DNA of 64,000 bases from positions 337,717 to 401,716 of the forward strand of contig JBDWDN010000009.1 in assembly GCA_039977295.1 (NCBI GenBank), written 5' to 3'. Shown here piece after piece: positions 1 to 64,000 of this stretch (positions within the stretch are counted from its first letter, which is position 1; each line of letters starts with the position of its first letter). The DNA is from Hellea sp. GTDB taxonomy: Bacteria > Pseudomonadota > Alphaproteobacteria > Caulobacterales > Maricaulaceae. Both the position numbers and the translations under genes were made by a program. Below the pieces are notes generated by a model. That model saw only the letters and a program-made list of their open reading frames with translations, did not search any database and had not been told where the DNA came from.

Positions 1-33
1 TAAAGCTATCATCAGGAATGTCTCCAGTTACGT

Positions 34-582
34 TTAAGCGCTTTTGTTTGCAGTCTTTATTTTTAAAATCATAAAGTATAGCGCAAGGAAAATAATGGCT
101 AAAACTGGTAAATAAACCTTCAGCTTGTCCCCTGCAATTTCTCCAAACACATGAAACAAACCAAATGCGATTGCGAGATAAAGAGCTGCTGATGTCGTCA
201 CAAACAGTAAGAATTTACCAAAACTGACACCAAAGAACCCTGCGCCAACATAAAAAGGAATACGCACGGCAGAGATAAATCGTGCCATGTAAAGTGATTT
301 CCCAAGGTTGCTCTCAACACTATCTCCTGCTTTTAGTATTTTTGGGTTTTGTGCATATTTTTTAGCCCAGTCTCGACTTGTCGCGGCTCGGCCAAGTCCA
401 TATTTTAAAGACGCACTCGTCGTTAGGCCTAGGCCGACAAATAGAAATCCTAATAAGGGGTTCCCGAGCCCGCTTGCACAGGCGGATGCGGCTCCAAGGA
501 TAGAAACATCTTCTTGCAAGAAGGGAAGCAAAAAAAAGCAAAGATAGAGCCCTAATTGATAGTGCTGGATGAACTCCGTCAT
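34..582 (-). CDS. DedA/VTT-family inner-membrane protein
   Basis: 182 aa, polytopic; the 'GLGRAA...RxWxxKY' region is typical of DedA/SNARE-associated (VTT) proteins. Its start overlaps the stop of the upstream gene (operon). Confidence 0.65.
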   Translation of the reverse strand: MTEFIQHYQLGLYLCFFLLPFLQEDVSILGAASACASGLGNPLLGFLFVGLGLTTSASLKYGLGRAATSRDWAKKYAQNPKILKAGDSVESNLGKSLYMARFISAVRIPFYVGAGFFGVSFGKFLLFVTTSAALYLAIAFGLFHVFGEIAGDKLKVYLPVLAIIFLALYFMILKIKTANKSA

Positions 583-977
583 GTCGTAGATACCGTCTTG
601 AGGCTGTATTTAAACAAGCCTAGGCATGTGAGGACCATCGTGAGGGAGAAAAAACATTGCGGAATACCAAAGGCACCAGGTGGACATATGTGGCCTTTCG
701 TCAACTCCAGAATGACTCCCATCAATGCCAATAAAAACACGGGAGTCCAGCCGATAAAAAAGAGTTTCTTAACCGTGCTATGTTTTAAAAACACAGCCGA
801 TAAAACGATAAGAAAATAGCCTAGAAAAACTATGATACAGGCCGGAATGGGCCCTAACATGGGACAGACCTCTCCATGTCTCATATGCTCAACTGATAGC
901 CGCCCGCCCGCCGACGTCCCAAACCCAGCCAGAGCAAGCAAAACAAAACGTGAAACGGTATAGGCAGCATTTGTCAT
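579..977 (-). CDS. small 4-TM membrane protein with two Cys pairs in loops (possible thiol-disulfide/DsbB- or VKOR-like); function unknown
   Basis: 132 aa, hydrophobic. Motifs CPMLGPIPAC and CPPGAFGIPQC lie in predicted loops. It is translationally coupled to its neighbours. Confidence 0.35.
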   Translation of the reverse strand: MTNAAYTVSRFVLLALAGFGTSAGGRLSVEHMRHGEVCPMLGPIPACIIVFLGYFLIVLSAVFLKHSTVKKLFFIGWTPVFLLALMGVILELTKGHICPPGAFGIPQCFFSLTMVLTCLGLFKYSLKTVSTT

Positions 978-981
978 CAGT

Positions 982-1650
982 TTAGGTTTTCTCTACGCTA
1001 ACGTCACGCGCCGTAAATAGCGCTAAAGCAAAGATAATAAAATGCGTGGCATTCATGGCCACAGGAAAAACATAAAGCCCAATTTTCGTTTTAAAAAAGT
1101 AGAGCGCAAACATCAACGCCAATAAGACGATTGGGCTGAATATCGCCATCCATTTCGGAAAGGCCGTTTTGCCTGTTAGAATCAATTTAATCCATAAAAT
1201 CGAGACAAGAAGCATGGCAAGACGCAGTACATTGACGAAGGGCTCATTGTGTTCCGAGAACACTGTAAGCAAGGATTTCAAATCTTGCCCCGCGGCTATT
1301 TCATGTACCGTCGTCGCCAAAAAGAACCGCTGACCGATCCACGCTGTACCGACAGCAAAAGCATAGGCACCAATAAGAAAAAAGGCTTTTGCCTGTTTTG
1401 GACCAGCCGGTTCGAGCTTTTTGGAAAGGTGCCAATAGCCCAACATGTAAAGCGGTGCAGCTAGCACCGCTATGAAATGACCAAAACTAAGGCGTTTTGC
1501 AGAGACATCATTGAAATAGAGATAATCTTTAACGTCTTCTATACCGCCACTAGGCGTAAACTGCATTGAGAACTCTCCGACCCCGACAAGTATTGCGCCA
1601 AGGCAGCCTGCTAAGCCTGCAAAGGCTATGAATTTAGATTGGCTTTCCAT
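982..1650 (-). CDS. polytopic membrane protein, unknown function
   Basis: 222 aa with several hydrophobic helices and no recognisable catalytic motif. It lies in the DoxX...DedA operon. Confidence 0.4.
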   Translation of the reverse strand: MESQSKFIAFAGLAGCLGAILVGVGEFSMQFTPSGGIEDVKDYLYFNDVSAKRLSFGHFIAVLAAPLYMLGYWHLSKKLEPAGPKQAKAFFLIGAYAFAVGTAWIGQRFFLATTVHEIAAGQDLKSLLTVFSEHNEPFVNVLRLAMLLVSILWIKLILTGKTAFPKWMAIFSPIVLLALMFALYFFKTKIGLYVFPVAMNATHFIIFALALFTARDVSVEKT

Positions 1651-1658
1651 AATCGCCT

Positions 1659-3281
1659 CTACTCCGCTGATGCTCTAATAAGGCCACCATTCTCGGGCGA
1701 TTCAAAATTACGGGTTACGCCATTTTGAAATTCAATACTGACAGAATTAGCCTTTTCAGCATCGCCAAGACCAAAGATCAAATCACGTCCCTGGTCAGAA
1801 CCAAGGCCCTGTGAGGTCAAAAGCTGTTTAGTCTGTGACATCCCATCAGAACCGAAAACTGTCACGCGTGCTCCGAGAGAGCGGGCTGTGTTTGGCAGCC
1901 TTACTTTTATCCAATTACGCTCTCCGCCTTTATTCATATAGGCCAGCGATTGACCGTCGAGATTAGCCCAAACAATATCTGGCCAGCCATCCCCATTAAA
2001 GTCAGAGACGATTGGGGCTATTCCGAATAGTGGGTTTTCTGCACCCGACGTCTTTTCAACGGGCCTGAAGATGTCGCCGTAATTTTGTAGAATTTTACCA
2101 GGATAGTGCTGAAGTAAATCATTAGCTGGGAAGCGAGCATAATTTTGCGCCGCCAACATGTCTTCACGTCCGTCAAGGTTCATATCCGCCATAACGGTGC
2201 CCCAGCCAAAGCCGTATTTAGCTGCATTCATAGCTTCAGAAGTGTCAGAGAATTTCAACCCCCCATCATTATGAAAGAGCATATAAGAGGGGTTAAACGG
2301 ATCGTCTTTTTTCAGATCCCCCCGCAGAATAGCTGGCGGTAACGTATATCCTACATTCGAGAAGTAGAGATCGACTAAACCGTCATTATCATAATCGCCA
2401 ACAGCCACGCCCATTGGGTAGGAATAGACAGAAGGGTTTTCTATAGGTGAGAATGTCATATCTCCATTATTAGAATACATTTCAACGCGGCCTGTATCTT
2501 GCGCGATGATGAGGTCACTATCTTTATCGTTGTCCAGGTCGGCGAACACGCCAAGGAATGTATTGTGCTGACGCCATACGCCCGCGTCCTTAGAAATATC
2601 GCGCCAATTACCTTCGCCTTCATTCAGGAAAAGATAGCTAAATCCGCCATAATTATCTGAAAAAATAGTCTCGCCCTGAACGAGGCCGATTTTGATATAA
2701 CCAGCGATATACATATCTGCGAGGCCGTCTTTATTGATGTCGCCAAAACCAATAGACAGCGGCGTTGTATTATCTGCGAGGTTCAATGGCAACTTCACGC
2801 TGCCGAATTGACCATTCGTGTTTTCATGAAACCAGATGCCGCTTTCGCGGGCCGTAAAGAGGTCTGTATCGCCGTCATTGTCTATATCCATTGAGGCCGC
2901 GCCGTGAGTGGCATCAACAGAATCTTTAGAAAAATTCAAAGAAAGTCTCTCAAACCTTTCATTTTTAAAAGCAAACATCGCATCAGCTTGGTCATTACCG
3001 CCGCCTAGGAACAGCTCGTCCCGTCCATCCCCGTCTATGTCCAGCGCCGCACTTGCGAGAAACGGTAGAGAATTTACCAAATCAGCTTTGTGCACGAAGG
3101 GGAGTTCTGCGGCCTCAAAAGCTAAGTCAGTCTCACCTTGCGGTGTTTTCTCAGCTTGCCAAAACCTGAGAGCGCCAAATGCACTGAATAGAGCAAAGAC
3201 AAGAACACCAATCAGAATGACGATTCCGCACCATATTAAAGCAAGTTTCCCAGTGTGCATTTTTTTATGAGTTTCAGGCAT
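1659..3281 (-). CDS. FG-GAP/VCBS-repeat protein with C-terminal ASPIC/UnbV domain (CRTAC1-like)
   Basis: 540 aa with an N-terminal TM/signal anchor. It has at least seven Ca-binding-like repeats (DIDGDGRDELF, DIDNDGDTDLF, GDINKDGLADMY, DLDNDKDSDLI, GDYDNDGLVDLY, DMNLDGREDML, SDFNGDGWPDIV) and an UnbV/ASPIC-like C-terminus. Confidence 0.7.
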   Translation of the reverse strand: MPETHKKMHTGKLALIWCGIVILIGVLVFALFSAFGALRFWQAEKTPQGETDLAFEAAELPFVHKADLVNSLPFLASAALDIDGDGRDELFLGGGNDQADAMFAFKNERFERLSLNFSKDSVDATHGAASMDIDNDGDTDLFTARESGIWFHENTNGQFGSVKLPLNLADNTTPLSIGFGDINKDGLADMYIAGYIKIGLVQGETIFSDNYGGFSYLFLNEGEGNWRDISKDAGVWRQHNTFLGVFADLDNDKDSDLIIAQDTGRVEMYSNNGDMTFSPIENPSVYSYPMGVAVGDYDNDGLVDLYFSNVGYTLPPAILRGDLKKDDPFNPSYMLFHNDGGLKFSDTSEAMNAAKYGFGWGTVMADMNLDGREDMLAAQNYARFPANDLLQHYPGKILQNYGDIFRPVEKTSGAENPLFGIAPIVSDFNGDGWPDIVWANLDGQSLAYMNKGGERNWIKVRLPNTARSLGARVTVFGSDGMSQTKQLLTSQGLGSDQGRDLIFGLGDAEKANSVSIEFQNGVTRNFESPENGGLIRASAE

Positions 3282-3678
3282 CTTTTTTTCCTAACAAAAG
3301 GGTGTAACCTTGCTTTCGTAGCAAGAAAAACAGAGTTGCATTTAGTGCAAGCAGAGCCAACGCCATAATAAACAGGCTATGCCCCATACCTGGAACGTTT
3401 ATGCCAAGCCATGGAGAGAGGTGAAACCCAATTGCTCCAGCAAGAACGGCAAGTCCACCCAGTGCGCCTAATAGACGAGTTCGCGGCACCAAGATGAGAA
3501 TAGCCGTTATAATTTCTGCCACGCCCGTTAGCATTCTTACCACAGGTTCAAATATCGAAATGCCGGACTTTTCTGCAATCACAGAGAAGATCGGGTTGGA
3601 AGCTCCGAATTTCTGCAAGCCAAAAAACAAAAATCCAGCCGTCACAGCTAGTGATAAGGCTATTACTAATTTTCTCAT
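3274..3678 (-). CDS. DoxX-family membrane protein
   Basis: 134 aa with four hydrophobic segments in a DoxX-like arrangement. Its stop overlaps the start of the CRTAC1-like gene. Confidence 0.6.
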   Translation of the reverse strand: MRKLVIALSLAVTAGFLFFGLQKFGASNPIFSVIAEKSGISIFEPVVRMLTGVAEIITAILILVPRTRLLGALGGLAVLAGAIGFHLSPWLGINVPGMGHSLFIMALALLALNATLFFLLRKQGYTLLLGKKDA

Positions 3679-3864
3679 GCGAAACCTCCCGGGGCAACAT
3701 TAATAAGGAAAAACTTTAGTTCAACTAAATATCAGACGTTCATATTAGGGACTAGGTTACATTATTATTATAAAAATATATTCGATATTTTGCAAATCGC
3801 CGTGATAGATTTAATTAAATCTAGTCAAACAGACACCCTCATGTGAGGCAAAAGGAACACTTTA

Positions 3865-4533
3865 ATGATAGCCGCTTTTTCTCTCCTCTTAATTTTTGCA
3901 ATTTCATTCTTTCTTGTTCGCCTCGCCTCAGTTGCCCTTAGATTGACAGGTCTTCCTGAGCAAAATGCCAGATTTCAGGCCATGTCGGCATTAACAGGAA
4001 CAGGCTTCACGACGACCGAGGCTGAAATGGTCGTAAACTACCCCATTAGGCGTAAGATAATTTCCTGGCTCATGGTTTTCGGAAATTTAGGCATTGTGTC
4101 TGTTTTATCAACCTTAATGATATCTTTCATTCATATAGATGCAGATATGCATTCTATATTGCTACAGCTAGCATGGATGATCGGGATGACCATTTTGTTC
4201 TTTGTGATTATGCTCAACCCTCTTGTTGACGGACTGATTTGCGGCTTAATTGGTTTCGTGCTCGAAAAATGCACCTTTCTGGGGGGACGTCATTACCGAA
4301 GACTGTTGCAGTTGGGGAATGAGCTTAGCATTAGTGAGCATCAATTCTTTGCTAGTGAGAGCCTTAGCCCAGATAAAGTAATGGCTGAGCTAGGCAATTT
4401 TTCTGTGCTGGCAGTCAAACGTAAAACAGGAAAAACGGAAGCTTATTCTCTTGATATGGGCCTCATTAATCCAGGAGACAGCCTAATTTTATTCGGTCAT
4501 GACAATGCGCATGATGGCTTCAAGGCTTCGTAA
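3865..4533 (+). CDS. ion-channel-like membrane protein with C-terminal TrkA-C (RCK_C)-like domain
   Basis: 222 aa. N-terminal TM helices carry a pore-like TGTGFTT segment, and the C-terminal ~70 aa resemble a TrkA-C regulatory domain. Confidence 0.45.
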   Translation: MIAAFSLLLIFAISFFLVRLASVALRLTGLPEQNARFQAMSALTGTGFTTTEAEMVVNYPIRRKIISWLMVFGNLGIVSVLSTLMISFIHIDADMHSILLQLAWMIGMTILFFVIMLNPLVDGLICGLIGFVLEKCTFLGGRHYRRLLQLGNELSISEHQFFASESLSPDKVMAELGNFSVLAVKRKTGKTEAYSLDMGLINPGDSLILFGHDNAHDGFKAS

Positions 4534-4539
4534 ATAGCC

Positions 4540-4884
4540 TTATTTGTTTTGATTGCCCCTCACGTCAAGGATGGCATCAATGAGATCTTGCGGCACGGCA
4601 TTAGGGACATCAATATCCTCATAAGGGAGTATATGACTTTCCGCTTTATATGCCGCAATATAGGTCTTTAGGAAGTTTCTGCACATGGGGCAGACGCGCA
4701 TGTGACGCTGAAATAATATGACTTGTTTTTCCGTCAGATCACCCTCGACATAATCATAGATAAAATCATTGAATTCACGGCATGTAATCATTCGAGGTGA
4801 TACACGCAAATACCAGCCGCCGATTGGCATAACAGGCCGCATTAAAACGTCGAGCCTTAATAGCTTTAATACATCGCTGATCAT
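4540..4884 (-). CDS. zinc-binding anti-sigma factor (ZAS, zf-HC2 type)
   Basis: The C...H-x3-C-x2-C motif (C36...HMRVCPMC) is present. A 4-bp ATGA overlap links it to the upstream ECF sigma gene, and a GGGGG Shine-Dalgarno sits 5 nt before the ATG. Confidence 0.6.
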   Translation of the reverse strand: MISDVLKLLRLDVLMRPVMPIGGWYLRVSPRMITCREFNDFIYDYVEGDLTEKQVILFQRHMRVCPMCRNFLKTYIAAYKAESHILPYEDIDVPNAVPQDLIDAILDVRGNQNK

Positions 4885-5519
4885 GACTTGCCCCCGTTTT
4901 GATAGGGGAAAAAATACTTGCCCAGACTGAGTTTCAGCTTCATGCGGGCGCGATGAATTCTAACTTTTGCATTGCTCTCTGAGATTTCTAACATTTCCGA
5001 AATCTCAATAATTGAAAATTCCTCATGATCTTTCATCAATAAGGGAATTCTATATATATCTGGCAACTCTTCGATAGCTTTGTTAAGTCGTTGAAGATTC
5101 TCTTTCTTCATAATATCTTGTTCAGGCGTAGACATTTCTGCCCATAAAGGCGCGTTTAAAAGGCCAGCACTATTATAAGAAACGATGTCGTCAATGTCGG
5201 CATAAAAATCTGGCATCCGTTTGTTTTTCCGTAAAACATCCAAAGCTTTGTGAGTAATGATACGGTTTATCCAGCTGTTTAATGCATTTATATCTCGAAC
5301 TGCATTTAACTTTCTGTAAGCAGATAAAATACCATCTTGCACAGCATCTTCGGCTAGGCTTTGGCACTTCACATAACCGTATGCTCTCTTGATGTAGCGC
5401 CCATAATTAGCGTTTACCACGTTCATGAAGTGGTCATGGGATATGAGCGGCGATGTCTCAATTAATGAGGGATCATCGTCTGTTTTATTTTTTGGTGTGT
5501 TTTCACTTGTCCCACTCAT
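4881..5519 (-). CDS. ECF-type RNA polymerase sigma-70 factor
   Basis: 212 aa with sigma-70 region 2 and a region-4 HTH (...SNAKVRIHRARMKLK). It is co-transcribed with the anti-sigma gene. Confidence 0.8.
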   Translation of the reverse strand: MSGTSENTPKNKTDDDPSLIETSPLISHDHFMNVVNANYGRYIKRAYGYVKCQSLAEDAVQDGILSAYRKLNAVRDINALNSWINRIITHKALDVLRKNKRMPDFYADIDDIVSYNSAGLLNAPLWAEMSTPEQDIMKKENLQRLNKAIEELPDIYRIPLLMKDHEEFSIIEISEMLEISESNAKVRIHRARMKLKLSLGKYFFPYQNGGKS

Positions 5520-5803
5520 GAGCCGTAAGGATTATTCTAAATTTAGTTATACTCAAGAGAATAATGTAATACTGGGGAGATAGCTTTGTCATTATTACTG
5601 AACTCTCAAATATTAATTGTAACCTATGAGTTCGGAAATCGTCTTATCTACTTACGCCGTCAGGCTTTGGAGGACATCAGTATCACAATAAACAGCACAT
5701 ATATGGAAGATTCGCAAAGGACTCAAATTCATGGTAACCGCGTTCCTCACAACCTCGTCGCAACGATATTTAGAAAGTTCCCAATTCTCATAGGTGCACC
5801 CAC

Positions 5804-7780
5804 ATGAAAACCGATTTAGTATGGCATAAAGTTGCAGATGTTGCGGAGCTCCCCGAAGGCCGCGTTATGTCGGCCAAAGCCGGTATACGCACTGTCGCAC
5901 TGTCTCATTTTGACGACCAATACGCAGCCATGGACAATAAGTGTCCCCATCAAGGCGGCCCACTCGGCGAAGGGTCCATTGAAAAAGGCGTTGACGGACA
6001 GTGCTGGATCCGGTGCCCTTGGCATGGCTGGGATTTCGACCCTTTGACTGGCAAACCGCCTGGAGGTCATGAAGATAGCGGTCAAGAAACTTATCCCGTT
6101 GAAGTCCGCGATGACGGTATCTATGTCGCCCTCGAAGCTGAGCCAGAGCACACCCGCACGGTAACTGACGTCATGGCTGAGACGATGGTAAATTGGGGCG
6201 TGACCTCAGTTTTCGGTATGGTTGGGCATTCCAATCTTGGCTTAGCAGATGCCATTCGCAGACGCTGCGTTGATGGCGAAATGAATTATTACGGCATTCG
6301 CCATGAAGGCGCAGCATCATTTGCCTGTTCTGGCTATGCGAAATTAACAGGATTACCCGCAGCATGCCTTGCCATCGCCGGACCGGGTGCCACTAATTTA
6401 ATGACTGGATTATGGGATGCCAAAGTCGACCGAGCCCCGCTACTGGCCTTAACGGGTCAAGTCCAAGTACAGGTATTTGGCCCCGGCGCGTTTCAAGACA
6501 TTGATTTGAAAGCCGCCTTCGCGCCTGTTACAAAATTTAGTCAAAATGTGTTGAGTTCTTCCCATCATGCAGAGCTTGCAAATCTTGCCTGCAAATCATC
6601 ACTTGATAATCGCGATGTCGCCCATTTGATTTTCCCTGACGATGTTCAGACCCTGCCAGCAGCGAAAGATGCTAAAGCAGGCTCCCCCTCTGGGCGCATG
6701 GCGAATATGAATGTCGCGCCTTCTGCGGAAAGCTTAAATGCGGCAATCGACCAACTGAAATCTTCAAAGCAACCTCTCATCATTGTGGGATATGGCGCGA
6801 AAACGGCGATGAATGACATTGTAAAATTTGCTGAACTGCTGAATATTCCCGTTGCCACGACATTTAAAGCTAAGGGCCAAATCGCTGACAGCCACCCCTT
6901 GGCGGCGGGCGTTCTAGGCCGTTCAGGGACACCTATTGCGAGTTGGTTCATGAATGAATGCGATGTCATTCTTGCTCTAGGGGCCTCCTTTTCAAACCAT
7001 ACGGGAATCGAAAAATCAAAACCCATTATTCAAGTCGATTTTGACCCTGCACAACTCGGGCGTTTCCACCCTATTGAGGTGCCCGTGCTTGGGGAAATTG
7101 GTATCACCACGCGCGCCCTCACAGTGGCTCTGGCAGGTCATCAAACACAGGACCAGCGCGAGGAAGTTGCGGAACGCTGGAAAATTTGGCGAAGTGAGAA
7201 GAAAAGCCGTCTTGAAGATGATAACAATAAGGGCCTTAATTCTGCATCGATATTTGCAGAGCTAACCAAACTTATCCCAAATGACGCCGTCATTGCTGTT
7301 GATGTTGGCAATAATACTTATTCCTTTGGACGATATTTTGAGTGCGCCCAACAAAGTGTTCTTATGTCAGGATATTTGGGCTCAATCGGTTTCTCATTCC
7401 CGGCTGCCATGGGAGCTTGGGCTGCGACGCAAGACCAAGACGCTTATAAAGGCCGTAAAGTTGTTTCCATAAGCGGCGATGGCGGGTTTGGGCAATATGC
7501 AATGGAATTCACCACAGCCGTAAAATACGGCATGAATGTCACGCATATCCTTTTGAATAATTCCCAGCTTGGAAAAATATCTAAAGAGCAACGCGCCGGT
7601 GATTGGGATGTTTGGCAAACAGATTTGCATAATCTAAGTTTTGCCGGTTTCGCCCGTGCCAGCGGCGGGCATGGCACAAAAGTTACTAAAATCGAAGACC
7701 TCGCCAAAGCCGTTAGTGAGGCGCTCGCACATAACGGCCCGTCACTTGTAGAAATTATCTCTGATCCTGATTTAATCTAG
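5804..7780 (+). CDS. Rieske [2Fe-2S] domain fused to thiamine-pyrophosphate enzyme (acetolactate synthase/pyruvate oxidase-like)
   Basis: N-terminal CPHQGGPL...CPWHGW (Rieske CxH...CxxH motif). Downstream are TPP N-, middle and C-domains (GPGATNLMTGL, ISGDGGFGQ...NNSQLG). Confidence 0.8.
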   Translation: MKTDLVWHKVADVAELPEGRVMSAKAGIRTVALSHFDDQYAAMDNKCPHQGGPLGEGSIEKGVDGQCWIRCPWHGWDFDPLTGKPPGGHEDSGQETYPVEVRDDGIYVALEAEPEHTRTVTDVMAETMVNWGVTSVFGMVGHSNLGLADAIRRRCVDGEMNYYGIRHEGAASFACSGYAKLTGLPAACLAIAGPGATNLMTGLWDAKVDRAPLLALTGQVQVQVFGPGAFQDIDLKAAFAPVTKFSQNVLSSSHHAELANLACKSSLDNRDVAHLIFPDDVQTLPAAKDAKAGSPSGRMANMNVAPSAESLNAAIDQLKSSKQPLIIVGYGAKTAMNDIVKFAELLNIPVATTFKAKGQIADSHPLAAGVLGRSGTPIASWFMNECDVILALGASFSNHTGIEKSKPIIQVDFDPAQLGRFHPIEVPVLGEIGITTRALTVALAGHQTQDQREEVAERWKIWRSEKKSRLEDDNNKGLNSASIFAELTKLIPNDAVIAVDVGNNTYSFGRYFECAQQSVLMSGYLGSIGFSFPAAMGAWAATQDQDAYKGRKVVSISGDGGFGQYAMEFTTAVKYGMNVTHILLNNSQLGKISKEQRAGDWDVWQTDLHNLSFAGFARASGGHGTKVTKIEDLAKAVSEALAHNGPSLVEIISDPDLI

Positions 7781-7825
7781 CTTCGCCATACAACCTAATG
7801 CCCGCAAACTAAAAGAAAGACTATT

Positions 7826-9442
7826 ATGAAGCCCATTGTTATCGCCAAATGGAATCACCTTGAAGACCGCAAACCGGCGGGGGCGATTGTCGCCAATGTT
7901 GATTTGGTTATCGTCCGTTATGAAGACAATGTCTCGGTTTTATATGGGCGGTGCCTCCATAGAGGAGCCTTACTTGAAGACGGCCATGTCGACGGCGACA
8001 ACCTCATTTGCGGCGTGCATAATTGGGACTTCCGTATCGATACGGGCGTGAGTGAATATGACAATAAAGAAGCGCTGAATAAATTTAAGGCGTGGGTCGA
8101 AGACGGCAAAGTCTATGTGGACGAAGACGAAGTTTCAGCGTGGCATATAGATAATCCGCAGCCTTATAATAGAGAGAGTTACCTCGGGCAATATGCCGAC
8201 CCCTCACATGGTGATCCTGCGGAGCCTTACACAGGTCTTATTCAGTCATATGCGCGGGACGGCCTGTCTAAAACGGGGCATCACGGCGCGAGTGCGGCCA
8301 TGGGCGTGCCGCTAAATGAGCTGCCGCGCTGGGAAGATATTCAATTCATCACAGCACAACTTCATAAAGTTCCCTTACTTGACGACGATCCCGTCAATAC
8401 AAAGACAATCATTGGGCCACGCGCTAAAAAGCCTCTTGAACTCGACATTCCCCTATTCGTTTCAGATATGAGTTTCGGCGCTTTGTCAGCATCAGCCAAA
8501 GTCGCCTTAGCCATGGGCGCAGAAAAAGCTGGCACGGGTATATGTTCTGGTGAAGGCGGAATGTTGCCTGAGGAACAAGAGGCCAATAGTCGTTATTTTT
8601 ATGAGCTCGCCTCAGCGCGTTTTGGCTTTTCAATGGATAAACTTTCGAAAGTTCAAGCCTTCCACTTCAAAGGCGGCCAAGGCGCAAAAACTGGAACAGG
8701 CGGGCATCTGCCAGGAGAAAAGGTCAAGGGCGCTATCGCCAAGGTTCGAGGTTTGCCCGAGGGAGAGACAGCGATTTCACCTTCGCGCTTTCCGGAATGG
8801 ACGACGACAGCTCAAATTAAAGATTTTGCCGCTGATGTCCGCGAGTTTACAGGCGGTATTCCGGTCGGTTATAAGCTCTCAGCTCAGCACATCGAAAAAG
8901 ATATTGATGCGGCCTTAGAGGTTGGCGTTGATTACATTATTCTGGATGGTCGTGGCGGCGGTACAGGGTCCGCGCCTCTTATTTTCCGTGATAATATTTC
9001 CGTTCCGACCATTCCTGCGCTTGCGAGAGCCCGAAGGTATCTTGACAGCACTGGAAACAAAGACGTCACACTCGTTATTACCGGCGGTCTGCGAACACCC
9101 GCAGATTTCGCCAAAGCGTTAGCATTAGGCGCCGACGCAATTGCGGTCTCTAATTCAGCACTACAAGCTATCGGGTGCCTTGGCATGAGAGCGTGCCATA
9201 CGAATAATTGCCCAGTGGGTATCGCGACACAAAAAGAGCATCTGGTTGCCAGGTTGATTGCTGAGAAATCGGCTGAGCAACTCACGCGTTTCTTCGACAC
9301 ATCCGTATCGTTGATGAAGATACTTGCGCGGGCCTGTGGCCATGACGATTTCAGTCAGTTTAATCCGGATGATCTTGTGACATGGAAGCGTGATATGTCC
9401 GATTTATCGGGCGTGAACTTCGGCGGGATTGGATATAAATAA
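7826..9442 (+). CDS. Rieske [2Fe-2S] domain fused to glutamate-synthase-like FMN/Fe-S domain (GltB domain-2-like)
   Basis: N-terminal CLHRGALL...CGVHNW. The C-terminal ~400 aa match the glutamate synthase FMN domain (GGEGG..., LVITGGLRTPADFAKALALGADAIAVSNSAL, CHTNNCPVGIATQ). Confidence 0.75.
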   Translation: MKPIVIAKWNHLEDRKPAGAIVANVDLVIVRYEDNVSVLYGRCLHRGALLEDGHVDGDNLICGVHNWDFRIDTGVSEYDNKEALNKFKAWVEDGKVYVDEDEVSAWHIDNPQPYNRESYLGQYADPSHGDPAEPYTGLIQSYARDGLSKTGHHGASAAMGVPLNELPRWEDIQFITAQLHKVPLLDDDPVNTKTIIGPRAKKPLELDIPLFVSDMSFGALSASAKVALAMGAEKAGTGICSGEGGMLPEEQEANSRYFYELASARFGFSMDKLSKVQAFHFKGGQGAKTGTGGHLPGEKVKGAIAKVRGLPEGETAISPSRFPEWTTTAQIKDFAADVREFTGGIPVGYKLSAQHIEKDIDAALEVGVDYIILDGRGGGTGSAPLIFRDNISVPTIPALARARRYLDSTGNKDVTLVITGGLRTPADFAKALALGADAIAVSNSALQAIGCLGMRACHTNNCPVGIATQKEHLVARLIAEKSAEQLTRFFDTSVSLMKILARACGHDDFSQFNPDDLVTWKRDMSDLSGVNFGGIGYK

Positions 9443-9633
9443 TGCTAAATATTGCCCAGTATATTTCTTACGGTTTGGGCGGTTACGTCCTGATCGGATT
9501 AGTCTTCGCGCTCTATTTCGTGACGCGCGGTGTTCGTAATGAAGCCATCGCGGGAAAGAGTTTGATCCTCCGTATATTGCTTCTACCCGGCGCCGTGTTG
9601 TTGTGGCCTGTTTTACTCAAGGCAAGATCATGA
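9442..9633 (+). CDS. small membrane protein (63 aa)
   Basis: Two hydrophobic helices; translationally coupled within the operon. Confidence 0.3.
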   Translation: MLNIAQYISYGLGGYVLIGLVFALYFVTRGVRNEAIAGKSLILRILLLPGAVLLWPVLLKARS

Positions 9634-9733
9634 AGCGCGCGCACCGCCAAGTGCATAACATTATTTGGTTGATACTTCCCTTAGTGTTGATCACGATTTT
9701 ATGGATGGCCTTTGGCATCCATGGGAGCCAATT

Positions 9734-10765
9734 ATGAGCCATGATTTTGTTCCCGTTCAGTGGAACCGTCAAAAATTTTTCTATGACGGGATATTGCTTG
9801 TAGCTATTTTTGGATTTCTAGCGAGCTTTATCCTGCTTGGACTACGAACTCCATCAGCCGACGTCTCTATCTTGATGATCCGCGGTTTCGGTAGCTGTGC
9901 GATTGTGTTGTTGCATATTATTTTGGCCATCGGGCCGTTGGCGCGGTTATCAGCGCGTTTCAAGCCCCTGCTATATAACCGCCGTCATTTAGGCGTTGTT
10001 ACAGCATTGATTGGCCTGGCACATGGCGGGTTAGCCTTGATGTGGTATCATGGGTTTGGAGTTATCAATCCAATAGCATCTGCCATTGGTGGGTATGGGG
10101 ATTACGGCGTTCCAATTGAATTCCCATTTGAGAGCCTTGGGTTAATCGCACTAATTATTCTACTCATCATGGCCGCCACCAGTCACGATTTTTGGTTGTC
10201 GCGCCTAAGACCTCCTGTCTGGAAGGCTTTGCATATGAGCGTCTATGTCGCCTATGCGGCTTTAGTCGGGCATGTGGCGCTGGGAACAGCGCAATTTGAT
10301 AAAGGGTCGGGCCTCCTAATTGCACTGACGATTGGGGCTGTGAGCCTAACAGGTTTGCATCTTGCAGCGCTCTTAAAAGGACGTAGTCTCGATACAAAGT
10401 CTTCTCAGGAGTCAGATTGGATTAATGTAGGCGAACCTATGTCTATCCCCATGAATAAGGCTGTGACCGTAACTCCGAAGTCAGGAGAACGCATAGCCAT
10501 TTTCCGGCAAAGCAAAGGCGTTTCTGCTATCGTGGCTATATGCTCTCATCAAAACGGGCCTCTGGGTGAGGGCTGTATTCGAGACGGGCTGATCACGTGT
10601 CCCTGGCACGGATTTCAGTTTGACCCCGAGACTGGGGCTGCTCCCGCACCATTTGAAGATCGTGTGCAGACACACGAAGTTAAAATCGAAAATGGAGAGG
10701 TTTGGGTTAAAGCTGCGCCTGATGTGCTAGGCACCCCCCGCAAAGCTGTTGAGGTGACCTCATGA
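9734..10765 (+). CDS. membrane cytochrome-b-like (ferric-reductase-type TM) domain fused to C-terminal Rieske domain
   Basis: The track ORF starts at a TTG at 9665; an ATG at 9734 carries a GGGAG RBS. The N-terminal domain has ~6 TM helices with conserved His (HIILAIG, GLAHGGL, WKALHMSVY). The C-terminus carries CSHQNGPL...CPWHGF. Confidence 0.6.
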   Translation: MSHDFVPVQWNRQKFFYDGILLVAIFGFLASFILLGLRTPSADVSILMIRGFGSCAIVLLHIILAIGPLARLSARFKPLLYNRRHLGVVTALIGLAHGGLALMWYHGFGVINPIASAIGGYGDYGVPIEFPFESLGLIALIILLIMAATSHDFWLSRLRPPVWKALHMSVYVAYAALVGHVALGTAQFDKGSGLLIALTIGAVSLTGLHLAALLKGRSLDTKSSQESDWINVGEPMSIPMNKAVTVTPKSGERIAIFRQSKGVSAIVAICSHQNGPLGEGCIRDGLITCPWHGFQFDPETGAAPAPFEDRVQTHEVKIENGEVWVKAAPDVLGTPRKAVEVTS

Positions 10766-11517
10766 GTAATGAAGATGATTTTTATGTTGGTTACGGACCT
10801 CTTCCCAATAAGGATCGCCGATTTTTATTAAAAGCTGTCCCTGCCGGGCTCTTAGGGATCGCGGGAGCGGGAGCATTTGTTGGGACGCGCGGGGCCTCCG
10901 AAGGCGGCGGACAATGGGAGACTGGGACGCCCGTAACGTTACAGGGCCGGATAGGGTTTCATCCTTATCCCGTGCTGTGGGTTGGCGAGGTCGGACATGT
11001 CATCGCGGGCATTGGAAAAAAGAGCGCAGATTCTTATTGCGCAGTATTTGAAGGGCAAAACGTTGAAGTCACAGGCGTTAGAATTATACGTAATGATTGT
11101 TTTATGCTGGGTGTCGCCAAAGGCGGCATAAAAGCTATTGAGCAATCTACAGCTCCTGTTCCGACGCCTGCTCCAATGAAGGATGTCTCTATCATTGGAG
11201 AAGTTCTAGACGCGCAGTGTTTCATGGGTATTATGAACCCAGGATATGGTAGAACGCATCGCGGATGTGCGACGCAGTGTATTCGGGGCGGGCAACCTGT
11301 CTTTTTTTCATTCGGACTTAGCGGGCGTAAGGGACCATCAGGCCCACAAACTTGTGGCGGCAATGGGTTCCTCTTAGCGAATGCTACGGGCGGAAAAATA
11401 AATACCGAGATTTTAGACCACGTGGCCGTGCCTGTTACGATTGACGCTAAATTAGAAAAAATTGGGAACTTGTACCGCCTTGTCTATCAATCAGGAAGTT
11501 TGAGACGACTATCGTGA
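10762..11517 (+). CDS. Tat-signal secreted Cys-rich protein, unknown function
   Basis: Twin-arginine motif DRRFLLKAVPAGLLG plus 8 Cys in the mature part. GAGGTGA RBS. It overlaps both neighbours. Confidence 0.45.
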   Translation: MSNEDDFYVGYGPLPNKDRRFLLKAVPAGLLGIAGAGAFVGTRGASEGGGQWETGTPVTLQGRIGFHPYPVLWVGEVGHVIAGIGKKSADSYCAVFEGQNVEVTGVRIIRNDCFMLGVAKGGIKAIEQSTAPVPTPAPMKDVSIIGEVLDAQCFMGIMNPGYGRTHRGCATQCIRGGQPVFFSFGLSGRKGPSGPQTCGGNGFLLANATGGKINTEILDHVAVPVTIDAKLEKIGNLYRLVYQSGSLRRLS

Positions 11518-12725
11518 CGCTCAATCTATTCTTAATATTTGGAACTGTCTTTTTTGTCTTTGCATTAGTTTCTAAGCGTATTCAGGGCACAATTTTCACG
11601 CCGCCAATACTGTTCACCATAGGCGGCCTTTGTTTATCAACCTTACTTATGGAAACAGCCGGTTTGACCTATAATGAGGGCGGGCTTCACGTTATAGCAG
11701 AACTAACACTCATTCTTGTGTTAGCAGCAGACGCCTCACAAATTTCGTTCGATAAATTAAAAAAACAAAAAGCAATTCCCTTTCGCTTATTACTTATTGG
11801 GTTGCCGCTCATCATCTTAATGGGGACATTGGTTGGGCATACTGTATTCCCCGGAATCGGGTGGTATGAGGCCGCATTGATTGCCGCTATTTTGGCCCCA
11901 ACAGATGCAGCTCTAGGGGCCTCCGTCTTAGCTGACAAAACTGTTCCGCTCAAGATACGCCAAGGCTTGAATGTTGAGAGCGGGTTGAATGACGGCATCG
12001 CCTTACCCGCTGTTCTATTTTTCGCCTGTTTTTTGAACATGGCGCACCAATCTGGCGAAGAAAACTGGCTCATTTTTCTTAGTCTTCAACTCATCATTGG
12101 CCCTATTGCTGGGCTTATAGTAGGATGGGTCGGGGGTCACCTTATTGCTTGGGCTGCGAAAAAAGAGTGGATGACATCAGAGTTTCAAGGCGTAGCCGCA
12201 ATAGCCCTCGCCGTGATTGCCTTCGCTGTTGCCGAAGTCTGTCATGGCAACGGCTTTATTGCAGCTTTCGTAGCGGGCCTAACTTATGGCAATCTGCATG
12301 TCAGTTATTCAAAATTTCTGCATGAATTTACCGAAACAGAAAGTCAGTTTTTAAGCTATTTGACCTTCTTTCTATTTGGAGCCCTAATTTTACCAGAGGC
12401 CATACCGCATATTAATGGGCAGATCATTCTGTATGCAGTCTTTAGCCTCACGTTAATTCGCATGTTACCAGTCTTCATTGCGATGTTAGGATTAGGTCTT
12501 CGTTTACCGGCGATTGGATTCATGGGCTGGTTTGGTCCAAGAGGACTTGCGTCTCTTCTCTTTGCACTTCTGATTCTGGAGGATTTAAACGTTCAACAGG
12601 CCGAATTCATTCAAACTGTTGTCGCCACCACAGTCCTTTTCAGCGTCATTCTGCACGGGGTCACAGCCGCGCCTTTAAGTAAGAAGCTTGGGCAGGCTTA
12701 TAGCGATAACGGTCTAAAGAACTAA
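11514..12725 (+). CDS. Na+/H+ (cation:proton) antiporter, CPA1 family
   Basis: 403 aa with 10-12 TM helices in a CPA1-like arrangement. GTG start overlaps the preceding stop. Confidence 0.7.
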   Translation: MTLNLFLIFGTVFFVFALVSKRIQGTIFTPPILFTIGGLCLSTLLMETAGLTYNEGGLHVIAELTLILVLAADASQISFDKLKKQKAIPFRLLLIGLPLIILMGTLVGHTVFPGIGWYEAALIAAILAPTDAALGASVLADKTVPLKIRQGLNVESGLNDGIALPAVLFFACFLNMAHQSGEENWLIFLSLQLIIGPIAGLIVGWVGGHLIAWAAKKEWMTSEFQGVAAIALAVIAFAVAEVCHGNGFIAAFVAGLTYGNLHVSYSKFLHEFTETESQFLSYLTFFLFGALILPEAIPHINGQIILYAVFSLTLIRMLPVFIAMLGLGLRLPAIGFMGWFGPRGLASLLFALLILEDLNVQQAEFIQTVVATTVLFSVILHGVTAAPLSKKLGQAYSDNGLKN

Positions 12726-12765
12726 ACTTAAGCAAAGTAGATATGGTGACAGAATAACTCATCAT

Positions 12766-12885
12766 GCGAGCGGCTTAAAATCGTCCAAAACAACCCCTGG
12801 GCCAGAGGCGATAAAGGCCGAAAGTCGGACGCTAAGTTATTTCAGTTTAGGCGGCAAGCCGGACATCAACTGACATATATTAAAT
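12766..12885. repeat. intergenic repeat copy A (core GCGAGCGGCTTAAAATC...AGAGGCGATAAA...GGCAAGC)
   Basis: About 75% identical to copy B over ~100 bp; coordinates approximate. Confidence 0.55.
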
Positions 12886-12971
12886 TTTTGAGATAAAGTT
12901 TCTTGATTATGTTAGTATCATTTTGCGTAGCCTATCATTTTGTTTTACCTCGTAAGACAGAGGCCTAAGCA

Positions 12972-14189
12972 ATGACATCAACATTACAAAACCCCCAGCG
13001 TAAGAGCTATGATATTGTCATCATTGGGGGCGCTATAATGGGGGCCTCTACTGCGTGGTTTTTGTCAAATAATAAAGATTTCGATGGATCCGTTTTAGTG
13101 GTAGAGCGTGACCCAAGCTATGAGAACTCCTCTACCATGCATACAAACTCTTGTATGCGGCAACAATTTTCGGCAGAGCTAAATGTTCGCATTTCTCAAT
13201 TCGCGGCAGAGTTTGTAAAAAATATCAGAGAATACATGGATGGGGATGAGCTTGTGCCGCAGCTGTCCATTCAGAATTTCGGCTATATGTATTTTGCCGA
13301 TAATGAAGATTTTGCCGATGTTTTGCGTGAGAGCCAAAAGGTTCAGCGTAATGCAGGGGCTGCTACACAGCTTTTTAGTCCCGCTCAAATCAAGCAAAAA
13401 TATCCGTTTTACAATGTCGATGATATTGTCTTGGGTTCAATCAATCTTATCGATGAAGGCTATTGGGACGGAACAGCTGTGTTTGATGCTTGGCGGCGTC
13501 AATCCCGAAAAAGCGGTGTGGAGTTTATAGCCAATGAAGTTGTCGCCATGACCAAAAGAGCTGACGGCACACACGTTGATAGCGTCACCCTTAAATCCGG
13601 CGACGTCATTGCCTGCGGCAAGGTGCTGAACGCATCTGGGCCGCGGGCCTCCCGCACCGCGCGGATGGCTGGCATAGATGTGCCTGTGGAGCCTCGCAAA
13701 CGCTTTAGCTGGATATTCGCAGCGCAACAGCCACTGGGTCAAGATCTGCCGCTTACGATTGATCCGTCCGGCGTCCATGTGCGCGAGAATGGCGGCGGGA
13801 CTTATCAATGCGGCGCGCATTCTCATATTGACCCCGCCGTAGACTATGATGATTTTGTGATGGATTTTGATATTTGGGAAAACCATGTCTGGCCCATACT
13901 TGCAACGCGCATTCCCCAATTTGAAGCCGTCAAAGTCCAGAGCGAATGGGCCGGGCATTACGCCTATAACACATTTGATCACAATGCGATAATGGGCCCG
14001 CATGATGACGTTGAAAACTTCTATTTCCTCAATGGATTTTCGGGCCACGGATTGCAGCAATCGCCGGCTATGGGGCGCGGAACAGCAGAGATGCTGATTT
14101 ATGGCGAATATAGAAGCCTTGACCTCTCGCCTTTTAACTATAGCCGTATTCCAAGTAATAATCCGATAATTGAAAAGGCCGTTATTTAA
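12972..14189 (+). CDS. FAD-dependent oxidoreductase (DAO family; sarcosine oxidase beta/D-amino-acid dehydrogenase-like)
   Basis: N-terminal Rossmann motif YDIVIIGGAIMGASTAWFL; 405 aa. Confidence 0.75.
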   Translation: MTSTLQNPQRKSYDIVIIGGAIMGASTAWFLSNNKDFDGSVLVVERDPSYENSSTMHTNSCMRQQFSAELNVRISQFAAEFVKNIREYMDGDELVPQLSIQNFGYMYFADNEDFADVLRESQKVQRNAGAATQLFSPAQIKQKYPFYNVDDIVLGSINLIDEGYWDGTAVFDAWRRQSRKSGVEFIANEVVAMTKRADGTHVDSVTLKSGDVIACGKVLNASGPRASRTARMAGIDVPVEPRKRFSWIFAAQQPLGQDLPLTIDPSGVHVRENGGGTYQCGAHSHIDPAVDYDDFVMDFDIWENHVWPILATRIPQFEAVKVQSEWAGHYAYNTFDHNAIMGPHDDVENFYFLNGFSGHGLQQSPAMGRGTAEMLIYGEYRSLDLSPFNYSRIPSNNPIIEKAVI

Positions 14190-14216
14190 CGTTCGGCTAT
14201 ATAAGGTGATATCCCT

Positions 14217-15053
14217 ATGAAACGCATAGTCTTAACTGGAGCCGCTGGGCGCCTGGGGTCTTATTTGCGAGAGCCTTTAAGTAAGTTAGCAGACGAACTC
14301 GTCTCTTCTGATATCGTCACTGACATTGGTAAACTCTATCCAAATGAGCGGTATATGAAAGCCGATATCGCTGAAATGGACGATATTATGCCACTCTTAA
14401 AAGGCGCAGATATGGTTGTTCATTTCGGCGCCTTTGTCGATGAAGGACCGTTTGAAAAGCTGCTTGGCCCAAATTTTATCGGCGCTTATAATATCTGGGA
14501 ATCTGCCTATAAAAACGGCCTAAAGCGCGTTGTTTACGCCAGCTCAATTCATGCTGTTGGGATGTATCCGAAGAATGAGTTTATCGGTACGGATGTGCCT
14601 CATCGTCCAGATACTTTTTATGGACTTGCCAAATGTTTTGCTGAGGATTTAGGAAGCCTTTACTGGGATAAGCTCGGGCTCGAAAGCGTTCACATGCGCA
14701 TTCTTTCATGCGCCCAAGTCACAAACCCTCGCGCCGTCGGATCATGGCTATCTTATGATGATCTTATCCAGCTTGTAGAAAAGTCGGTCACCACACCCGT
14801 GACAGGATTTAGCATTGTCTATGGGGTCTCCAATAATGACCGCGCGCCGGTTGATAATGCTAAAGCCAGCCATTTAGGATACCGTCCCAAGGACAACGCA
14901 GAACAATTCGCCAAAGAGGTTTACGAGGCCAACCCGCCGCTTAATCCTCAAGATATTGGCGATTACTGCCACGGCGGCCCCTTTGCTTCAATAGACCTTG
15001 GACATGGCGCTATGGGGGGTGTGAATATTGTGGATGATAGGAAGAAAATTTAG
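14217..15053 (+). CDS. NAD-dependent epimerase/dehydratase-family SDR, uronate dehydrogenase (Udh)-like
   Basis: MKRIVLTGAAGRLG Rossmann motif, YGLAKCF (YxxxK), length 278 aa. The overall pattern resembles Udh. AAGGTGA RBS. Confidence 0.55.
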   Translation: MKRIVLTGAAGRLGSYLREPLSKLADELVSSDIVTDIGKLYPNERYMKADIAEMDDIMPLLKGADMVVHFGAFVDEGPFEKLLGPNFIGAYNIWESAYKNGLKRVVYASSIHAVGMYPKNEFIGTDVPHRPDTFYGLAKCFAEDLGSLYWDKLGLESVHMRILSCAQVTNPRAVGSWLSYDDLIQLVEKSVTTPVTGFSIVYGVSNNDRAPVDNAKASHLGYRPKDNAEQFAKEVYEANPPLNPQDIGDYCHGGPFASIDLGHGAMGGVNIVDDRKKI

Positions 15054-15122
15054 CAGCCTAGAGGATCCTAAAAACGCGCATGGAAATATTACAACAATAA
15101 AATACCGCGATGGCGGAGTTCA

Positions 15123-15225
15123 GCGAGCGGCTTAAAATCAGCCAAACTAAGCCTAAAGGCTAGAGGCGATAAACGCCCAAAGAAGCCGCAGAACTGACGC
15201 CAGCTCGGCAAGCTAATCATTCCCT
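15123..15225. repeat. intergenic repeat copy B
   Basis: GCGAGCGGCTTAAAATCAGCC...AGAGGCGATAAACGCC...CGGCAAGC; coordinates approximate. Confidence 0.55.
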
Positions 15226-15290
15226 AATCTGGATTTGTTGCTCGCGATTAAACTTGAAAGCGGAAACGGAACAATAGTATCAAATTGGCA

Positions 15291-16430
15291 ATGCTAAAAT
15301 TTGCCATCAAGGAAGAGTATACTCTTACGCCTGAAATATATGGGCATGAGCTCGGGTTTGATGTTGCCCAATTAAGGCGTGTTGAATTTGCAAACTTCAT
15401 GGCTATCGGAAATAAACGCCTCGTTATTCACTTTAGAGCCCAACCGTTCAATCGCGATGACCTTACAGATGAAGGTCTGATTTGTGAATTAGGAGGTTCA
15501 AATTTTATTCCAAGGAATATGTCTAAGGCCTTGAATTCCGGCCAAAGAGAAAGGCCACATGCATTCCAAGCTTGGCGATCATGCCGTCTAAACGGCTCAC
15601 TATTGTTTACCGGCCCCGCAGACAAAGCCCAATTATTTTCAGATTACGGTAAGGATGACTCTCTGGATATATCTATTAAAAACCCACTCCAAGATACGCG
15701 TGATGACTGGGGGAATTCATTGAGGTTTCGTCAAAATGAGTTTCAAACCTCTATTGGTGAAGGCTCGCTCATTCCCATACCCATAAAATTCAATGGCAAA
15801 ACTAACCGCATTGGTATTTTGAATGTTGACTTAGGTAATCAGAAGGCAAAATGGATAACAAATTTGCCCCCTCAATCTGTAAGTTTAAAGGGTAAGGTCT
15901 CACGCATTTGGAGGCGACCGAAAAGCAATGCCAATGCTGACCCTCTCATCAAGATTTCCGCTGACGCACTCTTTCCTGGGAGCAAATTTGATATGGTGGT
16001 TACGCATTCCATGCTCAGGGGTGGCGAGCTATATATTTTTACGCGAGGTGTTCATGAGGCGACTTATGTGCGAGGCGGGCATCAATTTAGCGCGATTGCG
16101 CACATCGGTGTAGACGGAAAGGTAATTTCATTTCCATTTATTCAAAACCATCTTGCACATAATGACCAAAAAAAGAGAGGCCATTTCGCAAGTTTCACCT
16201 CGTCGAGAAAATACTGCATTCTGAAATCAATTTACAAACCTGCGGATGACTGGAAGGGGAAGCAAAGGCTATTTGATATGGATAGCCACGACCTTATTGA
16301 ACTGAAATTGCCACGTGGATATTCAAGCTATCAGCTTGTTGATCACAATGATTTAGATTTTTGGTTTCAAAAACCGCTAACACCGGGACATCAAATGGAA
16401 ACGAAAATAATTCGTTGCGAAGTTATATAA
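15291..16430 (+). CDS. hypothetical protein (no recognisable domain), lower GC than flanks
   Basis: Track ORF starts at a TTG; the first ATG is at 15291. 380 aa with no motif I can recognise. GC is about 42%. Confidence 0.4.
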   Translation: MLKFAIKEEYTLTPEIYGHELGFDVAQLRRVEFANFMAIGNKRLVIHFRAQPFNRDDLTDEGLICELGGSNFIPRNMSKALNSGQRERPHAFQAWRSCRLNGSLLFTGPADKAQLFSDYGKDDSLDISIKNPLQDTRDDWGNSLRFRQNEFQTSIGEGSLIPIPIKFNGKTNRIGILNVDLGNQKAKWITNLPPQSVSLKGKVSRIWRRPKSNANADPLIKISADALFPGSKFDMVVTHSMLRGGELYIFTRGVHEATYVRGGHQFSAIAHIGVDGKVISFPFIQNHLAHNDQKKRGHFASFTSSRKYCILKSIYKPADDWKGKQRLFDMDSHDLIELKLPRGYSSYQLVDHNDLDFWFQKPLTPGHQMETKIIRCEVI

Positions 16431-16519
16431 CTTAATGATCTAGTCCCTGAAAATCTGGACACAGGCGGCGTCGCGGGTTATCCAAAATATTCAAGATTTC
16501 ATAAAAGAGACAAAGCCTG

Positions 16520-17029
16520 ATGTTCTTTAAAAAACCAATAGCATTTTTCATGTCTATAATGATGGCTTCATTCCTGCTTGCAAGCTGCAAGGTCTCGGTG
16601 AGTCCAGGGGGCCTTGAAGATAGCTTTGCGCCTGATGTTCGGGAAGATCCTATTCCAGAAGAATACGCTGCGCCGCTCTTCGCCTATGCTGACGGCGTGA
16701 TTGCCGATCTTTATAAAAATGATATTGAGTCGCTTCGCCAGAAGACCCATTCGGACTATTCTGACATGTTTGATGAGATGAGTTCCAAAGGCGCTATCAA
16801 ATTGCTAAATCCAAAAACGGCCGATCAAGCCAATAAAGAATATCTTGGCTATAATATGTATCAAACCAAAGACGGTCAGGTTTTCACGAGTCTATTTTAC
16901 CGCGTTCCGCGTGAAGGCGGGAATGACAACATCACGCTAAATGTCGACGCTGATATGACCGAGTGCTGCAGGCTTATGGGCTTTAATGTGCAGAAATTTG
17001 CTAAAAAGAGCCTCTTAGGGAAAGACTGA
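16520..17029 (+). CDS. lipoprotein, unknown function
   Basis: Signal peptide with lipobox LLASC; 169 aa. Confidence 0.45.
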   Translation: MFFKKPIAFFMSIMMASFLLASCKVSVSPGGLEDSFAPDVREDPIPEEYAAPLFAYADGVIADLYKNDIESLRQKTHSDYSDMFDEMSSKGAIKLLNPKTADQANKEYLGYNMYQTKDGQVFTSLFYRVPREGGNDNITLNVDADMTECCRLMGFNVQKFAKKSLLGKD

Positions 17030-17058
17030 GCCATTGAGCTACCCGCACTGGAGTGCTT

Positions 17059-17145
17059 GGCGGCTTAAAATTATTTCCCTCGGCTCATTGTTCCCACAAG
17101 ACCTAACACGCAAAGCAATCGCGCAGAGGCCGTCTAGGCAGAATT
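17059..17145. repeat. intergenic repeat copy C (divergent)
   Basis: GGCGGCTTAAAAT core plus GCAGAGGC; lies between convergent genes. Coordinates approximate. Confidence 0.4.
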
Positions 17146-17683
17146 ACAAGCCTGATACATTAGCGGCTTGGCTTATATTTATGCCAATTTGGGTCGCTTG
17201 GTAGGTTGGCCGCAGCGGTCTTGATGAGATATCTACCTCGCGCCGAAGCCAGGCTTGTCCTTCTAGAAGGTTAAGAGACTGCGAGAGAGCTCTATCCGAG
17301 ATTGAGGATAGGTCTGACTTTAGCTCGCCAAAATGCCGGGGGCGTTTCGTCACGGCGAGGATTGGCACCGTCCATGACTTTCGTAATATCTTAGTTTCAG
17401 CAGGCTGCGGAACTGCAGCTATTATATTACTCGCCGTCTTGGCGGCCCGCGCCCCTAAAGGCGTCAGTCTAAACTCTGGGCGCAATGGGTGACCATGGCC
17501 TGGATTTCGTTCCAATAGCTGCAAATCCACCAAATGTTTCAAACTCGCCCCGAAAGCTGTCCGGCTCGCCTTTGACGCCGTTAAAAGAGCCGCCTGCTTT
17601 CCAGGTACCCCCTCATGCAAGAGCGCTAAAATTTTTAGCGACCACGCCCGAGATGTAATCTTGACAAGTGCATTTATGTCCAT
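17144..17683 (-). CDS. HxlR-type winged-helix transcriptional regulator (tandem HxlR-like domains)
   Basis: 179 aa with HxlR-like wHTH segments (...RTAFGASLKHLVDLQLLER...). It is divergent from a VOC-family gene, the usual HxlR arrangement. Confidence 0.5.
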   Translation of the reverse strand: MDINALVKITSRAWSLKILALLHEGVPGKQAALLTASKASRTAFGASLKHLVDLQLLERNPGHGHPLRPEFRLTPLGARAAKTASNIIAAVPQPAETKILRKSWTVPILAVTKRPRHFGELKSDLSSISDRALSQSLNLLEGQAWLRREVDISSRPLRPTYQATQIGINISQAANVSGL

Positions 17684-17723
17684 AAAGTATAGTTACTATA
17701 TTTTTAATCGAAAGGGAAGCCCA

Positions 17724-18092
17724 ATGCCTATTGTTAATTTAGATAATACCATCACAATTGCGATATCCGTTAAAGACCGACACCTTAGCGCAAAGTGGTA
17801 TGAAGAAATGCTAGGATTCACGCTCATCCATCACATTGACGAAGCGGGATGGAGCGAGATGCAGACCAAAACAAAAGGCGTGACATTGGGCCTTGGTGAG
17901 CAAACAGAGCCAACTCCCGGTAATTCAGTTCCGGTTTTTGGGGTTGCTGATATCGACAAAGCTCGCAAAGACCTGGAGACTGCGGGCGTGAGCTTTGACG
18001 GAGACACAGAGACCATGGAAGGCATGGTTAGCATAGCGACGTTTTATGACCCTAATGGGAATGCTCTAATGCTAGCCCAAGACCTATCATAA
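17724..18092 (+). CDS. VOC/glyoxalase-bleomycin-resistance-family protein
   Basis: Track ORF starts at a TTG; an ATG at 17724 has an AAAGGGAAG RBS. ~122 aa with glyoxalase-like beta-alpha-beta-beta-beta motifs. Confidence 0.6.
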   Translation: MPIVNLDNTITIAISVKDRHLSAKWYEEMLGFTLIHHIDEAGWSEMQTKTKGVTLGLGEQTEPTPGNSVPVFGVADIDKARKDLETAGVSFDGDTETMEGMVSIATFYDPNGNALMLAQDLS

Positions 18093-18111
18093 GATGGCCT
18101 GAAAAGAGCTG

Positions 18112-19140
18112 TTAAAAGACGTCCGCATAAGCAAAGACTGCGGGCATGCCGCCCGTGTGAACAAATATGACCGTATCATCTTTGGTGAACTCGCCCTCTT
18201 TTATTAATCCGATAAGCCCGGCAAGGGCTTTTCCTGAATATACCGGATCCAAGATTATAGCTTCGAGTGACGCCGCGAGACTTATCGCTTCCAAGGTTGC
18301 AGAATGCGGCACCCCATAACTTGGCCCGGCATAGCCTGACAGGACTTTAGCTTTGGTATCTGGAATTTCCATGGACAATAACGCGGCGCCCTCGCGCATA
18401 TATTTTATGACATCGGCGCGAACTCTCTCGGGGTCTGCGTCAACATCAATTCCAATGATCTCTGTCTCGGGCAGGCAGGCCTGCGCCCCAATGATTAAGC
18501 CAGCTTGCGTCCCCCCGCTACCGCTTGCCGCAATTATGGCGGCAGGCTGAATATTCTCTTCCAGCGCTTGCTCTGCAATCTCGGCAACAGTTGACGCATA
18601 TGACAGCGCCCCCAGCCCGCAGGACACGCCATATGGCACGACGCAAGGCTTACGCCCCTGCGCGCGTAGAGTTTCCGCTAAAGCTTCTATTGGGCCGTTC
18701 CTATCCCCTTCCCATTCTGTGGGATGCATCACGGCTTTGAACAATTTGTTTAAAACAACATTGCCAGAGATATTATAATTAATGGAGGGCGGCTCAACGC
18801 GGTTTTGGTAAACGACTAAATGGCATTCTAGCCCTAATATGACAGCCGCTGTTGCGACTTGCCTTTGACTATTAGATTGAGGAACGCCGCCTGACACTAA
18901 GGTGTCACAGCCATTATTAACGGCCGAATGCAAATAACGATCTAACTTTCGCAACTTATTTCCGCCGCTAGAAATATGCGTTGCATCATCTCGCTTCACC
19001 CATATTTGGGGGCCGCCCAGATGGGCGGATAATTTGGCAAGTTTATGGAAGGGTGTTGGAGATGTGATGAGGCCAACTGGCGGGAAAGCCTCAAGCTTTC
19101 GTTTAAAATCTTCGATATATTTTCGGGCTTTATTATCCAT
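18112..19140 (-). CDS. PLP-dependent D-cysteine desulfhydrase/ACC deaminase-family enzyme
   Basis: Conserved SGGNKLRKL lysine motif near the N-terminus plus a tryptophan-synthase-beta-like fold. Track start is a GTG at 19155; an ATG lies at 19140. Confidence 0.75.
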   Translation of the reverse strand: MDNKARKYIEDFKRKLEAFPPVGLITSPTPFHKLAKLSAHLGGPQIWVKRDDATHISSGGNKLRKLDRYLHSAVNNGCDTLVSGGVPQSNSQRQVATAAVILGLECHLVVYQNRVEPPSINYNISGNVVLNKLFKAVMHPTEWEGDRNGPIEALAETLRAQGRKPCVVPYGVSCGLGALSYASTVAEIAEQALEENIQPAAIIAASGSGGTQAGLIIGAQACLPETEIIGIDVDADPERVRADVIKYMREGAALLSMEIPDTKAKVLSGYAGPSYGVPHSATLEAISLAASLEAIILDPVYSGKALAGLIGLIKEGEFTKDDTVIFVHTGGMPAVFAYADVF

Positions 19141-19277
19141 GCATAACTCTACCACTTTTATTGGCCATTCGCATTCATAATCTTATGCCGCTCTAAGATT
19201 AACGCTGCCTTCGCTCATCTCGTCTTGGCGCATGCTAGGCTAATACCGCGGAGGGACTGCTTCCTGCATTTGCGTCG

Positions 19278-19312
19278 CTAGAGCTTAAATGCTAACCTAA
19301 GCCTGAGTGTTT
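19278..19312. repeat. intergenic repeat copy D (partial)
   Basis: GAGCTTAAATGCTAACCTAAGCCTGAG is about 70% identical to the 5' half of copy B; it sits ~40 bp upstream of the esterase start. Confidence 0.35.
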
Positions 19313-19348
19313 CCCCTAATTGCATCAACACTGAGGGACGGAAACCTA

Positions 19349-20146
19349 ATGAACATTAAAGCCATTATCAGCCTTTTATTACTAACGGTTTCCTGCTTGT
19401 TTGCACCTTTGGCTTATGCAGATGGAACTCTGTCTGAATTCATCCGCATCAAAAGTGATGCCTTGGGCTATGATTTACAATACCAGGTCTATGTGCCGAA
19501 CAACACAAACCCTGATGATCAGCTCCCCACACTCTATATCACAGATGGAGCCGCATATGCCAAAAAAGGGCGTATGATAAAGGCCCTGAATGACGGCATT
19601 ACCGAGGGTAAAATCAAGCCTGTTATTGCCATCTTCGTTGATGCCCGCAACCCTGACAATCTAAAGAACAACCGGCGCAATGAGCAGTTCTTTTGCGAAC
19701 AAAATTATGTTGATTTTTTCACAACGGAATTGATACCGGCGATTGATAAGGGCTATTCCACCAGCGCTTTGCGCGAACACAGGGTGATTTTAGGTGTCTC
19801 TTTTGGTGGTTTCAACGCGGGATGTTTCGGGCTGATGGCCACACCCTATTTTGGCGGCGTTGCCATGAATTCCCCGGCCCATACCCGATTTGTCAGGCAC
19901 CTTCAAAAACACTATAAACGTCTCGAGAAAAAGAACATCAAAATCTATATGTCCGTTGGCACAGATCTCGACAATAAAAGAGCGGTGCGGTCCTTTAGAA
20001 CGACGCTTAAGAATAAGGGCTATGATTTGACCTTTATGCAAACTGATAAAGGACATAATTGGAATAATTGGACGCCTTTATTGCCTAAAGTCCTAGAGAC
20101 CTTTTTTGCCTCAAACCAAGACGCGTCACCCTCCAAAGGTGAATAA
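19349..20146 (+). CDS. secreted esterase, alpha/beta-hydrolase fold (enterochelin-esterase/esterase-D-like)
   Basis: Signal peptide MNIKAIISLLLLTVSCLFAPLAYA and a GVSFGG nucleophile elbow. An ATG at 19349 follows a GAGGGACGG RBS. Confidence 0.65.
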   Translation: MNIKAIISLLLLTVSCLFAPLAYADGTLSEFIRIKSDALGYDLQYQVYVPNNTNPDDQLPTLYITDGAAYAKKGRMIKALNDGITEGKIKPVIAIFVDARNPDNLKNNRRNEQFFCEQNYVDFFTTELIPAIDKGYSTSALREHRVILGVSFGGFNAGCFGLMATPYFGGVAMNSPAHTRFVRHLQKHYKRLEKKNIKIYMSVGTDLDNKRAVRSFRTTLKNKGYDLTFMQTDKGHNWNNWTPLLPKVLETFFASNQDASPSKGE

Positions 20147-20195
20147 ATAAACGGATATCTCGTTCAATTTCTGAGGTCTCATAAACAGGCATGGC

Positions 20196-20801
20196 CTACA
20201 CTATACCTAAAGTGAGGGCCAATTTATCTGAAACGTCATATGGCTGTTCATCAGGGAGCATGTCTATGGCCGCATCAAGCTTGCCCGCTTGCACTAAACC
20301 GCAAAGCGAATGCGCTGTTTCAGTTATATCTGTGATATTTTGTATCCACGAAGAGATGTAGTGCTCAACAGCATCTCCAGACAGGCCTATTTGTATGGAT
20401 CTATGTTCGAGTTTATCCAGTGTAAGATTACGTTCTGGGTCCCATTGAATACGCACACATGACGACGCTTTCATATCCGCCCACTCGTCTTGAGGCATAC
20501 CGCTCGGGGGATGACTAAGGCAGCTATTGGCGAGGGCCCATTCAAAACCCTCCCTCGAAATATCTATGGCCAATATTCGCGCCTGGCCAGCATCCTTATG
20601 GCCCCATCCTGCGCGATACATCATCCATAGAAAAGACGGCTTAATCCATGTCATTCTGTCTTTCTTAAACGGCGGAGAGATAAACCGGCCTGATCGAATA
20701 GCCGATTCTGCTATGGCCTCATTATAGGCTTGATAGACGCGTATGTTTTTTTCATCAAAAACTGCGCGGATTTGTTTCATTGGAACAGTCACTGAGTTCA
20801 C
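20196..20801 (-). CDS. hypothetical protein (DUF4291-like)
   Basis: 201 aa, soluble. The TWIKPSFLWMMYR segment is reminiscent of DUF4291; low certainty. Confidence 0.3.
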   Translation of the reverse strand: MNSVTVPMKQIRAVFDEKNIRVYQAYNEAIAESAIRSGRFISPPFKKDRMTWIKPSFLWMMYRAGWGHKDAGQARILAIDISREGFEWALANSCLSHPPSGMPQDEWADMKASSCVRIQWDPERNLTLDKLEHRSIQIGLSGDAVEHYISSWIQNITDITETAHSLCGLVQAGKLDAAIDMLPDEQPYDVSDKLALTLGIV

Positions 20802-20821
20802 CCTTCAAACAACATTTGAGC

Positions 20822-22024
20822 CTATAGAGACCGCGCGATGAGAAGCTTCATGATCTCGGTCGTGCCTGCGTAAATCCGGGTGACGCGCGCGTCTCGGTAA
20901 GCCTGCGCGATGGGATATTCGTTCATATAGCCGTAACCACCAAAGAGCTGTAGACATTGATCGACGATTTTCCCGTGAAGCTCTGATATCCAATATTTAG
21001 CCATTGAAGCTGTGGTGCTATCGAGCTTGCATTCCATATGCTGAGCCACGCAATAATCGACAAAGACTTTTGCGATTTTGGCCTCGGTTTTCATTTCGGC
21101 CAATTTGAACTGGGTGTTCTGAAAATCAATGATGCGGTTGCCAAAGGCTTTGCGTTCTTTGACATAATCAATCGTGATTTTCAGCGCAAATTCTGTGGCA
21201 GCGCATTCCTGAACCGCGATATTAAGCCGTTCTTGGGGCAGACATTCCATCATCTGCCGAAAGCCTTGACCCTCTTCATTGCCTAGCAAATTATCGGCAG
21301 GGATTTGTACTTCATTGAAAAAGAGCTCAGACGTATCAGCGAGTTCCCGTCCGATTTTATTCAAGTTGCGGCCGCGTTCAAAGCCGTCGGCCTTATCAGT
21401 CTCTATCAAAACCATGGAAACCCCTTTGGCCCCCAGAGACGGATCGGTCTTTGTCGCAACTAAAATCAGATTGGCGTTCTGGCCATTGGTGATAAATGTC
21501 TTAGAGCCATTCACGACATAGCCATTGCCTTTTCTTAACGCCGTGGTTTTAATGCCTTGAACATCTGAGCCCGCGCCCGGTTCTGTCATGGCGATGGCGG
21601 TAATAAACTCGCCCGAAGCCATTTTAGGCAGCCAGCGCTGCTTTTGTTCTTCTGTGCCATATTCCGTAATATAGGGCGCGACGATGGCGTTATGCAGCGC
21701 GATATCCCAGCCCTCTATGCCGCGGCGGCCAATCTCTTCTTGCAAGATCGTCTCGTGGCGGTAATCCCCGCCCATCCCGCCATATTCTTCCGGAATGGAA
21801 AGACCCATCAAGCCTGCCTCGGCAGAGGTCTCCCAGAAACTACGCGGCACACATTTACCTTCACGCCATTTTTCGACCACTTCAGGCGGCGCTTCGGCAT
21901 CTAGGAACTTACCAACAGTATCGGTGAAAATCGCAAATTCTTCATCTTCCCGCCAAGCAGGGACGGCCACGTTTAGGAGAGAGTCCATCATTTGTTTGCC
22001 TTTTGGTAAATGCTTCAGTTCCAT
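20822..22024 (-). CDS. acyl-CoA dehydrogenase (isovaleryl/short-branched-chain-like)
   Basis: 400 aa. ACAD N-, middle and C-domains are present, including the catalytic region ...YAGTTEIMKLLIARSL at the C-terminus. Confidence 0.85.
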   Translation of the reverse strand: MELKHLPKGKQMMDSLLNVAVPAWREDEEFAIFTDTVGKFLDAEAPPEVVEKWREGKCVPRSFWETSAEAGLMGLSIPEEYGGMGGDYRHETILQEEIGRRGIEGWDIALHNAIVAPYITEYGTEEQKQRWLPKMASGEFITAIAMTEPGAGSDVQGIKTTALRKGNGYVVNGSKTFITNGQNANLILVATKTDPSLGAKGVSMVLIETDKADGFERGRNLNKIGRELADTSELFFNEVQIPADNLLGNEEGQGFRQMMECLPQERLNIAVQECAATEFALKITIDYVKERKAFGNRIIDFQNTQFKLAEMKTEAKIAKVFVDYCVAQHMECKLDSTTASMAKYWISELHGKIVDQCLQLFGGYGYMNEYPIAQAYRDARVTRIYAGTTEIMKLLIARSL

Positions 22025-22165
22025 CTAATGCGTTAGTATTAGATTGTCATAGCTTTAGAACACGCACTCTTAAACCCAGCAAACCAAAATTTTTATGAGG
22101 GCAGTTAAAATATGTGACTATGTGGTTCAGTCAATTATTTGACTCAAAAAGTCCCTGACTTGTTT

Positions 22166-22822
22166 TCAACGGTTTTCCAAGTCATCCAATGACTGCATAA
22201 GCCAAGCTGAGTACCAGTCAGTGAAACTAGAATACACGCCATCTGAAGTCATAACCGGAGCGATGCCATTATATTCGCTTCGATGGTCATCCCATATAGT
22301 TCCGCTCATGGGCCCCGTCACAACAAGCCATGTTCTAACAGCGCAGCCGTGATGACAGATTGGAATTGCGCCTTCCATGATGTCACCCGTCCAGTAGGTG
22401 AGGTTAATTTCATCTTGCCAGCTTTCCCAGAACGCCTCTTCTTGTTCTTCGGACTTACAGATTTCAGGATCAGGCTTCTTATTTAAAAATGAGCTGGGTA
22501 AGTTCCAAGCTTGTTTGTGTTTGAAAGACTTTGAGGGATCACCAAGAATGTAATCTTCATCCCAGGCGCACATTCCGTGATTTAAATCGTGCTGCCCAAG
22601 GGGAAACAATCCATAAGAAGGCCCGGCGCCGCCATTGCCAACACTCATGATGAAGTCTTTATAGTCATCTGGAAAGGCGCAGCCATATTTGCGCTCGAAA
22701 CCGTCAACAACATCCTTGGAGATGACAGGCCTAAGCTGATATCTATGCTGGCTAGCGCCAAAAATGGAGAAATTTGGGTCTCGCTTTTTGAGCGCTTGCA
22801 GCTTTACTTGTAACTCCATCAT
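22166..22822 (-). CDS. SMI1/KNR4 (SUKH-1) family protein
   Basis: SUKH-like motifs (PDDYKDFIMSVGNGG...GLFPLG). An ATG at 22822 has an AAGGAG RBS. Confidence 0.55.
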   Translation of the reverse strand: MMELQVKLQALKKRDPNFSIFGASQHRYQLRPVISKDVVDGFERKYGCAFPDDYKDFIMSVGNGGAGPSYGLFPLGQHDLNHGMCAWDEDYILGDPSKSFKHKQAWNLPSSFLNKKPDPEICKSEEQEEAFWESWQDEINLTYWTGDIMEGAIPICHHGCAVRTWLVVTGPMSGTIWDDHRSEYNGIAPVMTSDGVYSSFTDWYSAWLMQSLDDLENR

Positions 22823-23014
22823 GGGGCGCTCCTTTCTACTCGCGAGTATACGCACGCCTTCTTTGTTTCACAACTGCGGAACATTTCAAAGATGGATACC
22901 CTGCGGCTCTCAGGCCCCATTTAAAATCATCTCCTATTGTAAATAGCGCCGCAATATATAACGAGGGTCGGTGCTTTAATGGCGCTATAAGCAAACAACA
23001 TTGGACCTGTGATA

Positions 23015-24385
23015 ATGAACCTCGTAAGTGACAACATATTAATTGATGATGGCAAGCAAATGCCGAGCTTTGATATGGCCTATCCCATGCTGAAGGGATT
23101 TGCGCTTGGAAACCCAAATGCCTGGACCAAGGGACAGCCGCATGATTATTATAAGCGCATGCGCGAGGACGCGCCCGTCATGTGGTCATCTATGCGCAAG
23201 GGCATATCTGGTTTTTGGTCTGTGTCGCGTTATGACGATATTAAAGCCGTTGAACTCGCGCCCAAAACATTTTCATCTGAACGCGGAAGCATGTTGCTCG
23301 CGGTCTCGCCTCGCAGTAAATGGCCCGGCGATAAATTGGTCCCCGCCTCTTTTAACTGCCTGATAAATCTCGATGCGCCCAGACATATGGAACTTCGCAT
23401 TCAGCAAAAAGACTTCTTCATTCCCGCCTATGTTGCCAAAGTGCAAGAAAGGGTCGCTGCAAAAATTGACGCGCTTTTAGATAATGCCGAACGCCTTGGC
23501 CCTGAGGTGGATTTTGTAAAAGTCTTTTCCCAAGAAGTGCCAATGTATACATTATGCGAAATGCTTGGCGTGGATGAAGCCGACCGCCCAAAAATCCTCT
23601 ATTGGATGCACCACCTTGAACTCGCCGAAAAATTTATTGCCAATCCCCTGCGGATGCTGTTGAAAAACCCGTTCTTTCCAAAGCGCTTCGCCAAAGCGAT
23701 TAAAGACATGTTCGAATATGGCGAAGCCGTCATGGCCGATCGCCGCGCCAACCCCCGCGAAGATTTACTTACCGTTATTGCGCAGTCGCAATTAGGCGGA
23801 GAAGACCTGCCCCAAGAATATCTGGACGGCTCGTGGCTTCTGATTATCTTTGCCGGCAATGACACCTCTCGAAATTCTCTCTCGGGAACTATTCGCCTGC
23901 TCACACAATTCGAAGATCAAAGGCAAATGGTGATAAGCAACCCTGCCCTCATACCCAAGATGTCTCAAGAAGCCCTGCGCCTTGTCAGCCCCGTTCAATA
24001 TATGCGCCGCACGGCCATGGAGGACACAGAAATTAGCGGCCAGAAAATAGCCAAGGACGAAAAAGTTGTCATGTGGTACGGCGCGGCCAATCGGGATCCC
24101 AGCATTTTCCCAAACCCGGATAAGTTCGACATGATGCGGCCCAATGTGGATAAACATCTCGCCTTTGGTCATGGCGTGCATAAATGCCTCGGGAGCCGAA
24201 TTGCGCAAATGCAGCTCAAACTATCCTATGAGAAAATACTAGAGCGTTTTCCCAATATACATTGGACAGGCAAACAGACCATAGCCCCAACCATCCTCGT
24301 CCACGCCGTTTCTAGCCTTAAAGTGAATCTTTACGGCCCGAATGGAAAACGCCCGACGCAGGTTCAGGTGGGTAGCCAAGATTAA
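23015..24385 (+). CDS. cytochrome P450
   Basis: Heme-binding loop FGHGVHKCLG. The I-helix and ExxR are present. Confidence 0.85.
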   Translation: MNLVSDNILIDDGKQMPSFDMAYPMLKGFALGNPNAWTKGQPHDYYKRMREDAPVMWSSMRKGISGFWSVSRYDDIKAVELAPKTFSSERGSMLLAVSPRSKWPGDKLVPASFNCLINLDAPRHMELRIQQKDFFIPAYVAKVQERVAAKIDALLDNAERLGPEVDFVKVFSQEVPMYTLCEMLGVDEADRPKILYWMHHLELAEKFIANPLRMLLKNPFFPKRFAKAIKDMFEYGEAVMADRRANPREDLLTVIAQSQLGGEDLPQEYLDGSWLLIIFAGNDTSRNSLSGTIRLLTQFEDQRQMVISNPALIPKMSQEALRLVSPVQYMRRTAMEDTEISGQKIAKDEKVVMWYGAANRDPSIFPNPDKFDMMRPNVDKHLAFGHGVHKCLGSRIAQMQLKLSYEKILERFPNIHWTGKQTIAPTILVHAVSSLKVNLYGPNGKRPTQVQVGSQD

Positions 24386-24427
24386 TCTTTTAACGAAATC
24401 GTCGTTATTCTAAGTTACGGCTTTTTC

Positions 24428-25114
24428 ATGAATCAGCCTTACGATAAATACATTCCGATTATCTTTGATAATAATGGCGATCTCGGTTCAGGTCAATATT
24501 TCGAAGATGATATCGATTCACTCCGAGATAAAGTAGAGATTGAGTTAGAAGAAGAACCAACTTTACTTATAGATATCTTGCATAGTGCGTTCACTAATTT
24601 TGAGACCCATCTTTCAAGTTACACAGTGTATCAGCTTTCAAATGCCATTGATTATATTTTCAACCCAGGCTTAAGCAATTATGGCTTTGTATTTAAAGAT
24701 GACACTGTTGATAGACGAAAACGCATTGAAGCACTGGATTCGCTATCTGATCTAATGCTCTTCATTTACGAAGACACCGCAGAACCGATATTAGGACACC
24801 TAAGTCAATCAGTCCAAGACAAACGTAAGGATATTCTCAACGGCGTTTGCTATATGTTTTGGGATACCGCTACTATCCCGTATAATTGCGACGAAGACAT
24901 TAGAAATGCGTGTCTTGCAGTCATGGGAAGATGCGCTCGATCTAACAATATTGCTGTCGTCGAAGGCGCACTACATGGCCTCGGCCATGCCCAACGTTAC
25001 AGCGATAAGAAATTAATAGAGAAATACATAGATGAGGCGAACCTTGGGACTAGCGAAAATTCAGAAGCTTTGCGCCGATATGCACAGGCAGCAAAGCGTG
25101 GGAGGGTACTGTAA
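24428..25114 (+). CDS. hypothetical protein, low-GC orphan
   Basis: 228 aa, acidic N-terminus, no known motif. GC is about 38% against ~52% in the flanking P450 genes. Confidence 0.4.
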   Translation: MNQPYDKYIPIIFDNNGDLGSGQYFEDDIDSLRDKVEIELEEEPTLLIDILHSAFTNFETHLSSYTVYQLSNAIDYIFNPGLSNYGFVFKDDTVDRRKRIEALDSLSDLMLFIYEDTAEPILGHLSQSVQDKRKDILNGVCYMFWDTATIPYNCDEDIRNACLAVMGRCARSNNIAVVEGALHGLGHAQRYSDKKLIEKYIDEANLGTSENSEALRRYAQAAKRGRVL

Positions 25115-25303
25115 AACTCCATTTAACTTCCCTACTTTATAGAATAACGGACTTCTCCGTCGTCTGCCATAACATAACTTTAAGCGATCAAACTGCTTTG
25201 CGTTGGGCTAGCGCAGTCTCAAACGGATATAAACTGGCCTAGCTTGACAATAATTTACACGCCACCCATAAATAATTTCATCAGAAATTTTGCGCGGTAA
25301 TTT

Positions 25304-26569
25304 ATGTCCTTGTCTGAAACCTCCCCAAACTCAGCCGCGGCTACGCCCTTTCAAACCTATTACACACCCCAATCCGCAGAATACCTCCACGATTTTAGGA
25401 CCGTGGTTGACAGGCTTTTCACCAAGACGGAGGAGCGTATGGGGTGGTATGAGCCTTGGCAGGCTTGGATTGTAACATCTCATGACCTTTGCAAAACCAT
25501 TTTGGCCGATGAGCGCCTGACCCCAGATTTCATGAAATGGAAATTTGCCCCGCCAGAGCAAGCCGAAGCCGACAAAAATGATTTTGAGCGCATGCTCGAC
25601 CATGCTCTATTCCGCCTTGACAAGCTTAGCCATCGCCGCGTTCGGCGCTTGGCCTCTATGGCCTTTTCCGCCCGCATGAGCGCGTCTATGGAACGTAAGA
25701 TTAAGGACGTCGTAACCAAGGCTTTTGACCGGCTAAAGACCGAAGCTTACTTCAACGTTGCGGACACGCTTTCCATCGATATCCCGCGCGGGGCGATGTC
25801 CAGGTTGGTAGGCATTCCGCCGGAGAAGGACGAAGTATTCCACAAGCTCGGCTGGGCAATGGTGCGGTATAACGGCATTGCAACAACAGGCGAAGACCGC
25901 TCAGAAATTCTACGCATCGCGCTCGAAGGCGTTGCCATGCTTCAAGGCGTCATCCAAGACCGCCGAAATCTATCTGATCCTGGCGATGATTTCATTGGCA
26001 TGCTGCTGAAAGCTCAAGAAGGTGATGACCGCTTAAATGACTGGGAAATCCTAGGAATTGTAGCGGCGATGATTGCCGCAGGTAGCGATACGGCGGGCGA
26101 TATGCACCCCACCCTGCTCTATGCCCTCCTATCCAATCCCACTCAATTTGATAGGCTTAAAGCCAATCCTGATCTCGCTAATAATGCGATAACAGAGATT
26201 TTGCGTTATGAGGCCTTTGGCAAAACGGGCCTCCACCGCTTCGCGTTGGAAGAGGTGGAATTTGACGGCATTGCCGTCAAACGCGGCGAACAGATCATCA
26301 TCGCGGCGCAGGCCGGCGGTCTTGATCCCGCGCAATGGGAGCGCCCGCTGGAACTCGACATAGAGCGCAACCTCAATGGAAACATTGTCTTTGGCGTCGG
26401 CGCTCATGTCTGCGCTGGATTGTTCCTCGCCAGAATTCAGGCGCGGCTGATGCTTGAAGAATTTGCGCTGCGTTTCCCAAAGGCAGAACTCGCCGAGCCG
26501 CCCACCCGTGACCCGACGCATTACAATGCCCGCCACATTACCAAATTATTGATTAAGACGAATGTGTAG
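25304..26569 (+). CDS. cytochrome P450
   Basis: Heme-binding loop FGVGAHVCAG and EILRYE (ExxR). Confidence 0.85.
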   Translation: MSLSETSPNSAAATPFQTYYTPQSAEYLHDFRTVVDRLFTKTEERMGWYEPWQAWIVTSHDLCKTILADERLTPDFMKWKFAPPEQAEADKNDFERMLDHALFRLDKLSHRRVRRLASMAFSARMSASMERKIKDVVTKAFDRLKTEAYFNVADTLSIDIPRGAMSRLVGIPPEKDEVFHKLGWAMVRYNGIATTGEDRSEILRIALEGVAMLQGVIQDRRNLSDPGDDFIGMLLKAQEGDDRLNDWEILGIVAAMIAAGSDTAGDMHPTLLYALLSNPTQFDRLKANPDLANNAITEILRYEAFGKTGLHRFALEEVEFDGIAVKRGEQIIIAAQAGGLDPAQWERPLELDIERNLNGNIVFGVGAHVCAGLFLARIQARLMLEEFALRFPKAELAEPPTRDPTHYNARHITKLLIKTNV

Positions 26570-26702
26570 GATCTGGAACCTTTAGAGATTGGACCTTAGA
26601 AACCTCTTTTGCACAAGTGCTTTATCTTGGCGAAATGTTTGGGCTTGCAACTTTTTTTAAAGTACCTATCCCAAATAACTGATACCGAAAGTAAGGTTTA
26701 TT

Positions 26703-29700
26703 ATGTATTTTGGAATTAAAGCTATGAAGCACATGTCGCTTTTATCGATTTTACTTTGCACGACATTATTAGCTTGTAGCCCCAGCGGGGAGGTTGAGTC
26801 TGATAAGACGCCGTCCGAAATCGCTACAAGCGCGCCCTCAAAAGCTGAAACATCCAAAGCCAGAACGGAAATATCAAGTCTTGTTCAAAAAGCGGACATT
26901 CCAAACTGGGTCGAATTACAGGCGCTTCCAGAATTTCCCGAAGAAAGTTTGGACCTTATCAAGAACGGTGTTGCTTATATAACCAAAGAGGACAGATATC
27001 ATGTCACCGACACAGGATATAAATATTTCTACAGGTTAGCTTACAAAGTCACAGACCGTAAAGGACTCGAGTCAGCTGCACAGATCCAGAGAACATTTGA
27101 TCCTGAACTGGGAAGCCTGACCTATAATTTCGTCAAAGTGATAAGAGATGGGAAAACCACAGATAGGCTTCCAGATCTTAGTATCCAGGAATTACAGCGC
27201 GAGGACGGATTATCTGACGGTTTAGTCGATGGTGATATTACATCCCTCATACACCTGGAAGACATTCGCGTCGGCGACATTATTGAATATGGATATTCCA
27301 GCGAATACCTCTCACCCCTATGGCCAGGGCATTTTTTCAATAATGTTTCAATCAGTTATGGCGTACCACTCGCATCCCAGATTTATGAAATATCAGTGCC
27401 TGAAGACACAACTCTGAATCTGGATGTGATTAATTCTAAGGTTCGGCCTAAGATCTCTAGAGCAAACCAACGTACAACATATAAATACGAAATAAAAAAT
27501 GCAGCCGTCGATAAAAAAGTTAGCAATGTTCCGGTAGGCGTCATTACCGATCCTTATTTGCTAATGAGTACGATGCAATCCTGGCAGGAGGTCAGTGAGT
27601 GGGGCGTTGGTGTTTATGACGTCGATTTGACGTTACCCAAGGACTATAACTCGACAATTAGATCGCTCAAAATGTCGGCTAAAACCGCGGAGGGCCGTAT
27701 GGTTGCCGCGTTAAAACAGGTTCAAAATGACATCCGGTATTTGGGCATTGAGAGCGGTATTAATTCTCACAAACCCCGCATTCCTAATGTTACACTTTCA
27801 AAAGGATATGGTGATTGCAAAGATAAGGCTGTCCTTCTAATTGCGACCCTGCGCAAACTTGGCATTTCGGCCCACCCGGCATTAGTTTCTATAGACTCCG
27901 GCAAAATCTTACCACAGCTATTACCCTCTATTAATAATTTCGATCATGTCATCGTCATGGCTGAAATTGATGGAAAATCATATTGGTTAGATCCAACTTT
28001 GACCTATCAAGCGGGCTCGGAAGATACGCTTACGGTCCCTGATTATGGCTATGTCTTACCCCTTAAGACGGGTCAGTCAAACATTGTCGAGATTGTAATT
28101 ACTCCGCCATCGAACCCAACAACCCATGTTACAGAAACATATAGATTGGAAGAAGATGGTTCCATGAGCCTTAAAGCAGATACGGTTTATCGCGGCGCTA
28201 GTGCAGATTCGATGCGCCGAAGCATTATCAAAAGCGGACTTGAAGCCACCTCTAATACCTACCTCAATTATTACGCAGATTTCTATCCTGGTTTATCATT
28301 GCAAGACAAAATGATTACATCTGACGACCAAGAGTTGAACTTATTTTCAATCCATGAATCCTATTATCTCTCAGCTGATGATTTTGAAACAAACGAAATA
28401 AATGATAAGCTTTATATAAAAGCTGCAACTTTGGAAAATCAAATTCCAGCCAGTATTGAAGCAGATAGAGAGGTCAAACTCGGTCTCAACAAGAATACCT
28501 TTTTGCAACACACAATGATAATTGAAACGCCTGGAAAACAGTTCATGGCACCTGATAGTTTAACCGTAGAAACGGCAGGCATCACATTTTCAAGAGAATA
28601 TAGCTCTAAAAATGAGGCTTTGACGATCGATTACATTTTGAAAATTGACGAATCCTCCGTGCCTTTAACGAGCGCGAGAGACGTCACGGAATTGGCGGAT
28701 AAAGTTGCAGAAGAAATCCAACGAAATGTTTATCCTAAGGCCGCAACTCAGAAGCTCTCTAAACGGATTGGGTTGAACGGTGAGGTTCCCGAAAATATTG
28801 ATGCTGAACTGACCGTTATAAATGGGCTCTTAATGAAGAAGGAGAATGTGGAGGTTTTAGAACGTCTGAATAAGCTTGAAGCTGACTATACAAAAAACGA
28901 CCCTTTGCGCGGATATATTCAATATTTACGCGGAGCCGTTTTGATTGACCTTAAAAGAAAGAAAGCTGCCATTACAGCTTTTGACGAGGCTTTCTCGCTA
29001 TTTGACCCTGATAAGTCGGATATTTATTTTAGCTATGTGAGCTTGCTTTATGAGGATGAGCAAAATCTAAAGGCCGTGGACATCATCGAGCGTTTATTTT
29101 CGGTTCACCCCGAAGCTATCAAAAAAGTGAATTATAAATGGCTTTGGAATCTATATGGCGAAGTGTTTAGAGCCGAAGAGGTAGCGGCTTATGAAGACGT
29201 TATGATTGCCACGGCGAAGGCGCAACTAGAATATGTTGATGACATCGATGAAACAGATCGGGCATTCGAAATTGTAATCCCTATACTGGTTCGCAAAGGC
29301 GAAATTGAAACCGCAAAACCCTTTTTGCAATATTTGAAAAATCCTTCAAACATTCGGGACATTCTTATTGATAAAGAACTGGAAAAAATTTGGCCGCATG
29401 TCTCCAAAATTGCCGGATCAGATTTGTCACTCGCAATTGAGAACTACATTCAGCACACAGCAGAGCCTGCTCTGAAAGATGATGCGGACTTTAAAACAAA
29501 GTCCCAATACCTCTATGCCCTCTATCAAGGCGGACGCTTGGAAGAAGCGAAGGCATTTGGCGAGAAAGCTCTGGAAAACTGGTCCCGTATTGATGCTGTG
29601 GGAATGGACGCATATTGGCATGTAGCTGGCTATGCCTCCATATTCTCTGGTTTAGGGCAATCTGAGAAAGCCGACGAAATTCTCGAGGCCCTCTTGAAAG

Positions 29701-30224
29701 ACCGTCTCAAAGACAATCCAGAACTGATCGGTATCGCCATTAACCGTGTAGATTTGCTTGTGTGGAACGGACATTTTCAAAAGGCGATAAAGCTTGTCGA
29801 GAGTTACGAAGCGGATGAAGATTTTCAAACAAATGACTATGGATGGGTCTCCCTGCACCAGTCACGTGCTTGCGCGATGTTTGAAGAAGGTGAGAAGAAG
29901 AAGGCGCTAGAGTATTACGCTGAGAAAACTAAAGATATTTCCAGTGAAAACCTCCCTGCTCATTTTCTAGCAATGGTATGTATGGATGAGTTTGACGAAG
30001 CTGCTACAGTTCTTAAAGAACGGCTTGAATCTGAACTGCACAGAGAAACTACGCTGCCGGTATTTTCAACGATGAATGACCGGAAAAACCCAAATCCATA
30101 TCAAGTTAAATTTATGAAAAAGATAAAAGCCGTTGCCGCTCGCCCAGATGTTATGGAGGTCTTTGAGAAATACGGCCGCTCTATTTATATTAATGGCCCA
30201 AGCGAATATTGGGAGGAGTATTAA
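26703..30224 (+). CDS. large lipoprotein: DUF3857-like N-region + transglutaminase-like cysteine-protease core + long TPR-like C-terminal region
   Basis: 1173 aa with lipobox LLACS. Transglutaminase core GYGDCKDKAVLLIATLRKLG (Cys nucleophile). The C-terminal ~450 aa are helical-repeat rich. Confidence 0.55.
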   Translation: MYFGIKAMKHMSLLSILLCTTLLACSPSGEVESDKTPSEIATSAPSKAETSKARTEISSLVQKADIPNWVELQALPEFPEESLDLIKNGVAYITKEDRYHVTDTGYKYFYRLAYKVTDRKGLESAAQIQRTFDPELGSLTYNFVKVIRDGKTTDRLPDLSIQELQREDGLSDGLVDGDITSLIHLEDIRVGDIIEYGYSSEYLSPLWPGHFFNNVSISYGVPLASQIYEISVPEDTTLNLDVINSKVRPKISRANQRTTYKYEIKNAAVDKKVSNVPVGVITDPYLLMSTMQSWQEVSEWGVGVYDVDLTLPKDYNSTIRSLKMSAKTAEGRMVAALKQVQNDIRYLGIESGINSHKPRIPNVTLSKGYGDCKDKAVLLIATLRKLGISAHPALVSIDSGKILPQLLPSINNFDHVIVMAEIDGKSYWLDPTLTYQAGSEDTLTVPDYGYVLPLKTGQSNIVEIVITPPSNPTTHVTETYRLEEDGSMSLKADTVYRGASADSMRRSIIKSGLEATSNTYLNYYADFYPGLSLQDKMITSDDQELNLFSIHESYYLSADDFETNEINDKLYIKAATLENQIPASIEADREVKLGLNKNTFLQHTMIIETPGKQFMAPDSLTVETAGITFSREYSSKNEALTIDYILKIDESSVPLTSARDVTELADKVAEEIQRNVYPKAATQKLSKRIGLNGEVPENIDAELTVINGLLMKKENVEVLERLNKLEADYTKNDPLRGYIQYLRGAVLIDLKRKKAAITAFDEAFSLFDPDKSDIYFSYVSLLYEDEQNLKAVDIIERLFSVHPEAIKKVNYKWLWNLYGEVFRAEEVAAYEDVMIATAKAQLEYVDDIDETDRAFEIVIPILVRKGEIETAKPFLQYLKNPSNIRDILIDKELEKIWPHVSKIAGSDLSLAIENYIQHTAEPALKDDADFKTKSQYLYALYQGGRLEEAKAFGEKALENWSRIDAVGMDAYWHVAGYASIFSGLGQSEKADEILEALLKDRLKDNPELIGIAINRVDLLVWNGHFQKAIKLVESYEADEDFQTNDYGWVSLHQSRACAMFEEGEKKKALEYYAEKTKDISSENLPAHFLAMVCMDEFDEAATVLKERLESELHRETTLPVFSTMNDRKNPNPYQVKFMKKIKAVAARPDVMEVFEKYGRSIYINGPSEYWEEY

Positions 30225-30745
30225 GTTTAAAGCTCATTGCTGAGCTGACTGCCTCCGCCGGATCACAGTCATAGCTCCGATATAGGCGCTTTGACGGTTT
30301 GGAAATTTTCGAAATAAATGTTGTCGAGCATCATGGGTCCGAAGACGATTTCAAATTCATCTTATGTCTTATTATAGCGCGAGTTTATTATGTTCCGGTT
30401 TCGCGTAAAGCTATCGTAGACAGCTAGAGAAGCATGACCATACGGGCCTCTGGTAAGGTGTGGTCGCCAATCCGAAGAGCTAGAGCGGTAATGTTGTGGT
30501 CATCATCATATGGTTCTGCAATACGGTCTGAGAAATCCTAGAGCGGCTGCTCGATCGCCCGCCAGTACACCTTGCGCCAGTCAGCAAAAGTCTGCCAGCT
30601 ATACAATGCCCCAAAAGCCCACCAAGGAAAACACTCAGCCATGTCTTCGTAGCAGGAATTTAAACCAAATTTTTTATGGATTTGACGTTTGACAGTTCAA
30701 ACGTTGGGTCAGTGCATTTTTAATGCGTAAGTTGGCCAAATTAAG

Positions 30746-31231
30746 CTACGTCTCATCCTGTGCCAAAGGAACACACCGCACGACAATCACCCCCAAACAC
30801 AGACACGCGATTACGGCCACTAAAGAAACCTTGGTGAGCACCACAAAGGTTAGCAATCCGGTCTTCACTGCAGGCAGCACCGCATCAAAGGCAGGGATTA
30901 AAAAGCCCGCCTCGCCCGTTTTTATGCCTTTAAGAAACTCTGTCTTAAAGGCGGATACGAAATTTGGGAGAGGTATGACAAGCAAACTCGTCAACAGACC
31001 CGCAAGTCCCCCGCGAAGGTAGTTGCTTGCTTTACGGTGGATGAGGCCCCACACGGCATAGCTGACGCATGCTGTCCCAATGGCCAAAACAGCTGCAATT
31101 TTCACAACATCAAGGACGAGATCAGATTGACCGCGCAACTGATAGGCCGCCATAGCGGCCCCAAACAAAGTCGCGAGGATTGTCGCCGCCCCCGTGAAAG
31201 CCGCGCGGCGAGAATAGTGATTAACGGTCAT
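30746..31231 (-). CDS. membrane protein, unknown (downstream partner of flotillin gene)
   Basis: 161 aa with 4-5 TM helices. Confidence 0.35.
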   Translation of the reverse strand: MTVNHYSRRAAFTGAATILATLFGAAMAAYQLRGQSDLVLDVVKIAAVLAIGTACVSYAVWGLIHRKASNYLRGGLAGLLTSLLVIPLPNFVSAFKTEFLKGIKTGEAGFLIPAFDAVLPAVKTGLLTFVVLTKVSLVAVIACLCLGVIVVRCVPLAQDET

Positions 31232-31283
31232 CGCTTAAGAACATGAAATAAGGAACGCTTATCGTGCCCTCTTATTCCGGTCA

Positions 31284-32717
31284 CTAGCCTTGAGGTTTGT
31301 AATTTATTGTTGGCGCTGTTTTCGCCGCGGGCGATGCTTTCGGTTTCGCTTTGGCTTTTGTTGCCGTCTTGCTTGTGGCAGCCTTGCTTGAAGACGCTTT
31401 AGCTCTGGTTCTCGCGGTTGGCGGTTTCGTCTTAAGCGTCTTGGACAATATATCCGCGCCAAACTCAGACTGGGCAAAGGCTTCGACGGCGGAGGCGATT
31501 TGCGTGCCGCCATTAGACGAGAATAAATCCATGACTTGAGTCATCCCCCCCGTGGAGGATCCGGAATTGGCGATAACTTTAACATCAGCATTCTGAAGCG
31601 CTTGGGCTTGGTGGCTACCAACAATCTCATAGGCGTCAATGGCCTCAATATTTTGGAGATAGTTCTGGAAACCTTCATTCGCGCCAATCTCTTTCGCCAG
31701 AGCGATTTTGGCTTGAACAGGGGCCAGTTGAAACAGTTTCTCTGCTTCGGCGGTCGCCTCACCCATTGCTCTCACACCATCGGCATCGCGCTGAACTTTG
31801 ATGAGGTCACCTTCGGCGATCAGGGTTTTGGTTTCTTTATCCTGAGACGCAGCAACGATCTGTTCTTCCTTTGTAATTTCGGCTTGGCGAACGATCTCAA
31901 CCTTTTTCACGGCCATGTCGTTTTCTGCGGTAAGTTTTTGCGCAATAAGAATTTCTTGACGCGCGGATTCATTTGCAATGCCAACGGCTTTATCTTTATC
32001 AGCCGTGCGCTGCCCGACGAGTAGCAAAGCGTCTTGAGTACTAACATCAACATCGCGTTTGGCATCAATCTCGGCTTGTTCAGAATCGCGTCTGTTCTTG
32101 GCGACTTCAACGCGGGACTCTTTCTCAATAGCCGATTTTTTCATGGCCATAATATTGGAAATAACATTGGAGTCATTTGCGTCACGAATATCCATAAGCT
32201 CCATCGTTTTGACAGATTCTACACCCCACTCCTTAAGCTGGTCCCTGACTTCTTCGGTGAATTGATCGCCAAAAGTCGATCGCTCCAACATGATGGTGTT
32301 GATGTCTGCCGAAGCGAGAACTTTGCGAACGGCGCCTTGAACGATCAGGCGCAGTTGATTGTTCAGCTCATCAACCGACTCCACACGTTTGGCAGCAAGG
32401 TTCGTATCTTTGATAGCAAAAAATGCTGTCACATCGACAATGAACGGCACGCGGTCTGTATCATAAGCGTCATAATTTTTGAGCGACAAATCAAAGTTAG
32501 AGACTGGCAATTTAATCACGGCCACGCCGAGGAGCGGCACAAAGGATGGCCATGCCCAATAAACGTTGGACTTATGACCCGTCCCATAAGACGTCGTTTT
32601 TTTACGGGATTGAACAATATGTACCATATTGGTCGGCACGACACGCCGAAGCAATATGGACAAAATGACCGCTAGGATAAGTAGCGCAACTGGAATTACT
32701 AGAAGTTCGAAAGACAT
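31284..32717 (-). CDS. flotillin-like SPFH/band-7 protein with coiled-coil and Ala/Lys/Thr-rich basic C-terminal tail
   Basis: N-terminal TM segment, SPFH domain, extended EA-rich coiled coil, and tail ...AKASSSKAATSKTATKAKAKPKASPAAK. Confidence 0.7.
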   Translation of the reverse strand: MSFELLVIPVALLILAVILSILLRRVVPTNMVHIVQSRKKTTSYGTGHKSNVYWAWPSFVPLLGVAVIKLPVSNFDLSLKNYDAYDTDRVPFIVDVTAFFAIKDTNLAAKRVESVDELNNQLRLIVQGAVRKVLASADINTIMLERSTFGDQFTEEVRDQLKEWGVESVKTMELMDIRDANDSNVISNIMAMKKSAIEKESRVEVAKNRRDSEQAEIDAKRDVDVSTQDALLLVGQRTADKDKAVGIANESARQEILIAQKLTAENDMAVKKVEIVRQAEITKEEQIVAASQDKETKTLIAEGDLIKVQRDADGVRAMGEATAEAEKLFQLAPVQAKIALAKEIGANEGFQNYLQNIEAIDAYEIVGSHQAQALQNADVKVIANSGSSTGGMTQVMDLFSSNGGTQIASAVEAFAQSEFGADILSKTLKTKPPTARTRAKASSSKAATSKTATKAKAKPKASPAAKTAPTINYKPQG

Positions 32718-32942
32718 TTGGCGTTCCCTTAATAAGTAGATTTTTATTGTCCACTAAACTTAAATCGGGACGTGTAATCCCACGCTTTTAGTCACTTTAG
32801 GTTAAAAGAGCGTGTCTATTCTGAAAGAAGGACGCCTTCGTCTATAAATTAATGGTATTTGTGATATAGATGTAAAGCTGAAGCATTATTGACCTATATG
32901 CGTTGATATTGTGATCCGTATCCCCTACCCTTCTCTCAATGC

Positions 32943-33013
32943 TCCGAGGTAGCTTAGTCAAAGCGCCGGACTCTGGATCCGGAGAGCGCGGGTGCAAATC
33001 CCGCCCTCGGACC
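32943..33013 (+). tRNA. tRNA-like element (anticodon-loop CUCUGGA gives CUG, Gln) with non-canonical D- and T-loops; possibly a degenerate tRNA or integration-site remnant
   Basis: A cloverleaf can be drawn with a 7-bp acceptor stem (TCCGAGG/CCTCGGA), a 5-bp anticodon stem (CCGGA/TCCGG) and a 5-bp T-stem (GCGGG/CCCGC). The T-loop is TGCAAAT (G at position 55 where U is expected), the D-loop lacks GG, and no CCA is encoded. A TTGACC -35-like hexamer lies ~50 bp upstream. Confidence 0.35.
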
Positions 33014-33027
33014 CCTCGGGATATAAT

Positions 33028-35169
33028 ATGATTGATAGAATTGGCGACAAATATGCTTTCCTTCAGCTCATTGCTGCAGAGGAAAAGGGTCATCCTAAAA
33101 AAATATCTCAATGGAAGAATGTCCTCTCCGGCATTAGAACGGGAGAGCTACAGATTGGGTCTCGCACTGCCGTATCTGGCATGCCGCTTTGGGCCACGCC
33201 CGAAATTATACGCGGGGGCTTTGCCACTGGCGGATATGCTGCGGGCGGCCCACTACGCCCGCACGAAAAAGAGCTAGCCGCCGAGCTGGGTTTAAAAACC
33301 CGTTCAATTCCTATCATTCGGACCAGTCTGAATAGCTGGCATCTAAGTTCAAACGGTGTTGATAGATTAAAAACATTGGCGAAAGAGCGGCGCTTTATAT
33401 GCGACCATCCCGAAGAAGCGGCGTTGATGAGCATCGCCTTACTCGCGGATGAAGACCACGCTTTGGCCTCAGACATTGTCGCGGCGATTTCTCCTTATTT
33501 TGATCGCCTGCGCTTTTTCCCGCGCGCCGTCGACGCCGCCAGACCAAAGGGCATTTATGTGCGCGACGTCTCAGAGGTTAGAGAAGCTTTGGCTCGTGTT
33601 CAGCCTCGTGAAGACATCAGCGTGCAATTCGACACTCTCAACATTTGGATCCCGCTTTATGATCGGTTGATTGATTTACTGGCTGATAGCAATGCCGTGG
33701 ACTGGAAATCCACTGCGAAACAATGGCAGAGAGATTTTTCCAGCGCAGATCGGAGTTTTAGATCGAAACGTTGGTCTGCTCGTCATTCACCTTTTGAACG
33801 CTGCCGCCTCGCGCTGGAAAAACGCGTGAACAAGAAACCCTTAAGCCAAAAAAATTTAAAATACGTACAGCTCGTTGTCACAAGACACCGCGCGAAACAT
33901 GGTATGGGGACGGCGCGAAAGAAGAAAAGATTGGAACAAGCCAAGCAGGACGTAAAGATATGGCATGACGCCATGGCCAACATTGTCCTTAATAGGCTGC
34001 AAGACGCTCATGGAGATTATGGACTGATTGACCCTGCAGCTTATTTAACTGCTCCCTCACAGTCCGAAGCAGGACCTGAAGCGCCCATAAATGCTGATAT
34101 TCCTCATACCATTCAGAGAAAAACCTTTGCAGCTTTGCAAGGGTCAATTGGGGCTTTGATCACAGGTGGACAAATCTCATCTCCTGAAATTTTTGCCAAA
34201 GTCCTACCGCAAATTACCGCGCAGGTTCAGGCCTCGGGTTTTGATGATGGGGATAAAGCGGCTGTTTTTTCGGAGTGCTACAAAGCCTTCCATAAAAGGC
34301 GGTCTCTACTCCTTTTGAATTTGGAGTCGCAAATTCGCATCACGGAAATTCCGTGGGTCAAAACCTTGCTAGTATCTCGAAAAGACAGGCCCGAGGATTC
34401 AGACCTGTCACGGACAGCGCTTACGGAATTTGTGTCCTTGACACTAACCCATTTTCCCCATGTTCAATTCCCAAATCCATTGATTGAGCAAATGCATGAC
34501 TTGGCCAAACGCGCAAATATTCACACCCCTCTTCTGCCTGAAATCGCAGCTGATATTTTTATGGGGCGGTTTTCCCAGCGGTTTGAAAAAGCGGCGCAAC
34601 ATACCGCGAAATATTATGAGGGCACACTTTATGCGCGTTACTATAATTTGCCCAAACAGATTCCCAGTGGCGCATTTGATAAATTATGCGCGGAACGCGC
34701 AGAGCCCCCTAGCCGGCAGGGATGGTCTAGCGCGCAAAACGGAACCATTATAGAGCAAGGCCTGATTTTAACATCGCATAATATGGCGGCATTATTTTCT
34801 GGGCTCGACCTGTCTAAATTAGAGTGCGGCGCCCTAGCGCTTAAATGTTTCGTTTGGATTTGCGATCGCTTGACAGCTGTTCCGCCCAGCTACCACGCCG
34901 AGCTCATTTCGCTCAAAAATTCAGCTTATGCCTGGCGGCAGATGATCGCTTTATTATCGGAGCTTCCGAAAAAGGACTTGCAAGACACCATTGAGCAAAT
35001 TCACGTCCATTTAGAGGGAACATCGGCCAGCTTTCAAAACCGTCTACGGCCCGTAATGAACGGTCTACACATTGCGGGGATGAAATCCAAACCTCTCACT
35101 GAGAGGTCAGATCAATTTCTTGGCTGGACAGTGGGACGCCATCCGCTATCACAATGGACTGACCTATAA
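33028..35169 (+). CDS. large hypothetical protein (713 aa), no recognisable domain
   Basis: Track ORF begins at a GTG inside the tRNA-like element; the first ATG is at 33028. Predicted mostly helical, no nucleotide-binding or catalytic motif found. Confidence 0.4.
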   Translation: MIDRIGDKYAFLQLIAAEEKGHPKKISQWKNVLSGIRTGELQIGSRTAVSGMPLWATPEIIRGGFATGGYAAGGPLRPHEKELAAELGLKTRSIPIIRTSLNSWHLSSNGVDRLKTLAKERRFICDHPEEAALMSIALLADEDHALASDIVAAISPYFDRLRFFPRAVDAARPKGIYVRDVSEVREALARVQPREDISVQFDTLNIWIPLYDRLIDLLADSNAVDWKSTAKQWQRDFSSADRSFRSKRWSARHSPFERCRLALEKRVNKKPLSQKNLKYVQLVVTRHRAKHGMGTARKKKRLEQAKQDVKIWHDAMANIVLNRLQDAHGDYGLIDPAAYLTAPSQSEAGPEAPINADIPHTIQRKTFAALQGSIGALITGGQISSPEIFAKVLPQITAQVQASGFDDGDKAAVFSECYKAFHKRRSLLLLNLESQIRITEIPWVKTLLVSRKDRPEDSDLSRTALTEFVSLTLTHFPHVQFPNPLIEQMHDLAKRANIHTPLLPEIAADIFMGRFSQRFEKAAQHTAKYYEGTLYARYYNLPKQIPSGAFDKLCAERAEPPSRQGWSSAQNGTIIEQGLILTSHNMAALFSGLDLSKLECGALALKCFVWICDRLTAVPPSYHAELISLKNSAYAWRQMIALLSELPKKDLQDTIEQIHVHLEGTSASFQNRLRPVMNGLHIAGMKSKPLTERSDQFLGWTVGRHPLSQWTDL

Positions 35170-35191
35170 TTGGGACTTAAGAGGAATAGTA

Positions 35192-36334
35192 ATGACGCAA
35201 AGTTTCATGACTGACAGTAAGGTTGCCGCCCGCATTTTAGGCCACATTGCCAATAACACAACAGATTGCGGATCCGAAGTGTGGCGGGAGCCCGTGGATA
35301 ATTACCGGTCATTAGAGCGCTTTGAGCAAGAGCTTGGCGTGCTGCGCGCCTTGCCTATTGCCTTTTGTCCGTCAACCGCGCTCACGAAGACAGGGGATTA
35401 TATTGCGCGGAAAGCTGCAGGAACGCCTCTAATTGTTGTTCGGGGTAAGGACGGTAACGCCCGCGCCTTTAAAAATGCGTGCCGTCACCGCGGCGCGCAA
35501 TTGGCCTCAGGCGCGGGATGCGCCGGCGCATTCGTGTGTCCCTATCATGGCTGGTCTTACGGCCTCGATGGCGCGCTTTTAGGCATTCCGCATGAGGGCG
35601 GTTTCCCGGACGTGGATAAGCTCGCAAGCGGGCTGATCGAGGTGACGGCTATTGAAACAAATGGTATTATTTTTGTTGTCCAAAAAGCCCCAAGCGAAAA
35701 CTCCGCAGCCGCCTTAGATATGCTTAAGGGGCTGCCGCGGGTTTTAAAAGATGATCAAATTATTTTTAGTAAAACTGAGCTGATCGTTGAAGCGAATTGG
35801 AAGCTTCACCTTGAGAGTTTCCTTGAGGGGTATCATATTAAACCCGCCCATAAAAACACCTTCTATCCATTCGGATATGATAACTTAAACATCATCGAGT
35901 TTTGTGGGCCGCACGCCCGAGTTACATTTCCCTTTAAACGAATCGAAGACCTCAAAGGCACGGAACTGGAAGGCTGTGACGTCTCTGACAAACTCACCTA
36001 TGTCAACCATATGTTCCCAAATGTCATATTGGCCGAGCTCTCCCATCACAACACGCTGGGCATCATAGAACCCCTAAGCCTCAACCAAACGAAAATCGTC
36101 AGCTATCACATGACAAAGTCAACGGATGAGGCGGGCCAAGACGCAGCGGTCAAAGCCGCGAAACGCGACATAGCCTTTGTCAATGAAACGGGCCAAAAAG
36201 AAGATATAGAAATGGTGACGAGCATACAGCGCAGCCTTCACGCGGAGGTCAATGAGGCCTTCACATTCGGGCATTTCGAGCCCGCAATCGTTCATTTCCA
36301 TCAGCAATTAGCCAAGCGTTTAAGCGCGGGGTAA
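35192..36334 (+). CDS. Rieske non-heme iron oxygenase alpha subunit (ring-hydroxylating/demethylase-type)
   Basis: CRHRGAQL...CPYHGW Rieske motif followed by a catalytic domain with His/Asp ligands (EGYHIKPAHKN). AAGAGGA RBS. Confidence 0.7.
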   Translation: MTQSFMTDSKVAARILGHIANNTTDCGSEVWREPVDNYRSLERFEQELGVLRALPIAFCPSTALTKTGDYIARKAAGTPLIVVRGKDGNARAFKNACRHRGAQLASGAGCAGAFVCPYHGWSYGLDGALLGIPHEGGFPDVDKLASGLIEVTAIETNGIIFVVQKAPSENSAAALDMLKGLPRVLKDDQIIFSKTELIVEANWKLHLESFLEGYHIKPAHKNTFYPFGYDNLNIIEFCGPHARVTFPFKRIEDLKGTELEGCDVSDKLTYVNHMFPNVILAELSHHNTLGIIEPLSLNQTKIVSYHMTKSTDEAGQDAAVKAAKRDIAFVNETGQKEDIEMVTSIQRSLHAEVNEAFTFGHFEPAIVHFHQQLAKRLSAG

Positions 36335-36356
36335 GGCGTGATGCTACTCTAGGAAG

Positions 36357-38120
36357 CTAGGGCTCCCCTAATGTTCCCTCAGTCTGTTCGTTAATATCAG
36401 ACTGCACTTTTGACGTGCGCGAATTGATTGAGCCATTGTCAAAAGCTAAGACATCAACAACCGCGTTGCCGTCTTCTTGATAGGACAATGTCACCACATC
36501 CCCCGAAGCCGTCATTCGCACCATTGGCGCGAGGTCACTCGCGATAGCGAAAAGACGGTCGGGTGCGCTATCGATAAGAACGTAATAGGTCACTGTTTGT
36601 TCGATTGTTTCCTGCCGCACGCGCAGCACTGTGCCCTCAACACTCTGGTAGTTTTCAATATCGCCCATGGCGACAGCATTGCCGCGCCCGCGTAGGGCTT
36701 GGTTATAATTTCTAAGAGCTGTCTCTGTCGTTTTACCAGACCCGACAAGACTATAATCTTCCACCGATACAAAGGCCGCTGCCTTTACCAGGCCTGAGCT
36801 GGCTTTCATCGTCATAAAATAGGTCGGGATGCCGCCAATATTATAGAGTATAGGATTGGTCGCCCTATAGCCAAAATCCTGAAACTCATCTTCAGCGGAA
36901 TTACGAGCTGCCACTTCTGTTGCGCCTGCTTGCTCATAGAGGCGCATATCCTTTGTCCGCGTATTAATTAAGACAAAGCCGACTGTGCCCTCATCGGAGC
37001 CCACAGATTGCATGCCAGTATAAAAATAAGAGTTTCCATCATTACCATAGACCAGGGACATGCCTTTCGTTGTTTTCAAAACACCGTCAGCGCCCAGCCA
37101 TGAATTCATCCACCCTTGTTTGAACTTCCCCCAATCATTGAGTTGGCGACGCATAAAACCGCTGGGCTGTATCCGGTCGATCCATTTTGGGGCCTCGTCT
37201 ATCGCGTAGTTTTTAATCTCGCCATTTTGCACATCCAAAACGATAACCCCCACGGCATCAGCTCCCTTAAATCCAATGCGTTTCTTGTAATCCGTTACCA
37301 CGTAGAAAGGACGCCCTTGATCATCAATTTCAAACGTCCAGTCCGTCCGTCCATGCGCTGCATAGCCGTTATCATAAACATAGCGCTCGGGTTTATCCTT
37401 AAAATAGGCCCCCATATTATAACGCAGCGTCAGCGGCTTCTCATTCACCGCCAACACAAGCTCTACATCATTTTCATTACTGGCTGACACCATAACATAG
37501 CCAGGGGTTCCCGAACGATTATCGAGCCAACGCCGGAACTTAGAATGCTCTAATGGCCCCACCCAATAGAGCTTACCCTTCACCGTTTGAATGGACATAG
37601 AGCCAATACTTACCCGGCTTCCAAGGCCTCTATCCTCGCCTAGCCGCTTATCCGCAACATTGCGTGCCAGCCGTGAATCGACCCGCCTGACCTGAGACAT
37701 ATCAATCGCCGCCACGTCATCAGAAAACTCGCCAATGGCGACTTCGCCGGGAAGATCATAATATTTTTTGGCGTAAAACCCCGCAAAAGATGTCACGAAG
37801 GGTATGATGAGAAGCGCCAAAACGCTTAGACCAACCATTGAAAGCGCAATCTTACTTTGCCGCTTCGATGTTACGCCTGCATTAGGTATGGCACGACCCG
37901 AAGAAAACAATCGCCCCGTAGCCAATCCCATAAGCGCCAGGGAATTGACGAGGAAGATCAGCGGAATATCCGTAAACCCATATTGCAAGGTCGGTAGGCT
38001 CAACCAAGTATAGGCAATGTTAGCAATCAGAAAGAGCGGCAAATACCGCCATTTGCCACTGATGAGCCGCGCCAACATTCCAAAAAGAAGCCCTATTACG
38101 AGTCCTGAAATTAAACTCAA
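36357..38120 (-). CDS. membrane-anchored protein with large extracytoplasmic domain, unknown function
   Basis: 587 aa: three N-terminal TM helices, then a ~480-aa hydrophilic domain rich in Gly/Tyr/Asp beta-strand segments. Confidence 0.4.
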   Translation of the reverse strand: MSLISGLVIGLLFGMLARLISGKWRYLPLFLIANIAYTWLSLPTLQYGFTDIPLIFLVNSLALMGLATGRLFSSGRAIPNAGVTSKRQSKIALSMVGLSVLALLIIPFVTSFAGFYAKKYYDLPGEVAIGEFSDDVAAIDMSQVRRVDSRLARNVADKRLGEDRGLGSRVSIGSMSIQTVKGKLYWVGPLEHSKFRRWLDNRSGTPGYVMVSASNENDVELVLAVNEKPLTLRYNMGAYFKDKPERYVYDNGYAAHGRTDWTFEIDDQGRPFYVVTDYKKRIGFKGADAVGVIVLDVQNGEIKNYAIDEAPKWIDRIQPSGFMRRQLNDWGKFKQGWMNSWLGADGVLKTTKGMSLVYGNDGNSYFYTGMQSVGSDEGTVGFVLINTRTKDMRLYEQAGATEVAARNSAEDEFQDFGYRATNPILYNIGGIPTYFMTMKASSGLVKAAAFVSVEDYSLVGSGKTTETALRNYNQALRGRGNAVAMGDIENYQSVEGTVLRVRQETIEQTVTYYVLIDSAPDRLFAIASDLAPMVRMTASGDVVTLSYQEDGNAVVDVLAFDNGSINSRTSKVQSDINEQTEGTLGEP

Positions 38121-38303
38121 CTTTATCTCCCCAAAATTATCTTATGTATAATAGGTAGGTAGTCTTTCATAACCTGACAAGGGAGGCTAGGCGTCGCTTG
38201 GCGCAGCTCACACCCCGTTCAACATCCGCCCGATAGCAAATCCGAGTATTAGCTATGCAAAGCGCTGCCTTCTCAAACAATGATATCTCAGTAAGATGAA
38301 ATC

Positions 38304-38693
38304 ATGGCTCAAAATACTATCAGTAAACGTTTCACACTGAATTCAGGCGCTGAATGCCATCTGCTGAATATCAGAAACGATATGATACCGAATTACTATT
38401 TAATGTGTTTTCCGCGCGAGGCGGGAGAGCCCTCTGATATAGATGTCGCGCAAATGCTGACGCTTGGGGTGGACTATGCTCGCCAAATTGCCTTTGATAC
38501 GTTAGGTGATAAAGAGGCCTTCTCTGTTCTTTATAGTGGTTATAGTGCGCGCAGAGAAAAGGGGTGGCACGTTCATATAGTTTTGCTGGGCAATAGATGG
38601 CGCAAGGCATGGCTCTATAGCGTATTAGCCCTGAAAAACCTCTTACAGGCCTTTGGAATAAGGAAAGATGATGCTCCAAAACTCAAGACTTAA
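38304..38693 (+). CDS. HIT-like small protein (degenerate histidine triad HVHIV)
   Basis: 129 aa. C-terminal GWHVHIVLLGN aligns with the HIT motif H-phi-H-phi-H-phi-phi, with the third His replaced. It overlaps the downstream HD gene by 26 nt. Confidence 0.3.
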   Translation: MAQNTISKRFTLNSGAECHLLNIRNDMIPNYYLMCFPREAGEPSDIDVAQMLTLGVDYARQIAFDTLGDKEAFSVLYSGYSARREKGWHVHIVLLGNRWRKAWLYSVLALKNLLQAFGIRKDDAPKLKT

Positions 38694-39297
38694 ACGCGCG
38701 GGTTGGCGGCGATTAATGACGGCTTGCGGGTTTCCGGCCAATGACGCCATGCATGATCTCCTCATCGCTTGCTATTCAGAAAAACACCGTTTCTATCATA
38801 GCCTCGACCACATTGATGCGTGCTTTCGTCATTTCGATGCTGTCATTGAAACGGCCATTTATCCGAATGAAATTGAGTTGGCTCTCTGGTTTCACGATGT
38901 CATTTACAAGCCGTTTTCAGCAACCAATGAAGAGGACAGCGCTGAGCTGGCGAAGGCATTTCTATTAGAAAATAAAGCCGCAGCAGATATGATAGACCGT
39001 GTTTATGATCTTATAATTCTCACCAAAGACCACGCCGCGCCGCAAATGCAGGACGCCAAGTTAATGCTCGATATTGACCTTAGCATTTTAGGCGCCGCCC
39101 CCCATATATATGCCCAGTTTGAAAAAGACGTTAGGCAGGAATATAAGCGCGTCCCCTCATTTATCTTTAAAAAGAAACGCAAAGAGATTTTACGAACCTT
39201 TATTCAGCGCCCACAGCTTTACAATAGCTCTTACTTCTATGAGCGTTTGGAAGCGCAAGCCAAACGAAACTTAAAATGGGCGATTGCCGAGCTATAA
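38668..39297 (+). CDS. HD-domain metal-dependent phosphohydrolase (COG4339-type)
   Basis: HRFYHSLDHIDACF ... ELALWFHDVIYKP match the H...HD...H...D signature of COG4339 HD proteins. AAGGAAAG RBS. Confidence 0.65.
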   Translation: MMLQNSRLKRAGWRRLMTACGFPANDAMHDLLIACYSEKHRFYHSLDHIDACFRHFDAVIETAIYPNEIELALWFHDVIYKPFSATNEEDSAELAKAFLLENKAAADMIDRVYDLIILTKDHAAPQMQDAKLMLDIDLSILGAAPHIYAQFEKDVRQEYKRVPSFIFKKKRKEILRTFIQRPQLYNSSYFYERLEAQAKRNLKWAIAEL

Positions 39298-39460
39298 ATA
39301 AAATATCCATCGACACGCCAAACTAACCTGCATAATCGGTGCAAGATGAGGCGTGAAGAAATTGCGCTTAGCTCGCAAAGGGTAGCTATGGGGTGGATTG
39401 CGTAGATTTTGGCTAAACGCTAATCTTTACTGTCATCATCTCCGCAAATCGAAGGAAACG

Positions 39461-39925
39461 GCCATGGGTATTGAAATTGAGAGAAAATTTCTTGTTACAG
39501 GTCAGGCCTGGAAAATAGGTACCCCTACCCTATTTATTCAAGGCTATCTAAATCACGACAAAAACCGGACGGTCCGCATCCGAATTGCGGGGGATGAGGC
39601 CATGATAACCGTTAAGGGCCTAACGGTCGGCATGCGCCGCGCAGAATATGAATATTTAATCCCAGTCACAGATGCCAAAGACATGTTAGAGTTATGCGAG
39701 GGCCCGCTTATTGAAAAGAAACGCTGGTTAGTATCCGCCGGGAATTTAACATGGGAAGTTGATGAATTCATGGGGGACAATCAAGGCTTAGTGGTCGCGG
39801 AAATTGAACTTGAAGATGAAAGTCAAAGCTTTGAGATGCCGGTCTGGGTCGGTAAAGAAGTGACCGACGATGCGCGCTATTATAATTCAAGCTTGTCAGT
39901 CATGCCCTTTAAGCGGTGGGGCTAA
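39461..39925 (+). CDS. CYTH-domain protein (CyaB/ThTPase-type triphosphate tunnel metalloenzyme)
   Basis: N-terminal EIERKFLV signature, then EYEY..., KKRW..., EVDEF..., VAEIELE beta-strand motifs that line the tunnel. An ATG at 39461 has an AAGGAAA RBS. Confidence 0.7.
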   Translation, partial: AMGIEIERKFLVTGQAWKIGTPTLFIQGYLNHDKNRTVRIRIAGDEAMITVKGLTVGMRRAEYEYLIPVTDAKDMLELCEGPLIEKKRWLVSAGNLTWEVDEFMGDNQGLVVAEIELEDESQSFEMPVWVGKEVTDDARYYNSSLSVMPFKRWG

Positions 39926-39983
39926 CCTTGTATGTTTAATTGGCTTAGACCCAAGCGCCTGCGTAGATATATGGCCAATCATA

Positions 39984-41108
39984 TTAAACGATAAATAGGT
40001 TGTCCTTAGCCCTGATATACAATTCATTCCGCGTGACGACCTCCTCCCAATTCTTATGGGGCTTTGGAGCGCGGTACATGTTCGTTTGCCTACAGTAATA
40101 GCCGTCCACGCCCGTCATCATCCGCATCGTATCGGTGGCCGCTGCTTTCACGCCGTCATCCGTGACCCGCGCGCCCAAATAATAATCATTACCTGGCCAC
40201 GACACATGATCCCAGGCGACAAAGCTATAAAGCTCACAATCACTAAAATCAGTTGAGCTATCTCCTCCCAAAACCTCAGGCTTGCAGAGCTGACTTTTGC
40301 CGGGGTTATAAGGCGCCAAAGGCCTTATCATAAATTCGATATTCTTTATCCTGTGGGTCTCATTCACGCATTCATTATAGGGGTCATAATAGACGGCTTT
40401 AATGCCGCAAAACTTATCTCCATGCGTTTCGAGAAAGCGCATAAGCGCTGCCCTAAAGATATGCCCCATCTGCCCCTTAAAAGGGCCTGCAAACTGACCA
40501 CAGCCCATGCCGGGAATAGTTACAAATGCAGGACGGCCTCGCGCAATGGCGAGGCAATCAATATAGCTAAAGGCGGGAAGAAACCTGCGCTCATAAAGCT
40601 GGTAATATTTATCTTTGTCATAGTCATCATCCGCTGTTACCGCGTGCCAGTCCGCGGGAATATGCCCTCGGTCATTTCTTAGCAGCGCGCCGGGCGTATA
40701 GATCAGATGGCCCGTAAAAGGCGGGCTGTGCGTGAAGGGGTTTTCATGCGCGCCATTGTCATAAACCGTCACCGCCATCCCAATGCTGAAATCCCCTAAT
40801 AGACCTAGCTCAGTCAGCGTCCAATCCGACCCATCACCAACAACTTGGCTCTCCGCAAAAATCTGAGGCGTCTTACTATTAATGAGGATCGATAGGAGCT
40901 GCCACTTATCAAGGGTTTTGAGATCGAAGCTTCTTGCACCTCTACCGCGAGGCTCGAGAGCGCTTATTCCTTCAGCCAGCCTTGCGCCGTAAGGTCCGCC
41001 TTGGTTAAGACTAACCGCATATTGTTCTATACGGGCTAACGTCTCCTTGCTGAGAATTATAGAATAGTCACGTTCTGAATTTTGCATAGTTTTAACGGGC
41101 GATGCCAT
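39984..41108 (-). CDS. hypothetical protein (~374 aa) translationally coupled to ferredoxin-like gene
   Basis: Its ATG lies 1 nt after the ferredoxin-like gene's stop. It contains several conserved-looking Cys/His/Trp clusters (IPGMGCGQFAGP, FVAWDHVSWPGNDYY) but no motif I can assign. Confidence 0.4.
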   Translation of the reverse strand: MASPVKTMQNSERDYSIILSKETLARIEQYAVSLNQGGPYGARLAEGISALEPRGRGARSFDLKTLDKWQLLSILINSKTPQIFAESQVVGDGSDWTLTELGLLGDFSIGMAVTVYDNGAHENPFTHSPPFTGHLIYTPGALLRNDRGHIPADWHAVTADDDYDKDKYYQLYERRFLPAFSYIDCLAIARGRPAFVTIPGMGCGQFAGPFKGQMGHIFRAALMRFLETHGDKFCGIKAVYYDPYNECVNETHRIKNIEFMIRPLAPYNPGKSQLCKPEVLGGDSSTDFSDCELYSFVAWDHVSWPGNDYYLGARVTDDGVKAAATDTMRMMTGVDGYYCRQTNMYRAPKPHKNWEEVVTRNELYIRAKDNLFIV

Positions 41109-41109
41109 C

Positions 41110-41448
41110 TCATCCGTTGAAATTAGATTTCGCGGCAATATAGCTTTCATAACATAGGCAGTCTTGGCCAGAACATATATTACCATTGCGCTCATGACAG
41201 GTAGTAATCATAGAAAAATACTTTTTCAGCCTATCATCAGGGCCTCTATAATTTATGCAATCAACCATACAAACTCTGGCGGCCCGAAATACCTTCTTCA
41301 TATCATCGTCTGTTTTTGGTTGCTGCTTCACAAAAGAACTATCGTTTGGAGGCAAAGTAAATAGATCAGGAGCAACGCTTGAACAGCATCCACACGTAAG
41401 GCATTCATCTTGCTCTATGAAAACATCACCTTGCTCTTTTTTATGCAT
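41110..41448 (-). CDS. ferredoxin-like protein (single [4Fe-4S]-type Cys cluster) with Cys-rich C-terminal extension
   Basis: DECLTCGCCSSVAP...C pattern resembles divergent mono-cluster ferredoxins. There are more Cys at the C-terminus (CINY...C...CSGQDCLC). Confidence 0.4.
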   Translation of the reverse strand: MHKKEQGDVFIEQDECLTCGCCSSVAPDLFTLPPNDSSFVKQQPKTDDDMKKVFRAARVCMVDCINYRGPDDRLKKYFSMITTCHERNGNICSGQDCLCYESYIAAKSNFNG

Positions 41449-41770
41449 TATTCAGGCCCTACAGATCATTTTGTTCTAAGCTTCAACCGATAAGCTAAAT
41501 AATCAGATATCATAAACTTATCCTGTTTCTTCGCCCAAGTCTAACGCCGCGTTATCCAGCGATATTCATATGGTGTAATAACCCGTTTAACTATCCCAAA
41601 ACCGCTATCTCTTTGAATCGTCGGATACCCCTAACGCGCTAAGACACCTATGCTGAACTCGCCTGTCAGGCGATGCCTATTTCAGAAAAAGTCATGAGGG
41701 ATAATCTCCTTGCCTGTGCATTAAACCGAATTTAGACATGCTATCATCGTCTCAACATTAAGGGCACATC

Positions 41771-44281
41771 ATGAAAAAATTAGCGTCACTTTCTCTGTTT
41801 GTAAGCGTTGCCGCGCTTTCTACCCTTTTAATAGCTGATCCCTGGAAAGCCTATGCCAGTGAGCTGCCAAAAACATCTCAAGATTCACCTGGGGCGGATG
41901 ATGGTGATAAAGGCGGCGATAAGGACAAAGATGACGATGAGAAAAAGTCGAAAATTAAGCCCTATAAAGACATTGTTACAGATAAAGCTGTAACGCGCGA
42001 AGGCGTCTTCACCACCCATTTAGTTGACGGGAAAGTTTATTTCGAAATTCCCGAGGATCAATTTGGACGCGAATTCGTGTGGCAGGTAAAAGTTGCGGGA
42101 ATACAGACCGGCAAAGGCACCATCAGTACCGATAGCGCGCGGCAATATGTGTATTTTGAGCGGGTTGGCGATGAGGTCCTTTTACGGGCGCGGGACTATT
42201 CTGTTGTTTCAAAAGAGGGCGAACCCGAAACCTTTGTTGTTAAGAAGACAGATCTAGACGCCATTTTGGTAAAAATGAGCATCGTCGCCTTTCACGATGA
42301 CGGCAAAACCGAGCACGGAAAGAATACGCCGCTCATTGACATGACCGCCGCTTTTACGGGCAAGGTCAAAGGGCTTGAAGGCTTGCGCCGCGGTAAAATG
42401 GACACAAAGGCGTCGGTCATCAAAGAGGTGAAAGCCTTTGAAACCAATATCGAAGCCCGCGTCTTAGGGAAATTTGAAGTCAAGCCGGCCCCTTTGCGGC
42501 CGGGGCAACCTAAACCCGAAAGACCGCCGGAGCCCGAAGACGTCACCGCAGAAATTCGTCATTCAATTTTGGCCCTCCCCGAGACGCTAATGAAACCTCG
42601 CCATTATAATCACCGTGTGGGTTTCTTTGATGCGCGCTATCAGGATTATACCGGCGAGAAAAACAAAGTTCAGGAAAAGCGCTTCATCAAGCGCTGGCGT
42701 CTTGAGAAGAAAAACCCAAAGGCGGCGGTCAGTGAACCCGTCGAGCCGATTGTCTGGTATATTGATCGCGGCACGCCCACACGTTATATCGAAGCCACAC
42801 GCGAGGGCATCGAGTTTTGGCAAGAGGCCTTTGAGCAAGCTGGGTTTAAAAACGCGATCATCGCCAAAATGGCGCCAACAGTAGAAGAAGATCCAGATTG
42901 GGATCCCGAAGATGCGCGCTATGCTGTTATTCGCTGGGTGCCATCTTCTATCCCGAACGCCCAGGGGCCGCATGTCGCCGATCCGAGGACCGGCGAAATC
43001 ATCGAAGCGGATGTGCGCATGTATCACAATGTCATTAAGCTGGTTGAGGAATGGTATTTTGCGCAGGCGGGCGCCACGGATCCGCGCGCGGCTAAGCTGC
43101 CCCTGCCCGATGATGTCATGTCAGATTTAGTGCGCTTTGTCGTGGCCCATGAAGTTGGCCACTCTATTGGCCTTCACCATAATTTCATCGGCTCAAACGC
43201 CTATACAGTTGATCAATTGCGCGATCCCGAATTTGTCGCAAAGAACGGTGTGGCCTCATCCATCATGGATTATGCCCGCTTCAACTATGTCATGCAGCCA
43301 GAGGACGGCGTCTCGCCCATTGATTATGTGCCAGGGCCTTATGATAAATTTGCTGTTGAGTGGGGCTATACTGAGTTCCCCGGCGATCTAAGCGCGGAGG
43401 AGGAAATTTCTTTCCTCAATAAGATCGCAGATCGCCAGCTTGATAATCCGGCTTATCGTTGGGACAGCTATTCCGACGATGCGAAATGGGATCCTCGCAT
43501 CCAGACCGAAGATATTGGCAATGACGCTATAGAGGCCACCCGCCTGGGCATGCTGAACTTAGAGCGCATTATGAATAATCTGGTCGATGCCGCGACTTAT
43601 GAACCTGGGCAAGGCTATGAAGAACTCGGCGTCGCCTACCGGGCACTCGCCAGCCAATATGGCCGCGAGCTTGGCCATGTCACAAAATATGTCGGCGGCT
43701 CGGTCTATCGCCGCGAACTGGCTCAAGGGCAAAAGCAAACAGAAGTCTATGACAGCTACCCCCTTGCTAAACAGCAAGAGGCTCTCGACTTCCTCAAAGA
43801 TAACGCCTTCAAACTCCCCGAGTTCTGGCGTGACCCAGACGTTCTGCAGCGCATTGGTCATGACACCTATATGAACACCGTGACCCGTTTTGGGGATCGC
43901 ACGCTTACGCGGCTCACCTCCCCTGAGTTGATCGCGCATATGATAGAGCAGCGAGAAGGCGGGCTAGAAACATATGGTCCTGTCAAATTATTTAGCGAAG
44001 TGCGCGGCGCCTTATTTGAGGAAGCTCGTGGCAGAGATAAAAATGTCTCTGCCTATCGCCGTCATCTACAATCAAGTTTCGTCAATATGATGATTAAAAG
44101 TCTCGAGCCGTCAAAAGATAATAACAGCAAGGCGGTTACGGAAGACTATAGAGCCCTCGCCCGCGCGTCACTCGTTGTCCTTCAAAAGGAGTTAAAACCT
44201 GCCTCAAGGATGGATAATTTGGCGGGTATGCATTTTGCAAATCTAGCCGCAAAAATCGACAAGGCTCTCGCGATAGATTAA
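41771..44281 (+). CDS. secreted zinc metalloprotease (HExxH; DUF5117/DUF4953-type)
   Basis: Signal peptide; VVAHEVGHSIGLHHNF zincin motif; 836 aa. Confidence 0.75.
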   Translation: MKKLASLSLFVSVAALSTLLIADPWKAYASELPKTSQDSPGADDGDKGGDKDKDDDEKKSKIKPYKDIVTDKAVTREGVFTTHLVDGKVYFEIPEDQFGREFVWQVKVAGIQTGKGTISTDSARQYVYFERVGDEVLLRARDYSVVSKEGEPETFVVKKTDLDAILVKMSIVAFHDDGKTEHGKNTPLIDMTAAFTGKVKGLEGLRRGKMDTKASVIKEVKAFETNIEARVLGKFEVKPAPLRPGQPKPERPPEPEDVTAEIRHSILALPETLMKPRHYNHRVGFFDARYQDYTGEKNKVQEKRFIKRWRLEKKNPKAAVSEPVEPIVWYIDRGTPTRYIEATREGIEFWQEAFEQAGFKNAIIAKMAPTVEEDPDWDPEDARYAVIRWVPSSIPNAQGPHVADPRTGEIIEADVRMYHNVIKLVEEWYFAQAGATDPRAAKLPLPDDVMSDLVRFVVAHEVGHSIGLHHNFIGSNAYTVDQLRDPEFVAKNGVASSIMDYARFNYVMQPEDGVSPIDYVPGPYDKFAVEWGYTEFPGDLSAEEEISFLNKIADRQLDNPAYRWDSYSDDAKWDPRIQTEDIGNDAIEATRLGMLNLERIMNNLVDAATYEPGQGYEELGVAYRALASQYGRELGHVTKYVGGSVYRRELAQGQKQTEVYDSYPLAKQQEALDFLKDNAFKLPEFWRDPDVLQRIGHDTYMNTVTRFGDRTLTRLTSPELIAHMIEQREGGLETYGPVKLFSEVRGALFEEARGRDKNVSAYRRHLQSSFVNMMIKSLEPSKDNNSKAVTEDYRALARASLVVLQKELKPASRMDNLAGMHFANLAAKIDKALAID

Positions 44282-44316
44282 GGCCCAAAGTGAGGTTGCT
44301 TGGGCAAAAAAGATAT

Positions 44317-44349
44317 CCCCGCAAATACCGAAATGGGCTTTTTGCGGGG
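44317..44349 (+). terminator. stem-loop downstream of metalloprotease gene (CCCCGCAA...TTGCGGGG)
   Basis: 8-bp GC-rich inverted repeat ~35 nt after the stop, with a TTTTT run inside the 3' arm. The loop is long (17 nt), so the call is weak. Confidence 0.25.
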
Positions 44350-44497
44350 CAAACACCGTGGGATTACAGGGAATAACGGCTAACAAATCTACCCTCAATT
44401 CGATTATTTTGCCGCCCAATAGATCAAAGCGCACATAAAAATAGGAAATGCCGCTCCAGAAATTTGCCGGATAGGATTTTTCCTATATCTAGATGGC

Positions 44498-44953
44498 ATG
44501 ACCGAACTCATCACCTCCAAAATCACTGCCCTACAAGAACATAGCCACGCCCTAGACTGCTCAGCAACTCTCATCCCCCAGCCGCGCCGCGCCGTCATCA
44601 CCGCCAATAAATGCGCGGTTGAGGCTCTGCGGGAAACGCTCCCTTATGCGGGCGATGATTTCAATGCTGAGGCCCTGCTGACGCGCCACCTCGCCGATAT
44701 AGGCCATGACCTAGAAGACTGCGCGGAGGCCATTAAAACCTTGCGCAAAAAGTCTCCTACACAGTTCTTTGAGATCGAAACTCTAAGAGAGAGGTTACTC
44801 GATCAACAGCATAGCGAGAAACGGATTAGATGGGATAAGCGCGGCGCAGCAAAATTGACGCCCGCGCAGCAGAGGACGCTGAACGCGATGCGCGAGGAGG
44901 CGCGGCAAGATAAACGGGATGCGGCGGAACTAGCAGAGACGCGCGAAGCTTAG
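44498..44953 (+). CDS. hypothetical protein (151 aa), charged/helical
   Basis: No recognisable motif. Confidence 0.3.
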   Translation: MTELITSKITALQEHSHALDCSATLIPQPRRAVITANKCAVEALRETLPYAGDDFNAEALLTRHLADIGHDLEDCAEAIKTLRKKSPTQFFEIETLRERLLDQQHSEKRIRWDKRGAAKLTPAQQRTLNAMREEARQDKRDAAELAETREA

Positions 44954-45134
44954 GCGGTCGGTCCTTAAACCCGTAAACCCCTCTTCTCCGAATTCAACAT
45001 CGGCGATAAGTTATCGCGGTTGAATGTTATTTGCCAAGAATTCTGACGGCCCGTTTATTAGCCTAGTCTGACGATGAGAACGTTTGGACAAATATGGGGG
45101 TCAATTGATGACATCTGCTCCGAACCAGATTTTG

Positions 45135-46340
45135 CTAAACTTTTTCTGCCCGAACATTCACGGGATCATACCCTTCGACATCCGCAATCCTATCTCGCGC
45201 CGACTCATCTATGTCCGCGTCATCCGAGATATATCTAGGTTCACCTAAGGGCAGATATAGTCCAAGGAGTGAGCGCTTTTTGGGCCATTCTTTTAAGGCG
45301 CTGAGTTTGGGTATAATTTCTAAGAGCCACCAAGGACCTTTGAGCGAGTTGTGATCACGGGCTTTGTGATCTTTCTTTGGATATTTGTATTTCGTCGTGT
45401 CTGTGTAAAGTTTTTCTCCCGTCACGTAATCTGCCATGCGGTCGAAGACAATGAGCCCGGCGGCTTTTGCCTCAGCGATCATCCAGATGAGCGGAAATTG
45501 CGACAAGCCGCTATCAACCCTTTTATGGCCGCCGCCTATATCGCTATGATAGCCTGCAAACCAACGCTGCTTTACGTCTTGCTTTGGCGCGTCGCCCGCC
45601 GCGTAAAATTGGGGTTTATAGTCTTGCCCTTCTTCCCACGGTTCTAAGCGAAACATGCGGCGCCGTTCATCAATCGCGGCAGCTTGCCGAAAAAATTCGA
45701 CGGCTGGGTTATTGGCCGTATGCGGTAATTTTTCGAGTTTGAAGGGCGGCCAAAACAAGTTTTTGTAATTGGGGATAATGACGGAGCTGACGGTATCCCA
45801 AAGACCTAAAAATTTTATGGCCGCGTTATGGGGGCGCATTACGCGCCGAAAATTTGCGCCGTTCCCTTCATATTCTCGCTTAAAATCTTCCTCTGGCAGT
45901 CCGGCCGGCCTAGCGCCTCTTATGGGGCTGGCCTGTTTATAGGCGGTTAGCGCGGCCCCGGATAAATGGACTTGGCGGCGTTTTAAAATGCCAATCTCAT
46001 AGACCATACCCGCCAATACGCGCGCCGTATGCGCCCCGCGGCTAAAGCCGAAAATATAGACATCATCGTCTTTTTCGTAATGACGGATTAAGAATTCATA
46101 AGCCCGAATAACATTTGCATCCAGCCCCACCCCGAACCCCATGCCCAGAACAGCATTATTAAGGTGTTGTTTCCAAAGGCCCCATGTATCCGTTCGCCCT
46201 AGCGTGCCAACGCCTTGATCATAAAATGTGACTTGGTCTTTGTTTTTCTTGAGAGAGCGATAGAGTTTGAGAACATTCGAAATATTCTCTTCGATCTGGT
46301 TACCCGTTCCGTCTAAACAGATGACGATATTTTTTGGCAT
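45135..46340 (-). CDS. DUF2235 alpha/beta-hydrolase (T6SS Tle1-like phospholipase family)
   Basis: N-terminal IVICLDGTGNQ motif and GFSRGAHTAR (GxSxG), diagnostic of DUF2235/Tle1-type hydrolases. No signal peptide. Confidence 0.65.
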   Translation of the reverse strand: MPKNIVICLDGTGNQIEENISNVLKLYRSLKKNKDQVTFYDQGVGTLGRTDTWGLWKQHLNNAVLGMGFGVGLDANVIRAYEFLIRHYEKDDDVYIFGFSRGAHTARVLAGMVYEIGILKRRQVHLSGAALTAYKQASPIRGARPAGLPEEDFKREYEGNGANFRRVMRPHNAAIKFLGLWDTVSSVIIPNYKNLFWPPFKLEKLPHTANNPAVEFFRQAAAIDERRRMFRLEPWEEGQDYKPQFYAAGDAPKQDVKQRWFAGYHSDIGGGHKRVDSGLSQFPLIWMIAEAKAAGLIVFDRMADYVTGEKLYTDTTKYKYPKKDHKARDHNSLKGPWWLLEIIPKLSALKEWPKKRSLLGLYLPLGEPRYISDDADIDESARDRIADVEGYDPVNVRAEKV

Positions 46341-46525
46341 AATTGCCCCCGTTTTTTGATGTCTCCGTTCTCACGCTGCCCCCAACAGTGCTATTTATAG
46401 TAGTCACCTTGACTGAAATTACCAGAAGTGATTTGCGTAATATCTAAACCTTAAATTCACTGGACTTCAAATTTAGCGATTGATAGCGTTCTGAGGGATG
46501 TCATTAAAATGTCGTGAGGGTCATT

Positions 46526-46777
46526 ATGTTAAATATTCGGATTTTGCTATTGTGTCTATTCGCATACCCGCTCAGCATTCTAACGGCCTCCGCGCAGAGT
46601 TTGCCTTCGGTTGATAGCTTCTTCACGAAGCAGACAGCCGATAGTTATAATTTGTCCCCAGACGACAAACACATAGCCATTGTCAATAATAGCGGCTATG
46701 GCCTCTCTGTTCTGGTGATTGATACGCTTGGTAAAAAGCCGGCAGGCTTTCGATTTGAAACCAAAAATAGAGTGTAA
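46526..46777 (+). CDS. small secreted protein (83 aa)
   Basis: Signal peptide; track start is a GTG, and an ATG at 46526 follows a GAGGG RBS. Confidence 0.3.
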   Translation: MLNIRILLLCLFAYPLSILTASAQSLPSVDSFFTKQTADSYNLSPDDKHIAIVNNSGYGLSVLVIDTLGKKPAGFRFETKNRV

Positions 46778-46854
46778 AAAAAGCGAAATAAATCCGCCTT
46801 TTCAAAATTATGTAGCTGTTTGGGAGGGATGAATTTCATCCCTCTCCTGAGGCG

Positions 46855-48165
46855 TTACTGAACCAATGCTTCTAATTTTGCGAGCCGTGCTTCTTGAGCA
46901 TCAAGACGAGCTTGCATTTTCTTTTTCTCTGCATTGACTTGCGCAATATAGATATGCGCTTTTTCAAGCTCATTCAGCATGCCTGTCACCTTATCGCTTA
47001 AATTGATGGGTCCAGTTTGTGTTGGGCCAACAACAGGGAGATATTTCTTATCAAACATCAATTCGGCATGCTCTTCAATTGACGGCAAGTCATAATCAGC
47101 ATCAAATACAGCGTCACAGCCAGAGCTACATGAGCCTTGAGTTGTGATCGTCCCCTGAATGGTTACATTGCCACTGGCATCCATCATAAATTCAGGCGTG
47201 CCGCCATCGTCGAGCGCCAAAATGATCCGATTTGAAGCCAATAACATTCCGCCATCCGTGGCAGAATTAGCCTCGCTTAATTGAATACCAGCACCTGCTC
47301 CGCCATTTGCAACTGTAATTTGCGGGCCTGCAATTGTAAGGTTCCCGTCAGTATCCAAAATCATCTCTGGATTTCCGCCATCGTCGATGGCCAGTATAAG
47401 CCGGTTGCTCGCCAATAATAAGCCAGCATTATTAGTGGAACCAGACTCACTAAACTGAATCCCCGCGCCGCCTGTGCCTGAGTTTTCGATATTTATTTTA
47501 TCGCCTCTGACGTCGAGTGGTTCGCTCGGAGCGTCCGTGCCTAAACCCACATGACCCGACGCGGCTATAAAAATGGAATCTTCTGGTGCGTTAGGTTTCG
47601 CCCTGAAAAATAACTTACTACCATTCGTTACATCCCGAATGAAAAAGTTAGATTCATTTGCGGCGAGATCATATGTTTGCGGTGTGAACCCGTCAGACCC
47701 GTCTTGCTCTAATCGCATTGTCGGCGTGTTGCCCTCAACGATATGCAGATCAACGACAGGCGTAGAGGTTTTAATACCGACATCTCCGTCGTCTTCTACG
47801 TAGAGCGTATTAATCGGAGCCCCTGCTTCGATGGTAAACGGGCGTCGCCCCGCTGTAGCGTCTTCTACGGCGAATAAATTAGCGCCGCCATTCGATGTTT
47901 CATTGGCAACAATACGCCAATCATTTCCTGGAAAGCTTGCTGACGCGGATGTGTCATCGAAATGAATACGCAAATTGTTCTCTTTGAGCCTCAACGTATC
48001 AAAGCCAAAGCTTTCGCCGTTAACGCAATCAAAGCCAACACACAGGCTTCCCTGCACGATAACGTCCGTCGTAAAGACTTGGGCGGCGGCGGGTGCCGCG
48101 AGAAAACTTGCTGAGAGAAAAGCTAAGACCGCTGCGGAAGTTTTTGATTTTTTATAAAATGTCAT
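46855..48165 (-). CDS. secreted repeat protein with tail-fibre-like internal duplications and C-terminal coiled coil
   Basis: Signal peptide. Duplicated ~45-aa unit (LLLASNRLILAIDDGGNPEMILDTDGNLTIAGP / MLLASNRIILALDDGGTPEFMMDASGNVTIQG). C-terminal heptad coiled coil ...AQVNAEKKKMQARLDAQEARLAKLEALVQ. Confidence 0.45.
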   Translation of the reverse strand: MTFYKKSKTSAAVLAFLSASFLAAPAAAQVFTTDVIVQGSLCVGFDCVNGESFGFDTLRLKENNLRIHFDDTSASASFPGNDWRIVANETSNGGANLFAVEDATAGRRPFTIEAGAPINTLYVEDDGDVGIKTSTPVVDLHIVEGNTPTMRLEQDGSDGFTPQTYDLAANESNFFIRDVTNGSKLFFRAKPNAPEDSIFIAASGHVGLGTDAPSEPLDVRGDKINIENSGTGGAGIQFSESGSTNNAGLLLASNRLILAIDDGGNPEMILDTDGNLTIAGPQITVANGGAGAGIQLSEANSATDGGMLLASNRIILALDDGGTPEFMMDASGNVTIQGTITTQGSCSSGCDAVFDADYDLPSIEEHAELMFDKKYLPVVGPTQTGPINLSDKVTGMLNELEKAHIYIAQVNAEKKKMQARLDAQEARLAKLEALVQ

Positions 48166-48174
48166 GATGCGCCC

Positions 48175-48636
48175 CTATCGACCAAATGGTGAAAGACTGG
48201 ATTTCTTAGGCCCTGTAGCCGCTTCTTCAACAGCGCCGTCCGGCGCTACTATTGAACCGTTGAGAACTCTAAAGGTGCCTGACTCTGTCATGGACTTATT
48301 TACAAATTGTCGCGCGGCATCACCGCGTCCATTATTTAGTCCCATAGGATTGGCTTCAACACGCTCACTCGTCGCGCCTGTCAGTTCCCAATTATAAAGA
48401 CCATCGGCCAAACTACCATTTTGTGAGAGTGACATGAAGGGTGATTGAAACTCAGAAAAACTCTTAGAGTAGTAATCGTTCGGACCTGTGACGGTCATTG
48501 TCATATTAGACATCTTAACAGAAGGGTTTGCCCTAAGGGTGCTTCCGCCAAATGCCGGGTCGGCCGCTAAAGCGCCGCTCGCCGGAAGGAGAAACGCCAT
48601 AGCAGCGGCCCCTATCAGAGTTTTTCGGTATGTCAT
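48175..48636 (-). CDS. small secreted protein (153 aa), co-operonic with the repeat protein
   Basis: Signal peptide with AXA site (ALAADP). 9-bp gap to the downstream gene. Confidence 0.35.
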   Translation of the reverse strand: MTYRKTLIGAAAMAFLLPASGALAADPAFGGSTLRANPSVKMSNMTMTVTGPNDYYSKSFSEFQSPFMSLSQNGSLADGLYNWELTGATSERVEANPMGLNNGRGDAARQFVNKSMTESGTFRVLNGSIVAPDGAVEEAATGPKKSSLSPFGR

Positions 48637-48809
48637 AATCTAGCCTCCTATGTCGCAGCCATGCTGCAATAGTCCAATGACTCGGGAGATGTTTATAGCA
48701 ATTAGTTTAGCACGCCCGCGCCGTTGGCGATATCAAAAGACAGGGTTGCCCTTCAATAAATCCAAAGTCAACTTGTATGAAGTGCGAAGAATTGTCAATA
48801 TCGCAAACA

Positions 48810-48830
48810 ACTAGATTTCCTCTAGATTGT
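48810..48830. promoter_or_regulatory. tandem CTAGATT direct repeats (two CTAG-core palindromes 11 bp apart) upstream of permease-ASPIC gene
   Basis: AACTAGATTTCCTCTAGATTG sits ~80 bp upstream of the ATG at 48904, with one helical turn of spacing. Confidence 0.25.
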
Positions 48831-48903
48831 AGAGCCCACCCCGTTGCAAGCTTGCTTACTCAATGAGGGTGTGCAAAATAAAAGCCGAGTTTTTAGGCGC
48901 AAT

Positions 48904-51900
48904 ATGACATCATTAATCACAAAGCATAGGGGTTTGAGGTTTCTCCTCGCCCTTGGGCTTTTGATACTCATCACCTATCTTTTCTGGACGTCATCACGCT
49001 ATCCTGCTTTGGATGATAAAGCGATGATGGGCGGTGAAATTCATTTAGAAGATCCGTTAAGTTTTGAAGCGCATTGGACTATTGATCCTAGTTTTCCTGT
49101 TTGGAAGAAAATCCTTCTAACGACTGGCAATTGGTTACACACGAACCGCCAAGGCATGTTTTTTGGTGTCTTGATGGGGGCGATATTTCTGACGTTGATG
49201 CGCTATCTCGGACGCCTTAATTTCAAGAGCGCTTTTATGAATTCGCTATTAGGTATGTTTATTGGCACGCCTTTGGGAGTCTGCGTTAATTGCGCGGCGC
49301 CTATTGCCAAAGGGCTCTATTCTGGGGGCGCTCGCGCCGAAACCATGTTGGCGGCTATGGTCGCCTCGCCTACTCTGAATATTGTTGTCTTGACGATGTT
49401 GTTTAGTATTTTCCCATTCTATATGGCCGTAACAAAGGTCGCGCTATGTATCTTCGTCATACTGGTTATCGTCCCTATTATTTGCCAATTTCTACCAAAG
49501 CATCAGCAGCAATTACCGCTCTCAGAGCAAAGGGTATGCAAGATCCCTGTCCTTGCAAATGGCAGCGAAAACGAAACAATTGGGGCGGCCCTAAAAGGCT
49601 TTAGCCGCGATTTTCTATCAGACTATTGGTATATTTTTAAGCTCACCGTGCCTTTAATGCTGCTCGCGGGCTTCCTTGGGGCTATGGTTGCAACGCTCAT
49701 CCCAATCGAGATGTTAAGCAGCTTAAAATTTGGTGTATTTGGGCTAATCATAATCGCAGTGATTGGCACATTCCTTCCCGTCCCCATCGCATTTGATATT
49801 ATCATTTGCGCCGCATTGCTCGCGGGGGGCTTAGCCGTAGGTTCAGTAATGACCCTGTTATTTACATTGGGCATTTTCAGTATTTATTCGTTTTTTATCG
49901 TCGGGCAATCCGTATCCATTCGGGCCGCTGGCATGCTCTCTCTCGCTATCATAATTATTGGGGTGTCATCCGGATTTTCGGTCGAGACTTGGCATGCAAA
50001 TAAATCCCGTCAAGCCTTGGAAATTTTATCAACGGACGCAGCCCCCCAAGCTCCCACAATCTCTGCGAAAAGGGCCCCCAACATAGATACAGGCGTTTCG
50101 AGCAGCGCTGCGATATCTAAGCTAAACACAAGCGGGTCCGTTATTGAATTGCGCCACAGTGAATTTGCGCCGCGTTCTACCGCCGGGCAGAAACCCTTCA
50201 CAAAATTGGAAGCCTTCACTATTGGACTTGATAAGCCCATCGAATTTACATTTCGCGATATGTGGCCGCCTTTTTGGGAAGGCCGCAGCGTATCAGCTGG
50301 GGATTTTGATAGCGACGGCGATAATGATATCGTTCTCGCATCAACAGAAAAAGGTCTCTATTTTTACAAAAATGACGGCAGCGGAAACTTTGCGTCCTAC
50401 GATGTGCGGTTGGGAGACATCGCCGATTGGCCTATATTTAACGCAGCACTCATCGACTTTAATAATGATGAGGGACTGGATGTCTTTATCGCCACATATG
50501 GGAAAGGTAATTTCATTCTATGGAATGAGAACGGCACATTCTCTCAGGACAGACTAACTCCCGTAGCCAATACGCCCGAAGCCTTATTGTCATTGGCATT
50601 AAGTTTTGGCGACATCGATGGTGACGGCGACATAGATGGGGCGATTGGGAACTGGGCGGCGGGGTGGTATCGCCGCGTACCGGGCGAAGAGTCTCGCAAC
50701 CGCATCATTCGCAATGAAGATGGGCGAATGACGGGAGATAGTTTTTCCGAATTACAAGAACTACCCGGCGAAACCCTGTCTATTCTGCTCAGTGATATCA
50801 ATGATGACCAGTCACTTGATCTATTAGTCGGGAACGACTTTGAGCTTCCGGATATATTTTATTACGGTGTCGGCGACGGCGCGTTTAATCCGATTTCTAA
50901 GGCCGACGACATTATCCCCGTGGCAACAAATACGACGATGGGCATAAAGAGCCATGATTTGGATAATGATCTGATACCCGAAATTTATAGCGTACAAATC
51001 GCTGGCCGCGCCTCAGGAATTTCGCAGCGGCTAAATATGCAGCCCATTGAAAACTACTGCGACGGCATTCAGCAAGCCGATCAGAAAGCTATTTGTCAAA
51101 AAAATATGGATATAAAGACATGGTATAAATCGGGCAATAATTTTGATCCATCTTATGCAGGAAAATGTTTACAGCTTGAGCCTGTCTACCAAGCGCAATG
51201 CAAAGCCATGTTGATTAAAGACCTTGCTATTCAAGCGCAGGACCCGTCAATTTGCGAACTCATTAAAGCCGATCAAGCCGTTGTGCGAAGCTTCTGCGAT
51301 ATACATTTTAAGCCGTCTCCGGTTTTAACCCCAGAAGATTTACGTAACAGCTATCCGCAAATAAAAAAGCGTAATGTTCTCCTAAAACGCGGCAATGATG
51401 GACGTTACACCGACGTGACAGAAACCCATGGACTAGGCGTTGGCGGATGGAGTTGGGATACGAAAATCGCGGATTTCAACAATGATGAATGGCCAGATGT
51501 TTATATTGCAAATGGCACATGGGTGCCCAATGAATTCACCCCGTCCAACATGTTTTATGTGAATGATGGAACTGGAAATTTTTCCGAAATGGCCGCAGAA
51601 TATGGCCTGGAGGATTATCTGATGACCGCGGCCGCCACGCGGCTGGATATGGATCAAGACGGCGATTTAGATATCATCACAATTCCCGTCAATGGTCCGA
51701 TGCAAGCCTATATTAACAACACACAAACCGGCAATGCGATTAGTTTTCGATTGCGCGATGACATAGGCAATAGGTTCGGGCTTGGGGCTAAGATTATTAT
51801 TCATTATGGGCCAGATGGGAAACGCCGCCAAGTCAGAGAAATTCAATCTGGCGGCGGTTTTCAGTCTTTTGACAGTCCAGATGTGCATTTCGGCTTGGGT

Positions 51901-52014
51901 GATTATGATGAAGTCAAACACGTTACTATCAAATGGGTAGATGGTAGCCAGAGCGTCATCACTGAAACCCTTGCTCAGGGCGCGACTTACACGGTGCGCC
52001 GCAAGCGCCCTTAG
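48904..52014 (+). CDS. fusion protein: DUF318 (two-CxxC) permease domain + FG-GAP/VCBS repeats + ASPIC/UnbV domain (second CRTAC1-like protein)
   Basis: The N-terminal ~360 aa are polytopic and contain GVCVNCAAP and AFDIIICAALLAGG, typical of the DUF318 'predicted permease'. The C-terminal ~650 aa have GDFDSDGDNDIVLA, GDIDGDGDIDGAIG, DINDDQSLDLLVGN, DFNNDEWPDVYIANG, DMDQDGDLDII repeats and an UnbV-like end. Track start is a TTG; the first ATG is at 48904. Confidence 0.65.
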   Translation: MTSLITKHRGLRFLLALGLLILITYLFWTSSRYPALDDKAMMGGEIHLEDPLSFEAHWTIDPSFPVWKKILLTTGNWLHTNRQGMFFGVLMGAIFLTLMRYLGRLNFKSAFMNSLLGMFIGTPLGVCVNCAAPIAKGLYSGGARAETMLAAMVASPTLNIVVLTMLFSIFPFYMAVTKVALCIFVILVIVPIICQFLPKHQQQLPLSEQRVCKIPVLANGSENETIGAALKGFSRDFLSDYWYIFKLTVPLMLLAGFLGAMVATLIPIEMLSSLKFGVFGLIIIAVIGTFLPVPIAFDIIICAALLAGGLAVGSVMTLLFTLGIFSIYSFFIVGQSVSIRAAGMLSLAIIIIGVSSGFSVETWHANKSRQALEILSTDAAPQAPTISAKRAPNIDTGVSSSAAISKLNTSGSVIELRHSEFAPRSTAGQKPFTKLEAFTIGLDKPIEFTFRDMWPPFWEGRSVSAGDFDSDGDNDIVLASTEKGLYFYKNDGSGNFASYDVRLGDIADWPIFNAALIDFNNDEGLDVFIATYGKGNFILWNENGTFSQDRLTPVANTPEALLSLALSFGDIDGDGDIDGAIGNWAAGWYRRVPGEESRNRIIRNEDGRMTGDSFSELQELPGETLSILLSDINDDQSLDLLVGNDFELPDIFYYGVGDGAFNPISKADDIIPVATNTTMGIKSHDLDNDLIPEIYSVQIAGRASGISQRLNMQPIENYCDGIQQADQKAICQKNMDIKTWYKSGNNFDPSYAGKCLQLEPVYQAQCKAMLIKDLAIQAQDPSICELIKADQAVVRSFCDIHFKPSPVLTPEDLRNSYPQIKKRNVLLKRGNDGRYTDVTETHGLGVGGWSWDTKIADFNNDEWPDVYIANGTWVPNEFTPSNMFYVNDGTGNFSEMAAEYGLEDYLMTAAATRLDMDQDGDLDIITIPVNGPMQAYINNTQTGNAISFRLRDDIGNRFGLGAKIIIHYGPDGKRRQVREIQSGGGFQSFDSPDVHFGLGDYDEVKHVTIKWVDGSQSVITETLAQGATYTVRRKRP

Positions 52015-53111
52015 GGCATTGGCGTCCAATCGCGGACCATCTTTTGGGCTTCATTTATTTGTCCCGCAGTCATGACGTTCGCAATTTCGGCGCGCGCTTC
52101 ACTGCCATTTTTATGACCTTGCGTGGCTGCCAAATTAATCCACATATATGCAAGGACATAATCCTGCGGCACCCCAACGCCGCCAAAGTAAAGTTGACCC
52201 AAATTATATTGAGCGTCAGGATCTCCGGCCTTTGCCAAAGCTCTAATGTCTTGGAGCGAGTTAGGGGCCTGTGCAGTGTCTTGTCTATTCGCGGTCACCC
52301 CCGATACACCGCCCGCTTTCCTGTACCATCTTTTCGCTTCTTCTTCATCAAGCTTAACGCCAAAGCCATTTTCGTATAAGACGCCCAAATTTGTCATGGC
52401 TGTCGACAATCCATTCTCTGCGGCAAGACGGTACCACTTTGCGGCTATTGAATAGTCTTGATCAACGCCAAGTGCTTTTGTGTAGAGAATCCCTAAGTTA
52501 TTTTGCGCGCGAGCGTTGTTTTGGCCAGCCGCCTTCTCATACCATTTACGGGCCTTTGCATAGTCTTGGGCGGCAGCCTTCCCCTGTTGATATAAAACCC
52601 CAAGACTGACTTGTGATTCCGAATGGCCTTGTTTTGCGGCCAGCTTATATAACCTCACCGACATTCGTGGATCAGCATTTGAAATCAGCTTTTTTTCATG
52701 CAGCAGAGCTAATGAATGCTGAGACAAAGCATCCCCTTGGTCGGCGGATTTTTTAAACCACGTAAAAGCGGTGTCAAAGTTTTGGGCAACGCCCAGGCCA
52801 GATGTATAGAGATCGCCCAATACACGGCCTGCCAAAACGTGACCTTGGATTGCCGCTTTTTTATACCAATAGGCCGCTTGTTCGTAATCTTGCGAGACCC
52901 CTTGCCCATTCAAATATAAACGTGCGAGCCCAGCTTGGGCCTCCATGTCACCGGACGCCGCTAAGGGTTTTAAGCGCGCCAGGAGCTGTTCAAAATCTTG
53001 TTGATTGAGAGCCTCTTGAACGTCTGGCTGCGGCTCGGCGGCGACTGACGGCTGTGCAAGGGAGAGCGCCGTCAATAAGAGGCATGAGCCGGCTATAAGT
53101 TTAACCGTCAT
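52011..53111 (-). CDS. Sel1-repeat (TPR-like) periplasmic protein
   Basis: Signal peptide plus at least seven ~36-aa Sel1 repeats (AQxxLGxxYxxGxGVxQDYxxAxxWYxKAA). Confidence 0.75.
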   Translation of the reverse strand: MTVKLIAGSCLLLTALSLAQPSVAAEPQPDVQEALNQQDFEQLLARLKPLAASGDMEAQAGLARLYLNGQGVSQDYEQAAYWYKKAAIQGHVLAGRVLGDLYTSGLGVAQNFDTAFTWFKKSADQGDALSQHSLALLHEKKLISNADPRMSVRLYKLAAKQGHSESQVSLGVLYQQGKAAAQDYAKARKWYEKAAGQNNARAQNNLGILYTKALGVDQDYSIAAKWYRLAAENGLSTAMTNLGVLYENGFGVKLDEEEAKRWYRKAGGVSGVTANRQDTAQAPNSLQDIRALAKAGDPDAQYNLGQLYFGGVGVPQDYVLAYMWINLAATQGHKNGSEARAEIANVMTAGQINEAQKMVRDWTPMP

Positions 53112-54304
53112 TCGCTCTGATTAGCCTGACGCTCCGTCCAGTTACGCGCATTGGTTTGAGCCTGCGCGATTTGTTCTGGTGTCATTAATTTGCTGTAGAT
53201 TTTGCGATCTTTTATAGCCTCTTTGTTCCCCGATGCCGCTGACAGGTTAAGCCACATATGCGCGGCGATGTAATCCTGCTCAACACCCCTGCCAGTCCCG
53301 TAAGCCCGCCCTAATGCATATTGCGCAGGGCCGTGACCGCTTTCTGCCGCAATGAGATAAAGCTGAGAGGCCATAACATCATCTTGTTTAAGACCGACAC
53401 CCCCAGCATAAAGTCGCCCTAATTTCCAAATGTCCGCCGCGCTTCCCGTTTCGGCCATACGGACATAACGTTCTGCCGCTTGTTCATTCCCCTGCTCTGC
53501 AGCGAGATAAAATAAGTTAGCAGCTTTGGCTGTATCTTTTTCAACATCTTTGCCATGGAAATAGAGAAAGCCGACGACCAATTGGGACTTGTCATAGCCT
53601 TGCTGAGCGGATTTTTCCAAGAGCGCTAAACCTCTTGCCGTATCCGAAGGCATGGCCGCATCTTGTAGCAATTTATACCCGACGATATATTGCGCGCGTT
53701 TATCGCCGCCATCCGCAGCTTTATTGAGCCACCTCAAGCCTTTACCAGTATCTACCGGAACCTCTTGACCTGACATATAAATCATACCGAGCGTATTTTG
53801 CGCTTCTAAATGGCCTTGCTCCGCCGCTTGTTCCATAAAGCGAATGGCCTCTTCCATATTCTTTTCAGCGCCAGATCCGCTCTCTAGCATAAGCCCCGTT
53901 TGAAACTGCGCTTTCGAATAACCCTGTTCTGCAGACTTACGCATCCATGCATAGGCTTCCTTATAATCCTGCGGAACACCTTGGCCGATAATATGCGCCA
54001 TCCCTATGGTATATTGAGCTTCTGGAAGGCGGGATTCTGCGGCCTCCGTTATCCACTTGGCGGCCGTGTTGGCGTCCGGGTCGACCCCTTGGCCTTTTGC
54101 ATACATATTACCGATGAGAAGCTGCGCGGCAGCATTGCCATCATTTGCAATAGGCTCGAGTAATGTCAAAGCCTCAGCATAATTTTGGCTATTATACGCC
54201 TCTTGCGCGGCGACTAAATCGGTGCTTTTTATGTCACTTTGAGAACACCCAGCGCAGAGAAGTGCTGTTATAAAAAGAACTGAAAACCCGCGCCGAAAAC
54301 TCAT
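53108..54304 (-). CDS. Sel1-repeat lipoprotein
   Basis: Lipobox LLCAGCS plus at least eight Sel1 repeats. 4-bp overlap with the downstream Sel1 gene. Confidence 0.75.
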   Translation of the reverse strand: MSFRRGFSVLFITALLCAGCSQSDIKSTDLVAAQEAYNSQNYAEALTLLEPIANDGNAAAQLLIGNMYAKGQGVDPDANTAAKWITEAAESRLPEAQYTIGMAHIIGQGVPQDYKEAYAWMRKSAEQGYSKAQFQTGLMLESGSGAEKNMEEAIRFMEQAAEQGHLEAQNTLGMIYMSGQEVPVDTGKGLRWLNKAADGGDKRAQYIVGYKLLQDAAMPSDTARGLALLEKSAQQGYDKSQLVVGFLYFHGKDVEKDTAKAANLFYLAAEQGNEQAAERYVRMAETGSAADIWKLGRLYAGGVGLKQDDVMASQLYLIAAESGHGPAQYALGRAYGTGRGVEQDYIAAHMWLNLSAASGNKEAIKDRKIYSKLMTPEQIAQAQTNARNWTERQANQSE

Positions 54305-54314
54305 ATAATCTCCC

Positions 54315-55364
54315 TTAAGCGGATTTAATGGCGGCTTCGCTCATGAGAGCGTTCGCAGCGTAAAACTCTTCTTTGCGGGCGCTATCCACCAATTTGAGGA
54401 ACGCGTCCTTATCAACCCTCTTGCCATCATGAAGCACATAATCAACAGGCCCTTGCCCCGGAAACAAAACATCCATGTAAGAATTCATACGGCACATCGT
54501 TCGCGTATTGCCTTCTTTAACGTCTGTAGGTCTTGCATGCATGGTGATGTTTTGGTCCATAAATACGATCTCACCATCGACCCAATCATGATGATAAATA
54601 TGCTCTGGTTTATTGATTAAGTTCCATAAATGCTGACGATATTTCAGGCTGTCCTCGCGGCTCATTCCCCGGAATTTTTTGAAACTATGGCTTGGGAATT
54701 TTATGCCTTTTACCCCTGTCACCGTTTCGGCCAGTAAGGGACAGTCCATATCTGAAAGGGGCGCCGTTCCGTAATGCAGCACATCTCTTTGAGAGGAAAT
54801 GAGGTCTTTACTCATTTTGCCGCCATCCCATTCCGAAACCGTTATAAGTTCATCGACCATTGTTTTATCTTCCATTGGTAATGACGCATAGGCATTCGCC
54901 GTGCAAAGGAAGGAGGTCCGGCTACCTGCGGTGTCCCACAAACTCATTAAGCCCACGACCCGCTGTTTGTCGTCAAATGATTGCTGGTCGCAATGCCAAT
55001 CTAGTGACCCATTAGTAAAAAATCCTGTTGGCTTACCCTTAGAGTTTTTCTCGAAACTGACCCGCGCAATACCTAACCGGTTAGCAAAATGATCCGTTGC
55101 TTTAGTTGTATAGCCCAGATGCAGTTGAATATTGCGCCAATGCCGCCCTGACATTTTGCGCGACATCAATGCCCGGAAAATGAAGGCCGTACAGGGCTGT
55201 CCCCATAGGTTTTGAATATCAAATAATCTCTGCTCGGTGACGCCTTGCTTAACAACAACAACGCATTTACTGGCCACCAATCTCCCTAAGTCTCGGCATT
55301 GGTCATCATCCTGAAGGTCTATTTCCGTGACTTCTGTTCTATTGCTATAGCTTGTTATTTTCAT
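54315..55364 (-). CDS. Fe(II)/2-oxoglutarate-dependent dioxygenase, TauD/TfdA-like
   Basis: WHCD (HxD) and a downstream His (ITMHARP) in a TauD-like spacing; 349 aa. Confidence 0.55.
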   Translation of the reverse strand: MKITSYSNRTEVTEIDLQDDDQCRDLGRLVASKCVVVVKQGVTEQRLFDIQNLWGQPCTAFIFRALMSRKMSGRHWRNIQLHLGYTTKATDHFANRLGIARVSFEKNSKGKPTGFFTNGSLDWHCDQQSFDDKQRVVGLMSLWDTAGSRTSFLCTANAYASLPMEDKTMVDELITVSEWDGGKMSKDLISSQRDVLHYGTAPLSDMDCPLLAETVTGVKGIKFPSHSFKKFRGMSREDSLKYRQHLWNLINKPEHIYHHDWVDGEIVFMDQNITMHARPTDVKEGNTRTMCRMNSYMDVLFPGQGPVDYVLHDGKRVDKDAFLKLVDSARKEEFYAANALMSEAAIKSA

Positions 55365-56500
55365 AGCACGGTGCCCACATCTTGAGCTTCCATTTTATTT
55401 ACAATATCAATCGGCATGTAAAGCCGCATCCAATGCTCAAAAACGGCAATCCATTTTTCAAACTTATCGAGATTTCTGAGGTCTTTATGCAGCACAATAT
55501 ATGAGCCAAGCCCCATGGCATAAGCCTTACAGTCACTACAATCGATATTTGGAGAACAACATTTCCCTTGGTGTTCTTGTTGCTCTACATCGAAATGATT
55601 AAACTTTGCGTTCAATCGATTTCCGCAATTCGTAGCAACACCATTCGCGTCTAAATCATATAATGGCTCATCTTGCGCAATCCAGTCATCATAATGACGC
55701 TCATAGATGACAGTATCAGGGTAAGCCTCTATAGCGGCATCAATTTGCTTGCGCGCCGCGATAAAGTCTGAAGGTTGCATGCGCAGATTTTCGTCTGGTG
55801 TTGACGTAAAAATATAAGCGTCTGAATGCTCCTCGCCGCGTAGACGTTTCATATAATCGACCGTCGCGGAAAAATAACTAAATGTCAGCGGCAGACCAAA
55901 TTCAGCGCATTGCGCGACAACATTTGGGATTTGTTCTATATTTTGATTGCTAATGGTCATGACCATTACGGCCCGAGGGTCGTTTTGATAATTACGCATG
56001 GCTTTTGTAGTCGTATCCGCGCCGCGATATTTCGCAACATTATCCTTATCACCCCAAATTGAAATATGAATACGATAAGGAATTGACCTATCGATACGTT
56101 TGATTCCATTGGTCATAATGATACCGGCAGGAATATGCTTTGCAGCGGCTGCGATGCGGGCTGGCTCCAATGAAGGTTCAGCACCTCCTATATAAGCGAA
56201 ATTAACGCCGCGCTTCGCTTCACTGGCAAAGAAGACGTCCCAGCTTTTATCGTCTGCAGTATCGTCGTAAACTTCAAACTCTCCGCCTGCAAAGTATAAG
56301 CACCCTTCGCAGAATAGATTGCATCTGTTCGAAATATCGTAATTGCTACCAAAATTGCGTCCATGCAAAGCACGAAGCCATTTATATTTTGCCATCAAAA
56401 CCGTACGCCGTTGCGCTGTTGATGACATTTTTACTGCGGACTCCCGCGTCATAATCTGTTCAATAGTCATTGCATGCCCCTGCACCCTATGCGGCGACAT
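55361..56500 (-). CDS. radical SAM enzyme with C-terminal Cys-rich (SPASM/twitch-like) region
   Basis: CNLFCEGC (CxxxCxxC), GGAEP SAM-binding motif, and a C-terminal cluster CGN...CCSPNIDCSDC. 4-bp overlap with the TauD-like gene. Confidence 0.7.
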   Translation of the reverse strand: MSPHRVQGHAMTIEQIMTRESAVKMSSTAQRRTVLMAKYKWLRALHGRNFGSNYDISNRCNLFCEGCLYFAGGEFEVYDDTADDKSWDVFFASEAKRGVNFAYIGGAEPSLEPARIAAAAKHIPAGIIMTNGIKRIDRSIPYRIHISIWGDKDNVAKYRGADTTTKAMRNYQNDPRAVMVMTISNQNIEQIPNVVAQCAEFGLPLTFSYFSATVDYMKRLRGEEHSDAYIFTSTPDENLRMQPSDFIAARKQIDAAIEAYPDTVIYERHYDDWIAQDEPLYDLDANGVATNCGNRLNAKFNHFDVEQQEHQGKCCSPNIDCSDCKAYAMGLGSYIVLHKDLRNLDKFEKWIAVFEHWMRLYMPIDIVNKMEAQDVGTVL

Positions 56501-56704
56501 TAATATAATAAAGGTTACTATGATATAAAAAAGTGCGGGCTCAAAAAAAAAGCATAGTGTTGTTCTTATTTCAAAACACAGAGCATCGAAACACGATATT
56601 CTCGAGCGCTATGCCGCATTGTTAGACATCGGCCTTTAGGCACTTAAGATATTATAGAACCCATCTTGCTATCTTTTACCAAAACCATTGACTGAATTTC
56701 GTGT

Positions 56705-58189
56705 TTGACCATAACACCTTCCATGTCATTTGCGTCCTATGATTTCCTCTTCATGTTCCTGCCCTTGGCAGTTTTGTTTACATGGCTAGCGCTCTCTATA
56801 AATGCCAACCGGTTATTGATCCCTACGATTATCATCACCTCAATCATATTCTACGGCTACACATCTTTCCCGCATCTACTACTACTCTTAGTTTTGATAA
56901 TATTGACGTGGCTCATGGGCGTCATTTATTCTAAATCTGGGAACCCGGCCTTAGGGAAACTCGCCATAGCTATCGGTGTTTTGAGCAATCTTTCTTCGCT
57001 CCTCGTTTGGAAATATGGCACATCCATCATAGAAACTTGGAATCAGATTGGATGGATCCAGGCAACAGATCCAGGCTTAATAATGCCGCTAGGAATTTCA
57101 TTCTACGCCTTGCAGATGATTGGGTTTCTATTGGATTTACAAAGAGGCAAGACGACAACAAGTCCTCTTCCCAGCTTTGCCGCTTTTGTGCTTTTCTTCC
57201 CTCAATTACTCGCAGGACCTATCGTCTCTCATAAACGTATGATGCTCGAATTTGGTAAGTCCCGCACAAATCTTTCAATGGATCAACGCGTTGACATGGC
57301 CTCACTCGGGATAGCTTGGATTGCTATCGGATTATTCAAAAAGGCCGTTATTGCAGATAGCCTCGCGAGAATTACCATCCCCTTGATTGTCGGTGCATCC
57401 GCCAATGATTTAACGATGATCGAAGCCTGGCAGATTGTTCTATCGAGCGGCCCGCGGCTTTATTTTGATTTTTCTGGCTATTGCGATATGGCCGTCGGCA
57501 TCGGCCTACTCTTTGGCATTTCCCTGCCTCATAATTTTAACGCCCCCGGCCGCTGGGCAACCATCACAGATGGCTGGCGGCGATGGCATATCACCTTCCA
57601 CAATTTCTTACGCGATCATGTTTATAGGAATTTAAAAAACCGTTTCGGAGCCTCGCGACTGGGCTTAGGTGTTTCAACATTGATCGTTTTTCTAATTTCC
57701 GCTTTATGGCACGGTAACAATTTGTTCTTTTTAGTTTGGGGGCTGCTCTGCGGCATTTCGTGGGTTATTCTTACGTCTCTGCTCTCGCTGCCGAACTCGC
57801 GCTACAAGGCCATAGCGCAAAAATCTTTAGTCGGGCTATTGTATCTATTCATGCCCTTAATTTTTGTTGTTCCAGACATGAATATTGCGATGTTTGTTGT
57901 GAGTCAGTTAATCGCATTTGATCAATTACCAAACAACCTCTTGTCATTTGAAGCGCAAGGCGGATGGTATCTTGGCGTTATCATCGTCATTATTATTTAC
58001 TTCATCTCAGAGATATCGACTCAAATTTTACTGTCTAACAAATTTGATCATCGAGACCGCACGATATTTGGGCTTCGGCCTCCAGTCTGGGTCCCTGATG
58101 TCAAATGGGCTGTTTTCATTTTGTTACTTTTAGTGATAGCGTTCTACTTTGTTGGCAAAAGTCCACCATTCGTATATTTTAAGTTTTAA
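56705..58189 (+). CDS. MBOAT-family membrane O-acyltransferase (AlgI/DltB/PatA-like)
   Basis: 494 aa, ~10 TM helices, conserved MBOAT His in ISALWHGNN. A TTGACT-17-ATAACA promoter-like element lies upstream. Confidence 0.8.
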   Translation: MTITPSMSFASYDFLFMFLPLAVLFTWLALSINANRLLIPTIIITSIIFYGYTSFPHLLLLLVLIILTWLMGVIYSKSGNPALGKLAIAIGVLSNLSSLLVWKYGTSIIETWNQIGWIQATDPGLIMPLGISFYALQMIGFLLDLQRGKTTTSPLPSFAAFVLFFPQLLAGPIVSHKRMMLEFGKSRTNLSMDQRVDMASLGIAWIAIGLFKKAVIADSLARITIPLIVGASANDLTMIEAWQIVLSSGPRLYFDFSGYCDMAVGIGLLFGISLPHNFNAPGRWATITDGWRRWHITFHNFLRDHVYRNLKNRFGASRLGLGVSTLIVFLISALWHGNNLFFLVWGLLCGISWVILTSLLSLPNSRYKAIAQKSLVGLLYLFMPLIFVVPDMNIAMFVVSQLIAFDQLPNNLLSFEAQGGWYLGVIIVIIIYFISEISTQILLSNKFDHRDRTIFGLRPPVWVPDVKWAVFILLLLVIAFYFVGKSPPFVYFKF

Positions 58190-58193
58190 CACC

Positions 58194-59282
58194 ATGCAGA
58201 AAAAAACTAAGCCTCTTCTCTTCCTTTTCTTCTTTATTGCCATAATTTGGCCTCTGAGCTTTCTGTTGTTCAGAGCTAAATCACCGGAAGACAAAAAAGT
58301 ATCCGACATCGTCGCAAGCCAGGCTTTTTTATCAACATTGCAAAATAAAGATGCAGAGGCCTGTATTGCGATGACCTATATGGACAGCGTCGATGTTATT
58401 ATCTTAGGCAGTTCCGTAGCCTATTCCAACATAGACCCCGTCATATTACCAACGCACTTCGGAGGGCAATCCGTCGCCGTCTGCGCTCTACCAGGATGGA
58501 ACACAGAGTTTTTTGATATGTTCTTTAAGTATTTGGAGGAAAACAATATCGCGCCAAGCCGTATAGTTTGGCTGGCTGACGGCGCTAGTCATTTGAAATT
58601 TAGTGTTCACGAAAAACGCATAGAGAACGCCAAGAGAGCCTTCTTCGACGATGAGTTTCGCAATAAAACAGCAGGGCGCTGGATTGAAAACTTCGAGCTC
58701 GAAAGTCAGTCAAAGGATGCGATAAACGCCTATGACCAACGCATTTCATATCATTCAGGCCAGTTCTCTGATTTAAAGCCTGAAGATGTTACCCAAATAA
58801 TTTTAGAGACTGAGTTCAATTCTGAAACCGCAGCGGCGACAATTTCAAAGACCATAAAACCCGTTCCAGGCAATAAGAAGAAATTGCAAAAATTATGCGC
58901 CAATATTGTTCAGAGAAATATCATTCTGGACGTCATTGTTACGCCAACCCCAACAACATCCGACGATATTTTCACAGACTTTGGTGATGATGGTGAGGCT
59001 TCGACAGAAAAATCGATGGCGGGTTATTACGCCGAGAACATTGGATGTGTTCGATCTGTAATTTCAGATTCTTTAGAAAGTTGGGGATTGGATAATCGTT
59101 ACTTTTTAAATAGACGCCTAAAAGATGACTATCCTTACGACCTCTGGAAAGACCCCGCATCTTTTGGCGCTCAATACGACACCTTTAGCACATTGGAAAA
59201 AAGAAACTTCTACGACACAATCCATTTGAATGGTATCGGCGCAGTAATTTTCACAGAGGAATTGGCCAAGCGCCTAAGGTAA
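58194..59282 (+). CDS. MBOAT-partner protein, DltD/AlgJ-like (N-terminal TM anchor + extracytoplasmic hydrolase-like domain)
   Basis: The ATG at 58194 immediately follows the MBOAT stop. TM anchor, then a GSSVAYSN block resembling the DltD serine motif. Confidence 0.45.
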   Translation: MQKKTKPLLFLFFFIAIIWPLSFLLFRAKSPEDKKVSDIVASQAFLSTLQNKDAEACIAMTYMDSVDVIILGSSVAYSNIDPVILPTHFGGQSVAVCALPGWNTEFFDMFFKYLEENNIAPSRIVWLADGASHLKFSVHEKRIENAKRAFFDDEFRNKTAGRWIENFELESQSKDAINAYDQRISYHSGQFSDLKPEDVTQIILETEFNSETAAATISKTIKPVPGNKKKLQKLCANIVQRNIILDVIVTPTPTTSDDIFTDFGDDGEASTEKSMAGYYAENIGCVRSVISDSLESWGLDNRYFLNRRLKDDYPYDLWKDPASFGAQYDTFSTLEKRNFYDTIHLNGIGAVIFTEELAKRLR

Positions 59283-59672
59283 GCCTCCAATAAATTTGAG
59301 CTCTCGCGCCAAGAATAGCTTATGCTTTGGCTCCAACATTTGATTTTGATTCAATGCGATAAGTTGCGTCTCTGATATATTTCCACATTCGACTAAAAAC
59401 CCAATTGCCCAGCTCTTGAGCCCGGCATCCGTTTCTAGGTCTGCGAGTTTTAAATAAACCCTGACGTCAGCATCTGATATAGGTGAGCCCTGTCGGTCTT
59501 TGAAAAACTTTTCGTAAAACTGCATTCGAATATGCTCTGCATCTGGATCGGGCAGCCGCGCATATTGTGTTTCAACAAAGGTTTGATCCACGATATTCGC
59601 GGTGGTCCATTTTTCATGGAGGCCAAGATCATGTAGCATCTCTTTTAGACAGGAGATCACAAAGCCTCCCAC
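59274..59672 (-). CDS. small hypothetical protein (132 aa), first gene of low-GC small-gene array
   Basis: No known motif; overlaps its neighbour. Confidence 0.35.
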   Translation of the reverse strand: MGGFVISCLKEMLHDLGLHEKWTTANIVDQTFVETQYARLPDPDAEHIRMQFYEKFFKDRQGSPISDADVRVYLKLADLETDAGLKSWAIGFLVECGNISETQLIALNQNQMLEPKHKLFLARELKFIGGLP

Positions 59673-59947
59673 TCAAAACGCGTGTTCCAACGATAAAGAT
59701 GATCATCACCCTTATGCTTTTCCAAAATATTGAGGGTTACCATATTTTCAAGCAGATCGAACAACATGTTCCCTAAAGGATTTTCCGTCCAAAATATCCA
59801 TTTTTTGTCGCCAAAACTATAAATGCTTTCGCCGTCTGAGGGAGGCGGAATGATCCCTAAGGCCGCGCCTGCGTGAAACGCCGCAACATCTATTTCAGTC
59901 CATGTTTCCAAAGATTGTCTCAAACCCTGCATAGCCACATTTTTCAC
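59657..59947 (-). CDS. small hypothetical protein (96 aa), immunity-protein-like size
   Basis: Tightly packed in the array; no known motif. Confidence 0.3.
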   Translation of the reverse strand: MKNVAMQGLRQSLETWTEIDVAAFHAGAALGIIPPPSDGESIYSFGDKKWIFWTENPLGNMLFDLLENMVTLNILEKHKGDDHLYRWNTRFEWEAL

Positions 59948-59949
59948 CC

Positions 59950-60486
59950 TTAAGAGTCTCGCTCTAGATATTTAAGAAATAAGTCCCGCGTCGTGCCCCA
60001 GCCGAATTTATCGCGTCTACTGGCGATGTCTGCCATTTCTTGAAAGATTGAGATAACATCAATCCCTTTCGCTGTGCCGCTAGCATGATAGGCACTTAAT
60101 GCGAGTAAAGCGTCGCGCGTATCTTTGCCTTGATCGTCAATGACAAAGAGGATCATATGTTTGCGAAGACCGTCTGGCGTATTAGGATCGGCCTTTAATA
60201 CTGCAGAGTATATCAAGGCGTCATTTTTATACATCAAGTCGATAATGTGTTGACGTTGATCGGGCGTATAAAATTCAAACTGGTCAACAATCTCCTTAAA
60301 CAATGTTTCAACGGCGCCGCGCAGTCCCGCCTCATCAACGGGGTGCGGTCTATTAAAAATTTGCTCTTCCCAATCTGGAGCGTTCATATCAATTTCAACA
60401 TTGATAATGGGCGCGAGCTGTTGATTGAGAAAGGCAGCTCGCCGTTCCCAATCCTCAAAAGCGCTTTGGAATGATTTATGAGTCAT
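59950..60486 (-). CDS. hypothetical protein (178 aa)
   Basis: No known motif; 2-bp gap to its neighbour. Confidence 0.35.
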   Translation of the reverse strand: MTHKSFQSAFEDWERRAAFLNQQLAPIINVEIDMNAPDWEEQIFNRPHPVDEAGLRGAVETLFKEIVDQFEFYTPDQRQHIIDLMYKNDALIYSAVLKADPNTPDGLRKHMILFVIDDQGKDTRDALLALSAYHASGTAKGIDVISIFQEMADIASRRDKFGWGTTRDLFLKYLERDS

Positions 60487-60521
60487 GAGCGGCCAATTCA
60501 GTTATCTGCTCATAGCAATTA

Positions 60522-60851
60522 TTATAGCGCCTGAACATTACCGCTCCCGACGCTCTTGGAGCCTTCTTTAATAACAAAAGAAACGCCCGGTAATAAGCCC
60601 GCGTAATCCACATTTCTATATGGGAGTTTCACGTCAACCTTAATATCCGTATTGAACGCGATTACATCATCGCATCTTATAAATTGGACACCTAAATATT
60701 CCTTGTTCGGGTCATCATCTATAACCAAATGCGGCCTATACTGCCCGCCATCAAACTCTGGCAAAACAGACCTGCCATTCTCTTCAGCGGAATAAAATTT
60801 AACGACTAATTTCATAGAATTATGAGATATAGAACTTCTTACATTTTCCAA
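60522..60851 (-). CDS. small hypothetical protein (109 aa)
   Basis: Low GC (~41%). Confidence 0.3.
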   Translation of the reverse strand: MENVRSSISHNSMKLVVKFYSAEENGRSVLPEFDGGQYRPHLVIDDDPNKEYLGVQFIRCDDVIAFNTDIKVDVKLPYRNVDYAGLLPGVSFVIKEGSKSVGSGNVQAL

Positions 60852-61215
60852 TAATTTCTAAACACTCATGTTCTGAAAAATCTTCCATAAACATTATATC
60901 CATAGTTACGACGCCCGCACATGATTTCGCTAAACTCGCGATAAAATCATCTTTGGAAAAATCAGACTGAATTATGAGAGCTAAACGGACATTCTCATTG
61001 TCTGCATATCGTAACATTGACAAATAGGCTCCGCGAACAGCTGAAACAGTTTCTAACCTTTCGGATATATCGTTTTCCAACCTCTCAGTGTCTTCTCCAA
61101 ATGGCGACCCCAAGAACTCCATTCTATCTGATTGCTCTTTGACGACTTTATACTTTTTCTTACGGAATATGTTCTTAAGCATATCAACCCCTTCAATTGC
61201 AGCTCCGGCAAACAA
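60820..61215 (-). CDS. small hypothetical protein (131 aa)
   Basis: Overlaps downstream gene by 32 nt; no known motif. Confidence 0.3.
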   Translation of the reverse strand: MFAGAAIEGVDMLKNIFRKKKYKVVKEQSDRMEFLGSPFGEDTERLENDISERLETVSAVRGAYLSMLRYADNENVRLALIIQSDFSKDDFIASLAKSCAGVVTMDIMFMEDFSEHECLEIIGKCKKFYIS

Positions 61216-61318
61216 TAAACTTTATACGGTTCTATTGCTCACTGTCCTATGTTCCTCCCATATAGAGTTATGTTTGCGCCCAAATTATGTCTTTTCAGTC
61301 TAACTCTAATTCTTTCTC

Positions 61319-61711
61319 TTACCATTCATAACCTACGATCCTAATACCCTCTTCATAGACCTGAATGGGCCATAGCCCAGCCGTGTTGAGGAGCTCAACC
61401 AAGGCCTGAATATCATTCGAGACATTAGCGGTTGAAATGTCTGATTTTGAGATTTGTAAGAATTCAATATGCGCGAATAGAGCATAGGATATTCCGCCAC
61501 ATTCCCCGAAATCATCATCGCTCTCAAAACTTGGCCCAGGCACAGCGACGCTAAAAATGCGGTCTTGATTGACGAACTTAATACCCACCTCACGGAGAGG
61601 CGGCGCGGCAGCATGGAGTACCGCGAATAGTTTTCGCCACTTTGCATTACTCATATGCTTCACGCTGGCACTGGCTACGCGGCGCTCTAGGCGTCTGTCT
61701 ATCTCATTCAT
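61319..61711 (-). CDS. small hypothetical protein (130 aa)
   Basis: No known motif. Confidence 0.3.
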   Translation of the reverse strand: MNEIDRRLERRVASASVKHMSNAKWRKLFAVLHAAAPPLREVGIKFVNQDRIFSVAVPGPSFESDDDFGECGGISYALFAHIEFLQISKSDISTANVSNDIQALVELLNTAGLWPIQVYEEGIRIVGYEW

Positions 61712-61753
61712 GCTACTTACCGTGTTGATTAGTGATGATGGCTTTCGATGAAT

Positions 61754-62233
61754 TCACCAAACTATAATCTCCTCAACGTCAAAATTTAGATCAAATTGAA
61801 GGGACAACTCCATATCAGGGATATAGTTTGGAGACGCCCAAAAGAGGCATCCTCCATTTTCAAAAAACATCACTTTTCTCAATCTAAGATCTTCACTCAA
61901 ACCTTTGGCATCACCCCCAACCTCTTGACCGATGGGACCAAAGGCCGCCGATGTGACTCTCGTCCCCAAGACATCTCTAAAGCTTGAGATAATATCCTCG
62001 GACAAATTCATAAAAATTTTTTCGCATATTGTAACAGTCTTTAACCATTGATCCCTTGTCGCGTTTTCAATTTCGGCTTGTATCATGACGCTGATATCAG
62101 ATTTTGAGATCTCACACCTTCCTTCTAGAATATCAGTCGAGGCAGGGTTTAACGGGCCAAAGACCTCAGATTGAATGTGGTCGATATTTGTCTTCATAAG
62201 ACTAAAAATCCCTATGCTTAAAAGGGCCCGCAA
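61754..62233 (-). CDS. hypothetical protein (159 aa)
   Basis: No known motif. Confidence 0.3.
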   Translation of the reverse strand: MRALLSIGIFSLMKTNIDHIQSEVFGPLNPASTDILEGRCEISKSDISVMIQAEIENATRDQWLKTVTICEKIFMNLSEDIISSFRDVLGTRVTSAAFGPIGQEVGGDAKGLSEDLRLRKVMFFENGGCLFWASPNYIPDMELSLQFDLNFDVEEIIVW

Positions 62234-62251
62234 TTTCGCGCCAAACTCTAC

Positions 62252-62542
62252 TCATAGAGCTTGCGCAGATCTTGTAATCTTAAGTCTGTCATCTCTATAG
62301 AGACGCCAAGCGGACTGTGCCTTTTGCAAAGTTTCGGTTATAGATTTTTGTGAAACTAAGTAGTCTTCATAATACCCCCGCTCAATTTTACCTACAGTGC
62401 TTTGATAGGTTTCCATTAGGGCGGCATCAGCTTTTTCATATTTCCCTTGAGCCGCGCAGAGGGCCTCGCCGAGATCACAGCCTTCTTGAGCAAAGCAACT
62501 CACCGGAGCTAATGAGAATAATGCAATAAGAAATATCTTCAT
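62252..62542 (-). CDS. LprI-like (DUF1311) periplasmic protein, putative lysozyme-inhibitor family
   Basis: Signal peptide with Cys pairs and the C-terminal LQKAQSAWRLYRDD motif typical of the DUF1311 helix bundle. Confidence 0.5.
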   Translation of the reverse strand: MKIFLIALFSLAPVSCFAQEGCDLGEALCAAQGKYEKADAALMETYQSTVGKIERGYYEDYLVSQKSITETLQKAQSAWRLYRDDRLKITRSAQAL

Positions 62543-62818
62543 AGGATGGCCTTTTTAGACTTTCTCATGATAGTCTCCATTACCGCATAGAGGCGAAAAA
62601 GACACGGTGCTAACACTGTTTTCATTTCACGCGCCGGGTTTCGATTTTTGTGTTCTCTTTTAACCGCAGCTGTCGTGAGAGCTCTGTCAATATCGCGGGA
62701 CGCTTTTGCCCGTTCAGTTCGTCAATCAATTGGTCTGGGCGATGACGGTAGATGTCGCCCCAGAACTTTCGAGCAAGCTTATTCCATACTCTCCAAGTCC
62801 CATCGGGTTGAGCTTTTC

Positions 62819-63283
62819 CTACGTATCGTCTGGACGGTTTTGTAATGATGTTGCCTCCCTTGAAAGCTTTAGTGTTTTAAGATGGTTATCATAATCTAAA
62901 TCGTGAGCGGATTTGCATAAAAGACATTGCCCTCTTTGATGCGTCTTTTGGTGTCCAGAAGAGGACGCTGTCTTAGTTTGACAATGCGGGAAGTTAGAGA
63001 AGCCATCATAAATGCCGCCTACATCTAGAACCTTCTGGACAGTCCCTCTGGCTTTGCAGCTTCGACAGCATAGCTCCAAATAGCGATAAGCAAAAATCTC
63101 AGCATAATTTCTCTCGGAAAAACCCTTTTTGAATTTATATCCCTTTTCTCGCCTTAAGAATAATCGATATGGAAGGGCGGGACACACATCTTGGGTCTTG
63201 CAGGTTTTGATAATAAAAAGTGGACCGGCCTCACCTTCGGTAACGTGGGACCGTTTCATGCCCTCTTGACCTGGGCGGGTCAT
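62819..63283 (-). CDS. HNH-like endonuclease-domain protein
   Basis: Two CxxC knuckles (CCRSC ... CLLCKSAH) flank His-rich HQKTHQ and GGIYDG segments in an HNH-like arrangement; moderate certainty. Confidence 0.4.
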   Translation of the reverse strand: MTRPGQEGMKRSHVTEGEAGPLFIIKTCKTQDVCPALPYRLFLRREKGYKFKKGFSERNYAEIFAYRYLELCCRSCKARGTVQKVLDVGGIYDGFSNFPHCQTKTASSSGHQKTHQRGQCLLCKSAHDLDYDNHLKTLKLSREATSLQNRPDDT

Positions 63284-63311
63284 CCCGCGACGTTTATGTT
63301 TGTTTCGATGA

Positions 63312-63728
63312 CTAATTTTCTAATCCGAGCTTCGTTCCGCACCACGGGCAAAAGTTAATCCCGGCACTATTAAGATACCAGGTGCCATATGATCCCCTGC
63401 CCGTTTTAAATTCCAGATCTATTTCGGGAATAGCGCCATCAACAGTTTTGAACATATTCATGCAGCAATAGTGACTAGATTTTTCTAACATTTTCTGCCG
63501 TGCCGGATTCAGAGATTCTGACCATTTTGCGCAGACTTCACACTCTGATACATGCTTCACATAGCTTAGAAATTTCTCATCCGCATCCGGAATAAGGCTT
63601 ATTATTAAACCTCTATCGAATTCTGCGAGTCCTGATAGGATCATCGCTAAGGGATCACCAATATCGGCGCCGCCATAAAGGGAAAGCACCTTAGCGGCAA
63701 TGTCATCTTGAACAGAATTGCATTTCAT
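63312..63728 (-). CDS. small Cys-pair protein (138 aa; CEVC ... CPWC zinc-ribbon-like)
   Basis: Two CxxC pairs ~60 aa apart; no other motif. Confidence 0.3.
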   Translation of the reverse strand: MKCNSVQDDIAAKVLSLYGGADIGDPLAMILSGLAEFDRGLIISLIPDADEKFLSYVKHVSECEVCAKWSESLNPARQKMLEKSSHYCCMNMFKTVDGAIPEIDLEFKTGRGSYGTWYLNSAGINFCPWCGTKLGLEN

Positions 63729-64000
63729 AACTCCCGCCTCCCTTTATTTTAAAGCCTCAGACTTTTTTAATAACAAACGCGTGCCGATTTTAGGTATGAA
63801 ATATTTCGGGTAAAATTAAGACCAATTTGTGATTACTGCTATTTTCCTTCTATTTTGCTGACGTACCATTCAGGATTTTGGCTCGCGGCATACCTTGTGA
63901 GCACATCTAAATGCGTCTGCAATTTTTCATGCTTATTCCCACTAGGAAAATGAATGACAAAGCATCCCCTCTCGGCATGTTCAATTATGTATTGGGCCCC

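Follow-up and report, generated by a model that had tools for sequence, protein, structure and literature searches.

We propose that a gene cluster of the marine bacterium Hellea sp. encodes a stress-controlled, two-module system that would export electrons, independently of NAD(P)H, to a periplasmic Cys3/His/Met site, a reading to which we assign a probability of about 50%. The cluster lies in a window of 64,000 nucleotides (GCA_039977295.1, contig JBDWDN010000009.1, positions 337,717 to 401,716 of the forward strand), which is the whole stretch of DNA that was analysed and to which the coordinates below refer. While an earlier note on this DNA had taken the genes for one self-contained operon, comparative genomics separated them into two modules that are interleaved here: a membrane module, found in many phyla and consisting of a 63-aa TM protein, FRD-Rieske and a 251-aa protein, and a soluble module consisting of Rieske-TPP, Rieske-GltS and a CPA1 antiporter.

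Domain architecture of the cluster

The genes of the two modules are as follows.

5804..7780, + strand: Rieske-TPP, N-terminal Rieske [2Fe-2S] domain and PoxB/pyruvate-oxidase-like TPP enzyme
7826..9442, + strand: Rieske-GltS, N-terminal Rieske domain and FMN/[3Fe-4S] domain of the glutamate synthase large subunit
9442..9633, + strand: 63-aa two-helix membrane protein, conserved, first gene of the membrane module
9665..10765, + strand: FRD-Rieske, six-helix ferric-reductase-type cytochrome b with a C-terminal Rieske ferredoxin domain
10762..11517, + strand: 251-aa partner protein, with a conserved DFYVGY peptide on the cytoplasmic side, a single TM helix and, in the periplasm, a tandem OB-like domain
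11514..12725, + strand: CPA1-family cation/proton antiporter (Na_H_Exchanger, 126.8 bits)

Every ORF was found where the earlier note had placed it, and its domain assignments all proved correct in the Pfam HMM searches that it had proposed. As it had claimed, each of the three adjacent Rieske fusions carries a complete CxH...CxxH motif (residues 47-74 of Rieske-TPP, 43-65 of Rieske-GltS and 293-315 of FRD-Rieske) together with a different redox partner. The genes had also been described as all translationally coupled; this agrees with the three overlapping junctions at 9442 (1 nt), 10762-10765 (4 nt) and 11514-11517 (4 nt), but not with the uncoupled gaps at 7780/7826 (45 nt) and 9633/9665 (31 nt). 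Since the database gene calls are 343 aa long, the true start of FRD-Rieske is likely the ATG at 9734 and not the TTG at 9665.

In Rieske-TPP, the Rieske domain (56.2 bits against a cut-off of 20.3, residues 7-88) is joined to TPP_enzyme_N, M and C domains (105, 119 and 115 bits, respectively). The best NCBIfam match was pyruvate oxidase PRK08611 (386.7 bits, under the cut-off of 742), and the best PDB match was E. coli PoxB (3eya, E 1.9e-59), aligned over PoxB residues 3-526; in contrast to PoxB, Rieske-TPP is devoid of the C-terminal membrane tail. Among its best 120 database relatives listed, all of at least 71% identity, almost all carry the Rieske fusion. Rieske-GltS (Rieske, 44.0 bits, residues 4-79; Glu_synthase PF01645, 294.6 bits) contains no amidotransferase domain, aligns to GltB residues 867-1140 and conserves the C-x5-C-x4-CP cluster motif 'CLGMRACHTNNCP'. 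For the CPA1 protein, the closest NCBIfam model was a K+/H+ antiporter (146.5 bits, below the cut-off).

The membrane module

FRD-Rieske matched Ferric_reduct (PF01794, 47.3 bits against a cut-off of 28, residues 76-200) and Rieske (51.1 bits, residues 252-331), and its residues H108, H120, H190 and H203 as well as C293, H295, C312 and H315 were invariant among 67 sequences. Four heme histidines are typical of the two-heme NOX/FRE 'long forms', whereas YedZ/STEAP proteins keep two or three (PMC3591440); FRD-Rieske thus differs from the latter and resembles NOX/FRE in keeping all four. By the positive-inside rule, its Rieske domain is cytoplasmic. The AF2 model had a pLDDT of 80, and structure comparison matched the Rieske domain to CarAc, T4moC and BphF-type ferredoxins (TM about 0.8), so that, as modelled, it is structurally a shuttle-type Rieske ferredoxin. 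It is 30-36% identical to, and shares a common signature with, the Rieske domains of Rieske-TPP and of Rieske-FMN_red, a Rieske-flavoenzyme fusion of a third kind. Relatives of FRD-Rieske number at least 7,999, and homologues of the 63-aa protein, which showed no Pfam match, lie directly 5' of FRD-Rieske in 27 loci across phyla. The literature search found no publication describing the Rieske-linked cluster, a combination that the earlier note had not recognised as a described pathway; the FRD-Rieske architecture was already catalogued in 2013 (PMC3591440). The cluster can be regarded as a variant on the FRD theme (NOX/STEAP/MsrPQ).

The 251-aa protein likewise showed no Pfam match; its relatives are all labelled 'hypothetical', and its family comprises 2,473 clusters at 50% identity without a Pfam family. 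The family alignment revealed that C153, M158, H166, C169 and C173 are invariant, with the spacing C-x4-M-x7-H-x2-C-x3-C. Structure searches found no specific solved homologue of the protein (AF2 model, pLDDT 83). The likeliest roles of the Cys/His/Met site are metal binding (Cu or Fe) or thiol redox activity, and the acceptor chemistry is a guess because such a site is without structural precedent. In three loci of three phyla (L039, L049 and L073) and in P0419 and P0474, the 251-aa protein and FRD-Rieske are fused into one polypeptide in the order FRD-Rieske, linker, DFY[VI]GY, TM helix and Cys-motif domain; this natural order puts the Cys/His/Met domain on the side of the membrane opposite to the Rieske domain. 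The protein had been called a Tat-exported Cys-rich protein. A twin-arginine motif, KDRRFLLK, is indeed present here, but only 33 of 60 homologues have one, and Tat export would be at most lineage-specific rather than a family trait.

ECF sigma/anti-sigma pair and ECF-type promoters

The regulatory genes, the promoters and the genes of the left flank are as follows.

1659..3281, - strand: 540-aa repeat protein of FG-GAP/VCBS (ASPIC/UnbV) type, anchored by an N-terminal TM segment (FG-GAP_3, 130.5 bits; UnbV_ASPIC)
3274..3678, - strand: DoxX-like four-helix membrane protein, 134 aa, clustering with 146-aa DoxX_2/MauE-like proteins
3735..3761, - strand: ECF-type promoter TGTAACCTAGTCCCTAATATGAACGTC, 57 nt before the start codon of the DoxX-like gene
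3865..4533, + strand: 222-aa three-helix membrane protein, K+-channel/TrkH-like, containing a 'TGTGFTT' loop and ending in a soluble domain
4540..4884, - strand: soluble zinc-binding anti-sigma factor (ZAS; zf-HC2, 28.3 bits, residues 35-69)
4881..5519, - strand: ECF sigma factor, 212 aa (Sigma70_r2 and r4_2, Pfam)
5618..5643, + strand: ECF-type promoter TGTAACCTATGAGTTCGGAAATCGTC (-35 TGTAAC, -10 CGTC), 160 nt before the ATG of Rieske-TPP

The sigma factor scored 82.8 bits against TIGR02937 (NCBIfam, cut-off 42.9) and is 33% identical to the ECF factor of L087, which is divergent there from a CPA1-RieGlu-DUF5996-RieTPP operon. The anti-sigma gene overlaps the sigma gene by 4 nt. Its product has the ligands C35, H61, C65 and C68, with H-x3-C-x2-C read from the translation; this pattern is RsrA-like, RsrA was also matched weakly in NCBIfam, and TM-segment analysis found no TM segment, indicating a soluble protein.

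The suggested ECF control was supported, because among the family loci the promoter pointing at 5804 occurs only where the ECF pair is present. Every locus with the pair, namely the window, L004, L006, L009 and L013, keeps it as TTGTAAC[CT]-N15-CGTC, and it was not found in L003, L005, L008 and L010, family loci without the pair. Exact matches to TGTAAC[CT]-N14-17-CGTC in the 64-kb window numbered only two, against a mean of 0.26 in shuffles, and the consensus over both copies is TGTAACC-N15/16-CGTC. The second copy, before the DoxX-like/FG-GAP operon and outside the coordinates of the earlier note, recurs upstream of DoxX in L009 and, with one mismatch, in L004. Because the FG-GAP gene follows the DoxX-like gene and overlaps it by 8 nt, it is probably part of this ECF-driven operon, and the left limit of the co-regulated unit is probably 1659, beyond the 4540-12725 considered previously.

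The FG-GAP gene is syntenic in L004, L005, L009 and L013 and has relatives near the module in L055 and L014; its product may belong to the Rieske system. The DoxX-like protein is probably part of the membrane module, and 146-aa DoxX_2/MauE-like proteins are encoded directly beside FRD-Rieske in six loci of distant phyla (L016, L020, L035, L039, L048 and L063). The 222-aa protein (weak TrkH match in NCBIfam, E 5.6e-4) is conserved within the family only, being syntenic in L004, L005 and L013. ECF sigma factors also flank the FRD-Rieske/251-aa pair in Verrucomicrobia (L070 and L080) and on a Rhizobium plasmid. A precedent for a sigma/anti-sigma pair opposite an FRD-type operon is known from Azospira, where SigF/NrsF drives a divergent yedYZ operon (PMC4436054).

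Gene neighborhoods in other genomes

Because the 80 loci sampled (many of them MAG contigs) are those most similar to the query, the co-location rates are biased upward; with this bias, the 251-aa gene adjoins FRD-Rieske in 60 of 67 non-family loci (about 90%) and is 3' of it in 26 of the 29 with flanks of at least 9 kb, Rieske-TPP or Rieske-GltS occurs in 13 of these 29 in at least four different arrangements, and all three Rieske fusions are co-located in 9 of the 67. The latter nine loci, from Gammaproteobacteria, other Alphaproteobacteria and one Bacteroidota bin, differ in gene order and orientation; the three fusions thus recur together outside the family, which runs counter to the refuting outcome named in the earlier note, that the genes are never co-located elsewhere. 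FRD-Rieske and the 251-aa protein therefore constitute a widespread, near-obligate pair, most loci of which have no Rieske enzyme nearby, and Rieske-TPP and Rieske-GltS are facultative partners. Rieske-FMN_red is encoded beside the pair in KSB1 and Planctomycetota.

The soluble module joins the membrane module in Alpha- and Gammaproteobacteria in varied order and orientation, and is also found without it. Outside the family, every locus with CPA1 has Rieske-TPP or Rieske-GltS as well (8/8 non-family loci; 7/7 among those with flanks of at least 9 kb), and in L085 and L087 it adjoins Rieske-TPP without FRD-Rieske. When sampling started from Rieske-TPP, one of eight loci had FRD-Rieske within 9 kb and seven had none nearby, and four contained no other cluster gene in the vicinity. 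In many genomes, the Rieske domain of Rieske-TPP must therefore have another partner, or one encoded elsewhere.

Proposed mechanism and alternatives

The analysis showed which domains are present, that their ligands are conserved, what topology the fusions indicate, how the genes are linked and that the promoter motif is conserved. From this we infer cofactor occupancy, the direction of electron flow, substrates, the terminal acceptor and the inducing signal as follows. The PoxB-like TPP (presumably flavo-) enzyme would oxidise pyruvate or a related 2-oxo acid, and the GltS-type FMN/[3Fe-4S] enzyme would handle glutamate/2-oxoglutarate or a related pair. The N-terminal Rieske domain of each would act as a one-electron outlet docking Rieske-to-Rieske on FRD-Rieske, whereas PoxB uses quinone as its outlet and GltS has ferredoxin or beta-subunit input. 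The cytoplasmic Rieske [2Fe-2S] cluster of FRD-Rieske would accept single electrons and pass them to a transmembrane stack of two b-type hemes in the NOX/FRE-type six-helix domain, of which the outer heme would reduce the periplasmic tandem-OB domain of the single-pass 251-aa partner. The CPA1 antiporter would compensate charge and pH effects, and the anti-sigma factor with its RsrA-like ligands would release expression, probably under thiol-oxidative stress. An inside-negative membrane potential favours outward electron movement, and pyruvate oxidation is strongly reducing. GltS-type enzymes normally work reductively, their [3Fe-4S]/FMN path running physiologically toward glutamate; this habit speaks against the export reading, and Rieske-GltS may be a sink rather than a source.

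The same habit, together with the conserved 3Fe-4S motif of Rieske-GltS, is consistent with an unlikely though credible cytoplasmic couple, in which electrons from pyruvate would pass via Rieske-TPP to Rieske-GltS for reductive amination of 2-oxoglutarate. This would be an NADPH-independent glutamate synthesis, possibly tied to K+/glutamate homeostasis via CPA1 and K+ channels, with FRD-Rieske and the 251-aa protein as an independent module sharing only the regulon, or as an overflow valve. Both enzymes indeed occur together without FRD-Rieske nearby (L083/L084 and L087; divergently in L088), CPA1 tracks them rather than FRD-Rieske, and Rieske-TPP is separated from CPA1 by a K+ channel gene (Ion_trans) in L025, L033, L055 and L062. 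However, one soluble enzyme accompanies FRD-Rieske in the absence of the other in 7 TPP-only and about 6 GltS-only loci, the membrane module sits between both enzyme genes in several different arrangements, and in L014 the gene directly 3' of FRD-Rieske encodes a GltS domain that lacks a Rieske domain. Quite improbable, in our estimation, is an entry into respiration, with FRD-Rieske anchoring pyruvate:quinone and glutamate:quinone oxidoreductases and electrons passing from the Rieske domain via the hemes to quinone, possibly with the DoxX-like protein, while the 251-aa protein would have a part in structure or assembly. Quinone sites are commonly served by two-heme cytochromes b, FRD-Rieske repeatedly has DoxX-like proteins as neighbours, and the TPP domain has its closest solved relative in PoxB, a pyruvate:ubiquinone oxidoreductase. 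Another FRD protein, MsrQ, binds ubiquinone as a possible acceptor (PMC12525009). Nevertheless, a redox role of the 251-aa protein beyond scaffolding is suggested by its invariant Cys3/His/Met site and by its near-obligate position next to FRD-Rieske or fusion with it, and both the ECF, sigma-54 and stress-type regulation and neighbours such as DinB, DUF1223, YHS and a Cu ATPase are unlike core respiration.

Since the architecture is in principle symmetric, electrons could also enter from a periplasmic donor or quinol and travel via the 251-aa protein and the hemes to the Rieske domain in the cytoplasm, there to drive reductive chemistry such as that of Rieske-GltS, itself of a reductive type. 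We consider such inward flow very improbable, since electrons would move against the inside-negative membrane potential into ferredoxin-type Rieske centres, and Rieske-TPP and Rieske-FMN_red are oxidative donors, not sinks. That the three fusions are adjacent merely by chance or recent rearrangement is hardly credible: Rieske-TPP does frequently stand apart from the other cluster genes, but the co-location of all three in nine non-family loci of different classes, in shuffled order and orientation, and the shared ECF promoter logic speak against it. If the export reading is true, the cluster would represent an uncharacterised chain by which electrons from substrates of the pyruvate and glutamate type cross the membrane to a periplasmic protein.

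Gene content of the cluster

The open reading frames that the earlier note had called from the sequence were found at the same coordinates, and are given here with the divergent genes on their left and with the domains assigned by Pfam.

1659-3281 (-), FG-GAP protein
3274-3678 (-), DoxX-like protein
4540-4884 (-), anti-sigma factor of the ZAS type
4881-5519 (-), ECF sigma factor
5804-7780 (+), Rieske-TPP: Rieske domain at residues 7-88, with TPP_enzyme_N, M and C
7826-9442 (+), Rieske-GltS: Rieske domain at residues 4-79, with Glu_synthase (PF01645, 294.6 bits)
9442-9633 (+), 63-aa protein
9665-10765 (+), FRD-Rieske: Ferric_reduct (PF01794) at residues 76-200 (47.3 bits against a cut-off of 28), with a Rieske domain at residues 252-331
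10762-11517 (+), 251-aa protein
11514-12725 (+), CPA1-family antiporter, last gene of the cluster: Na_H_Exchanger (126.8 bits)

The reading of three consecutive Rieske genes was borne out by the Pfam search, in which Rieske-TPP, Rieske-GltS and FRD-Rieske matched PF00355 with 56.2, 44.0 and 51.1 bits, respectively, all above the gathering cut-off of 20.3, and each of them carried a complete CxH...CxxH motif (residues 47-74, 43-65 and 293-315). The translational coupling proposed for all of the genes held in part, as overlaps were present at three junctions but not at the others. The antiporter reached 146.5 bits with the NCBIfam K+/H+ antiporter model, below its cut-off of 355, and neither the 63-aa nor the 251-aa protein had a Pfam or NCBIfam match. 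The database gene model of FRD-Rieske is 343 aa long and starts at the ATG at 9734, and the 251-aa protein of the window, which derives from a Hellea sp. MAG, was 100% identical to NCBI ABJN69_07775.

FRD-Rieske as a predicted two-heme cytochrome

Six hydrophobic helices were located in FRD-Rieske by hydropathy, and its AF2 model likewise contained six long helices (pLDDT 80). The histidine pairs H108/H120 in TM3 and H190/H203 in TM5 were invariant in 67 FRD-Rieske sequences, as were the four Rieske ligands, and H129, H174 and H232 were also conserved. FRD-Rieske shares with NOX, FRE and STEAP a six-helix domain that has a pair of histidines in each of TM3 and TM5, and these proteins pass electrons from a cytoplasmic redox module to the outer face; in this superfamily, the YedZ/STEAP "short forms" retain no more than two or three of these histidines and hold one heme, whereas the NOX/FRE "long forms" retain all four (PMC3591440). 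Given that all four are kept here, FRD-Rieske is predicted to be a two-heme FRD protein whose FAD/NADPH module has been replaced by a Rieske domain. Its C-terminus gave no FAD_binding or NAD_binding match in Pfam, the domain found there being Rieske. FRD-Rieske thus differs from NOX and FRE in having a Rieske ferredoxin domain instead of the FAD/NADPH dehydrogenase, as well as in having a dedicated periplasmic partner, and because of this replacement its input would come one electron at a time from another protein rather than from NAD(P)H. Fe(III) and Cu(II) are reduced by STEAP and FRE. A 2013 catalogue already contains the FRD+Rieske(+FMN) architecture under the name "M4" and assigns it no function (PMC3591440).

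The positive-inside rule placed the Rieske domain of FRD-Rieske on the cytoplasmic side. Its AF2 model resembled soluble, shuttle-type ferredoxins with TM-scores of about 0.8 (1vck, 2de5, 1vm9 and 2qpz), the best structural matches being CarAc, T4moC, BphF and NDO ferredoxins. In Rieske oxygenase systems, electrons pass from a Rieske ferredoxin to the Rieske centre of its partner, and the fold shared with CarAc, BphF and T4moC therefore comes with a precedent for Rieske-to-Rieske transfer. The present system differs from these in that the Rieske domains are fused to a membrane cytochrome b and to TPP and FMN enzymes, and no oxygenase is present.

A close functional analogue was MsrPQ, in which an FRD-family heme b membrane protein likewise hands the electrons of a cytoplasmic donor to a dedicated partner in the periplasm that is encoded by the adjacent gene (PMC4436054; PMC12525009). 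However, FRD-Rieske scored only 26.6 bits against the MsrQ model NF003831 (cut-off 130). MsrQ combines one heme with FMN and lacks a Rieske domain, whereas in the window protein a Rieske domain is fused to a part with four heme histidines. MsrQ receives its electrons from an NADH:flavin oxidoreductase and serves the Tat-exported molybdoenzyme MsrP; here, MsrP was absent next to FRD-Rieske, the neighbour being the 251-aa tandem-OB protein without a Pfam domain, which has a Cys3/His/Met site and no Mo-enzyme domain, and the candidate donors are the Rieske-tagged TPP and FMN enzymes. Where TM3 meets the cytoplasm, FRD-Rieske has an invariant Y-N-R-R-H segment (Y104 to H108, residues 104-108); the two adjacent arginines R77 and R78 of MsrQ bind FMN (PMC12525009).

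A scan of one genome per GTDB species yielded 445 confirmed relatives of FRD-Rieske, and a search of 5.8 billion proteins returned at least 7,999 matches at E <= 1e-10. Their names were generic only, such as "Rieske 2Fe-2S domain-containing protein".

The 251-aa protein as a periplasmic partner

The 251-aa protein starts with a universally conserved (D/E)F(Y/F)(V/I)G(Y/W) peptide followed by one TM helix, and its C-terminal part was modelled as two OB-like beta-barrels (AF2 pLDDT 83). The motif C153-x4-M158-x7-H166-x2-C169-x3-C173, or a near variant, was found in all 58 complete sequences. No solved structure was specifically alike, and Pfam returned weak DUF5818 matches in 6 of the 41 alignment members and nothing else. 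The basic residues preceding the TM helix, together with natural fusions to FRD-Rieske, place the OB domain in the periplasm. Tat export, which had been ascribed to this protein, was rejected as a defining trait of its family: a KDRRFLLK sequence was present in the window protein and its alphaproteobacterial relatives, and the twin arginines occurred in only 33 of 60 homologues, so that the Tat motif is lineage-specific. Since only some lineages have it, a loadable periplasmic metal ion or thiol centre is a more plausible occupant of the site than an Fe-S cluster. A CxxxC motif combined with a His ligand recalls Sco-type copper sites. The recurrence of YHS-domain and DUF1223 proteins near the module, along with a Cu-type ATPase and a multicopper oxidase at one locus (L088), may be taken as weak hints of metal or thiol chemistry. 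At this locus (12441-19950), a gene for an ArsC-family protein lies between FRD-Rieske, itself preceded by a small TM protein, and the 251-aa homologue; two small ORFs come next, and after them the genes for a copper-type P-type ATPase (YHS/HMBD) and a multicopper oxidase, an order hinting that the periplasmic site handles copper.

By profile search, the 251-aa family comprised 2,473 clusters at 50% identity, 1,162 of them with E <= 1e-30. In order to assess the neighbourhood of FRD-Rieske, the 80 best loci were compared, of which 13 belonged to the same family as the window (Algimonas, Hellea, Litorimonas and Robiginitomaculum) and 67 to other lineages (Acidobacteriota, Verrucomicrobiota, Planctomycetota, KSB1, Gemmatimonadota, Cyanobacteria, Bacteroidota, Alpha- and Gammaproteobacteria). 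In 60 of the 67 non-family loci, and in 26 of the 29 with at least 9 kb on both sides, the gene next after FRD-Rieske encoded a homologue of the 251-aa protein (25-36% identity). Moreover, the two were a single polypeptide in Ca. Acidoferrum (L039), Planctomycetota (L049), Gemmatimonadales (L073) and the database proteins P0419 and P0474, in the order Ferric_reduct, Rieske, linker, DFY[VI]GY, TM helix and Cys-motif domain. Such Rosetta-stone fusions show that FRD-Rieske and the 251-aa protein work together as a unit. A homologue of the two-helix 63-aa protein usually precedes FRD-Rieske, and a 190-aa single-pass protein and a DoxX-like protein are often beside it, the window protein at 3274-3678 falling into that DoxX-like cluster.

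Some loci had further recognizable neighbours. On a plasmid of Rhizobium leguminosarum WSM1689 (L086, NZ_CP007050, 33668-39429), a cultured host, the core pair (RLEG3_RS31990 and RS31995) is accompanied by an SDR, two small hypothetical genes, TetR, an ECF sigma factor, DUF1109 and NrsF-family proteins and a chlorite-dismutase-family protein. In nine loci from Gammaproteobacteria, Verrucomicrobia and Acidobacteria (L016, L018, L021, L029, L043, L050, L063, L071 and L080), the pair is followed by a block encoding an OlsB-like N-acyltransferase (PF13444), an OlsA-like acyltransferase (PF01553), DinB, TANGO2 and an 850-aa alpha/beta-hydrolase-VTT(DedA)-ATP-grasp protein, often with a PAS sigma-54 activator, which suggests a link to aminolipid or envelope remodelling.

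Rieske-tagged soluble enzymes

The closest relatives of Rieske-TPP were pyruvate oxidases. Its NCBIfam scores lay below every equivalog cut-off, the best being PRK08611 (386.7 bits; cut-off 742), with PRK09124 at 287.7 bits (cut-off 792), and its best PDB match was E. coli PoxB (3eya, E 1.9e-59). Rieske-TPP shares with PoxB and the Lactobacillus pyruvate oxidase the TPP_N/M/C fold, the GDG...NN motif and the context of the catalytic Glu (RHE), both motifs being present in the PoxB alignment. It differs in its additional N-terminal Rieske domain and in the absence of the C-terminal lipid-binding tail: the alignment with 3eya breaks off at position 526 of the 572 residues of PoxB, 6 residues before the end of the query, which lacks the membrane-binding tail. 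The best 120 relatives listed were at least 71% identical, and almost all combined Rieske with TPP domains.

Residues 213-491 of Rieske-GltS aligned to residues 867-1140 of GltB, and the [3Fe-4S] motif C-x5-C-x4-CP was conserved, CLGMRACHTNNCP aligning to CVMMRACHLDTCP of GltB. The protein thus resembles GltB and Fd-GltS in its PF01645 FMN domain and [3Fe-4S] motif, but has a fused Rieske domain in place of the ferredoxin or beta-subunit input. The amidotransferase, central and GXGXG domains were absent, and the score against the GltB model was 131 bits (cut-off 1047). Across classes, the Rieske-PoxB and Rieske-GltS fusions of the comparison loci were 62-74% identical.

A third fusion, Rieske with FMN_red (PF03358), adjoins the core pair in KSB1 and Planctomycetota, and no other Rieske proteins were found in the 80 loci. 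At L037 (13105-14205), L044 (6799-7899) and L049 (11829-12878), this NADPH-dependent FMN reductase fusion (about 366 aa) is the next gene after that of the 251-aa protein, with a class-V aminotransferase further downstream. The Rieske domains of Rieske-TPP, FRD-Rieske and Rieske-FMN_red were 30-36% identical to one another and had the signature CxH-x-(G/N)GPLG-x-G...CPWH(G/N)(W/F)xF in common, that of Rieske-GltS being more divergent than the other three.

Linkage between the membrane and soluble modules

Co-location rates in the 80 loci are upper estimates, these being the loci most similar to the query. Within this sample, Rieske-TPP was encoded in 16, Rieske-GltS in about 15, either in 22 and both in 9 of all 67 non-family loci; in the 29 with flanks of at least 9 kb, the numbers were 12, 9, 13 and 8. 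The three-gene neighbourhood, Rieske-TPP and Rieske-GltS together with FRD-Rieske, thus recurs in 9 of 67 non-family loci, which counters the refuting condition named in the earlier note, namely that the three genes are never co-located elsewhere. The gene order differed: TPP-GltS-[63-aa-FRD-251]-CPA1 in the window, GltS-[63-aa-FRD-251]-TPP-K+ channel-CPA1 in Arenicella, Cellvibrionaceae and Pseudohongiella, and TPP(-) GltS(+)-[63-aa-FRD-251] CPA1(-) in Marinicaulis and Parvularculaceae. Because proximity is kept across classes while the order varies, this pattern is a classic signature of functional coupling, and a chance adjacency of the genes is hardly credible.

The comparison from the Rieske-TPP side covered eight loci with relatives about 71-72% identical. 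In four of them, Rieske-TPP stood without any further gene of the cluster in its vicinity. Rieske-GltS was present in three, in two of which a DUF5996 gene separated it from Rieske-TPP; CPA1 was likewise present in three, and FRD-Rieske lay within 9 kb at L088 alone. CPA1 tracks the soluble enzymes, not the membrane pair. We conclude that the cluster consists of two separable modules, a membrane module (63-aa, FRD-Rieske and 251-aa) and a soluble module (Rieske-TPP, Rieske-GltS and CPA1), interleaved in the window and in many marine proteobacteria. The notion of a self-contained unit therefore has to be corrected with regard to this separability and the looser linkage seen from Rieske-TPP.

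The DUF5996 (PF19459) gene between Rieske-GltS and Rieske-TPP (L083 7151-7987, L084 2140-2976 and L087 3977-4825) is absent from the window, and these three loci lack FRD-Rieske; NnrU-family membrane proteins flank the L083 cluster. At a Phycisphaeraceae MAG locus (L014, 9914-12298), the FRD-Rieske ORF ends at a stop codon (11054-11056) and a Rieske-less Glu_synthase ORF follows in the same frame, only this one stop codon separating the two, with no 251-aa gene. A triple fusion of FRD-Rieske with GltS was rejected on account of the in-frame stop and a non-homologous linker, and the adjacency alone was retained; the locus may represent a variant in which the genes are split or fused, or may result from misassembly.

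The window also encodes, at 3865-4533, a 222-aa membrane protein having a pore-like "TGTGFTT" loop, a C-terminal soluble domain and a weak TrkH match, which is kept within the family between the DoxX-like gene and the anti-sigma factor. Gammaproteobacterial loci have a voltage-gated-type K+ channel (Ion_trans) between Rieske-TPP and CPA1, and thus K+ transport genes recur around the soluble module. After CPA1, a DAO-family FAD oxidoreductase and an SDR/epimerase follow in the window (12972-15053), and a 550-aa gene of a different family, apparently resembling malic enzyme, follows in L001, L006, L007, L009 and L013. Since the downstream genes differ between the window and its sister loci, the conserved cluster ends at 12725.

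Probable regulation by the divergent ECF pair

The divergent pair was verified as an ECF sigma factor with regions 2 and 4 and a zf-HC2 anti-sigma factor with H-x3-C-x2-C, their genes overlapping by 4 nt. The anti-sigma factor has no TM helix; C35, H61, C65 and C68 serve as its ligands, at spacings (26, 4, 3) equal to those of C11, H37, C41 and C44 in the redox-sensing RsrA. It therefore resembles the SigR-RsrA system as a soluble anti-sigma factor with these spacings and an ECF-type promoter, although the RsrA model matched only weakly (21.7 bits against 62.5).

The motif TTGTAAC(C/T)-N15-CGTC was found on the plus strand in all five loci with the ECF pair (window 5618-5643) and was absent in the four family loci without it, the spacer between the ECF and Rieske-TPP genes being otherwise poorly conserved. 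Its form, AAC at -35 and CGT at -10, is typical of ECF promoters. The ECF control suggested in the earlier note is thus supported by a conserved, predicted promoter before Rieske-TPP that occurs only together with the sigma/anti-sigma pair. The only other exact match in the 64-kb window lies at 3761-3735 (-), 57 nt upstream of the DoxX-like gene (shuffled windows had a mean of 0.26 matches per window), and the same motif is upstream of DoxX in L009, with a one-mismatch version in L004. In view of this second copy, the regulon probably takes in the operon of the DoxX-like and FG-GAP genes (3678 down to 1659), beyond the range first assigned to the cluster. An autoregulatory ECF promoter was not found upstream of the sigma gene, and generic scans for sigma-70 promoters and terminators stayed at chance level. 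Rfam detected no riboswitch, including no TPP riboswitch, in the 160-nt leader or the whole window; its sole match was one tRNA gene at 32943-33012.

At L087, the same ZAS/ECF pair is divergent from CPA1-GltS-DUF5996-TPP; as an ECF promoter this locus was counted as suggestive only, with two TGTAACC elements at a different -10 spacing. In Verrucomicrobia (L070 and L080), too, the core pair is flanked by ECF sigma factors, the pair on the R. leguminosarum plasmid is near an ECF sigma factor with a DUF1109/NrsF-type anti-sigma factor, and other lineages have PAS-domain sigma-54 activators instead. In Azospira suillum, a divergent ECF sigma/anti-sigma pair is likewise found, where SigF/NrsF induces the divergent yedY1Z1-mrpX under oxidative (chlorine) stress (PMC4436054).

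Proposed mechanism and alternatives

As the most likely mechanism, to which we assign a probability of roughly 0.5, we propose an outward electron-transfer chain. The comparisons establish the domain content, the conserved ligands, the topology, the linkage and the promoter motif, whereas cofactors, flow direction, substrates, acceptor and inducing signal are inferences. Cytoplasmic Rieske-tagged dehydrogenases would split two-electron substrates into single electrons via flavin or Fe-S cofactors, the substrates being 2-oxo acids of the pyruvate type, a pair of the glutamate/2-oxoglutarate type and, at other loci, NAD(P)H; their own Rieske domains would pass the electrons to the Rieske domain of the FRD cytochrome. 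Its two hemes would carry the electrons outward, a direction favoured by the inside-negative membrane potential, to the Cys3/His/Met domain of the partner, a task like that of MsrPQ or STEAP with a new donor logic and acceptor. More speculatively, the antiporter and the K+ channels may serve to keep charge and pH in balance.

Other arrangements of the same components were considered. Rieske-TPP and Rieske-GltS might form a closed couple that makes glutamate without NADPH; we regard this as doubtful. A respiratory entry point that reduces quinone appears rather improbable. Inward electron flow, which would run against the direction favoured by the membrane potential, is very improbable.

Beyond the window, the outward chain may represent a widespread, unrecognised route, which we put forward tentatively, at somewhat less than an even chance, whereby Rieske-tagged dehydrogenases power periplasmic redox chemistry through a Rieske-tagged two-heme FRD cytochrome. 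Dehydrogenases for pyruvate, glutamate and NAD(P)H would then share Rieske as a docking and electron-outlet module and hand their electrons over directly, without the NAD(P)H and quinone pools as intermediates. The FRD cytochrome would reduce the new periplasmic Cys3/His/Met OB-fold family, for envelope repair or Cu/Fe reduction, with oxidative stress as the putative inducing signal. Hv1 compensates charge for NOX2, and co-encoded K+/H+ transporters would do so here.

Each domain is known already, as is the FRD+Rieske architecture. A literature search found no description of the system, only the 2013 catalogue of FRD architectures and the analogous MsrPQ work, and within the searched literature the partner family, the linked set of Rieske-PoxB and Rieske-GltS and the ECF circuit appear undescribed. 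To our knowledge, FRD-family proteins (NOX, STEAP, FRE and MsrQ) are the main known outward electron route, and all those characterised draw on NAD(P)H via flavins. The present proteins form a very large bacterial branch with a fused Rieske domain and a near-obligate periplasmic partner (at least 7,999 FRD-Rieske proteins and 2,473 partner clusters in more than 10 phyla), and neither family carries a functional annotation. Parts of the model are testable in cultured hosts, namely Algimonas species and R. leguminosarum WSM1689 with its core pair. If it is true, Rieske-PoxB and Rieske-GltS would be new enzyme classes that couple 2-oxo-acid and amino-acid oxidation to one-electron carriers, and the envelope would be supplied with stress-inducible, NAD(P)H-independent reducing power.

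Follow-up and report, generated by a model that had tools for sequence, protein, structure and literature searches.

The two divergent operons of a contig from a marine Hellea bacterium, one encoding a radical-SAM enzyme (rSAM), a TauD-like dioxygenase and two Sel1-repeat proteins and the other an MBOAT-family acyltransferase with an SGNH/DltD-like partner, raise the question of whether they form one system and what such a system would modify. In the 64,000-nucleotide stretch of DNA that was analysed (the window), all six ORFs were found where they had been predicted, and Pfam matches, coordinates and motifs bore out the gene identities proposed from sequence alone; only the starts were corrected slightly (Table 1). 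Homologue starts led to the revision of three of them: for rSAM, ATG 56470 (369 aa) is most likely, rather than 56500; for the MBOAT, ATG 56723 (MSFASYDF...) replaces TTG 56705; and the SGNH partner begins at ATG 58194 (362 aa), 4 nt past the MBOAT stop. The first two starts therefore leave a shared intergenic region of 252 bp (56471-56722), in which no Rfam element was found. On the minus strand, the TauD gene is translationally coupled to the rSAM gene by an ATGA overlap (55361-55364), the two Sel1 genes overlap in the same way (53108-53111), and the TauD stop codon TAA is followed by GGGAG and the Sel1A ATG, with a gap of 10 nt. The locus had also been described as a lower-GC block, which holds for rSAM (0.44), MBOAT (0.44), SGNH (0.425) and the 4.7 kb downstream (0.43) against a window mean of 0.467, but not for the Sel1 genes (0.50); the TauD gene has a GC content of 0.46.

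Table 1. Features of the two divergent operons in the window
Feature	Coordinates	Strand	Remarks
Sel1B, secreted Sel1-repeat protein	52011..53111	-	Pfam Sel1 1.5e-60
Sel1A, Sel1-repeat lipoprotein	53108..54304	-	Pfam Sel1 about 1e-57
TauD/TfdA-family Fe(II)/2-oxoglutarate dioxygenase	54315..55364	-	Pfam TauD 4e-16
Radical-SAM enzyme, unnamed family	55361..56470	-	369 aa from conserved ATG; ORF reaches 56500
Divergent intergenic region	56471..56722	.	252 bp, GC 0.39, common to both operons
MBOAT-family membrane O-acyltransferase	56723..58189	+	Pfam MBOAT 9e-31
Membrane-anchored SGNH/DltD-like acyltransferase, partner of the MBOAT	58194..59282	+	362 aa from conserved ATG; ORF begins at TTG 58149

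The trio of rSAM, MBOAT and SGNH genes was found in no fewer than five arrangements, distributed over alpha-, beta- and gamma-proteobacteria. They include the three-gene operon rSAM-MBOAT-SGNH (Janthinobacterium and locus L089), rSAM divergent from MBOAT-SGNH (the window, L081, L082-84 and L087) and P450-MBOAT-SGNH-rSAM(-TauD) (Erythrobacteraceae and Brevundimonas); some are operons of overlapping genes. In L082-84 the module is housed in a mobile, unrelated context (relaxase, TraF), and wherever an SGNH homologue has sufficient flanking sequence, it lies inside such a trio. The rSAM gene is an obligate neighbour of the MBOAT-SGNH pair, and the combination, which recurs across the three proteobacterial classes, goes beyond chance. 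The two divergent operons thus belong together, as predicted: their linkage has been kept in various gene orders and in several lineages. The unit is not one of six genes, since the conserved core consists of rSAM, MBOAT and SGNH, TauD is lineage-restricted, and Sel1A is frameshifted in the closest mobile copies. A membrane acyl-transfer pair combined with an uncharacterised rSAM points to an undescribed cell-surface modification.

The plus-strand MBOAT and SGNH proteins are predicted to form a PatA/PatB-type acyl relay. The MBOAT contains the histidine motifs RRWHITFHNFLRDH and SALWHG, and its C-terminus carries a fused acyl-shuttle hexapeptide, FVYFKF, of the FxYxxF type (motif and mechanism: PMC12148441), a motif that ends all 19 of the 19 rSAM-linked MBOATs scanned. 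The best-scoring model of the rSAM-linked MBOATs is DltB, which the window protein matches with 140 bits, under the cut-off of 375 bits. The SGNH partner has an N-terminal membrane anchor and an invariant Ser/Asp/His set, with Ser74 as the proposed acyl acceptor. It is closest to DltD and SGNH enzymes, DltD being the best structural match; no Pfam or NCBIfam model detects it, the DltD model included, and it is a fast-evolving DltD-like form. The shuttle-bearing MBOAT and its partner fit the general reading of the original prediction, in which a molecule outside the cytoplasm is modified.

Among known MBOAT-SGNH shuttle systems, PatA/PatB, AlgI/AlgJ/AlgX and WssH/WssI share with the window the MBOAT histidines, the fused C-terminal FxYxxF tyrosine shuttle and the adjoining, separate gene for a membrane-anchored SGNH-type protein with Ser/Asp/His, as well as a Gram-negative host. 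Unlike the PatA/PatB, Alg and Wss systems, the pair studied here is always rSAM-linked, often together with TauD, P450 or B12-rSAM, and in the window is not accompanied by genes for alginate, cellulose or peptidoglycan. The Dlt D-alanylation system (DltA/B/C/D/X) provides the best MBOAT model and the best structural match of the partner, and its concept (non-acetyl group, thioester donor, Tyr shuttle) agrees with the model proposed below. However, DltA, DltC and DltX genes are absent from the window, the Dlt shuttle motif resides on a microprotein rather than being fused to the MBOAT, and the window host is a Gram-negative alphaproteobacterium.

The family of the rSAM is small and has no name, counting 137 clusters in a set of 1.84 billion representatives; no NCBIfam equivalog exists for it, and Pfam Radical_SAM fails to detect most of its members. 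The window rSAM shows the rSAM fold, CxxxCxxC (C60/C64/C67 in 379-aa numbering), the SAM-binding motif GGAEPS, a long N-terminal helix and a single C-terminal Cys cluster (C292...C314-C315-x5-C321-x2-C324). SPASM/twitch enzymes (SkfB, anSME, SuiB, BlsE, BtrN) have in common with it a partial TIM-barrel core, CxxxCxxC and a Cys-rich C-terminal extension, and are its best structural matches. The SPASM motif comprises seven Cys, whereas the window rSAM has one C...CC-x5-C-x2-C cluster and neither an RRE nor a peptide-recognition domain; it does not qualify as a full SPASM enzyme. The closest structural relatives include peptide or protein maturases (SkfB, anSME, SuiB) and small-molecule enzymes (BlsE, viperin, MoaA), all of them remote (TM about 0.5, identity 13-18%). 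TauD matches its Pfam model above the cut-off and retains the active-site triad (H124-x-D126 and H276), which together with R288 is invariant in nine orthologues. Its gene adjoins rSAM in three different locus types and its clade is also found alone (L096); TauD is an accessory partner that some lineages have and others lack.

The most informative functional clue is the pairing of rSAM with interchangeable acyltransferases of four folds. A recognisable acyl-transfer partner was found near rSAM in 49 of the 80 genome loci (MBOAT 14, VexE-like LPLAT 11, TPR plus alpha/beta-hydrolase 19, GNAT or short LPLAT 5) and in three of three further samples; in place of MBOAT-SGNH, other family members have VexE-like, TPR-lipase-like or GNAT proteins beside rSAM. 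MBOAT-SGNH and VexE-like partners were swapped twice between sister rSAM clades, the accessory oxygenases remaining unchanged. To a 330-aa partner in 10 gamma-proteobacterial loci no fold could be assigned. VexE, the C-6 beta-hydroxyacyltransferase of the Vi-antigen glycolipid (TPR + LPLAT), is strictly acyl-ACP dependent and acylates C-6 of UDP-GlcNAc (PMC9597891). The VexE-like TPR+LPLAT partners, which in Algimonas occur together with TauD, retain the VexE His and Asp with identical spacing; they are nevertheless only distantly similar to VexE (48-57 bits, the cut-off being 1200 bits), no such protein is encoded in the Hellea window, and the Vi locus, unlike the loci of this family, has no rSAM.

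Genes for thioester chemistry occur at some of these loci. A dedicated carrier protein is encoded 3' of rSAM in L076 and another carrier protein 5' of the TauD orthologue in L095, and at L077 a fatty acyl-AMP ligase (FAAL) gene stands directly upstream of P450-MBOAT-SGNH-rSAM on the same strand; 10 further MBOAT loci have one at a distance of a few kb (including L013, L014, L016, L017, L019, L060, L062, L068 and L094); no carrier protein or acyl-activating enzyme was found in the window or in most loci. No glycan synthase was found near the window locus. Glycan genes near family members encode MdoG (L089), RgpF (L091), a KpsC/S-type Capsule_synth protein with a glycosyltransferase and CysNC (L090) and, judged by eye, sequences resembling sulfotransferases with a glycosyltransferase (L018).

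We tentatively propose, giving it somewhat less than an even chance, an extracytoplasmic acylation system in which a PatA/PatB-type relay works with two C-H-activating enzymes of the cytoplasm and is supplied with a tailored thioester donor. If the relay resembles PatA/PatB and DltB/X/D, a thioester in the cytoplasm would provide the acyl group, which the MBOAT would attach to its own C-terminal Tyr at the periplasmic face; the SGNH protein would receive the group on Ser74 and acylate a hydroxyl on an acceptor in the envelope, the likeliest acceptor being a glycan or glycolipid of the cell surface or periplasm. The rSAM, and in the window also TauD, may plausibly act earlier, in the cytoplasm, on a thioester-bound acyl or aminoacyl donor, and the delivered group would not be plain acetate but a tailored one, e.g. 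with a hydroxylation or a radical rearrangement. This donor-side reading is preferred because only a cytoplasmic donor is within reach of both the cytoplasmic acyltransferases and the MBOAT, and because of the acyl-ACP dependence of VexE, the carriers in L076 and L095, the FAAL loci and the DltB-like MBOATs. The acyl group that DltB uses is supplied by a carrier protein. To our knowledge, characterised bacterial MBOAT-SGNH pairs transfer acetate only or, in the Dlt system, D-alanine; a tailored donor would be the first of its kind. Observations counting against the donor-tailoring model are the remote maturase relatives of rSAM, the lasso context in Brevundimonas, the solitary TauD (L096), the small number of carrier or activating genes, the lack of a glycan synthase nearby and the 330-aa partner without a fold assignment.

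That rSAM and TauD would instead modify a cytoplasmic acceptor precursor (a nucleotide sugar or lipid-linked glycan unit), creating e.g. a new hydroxyl, deoxy or keto sugar, is rather unlikely. An ordinary acetyl or acyl group would then be put on the new site by VexE-like or GNAT proteins in the cytoplasm, or by MBOAT-SGNH after export. In the two partner types that are best understood, sugar hydroxyls are O-acylated, by VexE as described above and by PatB at C-6 of MurNAc, and known MBOAT-SGNH pairs use plain acetyl-CoA (PMC12148441); several family members also adjoin glycan genes. However, the minimal three- and two-gene units encode neither a glycosyltransferase nor a flippase by which a modified sugar could be incorporated, the carriers beside rSAM and TauD and the FAAL of L077 point to the thioester side, and the same modified acceptor for four acyltransferase folds in two compartments is harder to explain.

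Eukaryotic MBOATs acylate secreted peptides, and the original prediction had considered a RiPP-like substrate: rSAM, TauD, P450 and B12-rSAM would tailor a ribosomal peptide encoded elsewhere, which MBOAT-SGNH would acylate after export. In the Brevundimonas lineage only, the module is embedded in a lasso-type peptide cluster, where in L065, L069 and L079 it lies 3' of genes for PqqD, a candidate precursor, an Asn-synthase-like cyclase, an ABC exporter, NTP_transf_5 and a Transglut_core3 protease, in one co-directional run with gaps mostly below 40 bp or overlapping. The RiPP maturases SkfB, SuiB and ChlB, together with anSME, are among the top structural matches, the recurrent accessory oxygenases are of peptide-acting kinds (TauD, JmjC/cupin, P450), and TPR partners could bind peptides. 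We nonetheless regard this reading as improbable. No conserved small ORF was found near rSAM across 87 loci; in the leader and intergenic region of the window, where no precursor peptide had been seen before either, comparison with relatives revealed no conserved ORF. The lasso-type leader motif was not found outside the Brevundimonas lineage, rSAM has no RRE, most loci are two- or three-gene units lacking a protease or exporter, L077 has a FAAL where the lasso genes stand elsewhere, and we know of no bacterial MBOAT-SGNH pair that acts on peptides. A peptide substrate therefore lacks support at the window locus, the lasso link being limited to one distant lineage.

Activation of the neighbouring acyltransferase by rSAM after translation, as anSME acts on sulfatases, is very improbable: anSME ranks in the top three structural matches and rSAM always lies beside a catalytic partner, but the partners have four unrelated folds and no common target sequence, anSME-type NCBIfam matches are weak (7 of 62 members, best E 1.6e-5), and the accessory oxygenases and methylases suggest tailoring of small molecules or side chains. 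A divergent layout is by itself no proof of co-function and the TauD clade can stand alone, yet the notion that the operons are independent, with rSAM and TauD serving a separate cytoplasmic pathway, is scarcely credible and largely refuted by the comparative data, given a trio kept in so many gene orders and classes, including overlapping-gene operons, transferred as a unit into a mobile-element context and accompanying all SGNH homologues with usable flanks.

The Sel1 proteins are accessory, lineage-specific components outside the conserved core. Inspection of the sequences shows a signal peptide with a lipobox-like LLCAGC in Sel1A and a cleavable signal peptide in its paralogue Sel1B. In exopolysaccharide machineries with AlgK-type Sel1/TPR scaffolds, as in the window, the gene for a Sel1-repeat lipoprotein of the periplasm accompanies an MBOAT/SGNH acylation pair. 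The likeness of Sel1A to AlgK extends no further than the repeats (67 bits, the cut-off being 700 bits), its matches to the AlgK, MotX and ExoR models being generic and weak; unlike AlgK-type machineries, the window lacks genes for a porin or a synthase, and the module's close relatives have either decayed Sel1 genes or none. Within the donor-tailoring model, the two proteins might serve as lineage-specific, non-core periplasmic scaffolds, in a role like that of AlgK in the alginate machinery. Sel1A is a frameshifted remnant in L082-L084, the closest mobile copies, and intact in L081, the only one of these relatives in which Sel1B was also found.

The radical-SAM (rSAM) enzyme of the locus is very probably coupled in function to the MBOAT-SGNH relay encoded divergently from it. 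Among the 80 genome loci fetched after an rSAM-profile search, together with further loci obtained by exact-protein look-ups, the trio of rSAM, MBOAT and SGNH genes recurs in several gene orders. These are the divergent arrangement of the window (L081, which is fully syntenic, L082-84 and L087), an overlapping-gene operon rSAM-MBOAT-SGNH (two metagenome contigs and the genomes of five Janthinobacterium), rSAM-MBOAT-SGNH-MdoG (L089), P450-MBOAT-SGNH-rSAM-TauD (Erythrobacteraceae, among them Paraurantiacibacter namhicola, CP016545, with a complete genome), the order P450-MBOAT-SGNH-rSAM joined by a convergent B12-rSAM (Brevundimonas-type loci), and an MBOAT gene upstream of rSAM, in which case SGNH lies 6 kb off (L027). 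A reciprocal, SGNH-anchored search found the trio at every homologue with usable flanking context. The two divergent operons, treated as one system in the original prediction, thus belong together. Of the six genes grouped there, the linkage data and the remnant of Sel1A in L082-84 single out the trio as the core; TauD is a frequent accessory, and the Sel1 genes are lineage-specific and dispensable. The rSAMs of L082-84 are the closest relatives of the window enzyme (86% identity). Their genes lie in an SGNH-MBOAT / rSAM-TauD unit next to genes for a TraF-like S26 peptidase and a relaxase (DUF3363), in a setting that is otherwise unrelated. Downstream comes the frameshifted remnant of Sel1A, followed by ThiF, Coq4 and RoxA-like genes. 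This four-gene unit looks horizontally mobile.

Features of the window and of related loci (L0xx, other fetched loci holding rSAM-family members or relatives of the module genes)
Feature	Location	Strand	Remarks
MavL-family macrodomain protein	39984-41195	-	Pfam 1e-127; few kb upstream of the locus
T6SS Tle1-like phospholipase domain protein	45135-46340	-	3e-77; few kb upstream of the locus
Two secreted proteins	46855-48636	-	436 and 153 aa; no Pfam or NCBIfam match
ArsP/SO_0444-type permease + FG-GAP/VCBS + ASPIC/UnbV fusion	48844-52014	+	1056 aa
Sel1B	52011-53111	-	
Sel1A	53108-54304	-	
TauD	54315-55364	-	
rSAM	55361-56470	-	
Shared leader	56471-56722		
MBOAT	56723-58189	+	488 aa
SGNH/DltD-like partner	58194-59282	+	362 aa
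About ten small genes	59274-63728	-	96-178 aa; mostly without Pfam match
tRNA	32943-33012	+	sole Rfam match in the window
Closest rSAM relatives	L082:1-9500		also L083, L084
Lasso-type run with module as tail	L065:135-11086; L069:228-11137		co-directional; PqqD, candidate precursor, Asn-synthase-like enzyme, ABC exporter, NTP_transf_5, Transglut_core3 protease; L079 same order
Candidate precursors	L069:573-818; L065:537-692		
Carrier locus with rSAM	L076:8976-11223		GNAT-like, then rSAM, then 85-aa PP-binding-like carrier with DSL motif
Carrier locus with TauD	L095:3854-7023		TPR-alpha/beta-hydrolase divergent from PP-binding carrier, then TauD orthologue; no rSAM within 6 kb
Glycan gene	L089:4135-5652		MdoG after trio
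Glycan genes	L090:6156-11071		CysNC, glycosyltransferase, KpsC/S-type Capsule_synth after TPR-hydrolase-rSAM
Glycan genes	L091:6968-10328		large methyltransferase and RgpF after rSAM-GNAT
Glycan genes (Alteromonas alba)	L018:1226-7285		sulfotransferase-like and glycosyltransferase-like sequences, by eye only, around rSAM-TPR-hydrolase
rSAM with two oxygenases (Thermodesulfobacteriota MAG)	L040:7024-12526		flanked by JmjC/Cupin_8 oxygenase and Rieske oxygenase

The rSAM family is small, with only 137 clusters at E<=1e-30 in a profile search of 1.84 billion representatives, and most members are annotated as "hypothetical protein". The CxxxCxxC cysteines (C60, C64, C67) show no variation in either of two homologue sets, of 20 and 62 sequences, a GGAEPS motif is present, and the protein has the partial TIM-barrel fold of rSAM enzymes. 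A structure model built with the 62 homologues (pLDDT 92.7, pTM 0.90) has a long single N-terminal helix and no RRE-like domain. The window protein gave no Pfam match at E<=0.01, PF04055 included, and a precomputed PF04055 match exists for 14 of 117 homologues; this reflects divergence and is no argument against the fold. Against the PDB, the sequence matched SkfB alone (E 0.004). The only conserved C-terminal cysteines form the group C292...C314-C315-x5-C321-x2-C324, in which C292 is near-invariant. Assignment to the SPASM class fails on the seven-Cys motif for two auxiliary clusters, which is absent; the conserved cysteines suffice for one such cluster, and for this reason we infer a twitch-like enzyme with one auxiliary cluster rather than the two of SPASM proteins.

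MBOAT-SGNH relays are the main bacterial route for acylating cell-wall and matrix polymers, and such acylations govern biofilm properties, recognition by the immune system and the ability to withstand lysozyme and antimicrobial peptides. The plus-strand MBOAT (Pfam 9e-31, 107.8 bits) carries the family histidine motifs RRWHITFHNFLRDH (RRWHITFHNF) and SALWHG. Its C-terminus, FVYFKF, fits the acyl-shuttle hexapeptide FxYxxF with its acyl-accepting tyrosine, which ends all 19 MBOATs adjoining the rSAM family (FVYFKF, FLYFNF, FKYAGF, FFYFKF and others) as well as two linked MBOATs found later (FVYFRF, FIYFQF). In PatA, FxYxxF carries an acyl-tyrosine intermediate; it is fused to the MBOAT in acetyl-transferring MBOAT-SGNH systems and resides on the microprotein DltX in Dlt (Anderson et al., PMC12148441). 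The SGNH partner matches nothing in Pfam or NCBIfam and has only seven homologues among 5.8 billion sequences. In its alignment with the equally unannotated Erythrobacteraceae/Brevundimonas and Janthinobacterium partners, G72, S74, D341, H344 and N346 are invariant, S74 corresponding to the block I serine of SGNH proteins and D341/H344 to the block V DxxH, so that a catalytic Ser-His-Asp set is in place; every aligned partner has an N-terminal hydrophobic anchor. Owing to the histidine motifs, the FxYxxF end, the SGNH Ser/DxxH residues and the anchor, the plus-strand pair probably constitutes an acyl relay of the PatA/PatB type.

Where the MBOAT-SGNH pair is missing, another acyl-transfer enzyme adjoins rSAM. 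In 11 loci this is a TPR protein whose C-terminal domain is of the LPLAT type; it scores 22.5 bits with Pfam Lip_A_acyltrans, just over the 22.3-bit cut-off, matches NCBIfam VexE in the catalytic region (E 5e-13 to 1e-15), and has an invariant His and Asp 64 residues apart, a counterpart to H466/D532 of VexE. A TPR protein with a lipase-like alpha/beta-hydrolase domain and GxSxG motif is the partner in 19 loci, and GNATs or a short LPLAT in five; three further family members, sampled solely by the length of their contigs, have a TPR-hydrolase, a GNAT and a GNAT. A 330-aa protein adjoins rSAM in ten gamma-proteobacterial loci; Pfam, NCBIfam and PDB profile searches left it without a match, and hhalign showed no relation to the GNAT partner. 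In the rSAM neighbour-joining tree, MBOAT-SGNH and VexE-like partners are exchanged in two separate sister-clade pairs while the accessories stay unchanged: the window clade versus Algimonas, both with TauD, and Erythrobacter/Brevundimonas versus L034/53/70/71/74/78, both with P450 and B12-rSAM. Such switching is non-orthologous displacement of the acyltransferase, and it argues that acyl transfer is an integral step of the rSAM pathway.

Among the accessories, the TauD-like identity proposed earlier stands: the protein scores 60.2 bits against a 27-bit Pfam gathering cut-off, and its HxD...H iron triad (H124, D126, H276) and R288 are invariant, although all solved TauD/TfdA enzymes are remote from it (best E 2e-4). 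Sel1A and Sel1B are paralogues with export signals, each with six scored Sel1 repeats (Pfam, 191 and 200 bits); their matches to AlgK, MotX, ExoR and MerG are at the level of the repeats only.

Whether the rSAM acts on the donor or the acceptor of the acyl group can be weighed from the partners. We lean only hesitantly, at somewhat less than even chance, towards tailoring on the donor side, a reading based on thioester reach, VexE, DltB likeness, carriers and a ligase. A cytoplasmic thioester is the sole species reachable by the cytoplasmic GNAT, LPLAT and hydrolase partners and by MBOAT alike. The best NCBIfam model for the MBOATs is DltB, a carrier-protein-fed enzyme. Dedicated carriers were found only in L076 and L095 among all loci searched, and in none of the MBOAT-type loci. 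VexE transfers a beta-hydroxyacyl group from ACP to C-6 of UDP-GlcNAc and is strictly acyl-ACP dependent (PMC9597891). In L077, the gene immediately upstream of P450-MBOAT-SGNH-rSAM encodes a fatty acyl-AMP ligase, which at 873 bits exceeds the cut-off; in other MBOAT loci the ligase lies a few kb away with housekeeping genes between, and this single direct linkage makes it supporting evidence only. The window yielded neither a carrier protein nor a ligase, which counts against the donor side, as does the fact that, to our knowledge, all characterised MBOAT-SGNH relays transfer acetate or D-alanine only. It is plausible instead that a sugar is first modified by rSAM and TauD and only later acylated: the two partner types that have been studied well each acylate a sugar at its C-6 hydroxyl, the folds nearest to the rSAM include those of BlsE, viperin, MoaA and DesII, and glycan genes flank several family members. 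No polysaccharide synthase was found in the neighbouring 26-46 kb. Both readings point to a glycan or glycolipid as the most likely acceptor.

A role of the rSAM as an anSME-like maturase, a possibility raised in the original prediction, is unlikely, since its partners are of unrelated folds. TIGR03942 (anSME) matched 7 of the 62 members weakly; NCBIfam gave sub-threshold matches to many rSAM families and no equivalog, and neither the window nor the inspected loci showed a sulfatase adjoining the rSAM.

The suggested RiPP-like peptide substrate was rejected for the window locus, where three precursor searches found nothing and the rSAM has no RRE. When the small ORFs of 87 loci, about 9,100 in all, were clustered, only shadow or alternative frames of large genes emerged, six-frame reading of the leader and its alignment with L081 and L082 gave no conserved ORF, and a lasso-leader regular expression matched only in L065 and L069. 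These two Brevundimonas-type loci are the only ones with both PqqD (Pfam 6e-18) and a candidate precursor; L079 shares cluster genes and is not counted for these two. The candidates share a WxAPxLxRLD...T-x leader ([W]xxPxL...T-x) and a core of nine residues, GxDxxxSAS; positions 7-9 of this core lack an acidic residue, which precludes a canonical lasso ring. The run, judged by its gene content, is lasso-type machinery, and the related locus L077 has the fatty acyl-AMP ligase in its place. This points to recruitment of the cassette by a peptide pathway in one lineage, and we do not take it for the general function. As a separate observation, the contig of L040 encodes an ABC exporter that closely resembles (740 bits) the one in the Brevundimonas lasso cluster, and L080 (Spirochaetota) has a protein clustering with the L040 JmjC/Cupin_8 oxygenase. 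Two established systems were dismissed for the plus-strand pair: Dlt D-alanylation (DltA, DltC and DltX absent, DltB at 140 against a 375-bit cut-off, no DltD match) and alginate acetylation by AlgI/J/F/X with AlgK (AlgK model at 67.5 and 58 with the Sel1 proteins against a 700-bit cut-off, no alg genes).

On the preferred donor-side reading, the rSAM would take a hydrogen off a thioester-bound acyl or aminoacyl group in the cytoplasm and TauD would hydroxylate that group. By analogy, the MBOAT histidine would then catalyse transfer onto the C-terminal tyrosine of its FxYxxF motif, and Ser74 of the SGNH partner would take the group and hand it on to an envelope hydroxyl. More speculatively, Sel1A and Sel1B may scaffold the periplasmic step in the window lineage. 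Taken as a whole, a pathway in which an rSAM-tailored, non-acetyl acyl or aminoacyl group reaches surface glycans or glycolipids through interchangeable acyltransferases (MBOAT-SGNH, VexE-like, GNAT, TPR-lipase-like), with the Brevundimonas cassette acylating an exported lasso-like peptide, is a rather improbable combination. If true, the rSAM family would be a new envelope-modification class, and the Brevundimonas MBOAT the first bacterial one acting on a peptide.

There is a real chance that the MBOAT-SGNH-rSAM linkage represents new chemistry. A relay invariably tied to an rSAM implies that, on the bacterial surface, either the acyl group or the chemistry of the acceptor is new. The linkage is not described in the literature returned by searches on radical SAM enzymes with MBOAT, DltD or SGNH proteins, or on lasso tailoring with acyltransferases. 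MBOAT-SGNH relays themselves are already known; new relative to the searchable literature are a relay invariably coupled to an rSAM and an rSAM family with interchangeable acyltransferase partners. The comparative pattern, in which one rSAM family pairs with four unrelated acyltransferase folds, gives this family, missed by Pfam, its first functional context. Isolated and sequenced carriers (Janthinobacterium species, Paraurantiacibacter namhicola, Blastomonas marina and Brevundimonas poindexterae) make it directly testable.

All six predicted ORFs were found in the window, and the translational coupling proposed for the minus strand is borne out by ATGA overlaps (rSAM/TauD and Sel1A/Sel1B) and a 10-nt GGAG-like spacer between TauD and Sel1A. 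Homologue alignments shifted three starts, to ATG codons at 56470 (rSAM), 56723 (MBOAT) and 58194 (SGNH, 4 nt past the MBOAT stop), and with the first two corrected the divergent intergenic region is 252 bp. The lower-GC block described earlier holds in part: the rSAM, MBOAT and SGNH genes are modestly low (0.425-0.44, window mean 0.467), but the Sel1 genes reach 0.50 and the downstream 4.7 kb is also low (0.43), so the block and the gene set differ in extent. A scan for promoters and terminators gave no signal exceeding shuffled expectation, Rfam had no match in the leader, and megablast of the 7.3-kb locus against a plasmid collection gave none.

The FG-GAP/ASPIC-permease fusion gene is convergent with Sel1B, their ends overlapping by 4 bp; a functional link was rejected, its position beside the cluster being conserved only in the syntenic L081. 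In a Pseudomonas locus (L046), a protein with a weak FG-GAP match precedes rSAM. The two secreted proteins are kept beside the fusion in L081 (86% and 79% identity). At least three genes of the small-gene run are also conserved in L081, where a longer series of small genes follows SGNH; in the window, this run (GC 0.43) includes an LprI-like gene at 62252-62542 and weak SseB_C and DUF6678 matches. A 725-aa ORF (32992-35169, no Pfam match) is annotated as beginning within the tRNA, and that start is therefore probably wrong.

Follow-up and report, generated by a model that had tools for sequence, protein, structure and literature searches.

Heterogeneous polyimmunity loci (Zhang, de Souza, Anantharaman, Iyer and Aravind 2012; PMC3482391) are present in some taxa that nevertheless lack toxins, and the immunity-family table of the same study includes fused immunity domains. 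Rhs-associated poly-immunity arrays are described in a preprint (bioRxiv 10.64898/2026.07.13.738213) as consisting of non-homologous immunity genes thought to be broadly protective against non-cognate effectors; the works cited there include Ross et al. 2019 and Martinkus et al. 2026. Here, we compare with these systems an array of small genes from a metagenome-assembled genome of a marine Hellea sp. (Alphaproteobacteria, Maricaulales), located at one end of the analysed stretch of 64,000 nucleotides (hereafter, the window). It forms the downstream part, 4.5 kb long, of a much larger and chromosomally fixed island of unrelated small genes.

Ten minus-strand ORFs of 96-178 aa occupy 59274-63728, exactly where the sequence-only reading had placed them, and their existence as a same-strand set was confirmed: within this interval, ORFs of at least 90 aa account for 88.7% on the minus strand versus 0% on the plus strand, and in 500 shuffles the ORF coverage averaged 2.5%, with a maximum of 21.7%. 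The array is thus real, and its genes are coding. The features of the array are the following.

59274..59660, minus strand: O1, 128 aa from the corrected start; soluble and acidic, family uncharacterised
59657..59947, minus strand: O2, 96 aa; invariant W16, G31, K49, W53, N56 and N88
59950..60486, minus strand: O3, 178 aa; all-alpha; large uncharacterised family with the motifs DQG.D.RDA and YG.GSTR
60522..60815, minus strand: O4, 97 aa from the corrected start; stand-alone homologue of EF-Tu domain III
60820..61182, minus strand: O5, 120 aa from the corrected start; small protein resembling SseB_C
61319..61711, minus strand: O6, 130 aa; DUF6678-like, MS..KWRK motif
61754..62197, minus strand: O7, 147 aa from the corrected start; acidic; small, uncharacterised family
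62208..62261, minus strand: 17-codon remnant (MSRVWREIAGPFKHRDF*), relic of a gene intact in the relative L005
62252..62542, minus strand: O8, 96 aa; LprI/DUF1311 protein, truncated, N-terminus signal-like
62543..62818, no strand assigned: 275-bp stretch without a listed minus-strand ORF
62819..63283, minus strand: O9, 154 aa if started at the first ATG; basic and rich in Cys; CC..C, FPH and C..C invariant
63312..63728, minus strand: O10, 138 aa; helical N-terminal half and C-terminal Cys-rich, zinc-ribbon-like part
63849..64000, minus strand: C-terminal ~50 codons of an eleventh array gene, seen by translation; stop at ~63849, running off the window end

The spacings are mostly 4-bp overlaps or gaps of 2-54 bp; O2, for example, overlaps O1 by 4 bp and lies 2 bp from O3. 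The tight packing claimed earlier holds for most of the array; besides the 275-bp stretch, there is a further gap, of 136 bp, between O5 and O6 once the starts are corrected from homologues. The shared strand, the spacings of 2-4 bp and the 4-bp overlaps suggest that some of the genes may be translationally coupled and that the array may form one transcription unit. No paralogy was found among the ten ORFs. Of the ten proteins, eight are net acidic, and a signal-like N-terminal hydrophobic segment is absent from all eight; O8 is the only one of the ten to have such a segment.

The relative L005 carries the same array at the same chromosomal place, beside an MBOAT operon. Gene order from O10 to O1 is strongly conserved between the two genomes, and window positions 64000-62865 correspond to L005 6592-7723 (77% DNA identity). 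The array had been thought to stop at 63728; instead, the eleventh ORF (69% identical to L005 6592-6738 over 49 aa) continues past the window. In the relative the array runs on for at least another 17 kb, and the syntenic locus assembled from L005 and L012 reaches at least 43 small genes over more than 21 kb, a lower bound, the upstream end lying beyond the sequence covered. A Pfam domain is almost absent among the small genes of this L005 and L012 island. Array proteins are 52-77% identical to their counterparts in the relative versus 79-87% for the flanks, that is, the array diverges faster. All nine of the ten ORFs that were searched have homologues (699 matches at E<=1e-3), which disposes of the view that the members other than the LprI-like and HNH-like ones are orphans, and one island family, with 54-80% identity across Proteobacteria, Bacteroidota and Firmicutes, points to horizontal spread.

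Island content varies in a mosaic manner among the relatives L002, L004 and L005, and the region around O8 shows local gene decay. A 602-bp segment (62263-62864), containing O8 and the 275-bp stretch, is specific to the window, without a counterpart in L005, and adjoins the 17-codon remnant. The remnant is 76% identical to L005 7726-7776 over 17 aa (tblastn), and window positions 62262-62206 align with L005 7719-7775 (blastn); the remaining part of the L005 gene (7776-8208) is missing from the window. The 275-bp stretch contains no minus-strand ORF of 50 aa or more, and its reading frames gave no Pfam match and no homologue among the loci L001-L109. The gap noted earlier is thus confirmed as free of such ORFs, but, lying in a window-specific segment together with the truncated LprI gene, it is not simply a decayed cassette.

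Codon usage and GC content were compared with the rest of the window. The figures of ~40% GC in the array and ~52% elsewhere were not reproduced, the measured values being 43.5% and 47.0%; the adjoining 55.0-59.3 kb is equally low (43.4%), and 7% of equal-sized windows have GC as low as the array or lower. The codon-usage log-likelihood is 0.17-0.36 per codon in nine of the ten array ORFs, as against 0.18-0.33 in the long genes of the window; O9 is the sole array ORF with a value near zero. Codons are host-like in nine of ten ORFs, and the suggestion of a recently acquired low-GC island was overstated, given the synteny with the relative and the host-like codons. The conserved gene order and host-like codons also count against an immunity array, since such arrays typically turn over rapidly and the picture here is calmer.

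Two members can be placed in known families. The family profile of O4 gave 55 matches in PDB, every one of them to EF-Tu (best E=6.9e-6), the best match aligning profile positions 6-103 with EF-Tu 305-393; one family member matches Pfam GTP_EFTU_D3, and the window protein alone matches NCBIfam EF-Tu at E=0.023. This profile evidence assigns O4 to the EF-Tu domain III family (PF03143), with which the O4 family profile aligns over its full length (EF-Tu ~305-393), including the GGR..P/YRPQ and F.iREGg.tVG.G motifs. Unlike EF-Tu, O4 comprises 97 aa alone, without the GTPase domain or domain II, and is encoded in an accessory island rather than by a translation-factor gene. Its L005 orthologue is 72% identical. 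O8 is likewise assigned by profile to the LprI/DUF1311 lysozyme-inhibitor family (PF07007), scoring 25.6 bits, above the Pfam gathering cut-off of 22, and appears, from its signal-like N-terminus, to be exported. The LprI-like ORF noted earlier is thereby upheld, as a truncated gene: unlike full-length family members, O8 matches only profile positions 17-72 of 106. Because the match is partial and the ORF stops 9 residues past the last matched residue (87), O8 is probably non-functional or a fragment. An LprI homologue (34% identical) lies in the L021 island, and an LprI gene is also found in a small array of Halomonas.

The other members belong to poorly characterised families. The O1 start was set by P0003 (100% identical, 128 aa); O1 has 11 representative homologues, some with an extra C-terminal domain, and an L005 orthologue of 65% identity, and gave no match in Pfam, NCBIfam or PDB. 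L002 and L005 both retain O3 and O2 as a pair. One O2 relative, P0059, fuses Imm45 (59 bits) to an O2-like domain, and this fusion closes another small-gene array (L110); a second, P0067, consists of three O2-like domains in tandem. O3 homologues occur in, among others, ordinary operon-like settings. The family links of O5 and O6 are sub-threshold: O5 (P0004, 100% identical, 120 aa) scores 22.0 bits against Pfam SseB_C with a cut-off of 22.5, a domain matched by two family members, and O6 scores 19.7 bits against DUF6678 with a cut-off of 24.5, a domain matched by seven family representatives (best 1.8e-7). The L005 orthologue of O5 is 52% identical. O6 has 161 metagenome relatives and invariant M20, S21, K24, W25, R26 and K27. 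In L040, a gene for an RHS-repeat protein of 1401 aa, whose core end is canonical, is followed on the same strand by an O6 homologue as the third gene downstream, this being one neighbourhood among ~25 long loci; other O6 homologues lie in ordinary operon-like contexts. O7 has an L005 orthologue (65% identical) and an L004 homologue (41%); its lone Pfam match, to RexA, is weak and sub-threshold (17 bits), and we take it as noise. O9, previously read as an HNH-like double-CxxC nuclease, gave no HNH signal in any test run. O10 (P0002, 100% identical; L005 orthologue 73%) carries HYCC...CPWCG in its C-terminal part and has weak matches to Pfam DUF7575, DUF6980 and Zn-ribbon models, each below cut-off.

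We tentatively read the array as a heterogeneous orphan poly-immunity island, with somewhat less than even confidence. Each small protein would neutralise a different toxin delivered by competitor bacteria, and the host cell would not need to produce the toxins from which it is protected; most of the proteins are acidic and cytoplasmic, and the LprI protein appears to be exported. We favour this reading on indirect evidence: LprI in the array, the O2-Imm45 fusion, O6 after an Rhs gene and DUF7716 in the extension. The tightly packed layout on one strand, the mutually unrelated members, the mosaic content among relatives, the divergence faster than in the flanks, the wide spread of one island family and the predominance of acidic proteins also speak for it. 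DUF7716, which a study of T6SS reports as cognate immunity protein to an HNH effector (PMC13224477), was found in the island extension of the relative and adjoins another island family in Shewanella. These associations of individual families elsewhere suggest that the array proteins may act as toxin inhibitors. Also in favour, the conflict-system genes reported before elsewhere in the window were confirmed, namely a Tle1-like DUF2235 lipase at 45135-46340 (260 bits) and a SUKH-1 protein at 22166-22855 (32.9 bits). Other results count against it: no array ORF reaches a Pfam Imm or SUKH model, PADLOC matches of the array ORFs are sub-threshold only (E 0.016-0.033), and the 64-kb window showed neither a toxin, T6SS, Rhs or CdiA gene nor any orphan fragment of a toxin; a regular-expression scan of it also found no Rhs core-end or VENN motif. 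Among the loci compared, with the island loci of relatives judged from Pfam gene tables and the core-end scan, an Rhs core end is present only in the unrelated L040. Of the immunity/toxin-fragment island proposed originally, the immunity half is the best available reading, and the toxin-fragment half is not supported, no ORF matching a toxin family.

The same families also occur in phage contigs, in integron-like layouts and in ordinary operon-like or housekeeping contexts, which speaks against the immunity reading. A generic accessory island, acting as a sink for small mobile genes that were then inherited vertically without a common immunity role, is a plausible account, if a doubtful one; its genes, drawn from integron cassettes, phages and conjugative elements, might include regulators, anti-defence proteins, decoys and immunity proteins. 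Consistent with it, most members lack a known domain, one cassette of the integron-like array L062, in which a 104-nt repeat occurs 25 times, is an O6 relative, an O4 relative adjoins a divergent tyrosine recombinase in an integron-like layout, O2 relatives are found in nine IMG/VR viral contigs and in Vibrio megaplasmids, an O3 relative lies beside Fic and TraG/TrbB/TrbC conjugation genes, and a PcfJ-like gene heads the L004 array. However, the few members with any tie point to immunity (LprI, the Imm45 fusion, DUF7716, the Rhs neighbourhood), and the 64-kb window holds no transposase or integrase and the array no repeat.

In a further account, the array would be what is left of an integrated element, conjugative or phage-like, either its cargo or its leading region, with the small genes serving anti-restriction or anti-defence on host entry. 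The layout is dense and same-strand, L003 and L004 contexts include T4SS coupling protein, TrbB, TrbC, Fic and PcfJ-like genes, and the O2 relatives in viral contigs sit among DNA-methylase and small unannotated genes. We nonetheless consider such a remnant improbable: no conjugation, integrase or phage structural gene lies beside the array in the window and 30.8 kb of the relative, the site beside the MBOAT operon is the same in two diverged genomes, and O6 has no relative among the 2.9 million viral contigs of IMG/VR. PADLOC and PHROGs matches, sub-threshold only (E 0.0045-0.074), speak against both the generic island and the element remnant. A chromosomal integron cassette array, to which the small same-strand genes of unknown function and the integron-like surroundings of the O6 and O4 relatives would point, is effectively refuted for the window and has next to no credibility. 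The 58.5-64 kb region contains no multi-copy repeat family, just two-copy repeats that do not exceed 29 nt and are expected by chance, although the same tool does reveal the repeat-separated array in L062; furthermore, most spacings, being overlaps or short gaps, leave too little room for attC sites, and an integrase is missing from the window.

Against the described systems, the putative poly-immunity island of Hellea sp. shows both differences and likenesses. In contrast to the Rhs-associated arrays and acquired interbacterial defence clusters, no Rhs, VgrG or PAAR module adjoins the array in the sequence covered, and the array is without a mobile-element signature; it shares with them non-homologous genes and GC below the surroundings, and the O6 family occupies such a position after the Rhs gene in L040. 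The polyimmunity loci of PMC3482391 differ in that the array proteins here all fall outside the catalogued Imm and SUKH families, the immunity role is putative, gene order is largely conserved with the relative and the island of the relative is very large (at least 43 genes). As in those loci, however, unrelated small proteins are encoded in tandem, content differs between related genomes, and domains are fused or repeated, as seen in the Imm45-O2 fusion and the triple O2 protein.

The ten ORFs (O1 to O10, numbered by rising coordinate, so that O10 is the 5'-most of this minus-strand array) encode proteins of 96-178 aa and were found exactly where they had been read from the sequence alone, between positions 59274 and 63728 of the window. 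ORFs of at least 90 aa cover 88.7% of the minus strand in this segment and none of the plus strand, and 500 shuffles gave a mean ORF coverage of 2.5% and a maximum of 21.7%. The tandem, same-strand, tightly spaced layout of a polyimmunity locus is thus present (coverage of 88.7% versus a shuffle maximum of 21.7%). The starts of four ORFs were reset from their homologues, as follows.

59274-59660, minus strand: O1, 128 aa, start corrected
60522-60815, minus strand: O4, 97 aa, start corrected
60820-61182, minus strand: O5, 120 aa, start corrected
61754-62197, minus strand: O7, 147 aa, start corrected

With these starts, neighbouring ORFs overlap by 4 bp or are separated by 2-54 bp, the exceptions being O5-O6 (136 bp) and O8-O9 (275 bp). 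An eleventh ORF has its stop at about 63849 and continues past the window end. The ORFs belong to several unrelated families: all-against-all BLASTP of O1-O10 returned nothing below E = 0.3, the homologue sets are distinct, and neither repeats nor paralogy were found inside the array. Of the encoded proteins, eight are acidic in net terms and O9 is basic and rich in cysteine; a signal-like N-terminus is seen in O8 only.

The compositional distinctness of the array had been overstated. Instead of ~40% GC against ~52% elsewhere, we measured 43.5% for the array and 47.0% for the remaining window; the adjoining MBOAT operon region (55.0-59.3 kb) has 43.4%, and 7% of equal-sized windows have a GC content as low as that of the array or lower. 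The codon-usage comparison proposed as a check also went against a foreign signature: with a per-codon log-likelihood trained on the long genes of the window and scored in the annotated frame, nine of the ten ORFs reached 0.17-0.36 versus 0.18-0.33 for host genes, and O9 alone was near zero. Nor do the ORFs described as orphans deserve that name, given that an exhaustive HMMER search with a concatenated query of O1-O7, O9 and O10 retrieved 699 proteins at E <= 1e-3, with matches for each of the nine query segments.

The closest view of the array outside the window is provided by a Logan contig of a relative (loci L005 and L012), in which the flanking genes are those of the window, namely MBOAT, its partner gene, a 370-aa gene without a Pfam domain, TauD and an FG-GAP/ASPIC gene, along with two genes of 368-398 aa in the place of the Sel1 pair of the window. 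Identity between the flanks is 79-87% (three proteins compared). The array of the relative runs in the order O10, O9, one other gene, O7, O6, O5, O4, O3, O2, O1, with identities of 52-77%, and extends at least 17 kb further upstream; its small genes number at least 43, nine of them in a block on the opposite strand. Very few genes of this island carry a Pfam domain, those found being LRR_4 (faint), DUF5071, DUF7677, DUF7716 (weak), Cys_rich_CPCC and DUF6331. The partial eleventh ORF of the window is 69% identical to the corresponding place in L005, and the window array therefore very probably continues in the same manner.

The two loci part ways at one point. In blastn against L005, the 602 bp at 62263-62864 are specific to the window and contain the 3' tip of O9, the 275-bp O8-O9 gap and the truncated LprI gene O8. 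At the same place L005 carries a different gene of ~117 aa, of which the window retains 17 codons (62208-62261), and has no LprI gene; furthermore, an upstream ATG of O9 kept in L005 is lost in the window. Since the gap lies inside the window-specific segment, beside the 17-codon remnant, it belongs to a patch that has recombined or decayed, rather than being just the single decayed cassette that had been suggested. Content variation extends beyond this pair, given that loci L002, L004 and L005 all differ from the window in array content. In L002, other small genes are joined directly to the O3-O2 pair, and in L004 homologues of O7, O6 and O3 are interleaved with other small genes; a homologue of O9 lies close by, and the array is headed by a PcfJ-like gene. 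Three more loci (L020, L021 and L023) are further islands with several families in common.

Only one ORF passed a Pfam threshold: O8 matched LprI (DUF1311, PF07007) at 25.6 bits versus a cut-off of 22. The LprI match noticed in the sequence thus holds by score, but the gene is truncated, because the match reaches only profile positions 17-72 of 106. We have only an impression that the missing C-terminal helix might be present in another frame, and a search for it by way of a Halomonas LprI yielded no alignment. O5 fell just below threshold for SseB_C (22.0 versus 22.5 bits), and O6 scored 19.7 bits for DUF6678 (PF20383) versus a gathering score of 24.5; on a Vibrio plasmid, a homologue of O6 bears the DUF6678 family annotation. 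Among the 150 best representatives of the homologues, DUF6678 was matched in seven (best 1.8e-7) and SseB_C in two, with Imm45, NUDIX and GTP_EFTU_D3 in one each. The Imm45 protein (P0059, 59 bits) is a fusion to an O2-like domain, and another homologue, P0067, carries three tandem O2-like domains.

Searches of the array against NCBIfam, PADLOC and PHROGs returned nothing significant, as did family-profile searches of the PDB for O1, O2, O3, O6 and O9. O3, identical to the hypothetical protein ABJN69_07985 of Hellea sp. (Alphaproteobacteria, Maricaulales, Robiginitomaculaceae), was modelled with very high confidence as an all-alpha protein (pLDDT 96.5), for which the PDB offers no real counterpart. 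Pfam matches of O7 to RexA and of O4 to Porin were set aside as sub-threshold noise, and the sole return of the genome-contig scan, O10 versus Jeotgalibacillus, was a spurious 15-residue zinc-ribbon match.

For O4, the family profile was decisive. It gave 55 PDB hits, every one of them EF-Tu (best E = 6.9e-6), the best match running over the whole length of the profile (positions 6-103) against EF-Tu domain III (residues ~300-393). The O4 protein alone is sub-threshold for EF-Tu in NCBIfam, and one member of its family matches PF03143 at 3.5e-4. Given that EF-Tu is the sole PDB match of the profile, and that it is matched across the whole domain, O4 and its family (~97 aa) are, by profile comparison, stand-alone copies of EF-Tu domain III. 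The matched EF-Tu chains include 5i4q and 5i4r, which we take to be CdiA toxin/immunity/EF-Tu complexes. That O4 acts as a decoy is only a guess; if the array does serve immunity, the stand-alone domain would be a concrete, testable decoy candidate against EF-Tu-dependent or EF-Tu-targeting toxins.

O9 had been read as an HNH-like nuclease from its double CxxC, and this assignment was not borne out. Its homologues are genuine and share an invariant CC..C, FPH and C..C. O9 did not match any HNH model, the HNH residues are not conserved, and the structure model, itself only moderately confident, gave no fold match resembling HNH. A relationship to IS1 InsA was also rejected: its sole support was an NCBIfam E-value of 0.059, O9 has conserved homologues of its own, and the downstream frame had no match. 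In L005, an intact O9 homologue at 7278-7730 is absent from the gene table of the contig; the ORF listed there, of 171 aa, overlaps it in a different frame.

Elsewhere in the window, the following genes were recorded.

32943-33014, plus strand: tRNA-Gln (CTG), the sole tRNA in the window
39984-41195, minus strand: strongly matches the MavL family of macrodomain effectors (PF24754, 426 bits), here in a free-living marine Hellea MAG
45135-46340, minus strand: Tle1-like DUF2235 phospholipase domain, 260 bits, confirming the lipase proposed at 45.1 kb
46855-48636, minus strand: two genes upstream of the DUF2235 gene and on its strand, 436 and 153 aa, no Pfam match
52011-54304, minus strand: two adjacent Sel1-repeat proteins (~191-200 bits each), adjoining the TauD-family dioxygenase and the array-flanking MBOAT operon

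No T6SS gene was found among the window proteins scanned. The tRNA-Gln overlaps the mechanical start of a 725-aa ORF (32992-35169), and for that reason the real start of this ORF probably lies further downstream.

As for function, we tentatively favour, short of endorsing it, the view that the island is a large, chromosomally fixed and heterogeneous orphan poly-immunity locus made almost wholly of uncatalogued families. This view, one half of what the sequence-only reading had proposed, is the best supported, by association: LprI in O8, the fusion of Imm45 to an O2-like domain, the DUF7716 gene in the island of the relative, and locus L040, where an O6 homologue comes third, on the same strand, behind the gene of an RHS-repeat protein (1401 aa, canonical core end). 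Against it, none of the array ORFs of the window reached a Pfam Imm or SUKH model, most O6 contexts are without a toxin, and O2 occurs in phage contigs. The other half of the proposal, toxin fragments in the array, found no support within the window: there was no toxin gene or fragment, no array ORF matched a toxin Pfam family, and a six-frame regex scan detected neither an Rhs core end (PxxxxDPxGL) nor VENN, although it did detect the L040 positive control. An orphan Rhs/CdiA toxin/immunity cassette is therefore not seen in the window, the upstream end of the island lying outside it. A much bolder version, in which a toxin-poor marine bacterium keeps dozens of undescribed immunity or decoy families in this island as a library, with O4 a decoy for EF-Tu-binding or -modifying toxins and O1, O2, O3, O7, O9 and O10 new immunity folds, seems improbable.

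The main rival, a sink in which small mobile genes of mixed function collect, is a realistic if doubtful possibility, given that array members also occur in phage contigs, integron-like contexts and ordinary operon contexts. Distant O3 homologues follow gcvP in an ordinary setting, and O6 homologues have unremarkable surroundings in many long loci; metagenome contigs yielded 161 relatives of the O6 family, IMG/VR none. A remnant of conjugative or phage cargo appears unlikely. An O3 homologue adjoins Fic and conjugation genes (locus L003), and O2 homologues occur in Vibrio megaplasmids and in nine viral contigs, there among DNA methylases and small genes. The array DNA had no match in plasmids, and neither did O3 and O4 by tblastn. 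An integron cassette array can effectively be excluded for the window. An O4 homologue does adjoin a divergent tyrosine recombinase, and an O6 homologue is a cassette in what looks like a chromosomal integron-type array (metagenome contig L062, 1757-13034), where a 104-nt repeat recurs 25 times, at spacings of 274-956 bp, between small same-strand genes. However, the same tool, a repeat search, gave no such family in the window array, only chance-level two-copy repeats; its spacings are mostly 4-bp overlaps or gaps of 2-54 bp, and no integrase lies within the window.

Small arrays elsewhere share a ~274-aa family without a Pfam domain that also belongs to the island of the relative (L012 10001-10825; L013-L018); its neighbours there are DUF7716 (Shewanella) or LprI (Halomonas). 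Its hosts are Alpha- and Gammaproteobacteria, Bacteroidota and Firmicutes, and its identity of 54-80% between phyla suggests that it spread horizontally not long ago.

If the poly-immunity reading is true, the window would hold ~10 candidate immunity families and the wider island more than 40, all but a few outside current domain catalogues, from a marine lineage of Alphaproteobacteria that has been little studied. The locus would also be a sizeable case of anti-toxin defences stored in a genome although the available sequence revealed no toxin gene close by. If it is false, the locus is still a clear case of a vertically inherited island that gathers small genes, with its O4 and O6 families also in integron-like contexts and O2 in phage contigs. 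Among known systems, the comparison is with the heterogeneous polyimmunity loci defined in PMC3482391, which also describes taxa holding such loci without toxins. DUF1311/LprI has been named as a domain implicated in T6SS immunity (PMC12135965), a DUF7716 protein is reported to provide cognate immunity to an HNH effector of a T6SS (PMC13224477), and variable poly-immunity clusters downstream of Rhs effectors are described in a 2026 preprint (bioRxiv 10.64898/2026.07.13.738213).
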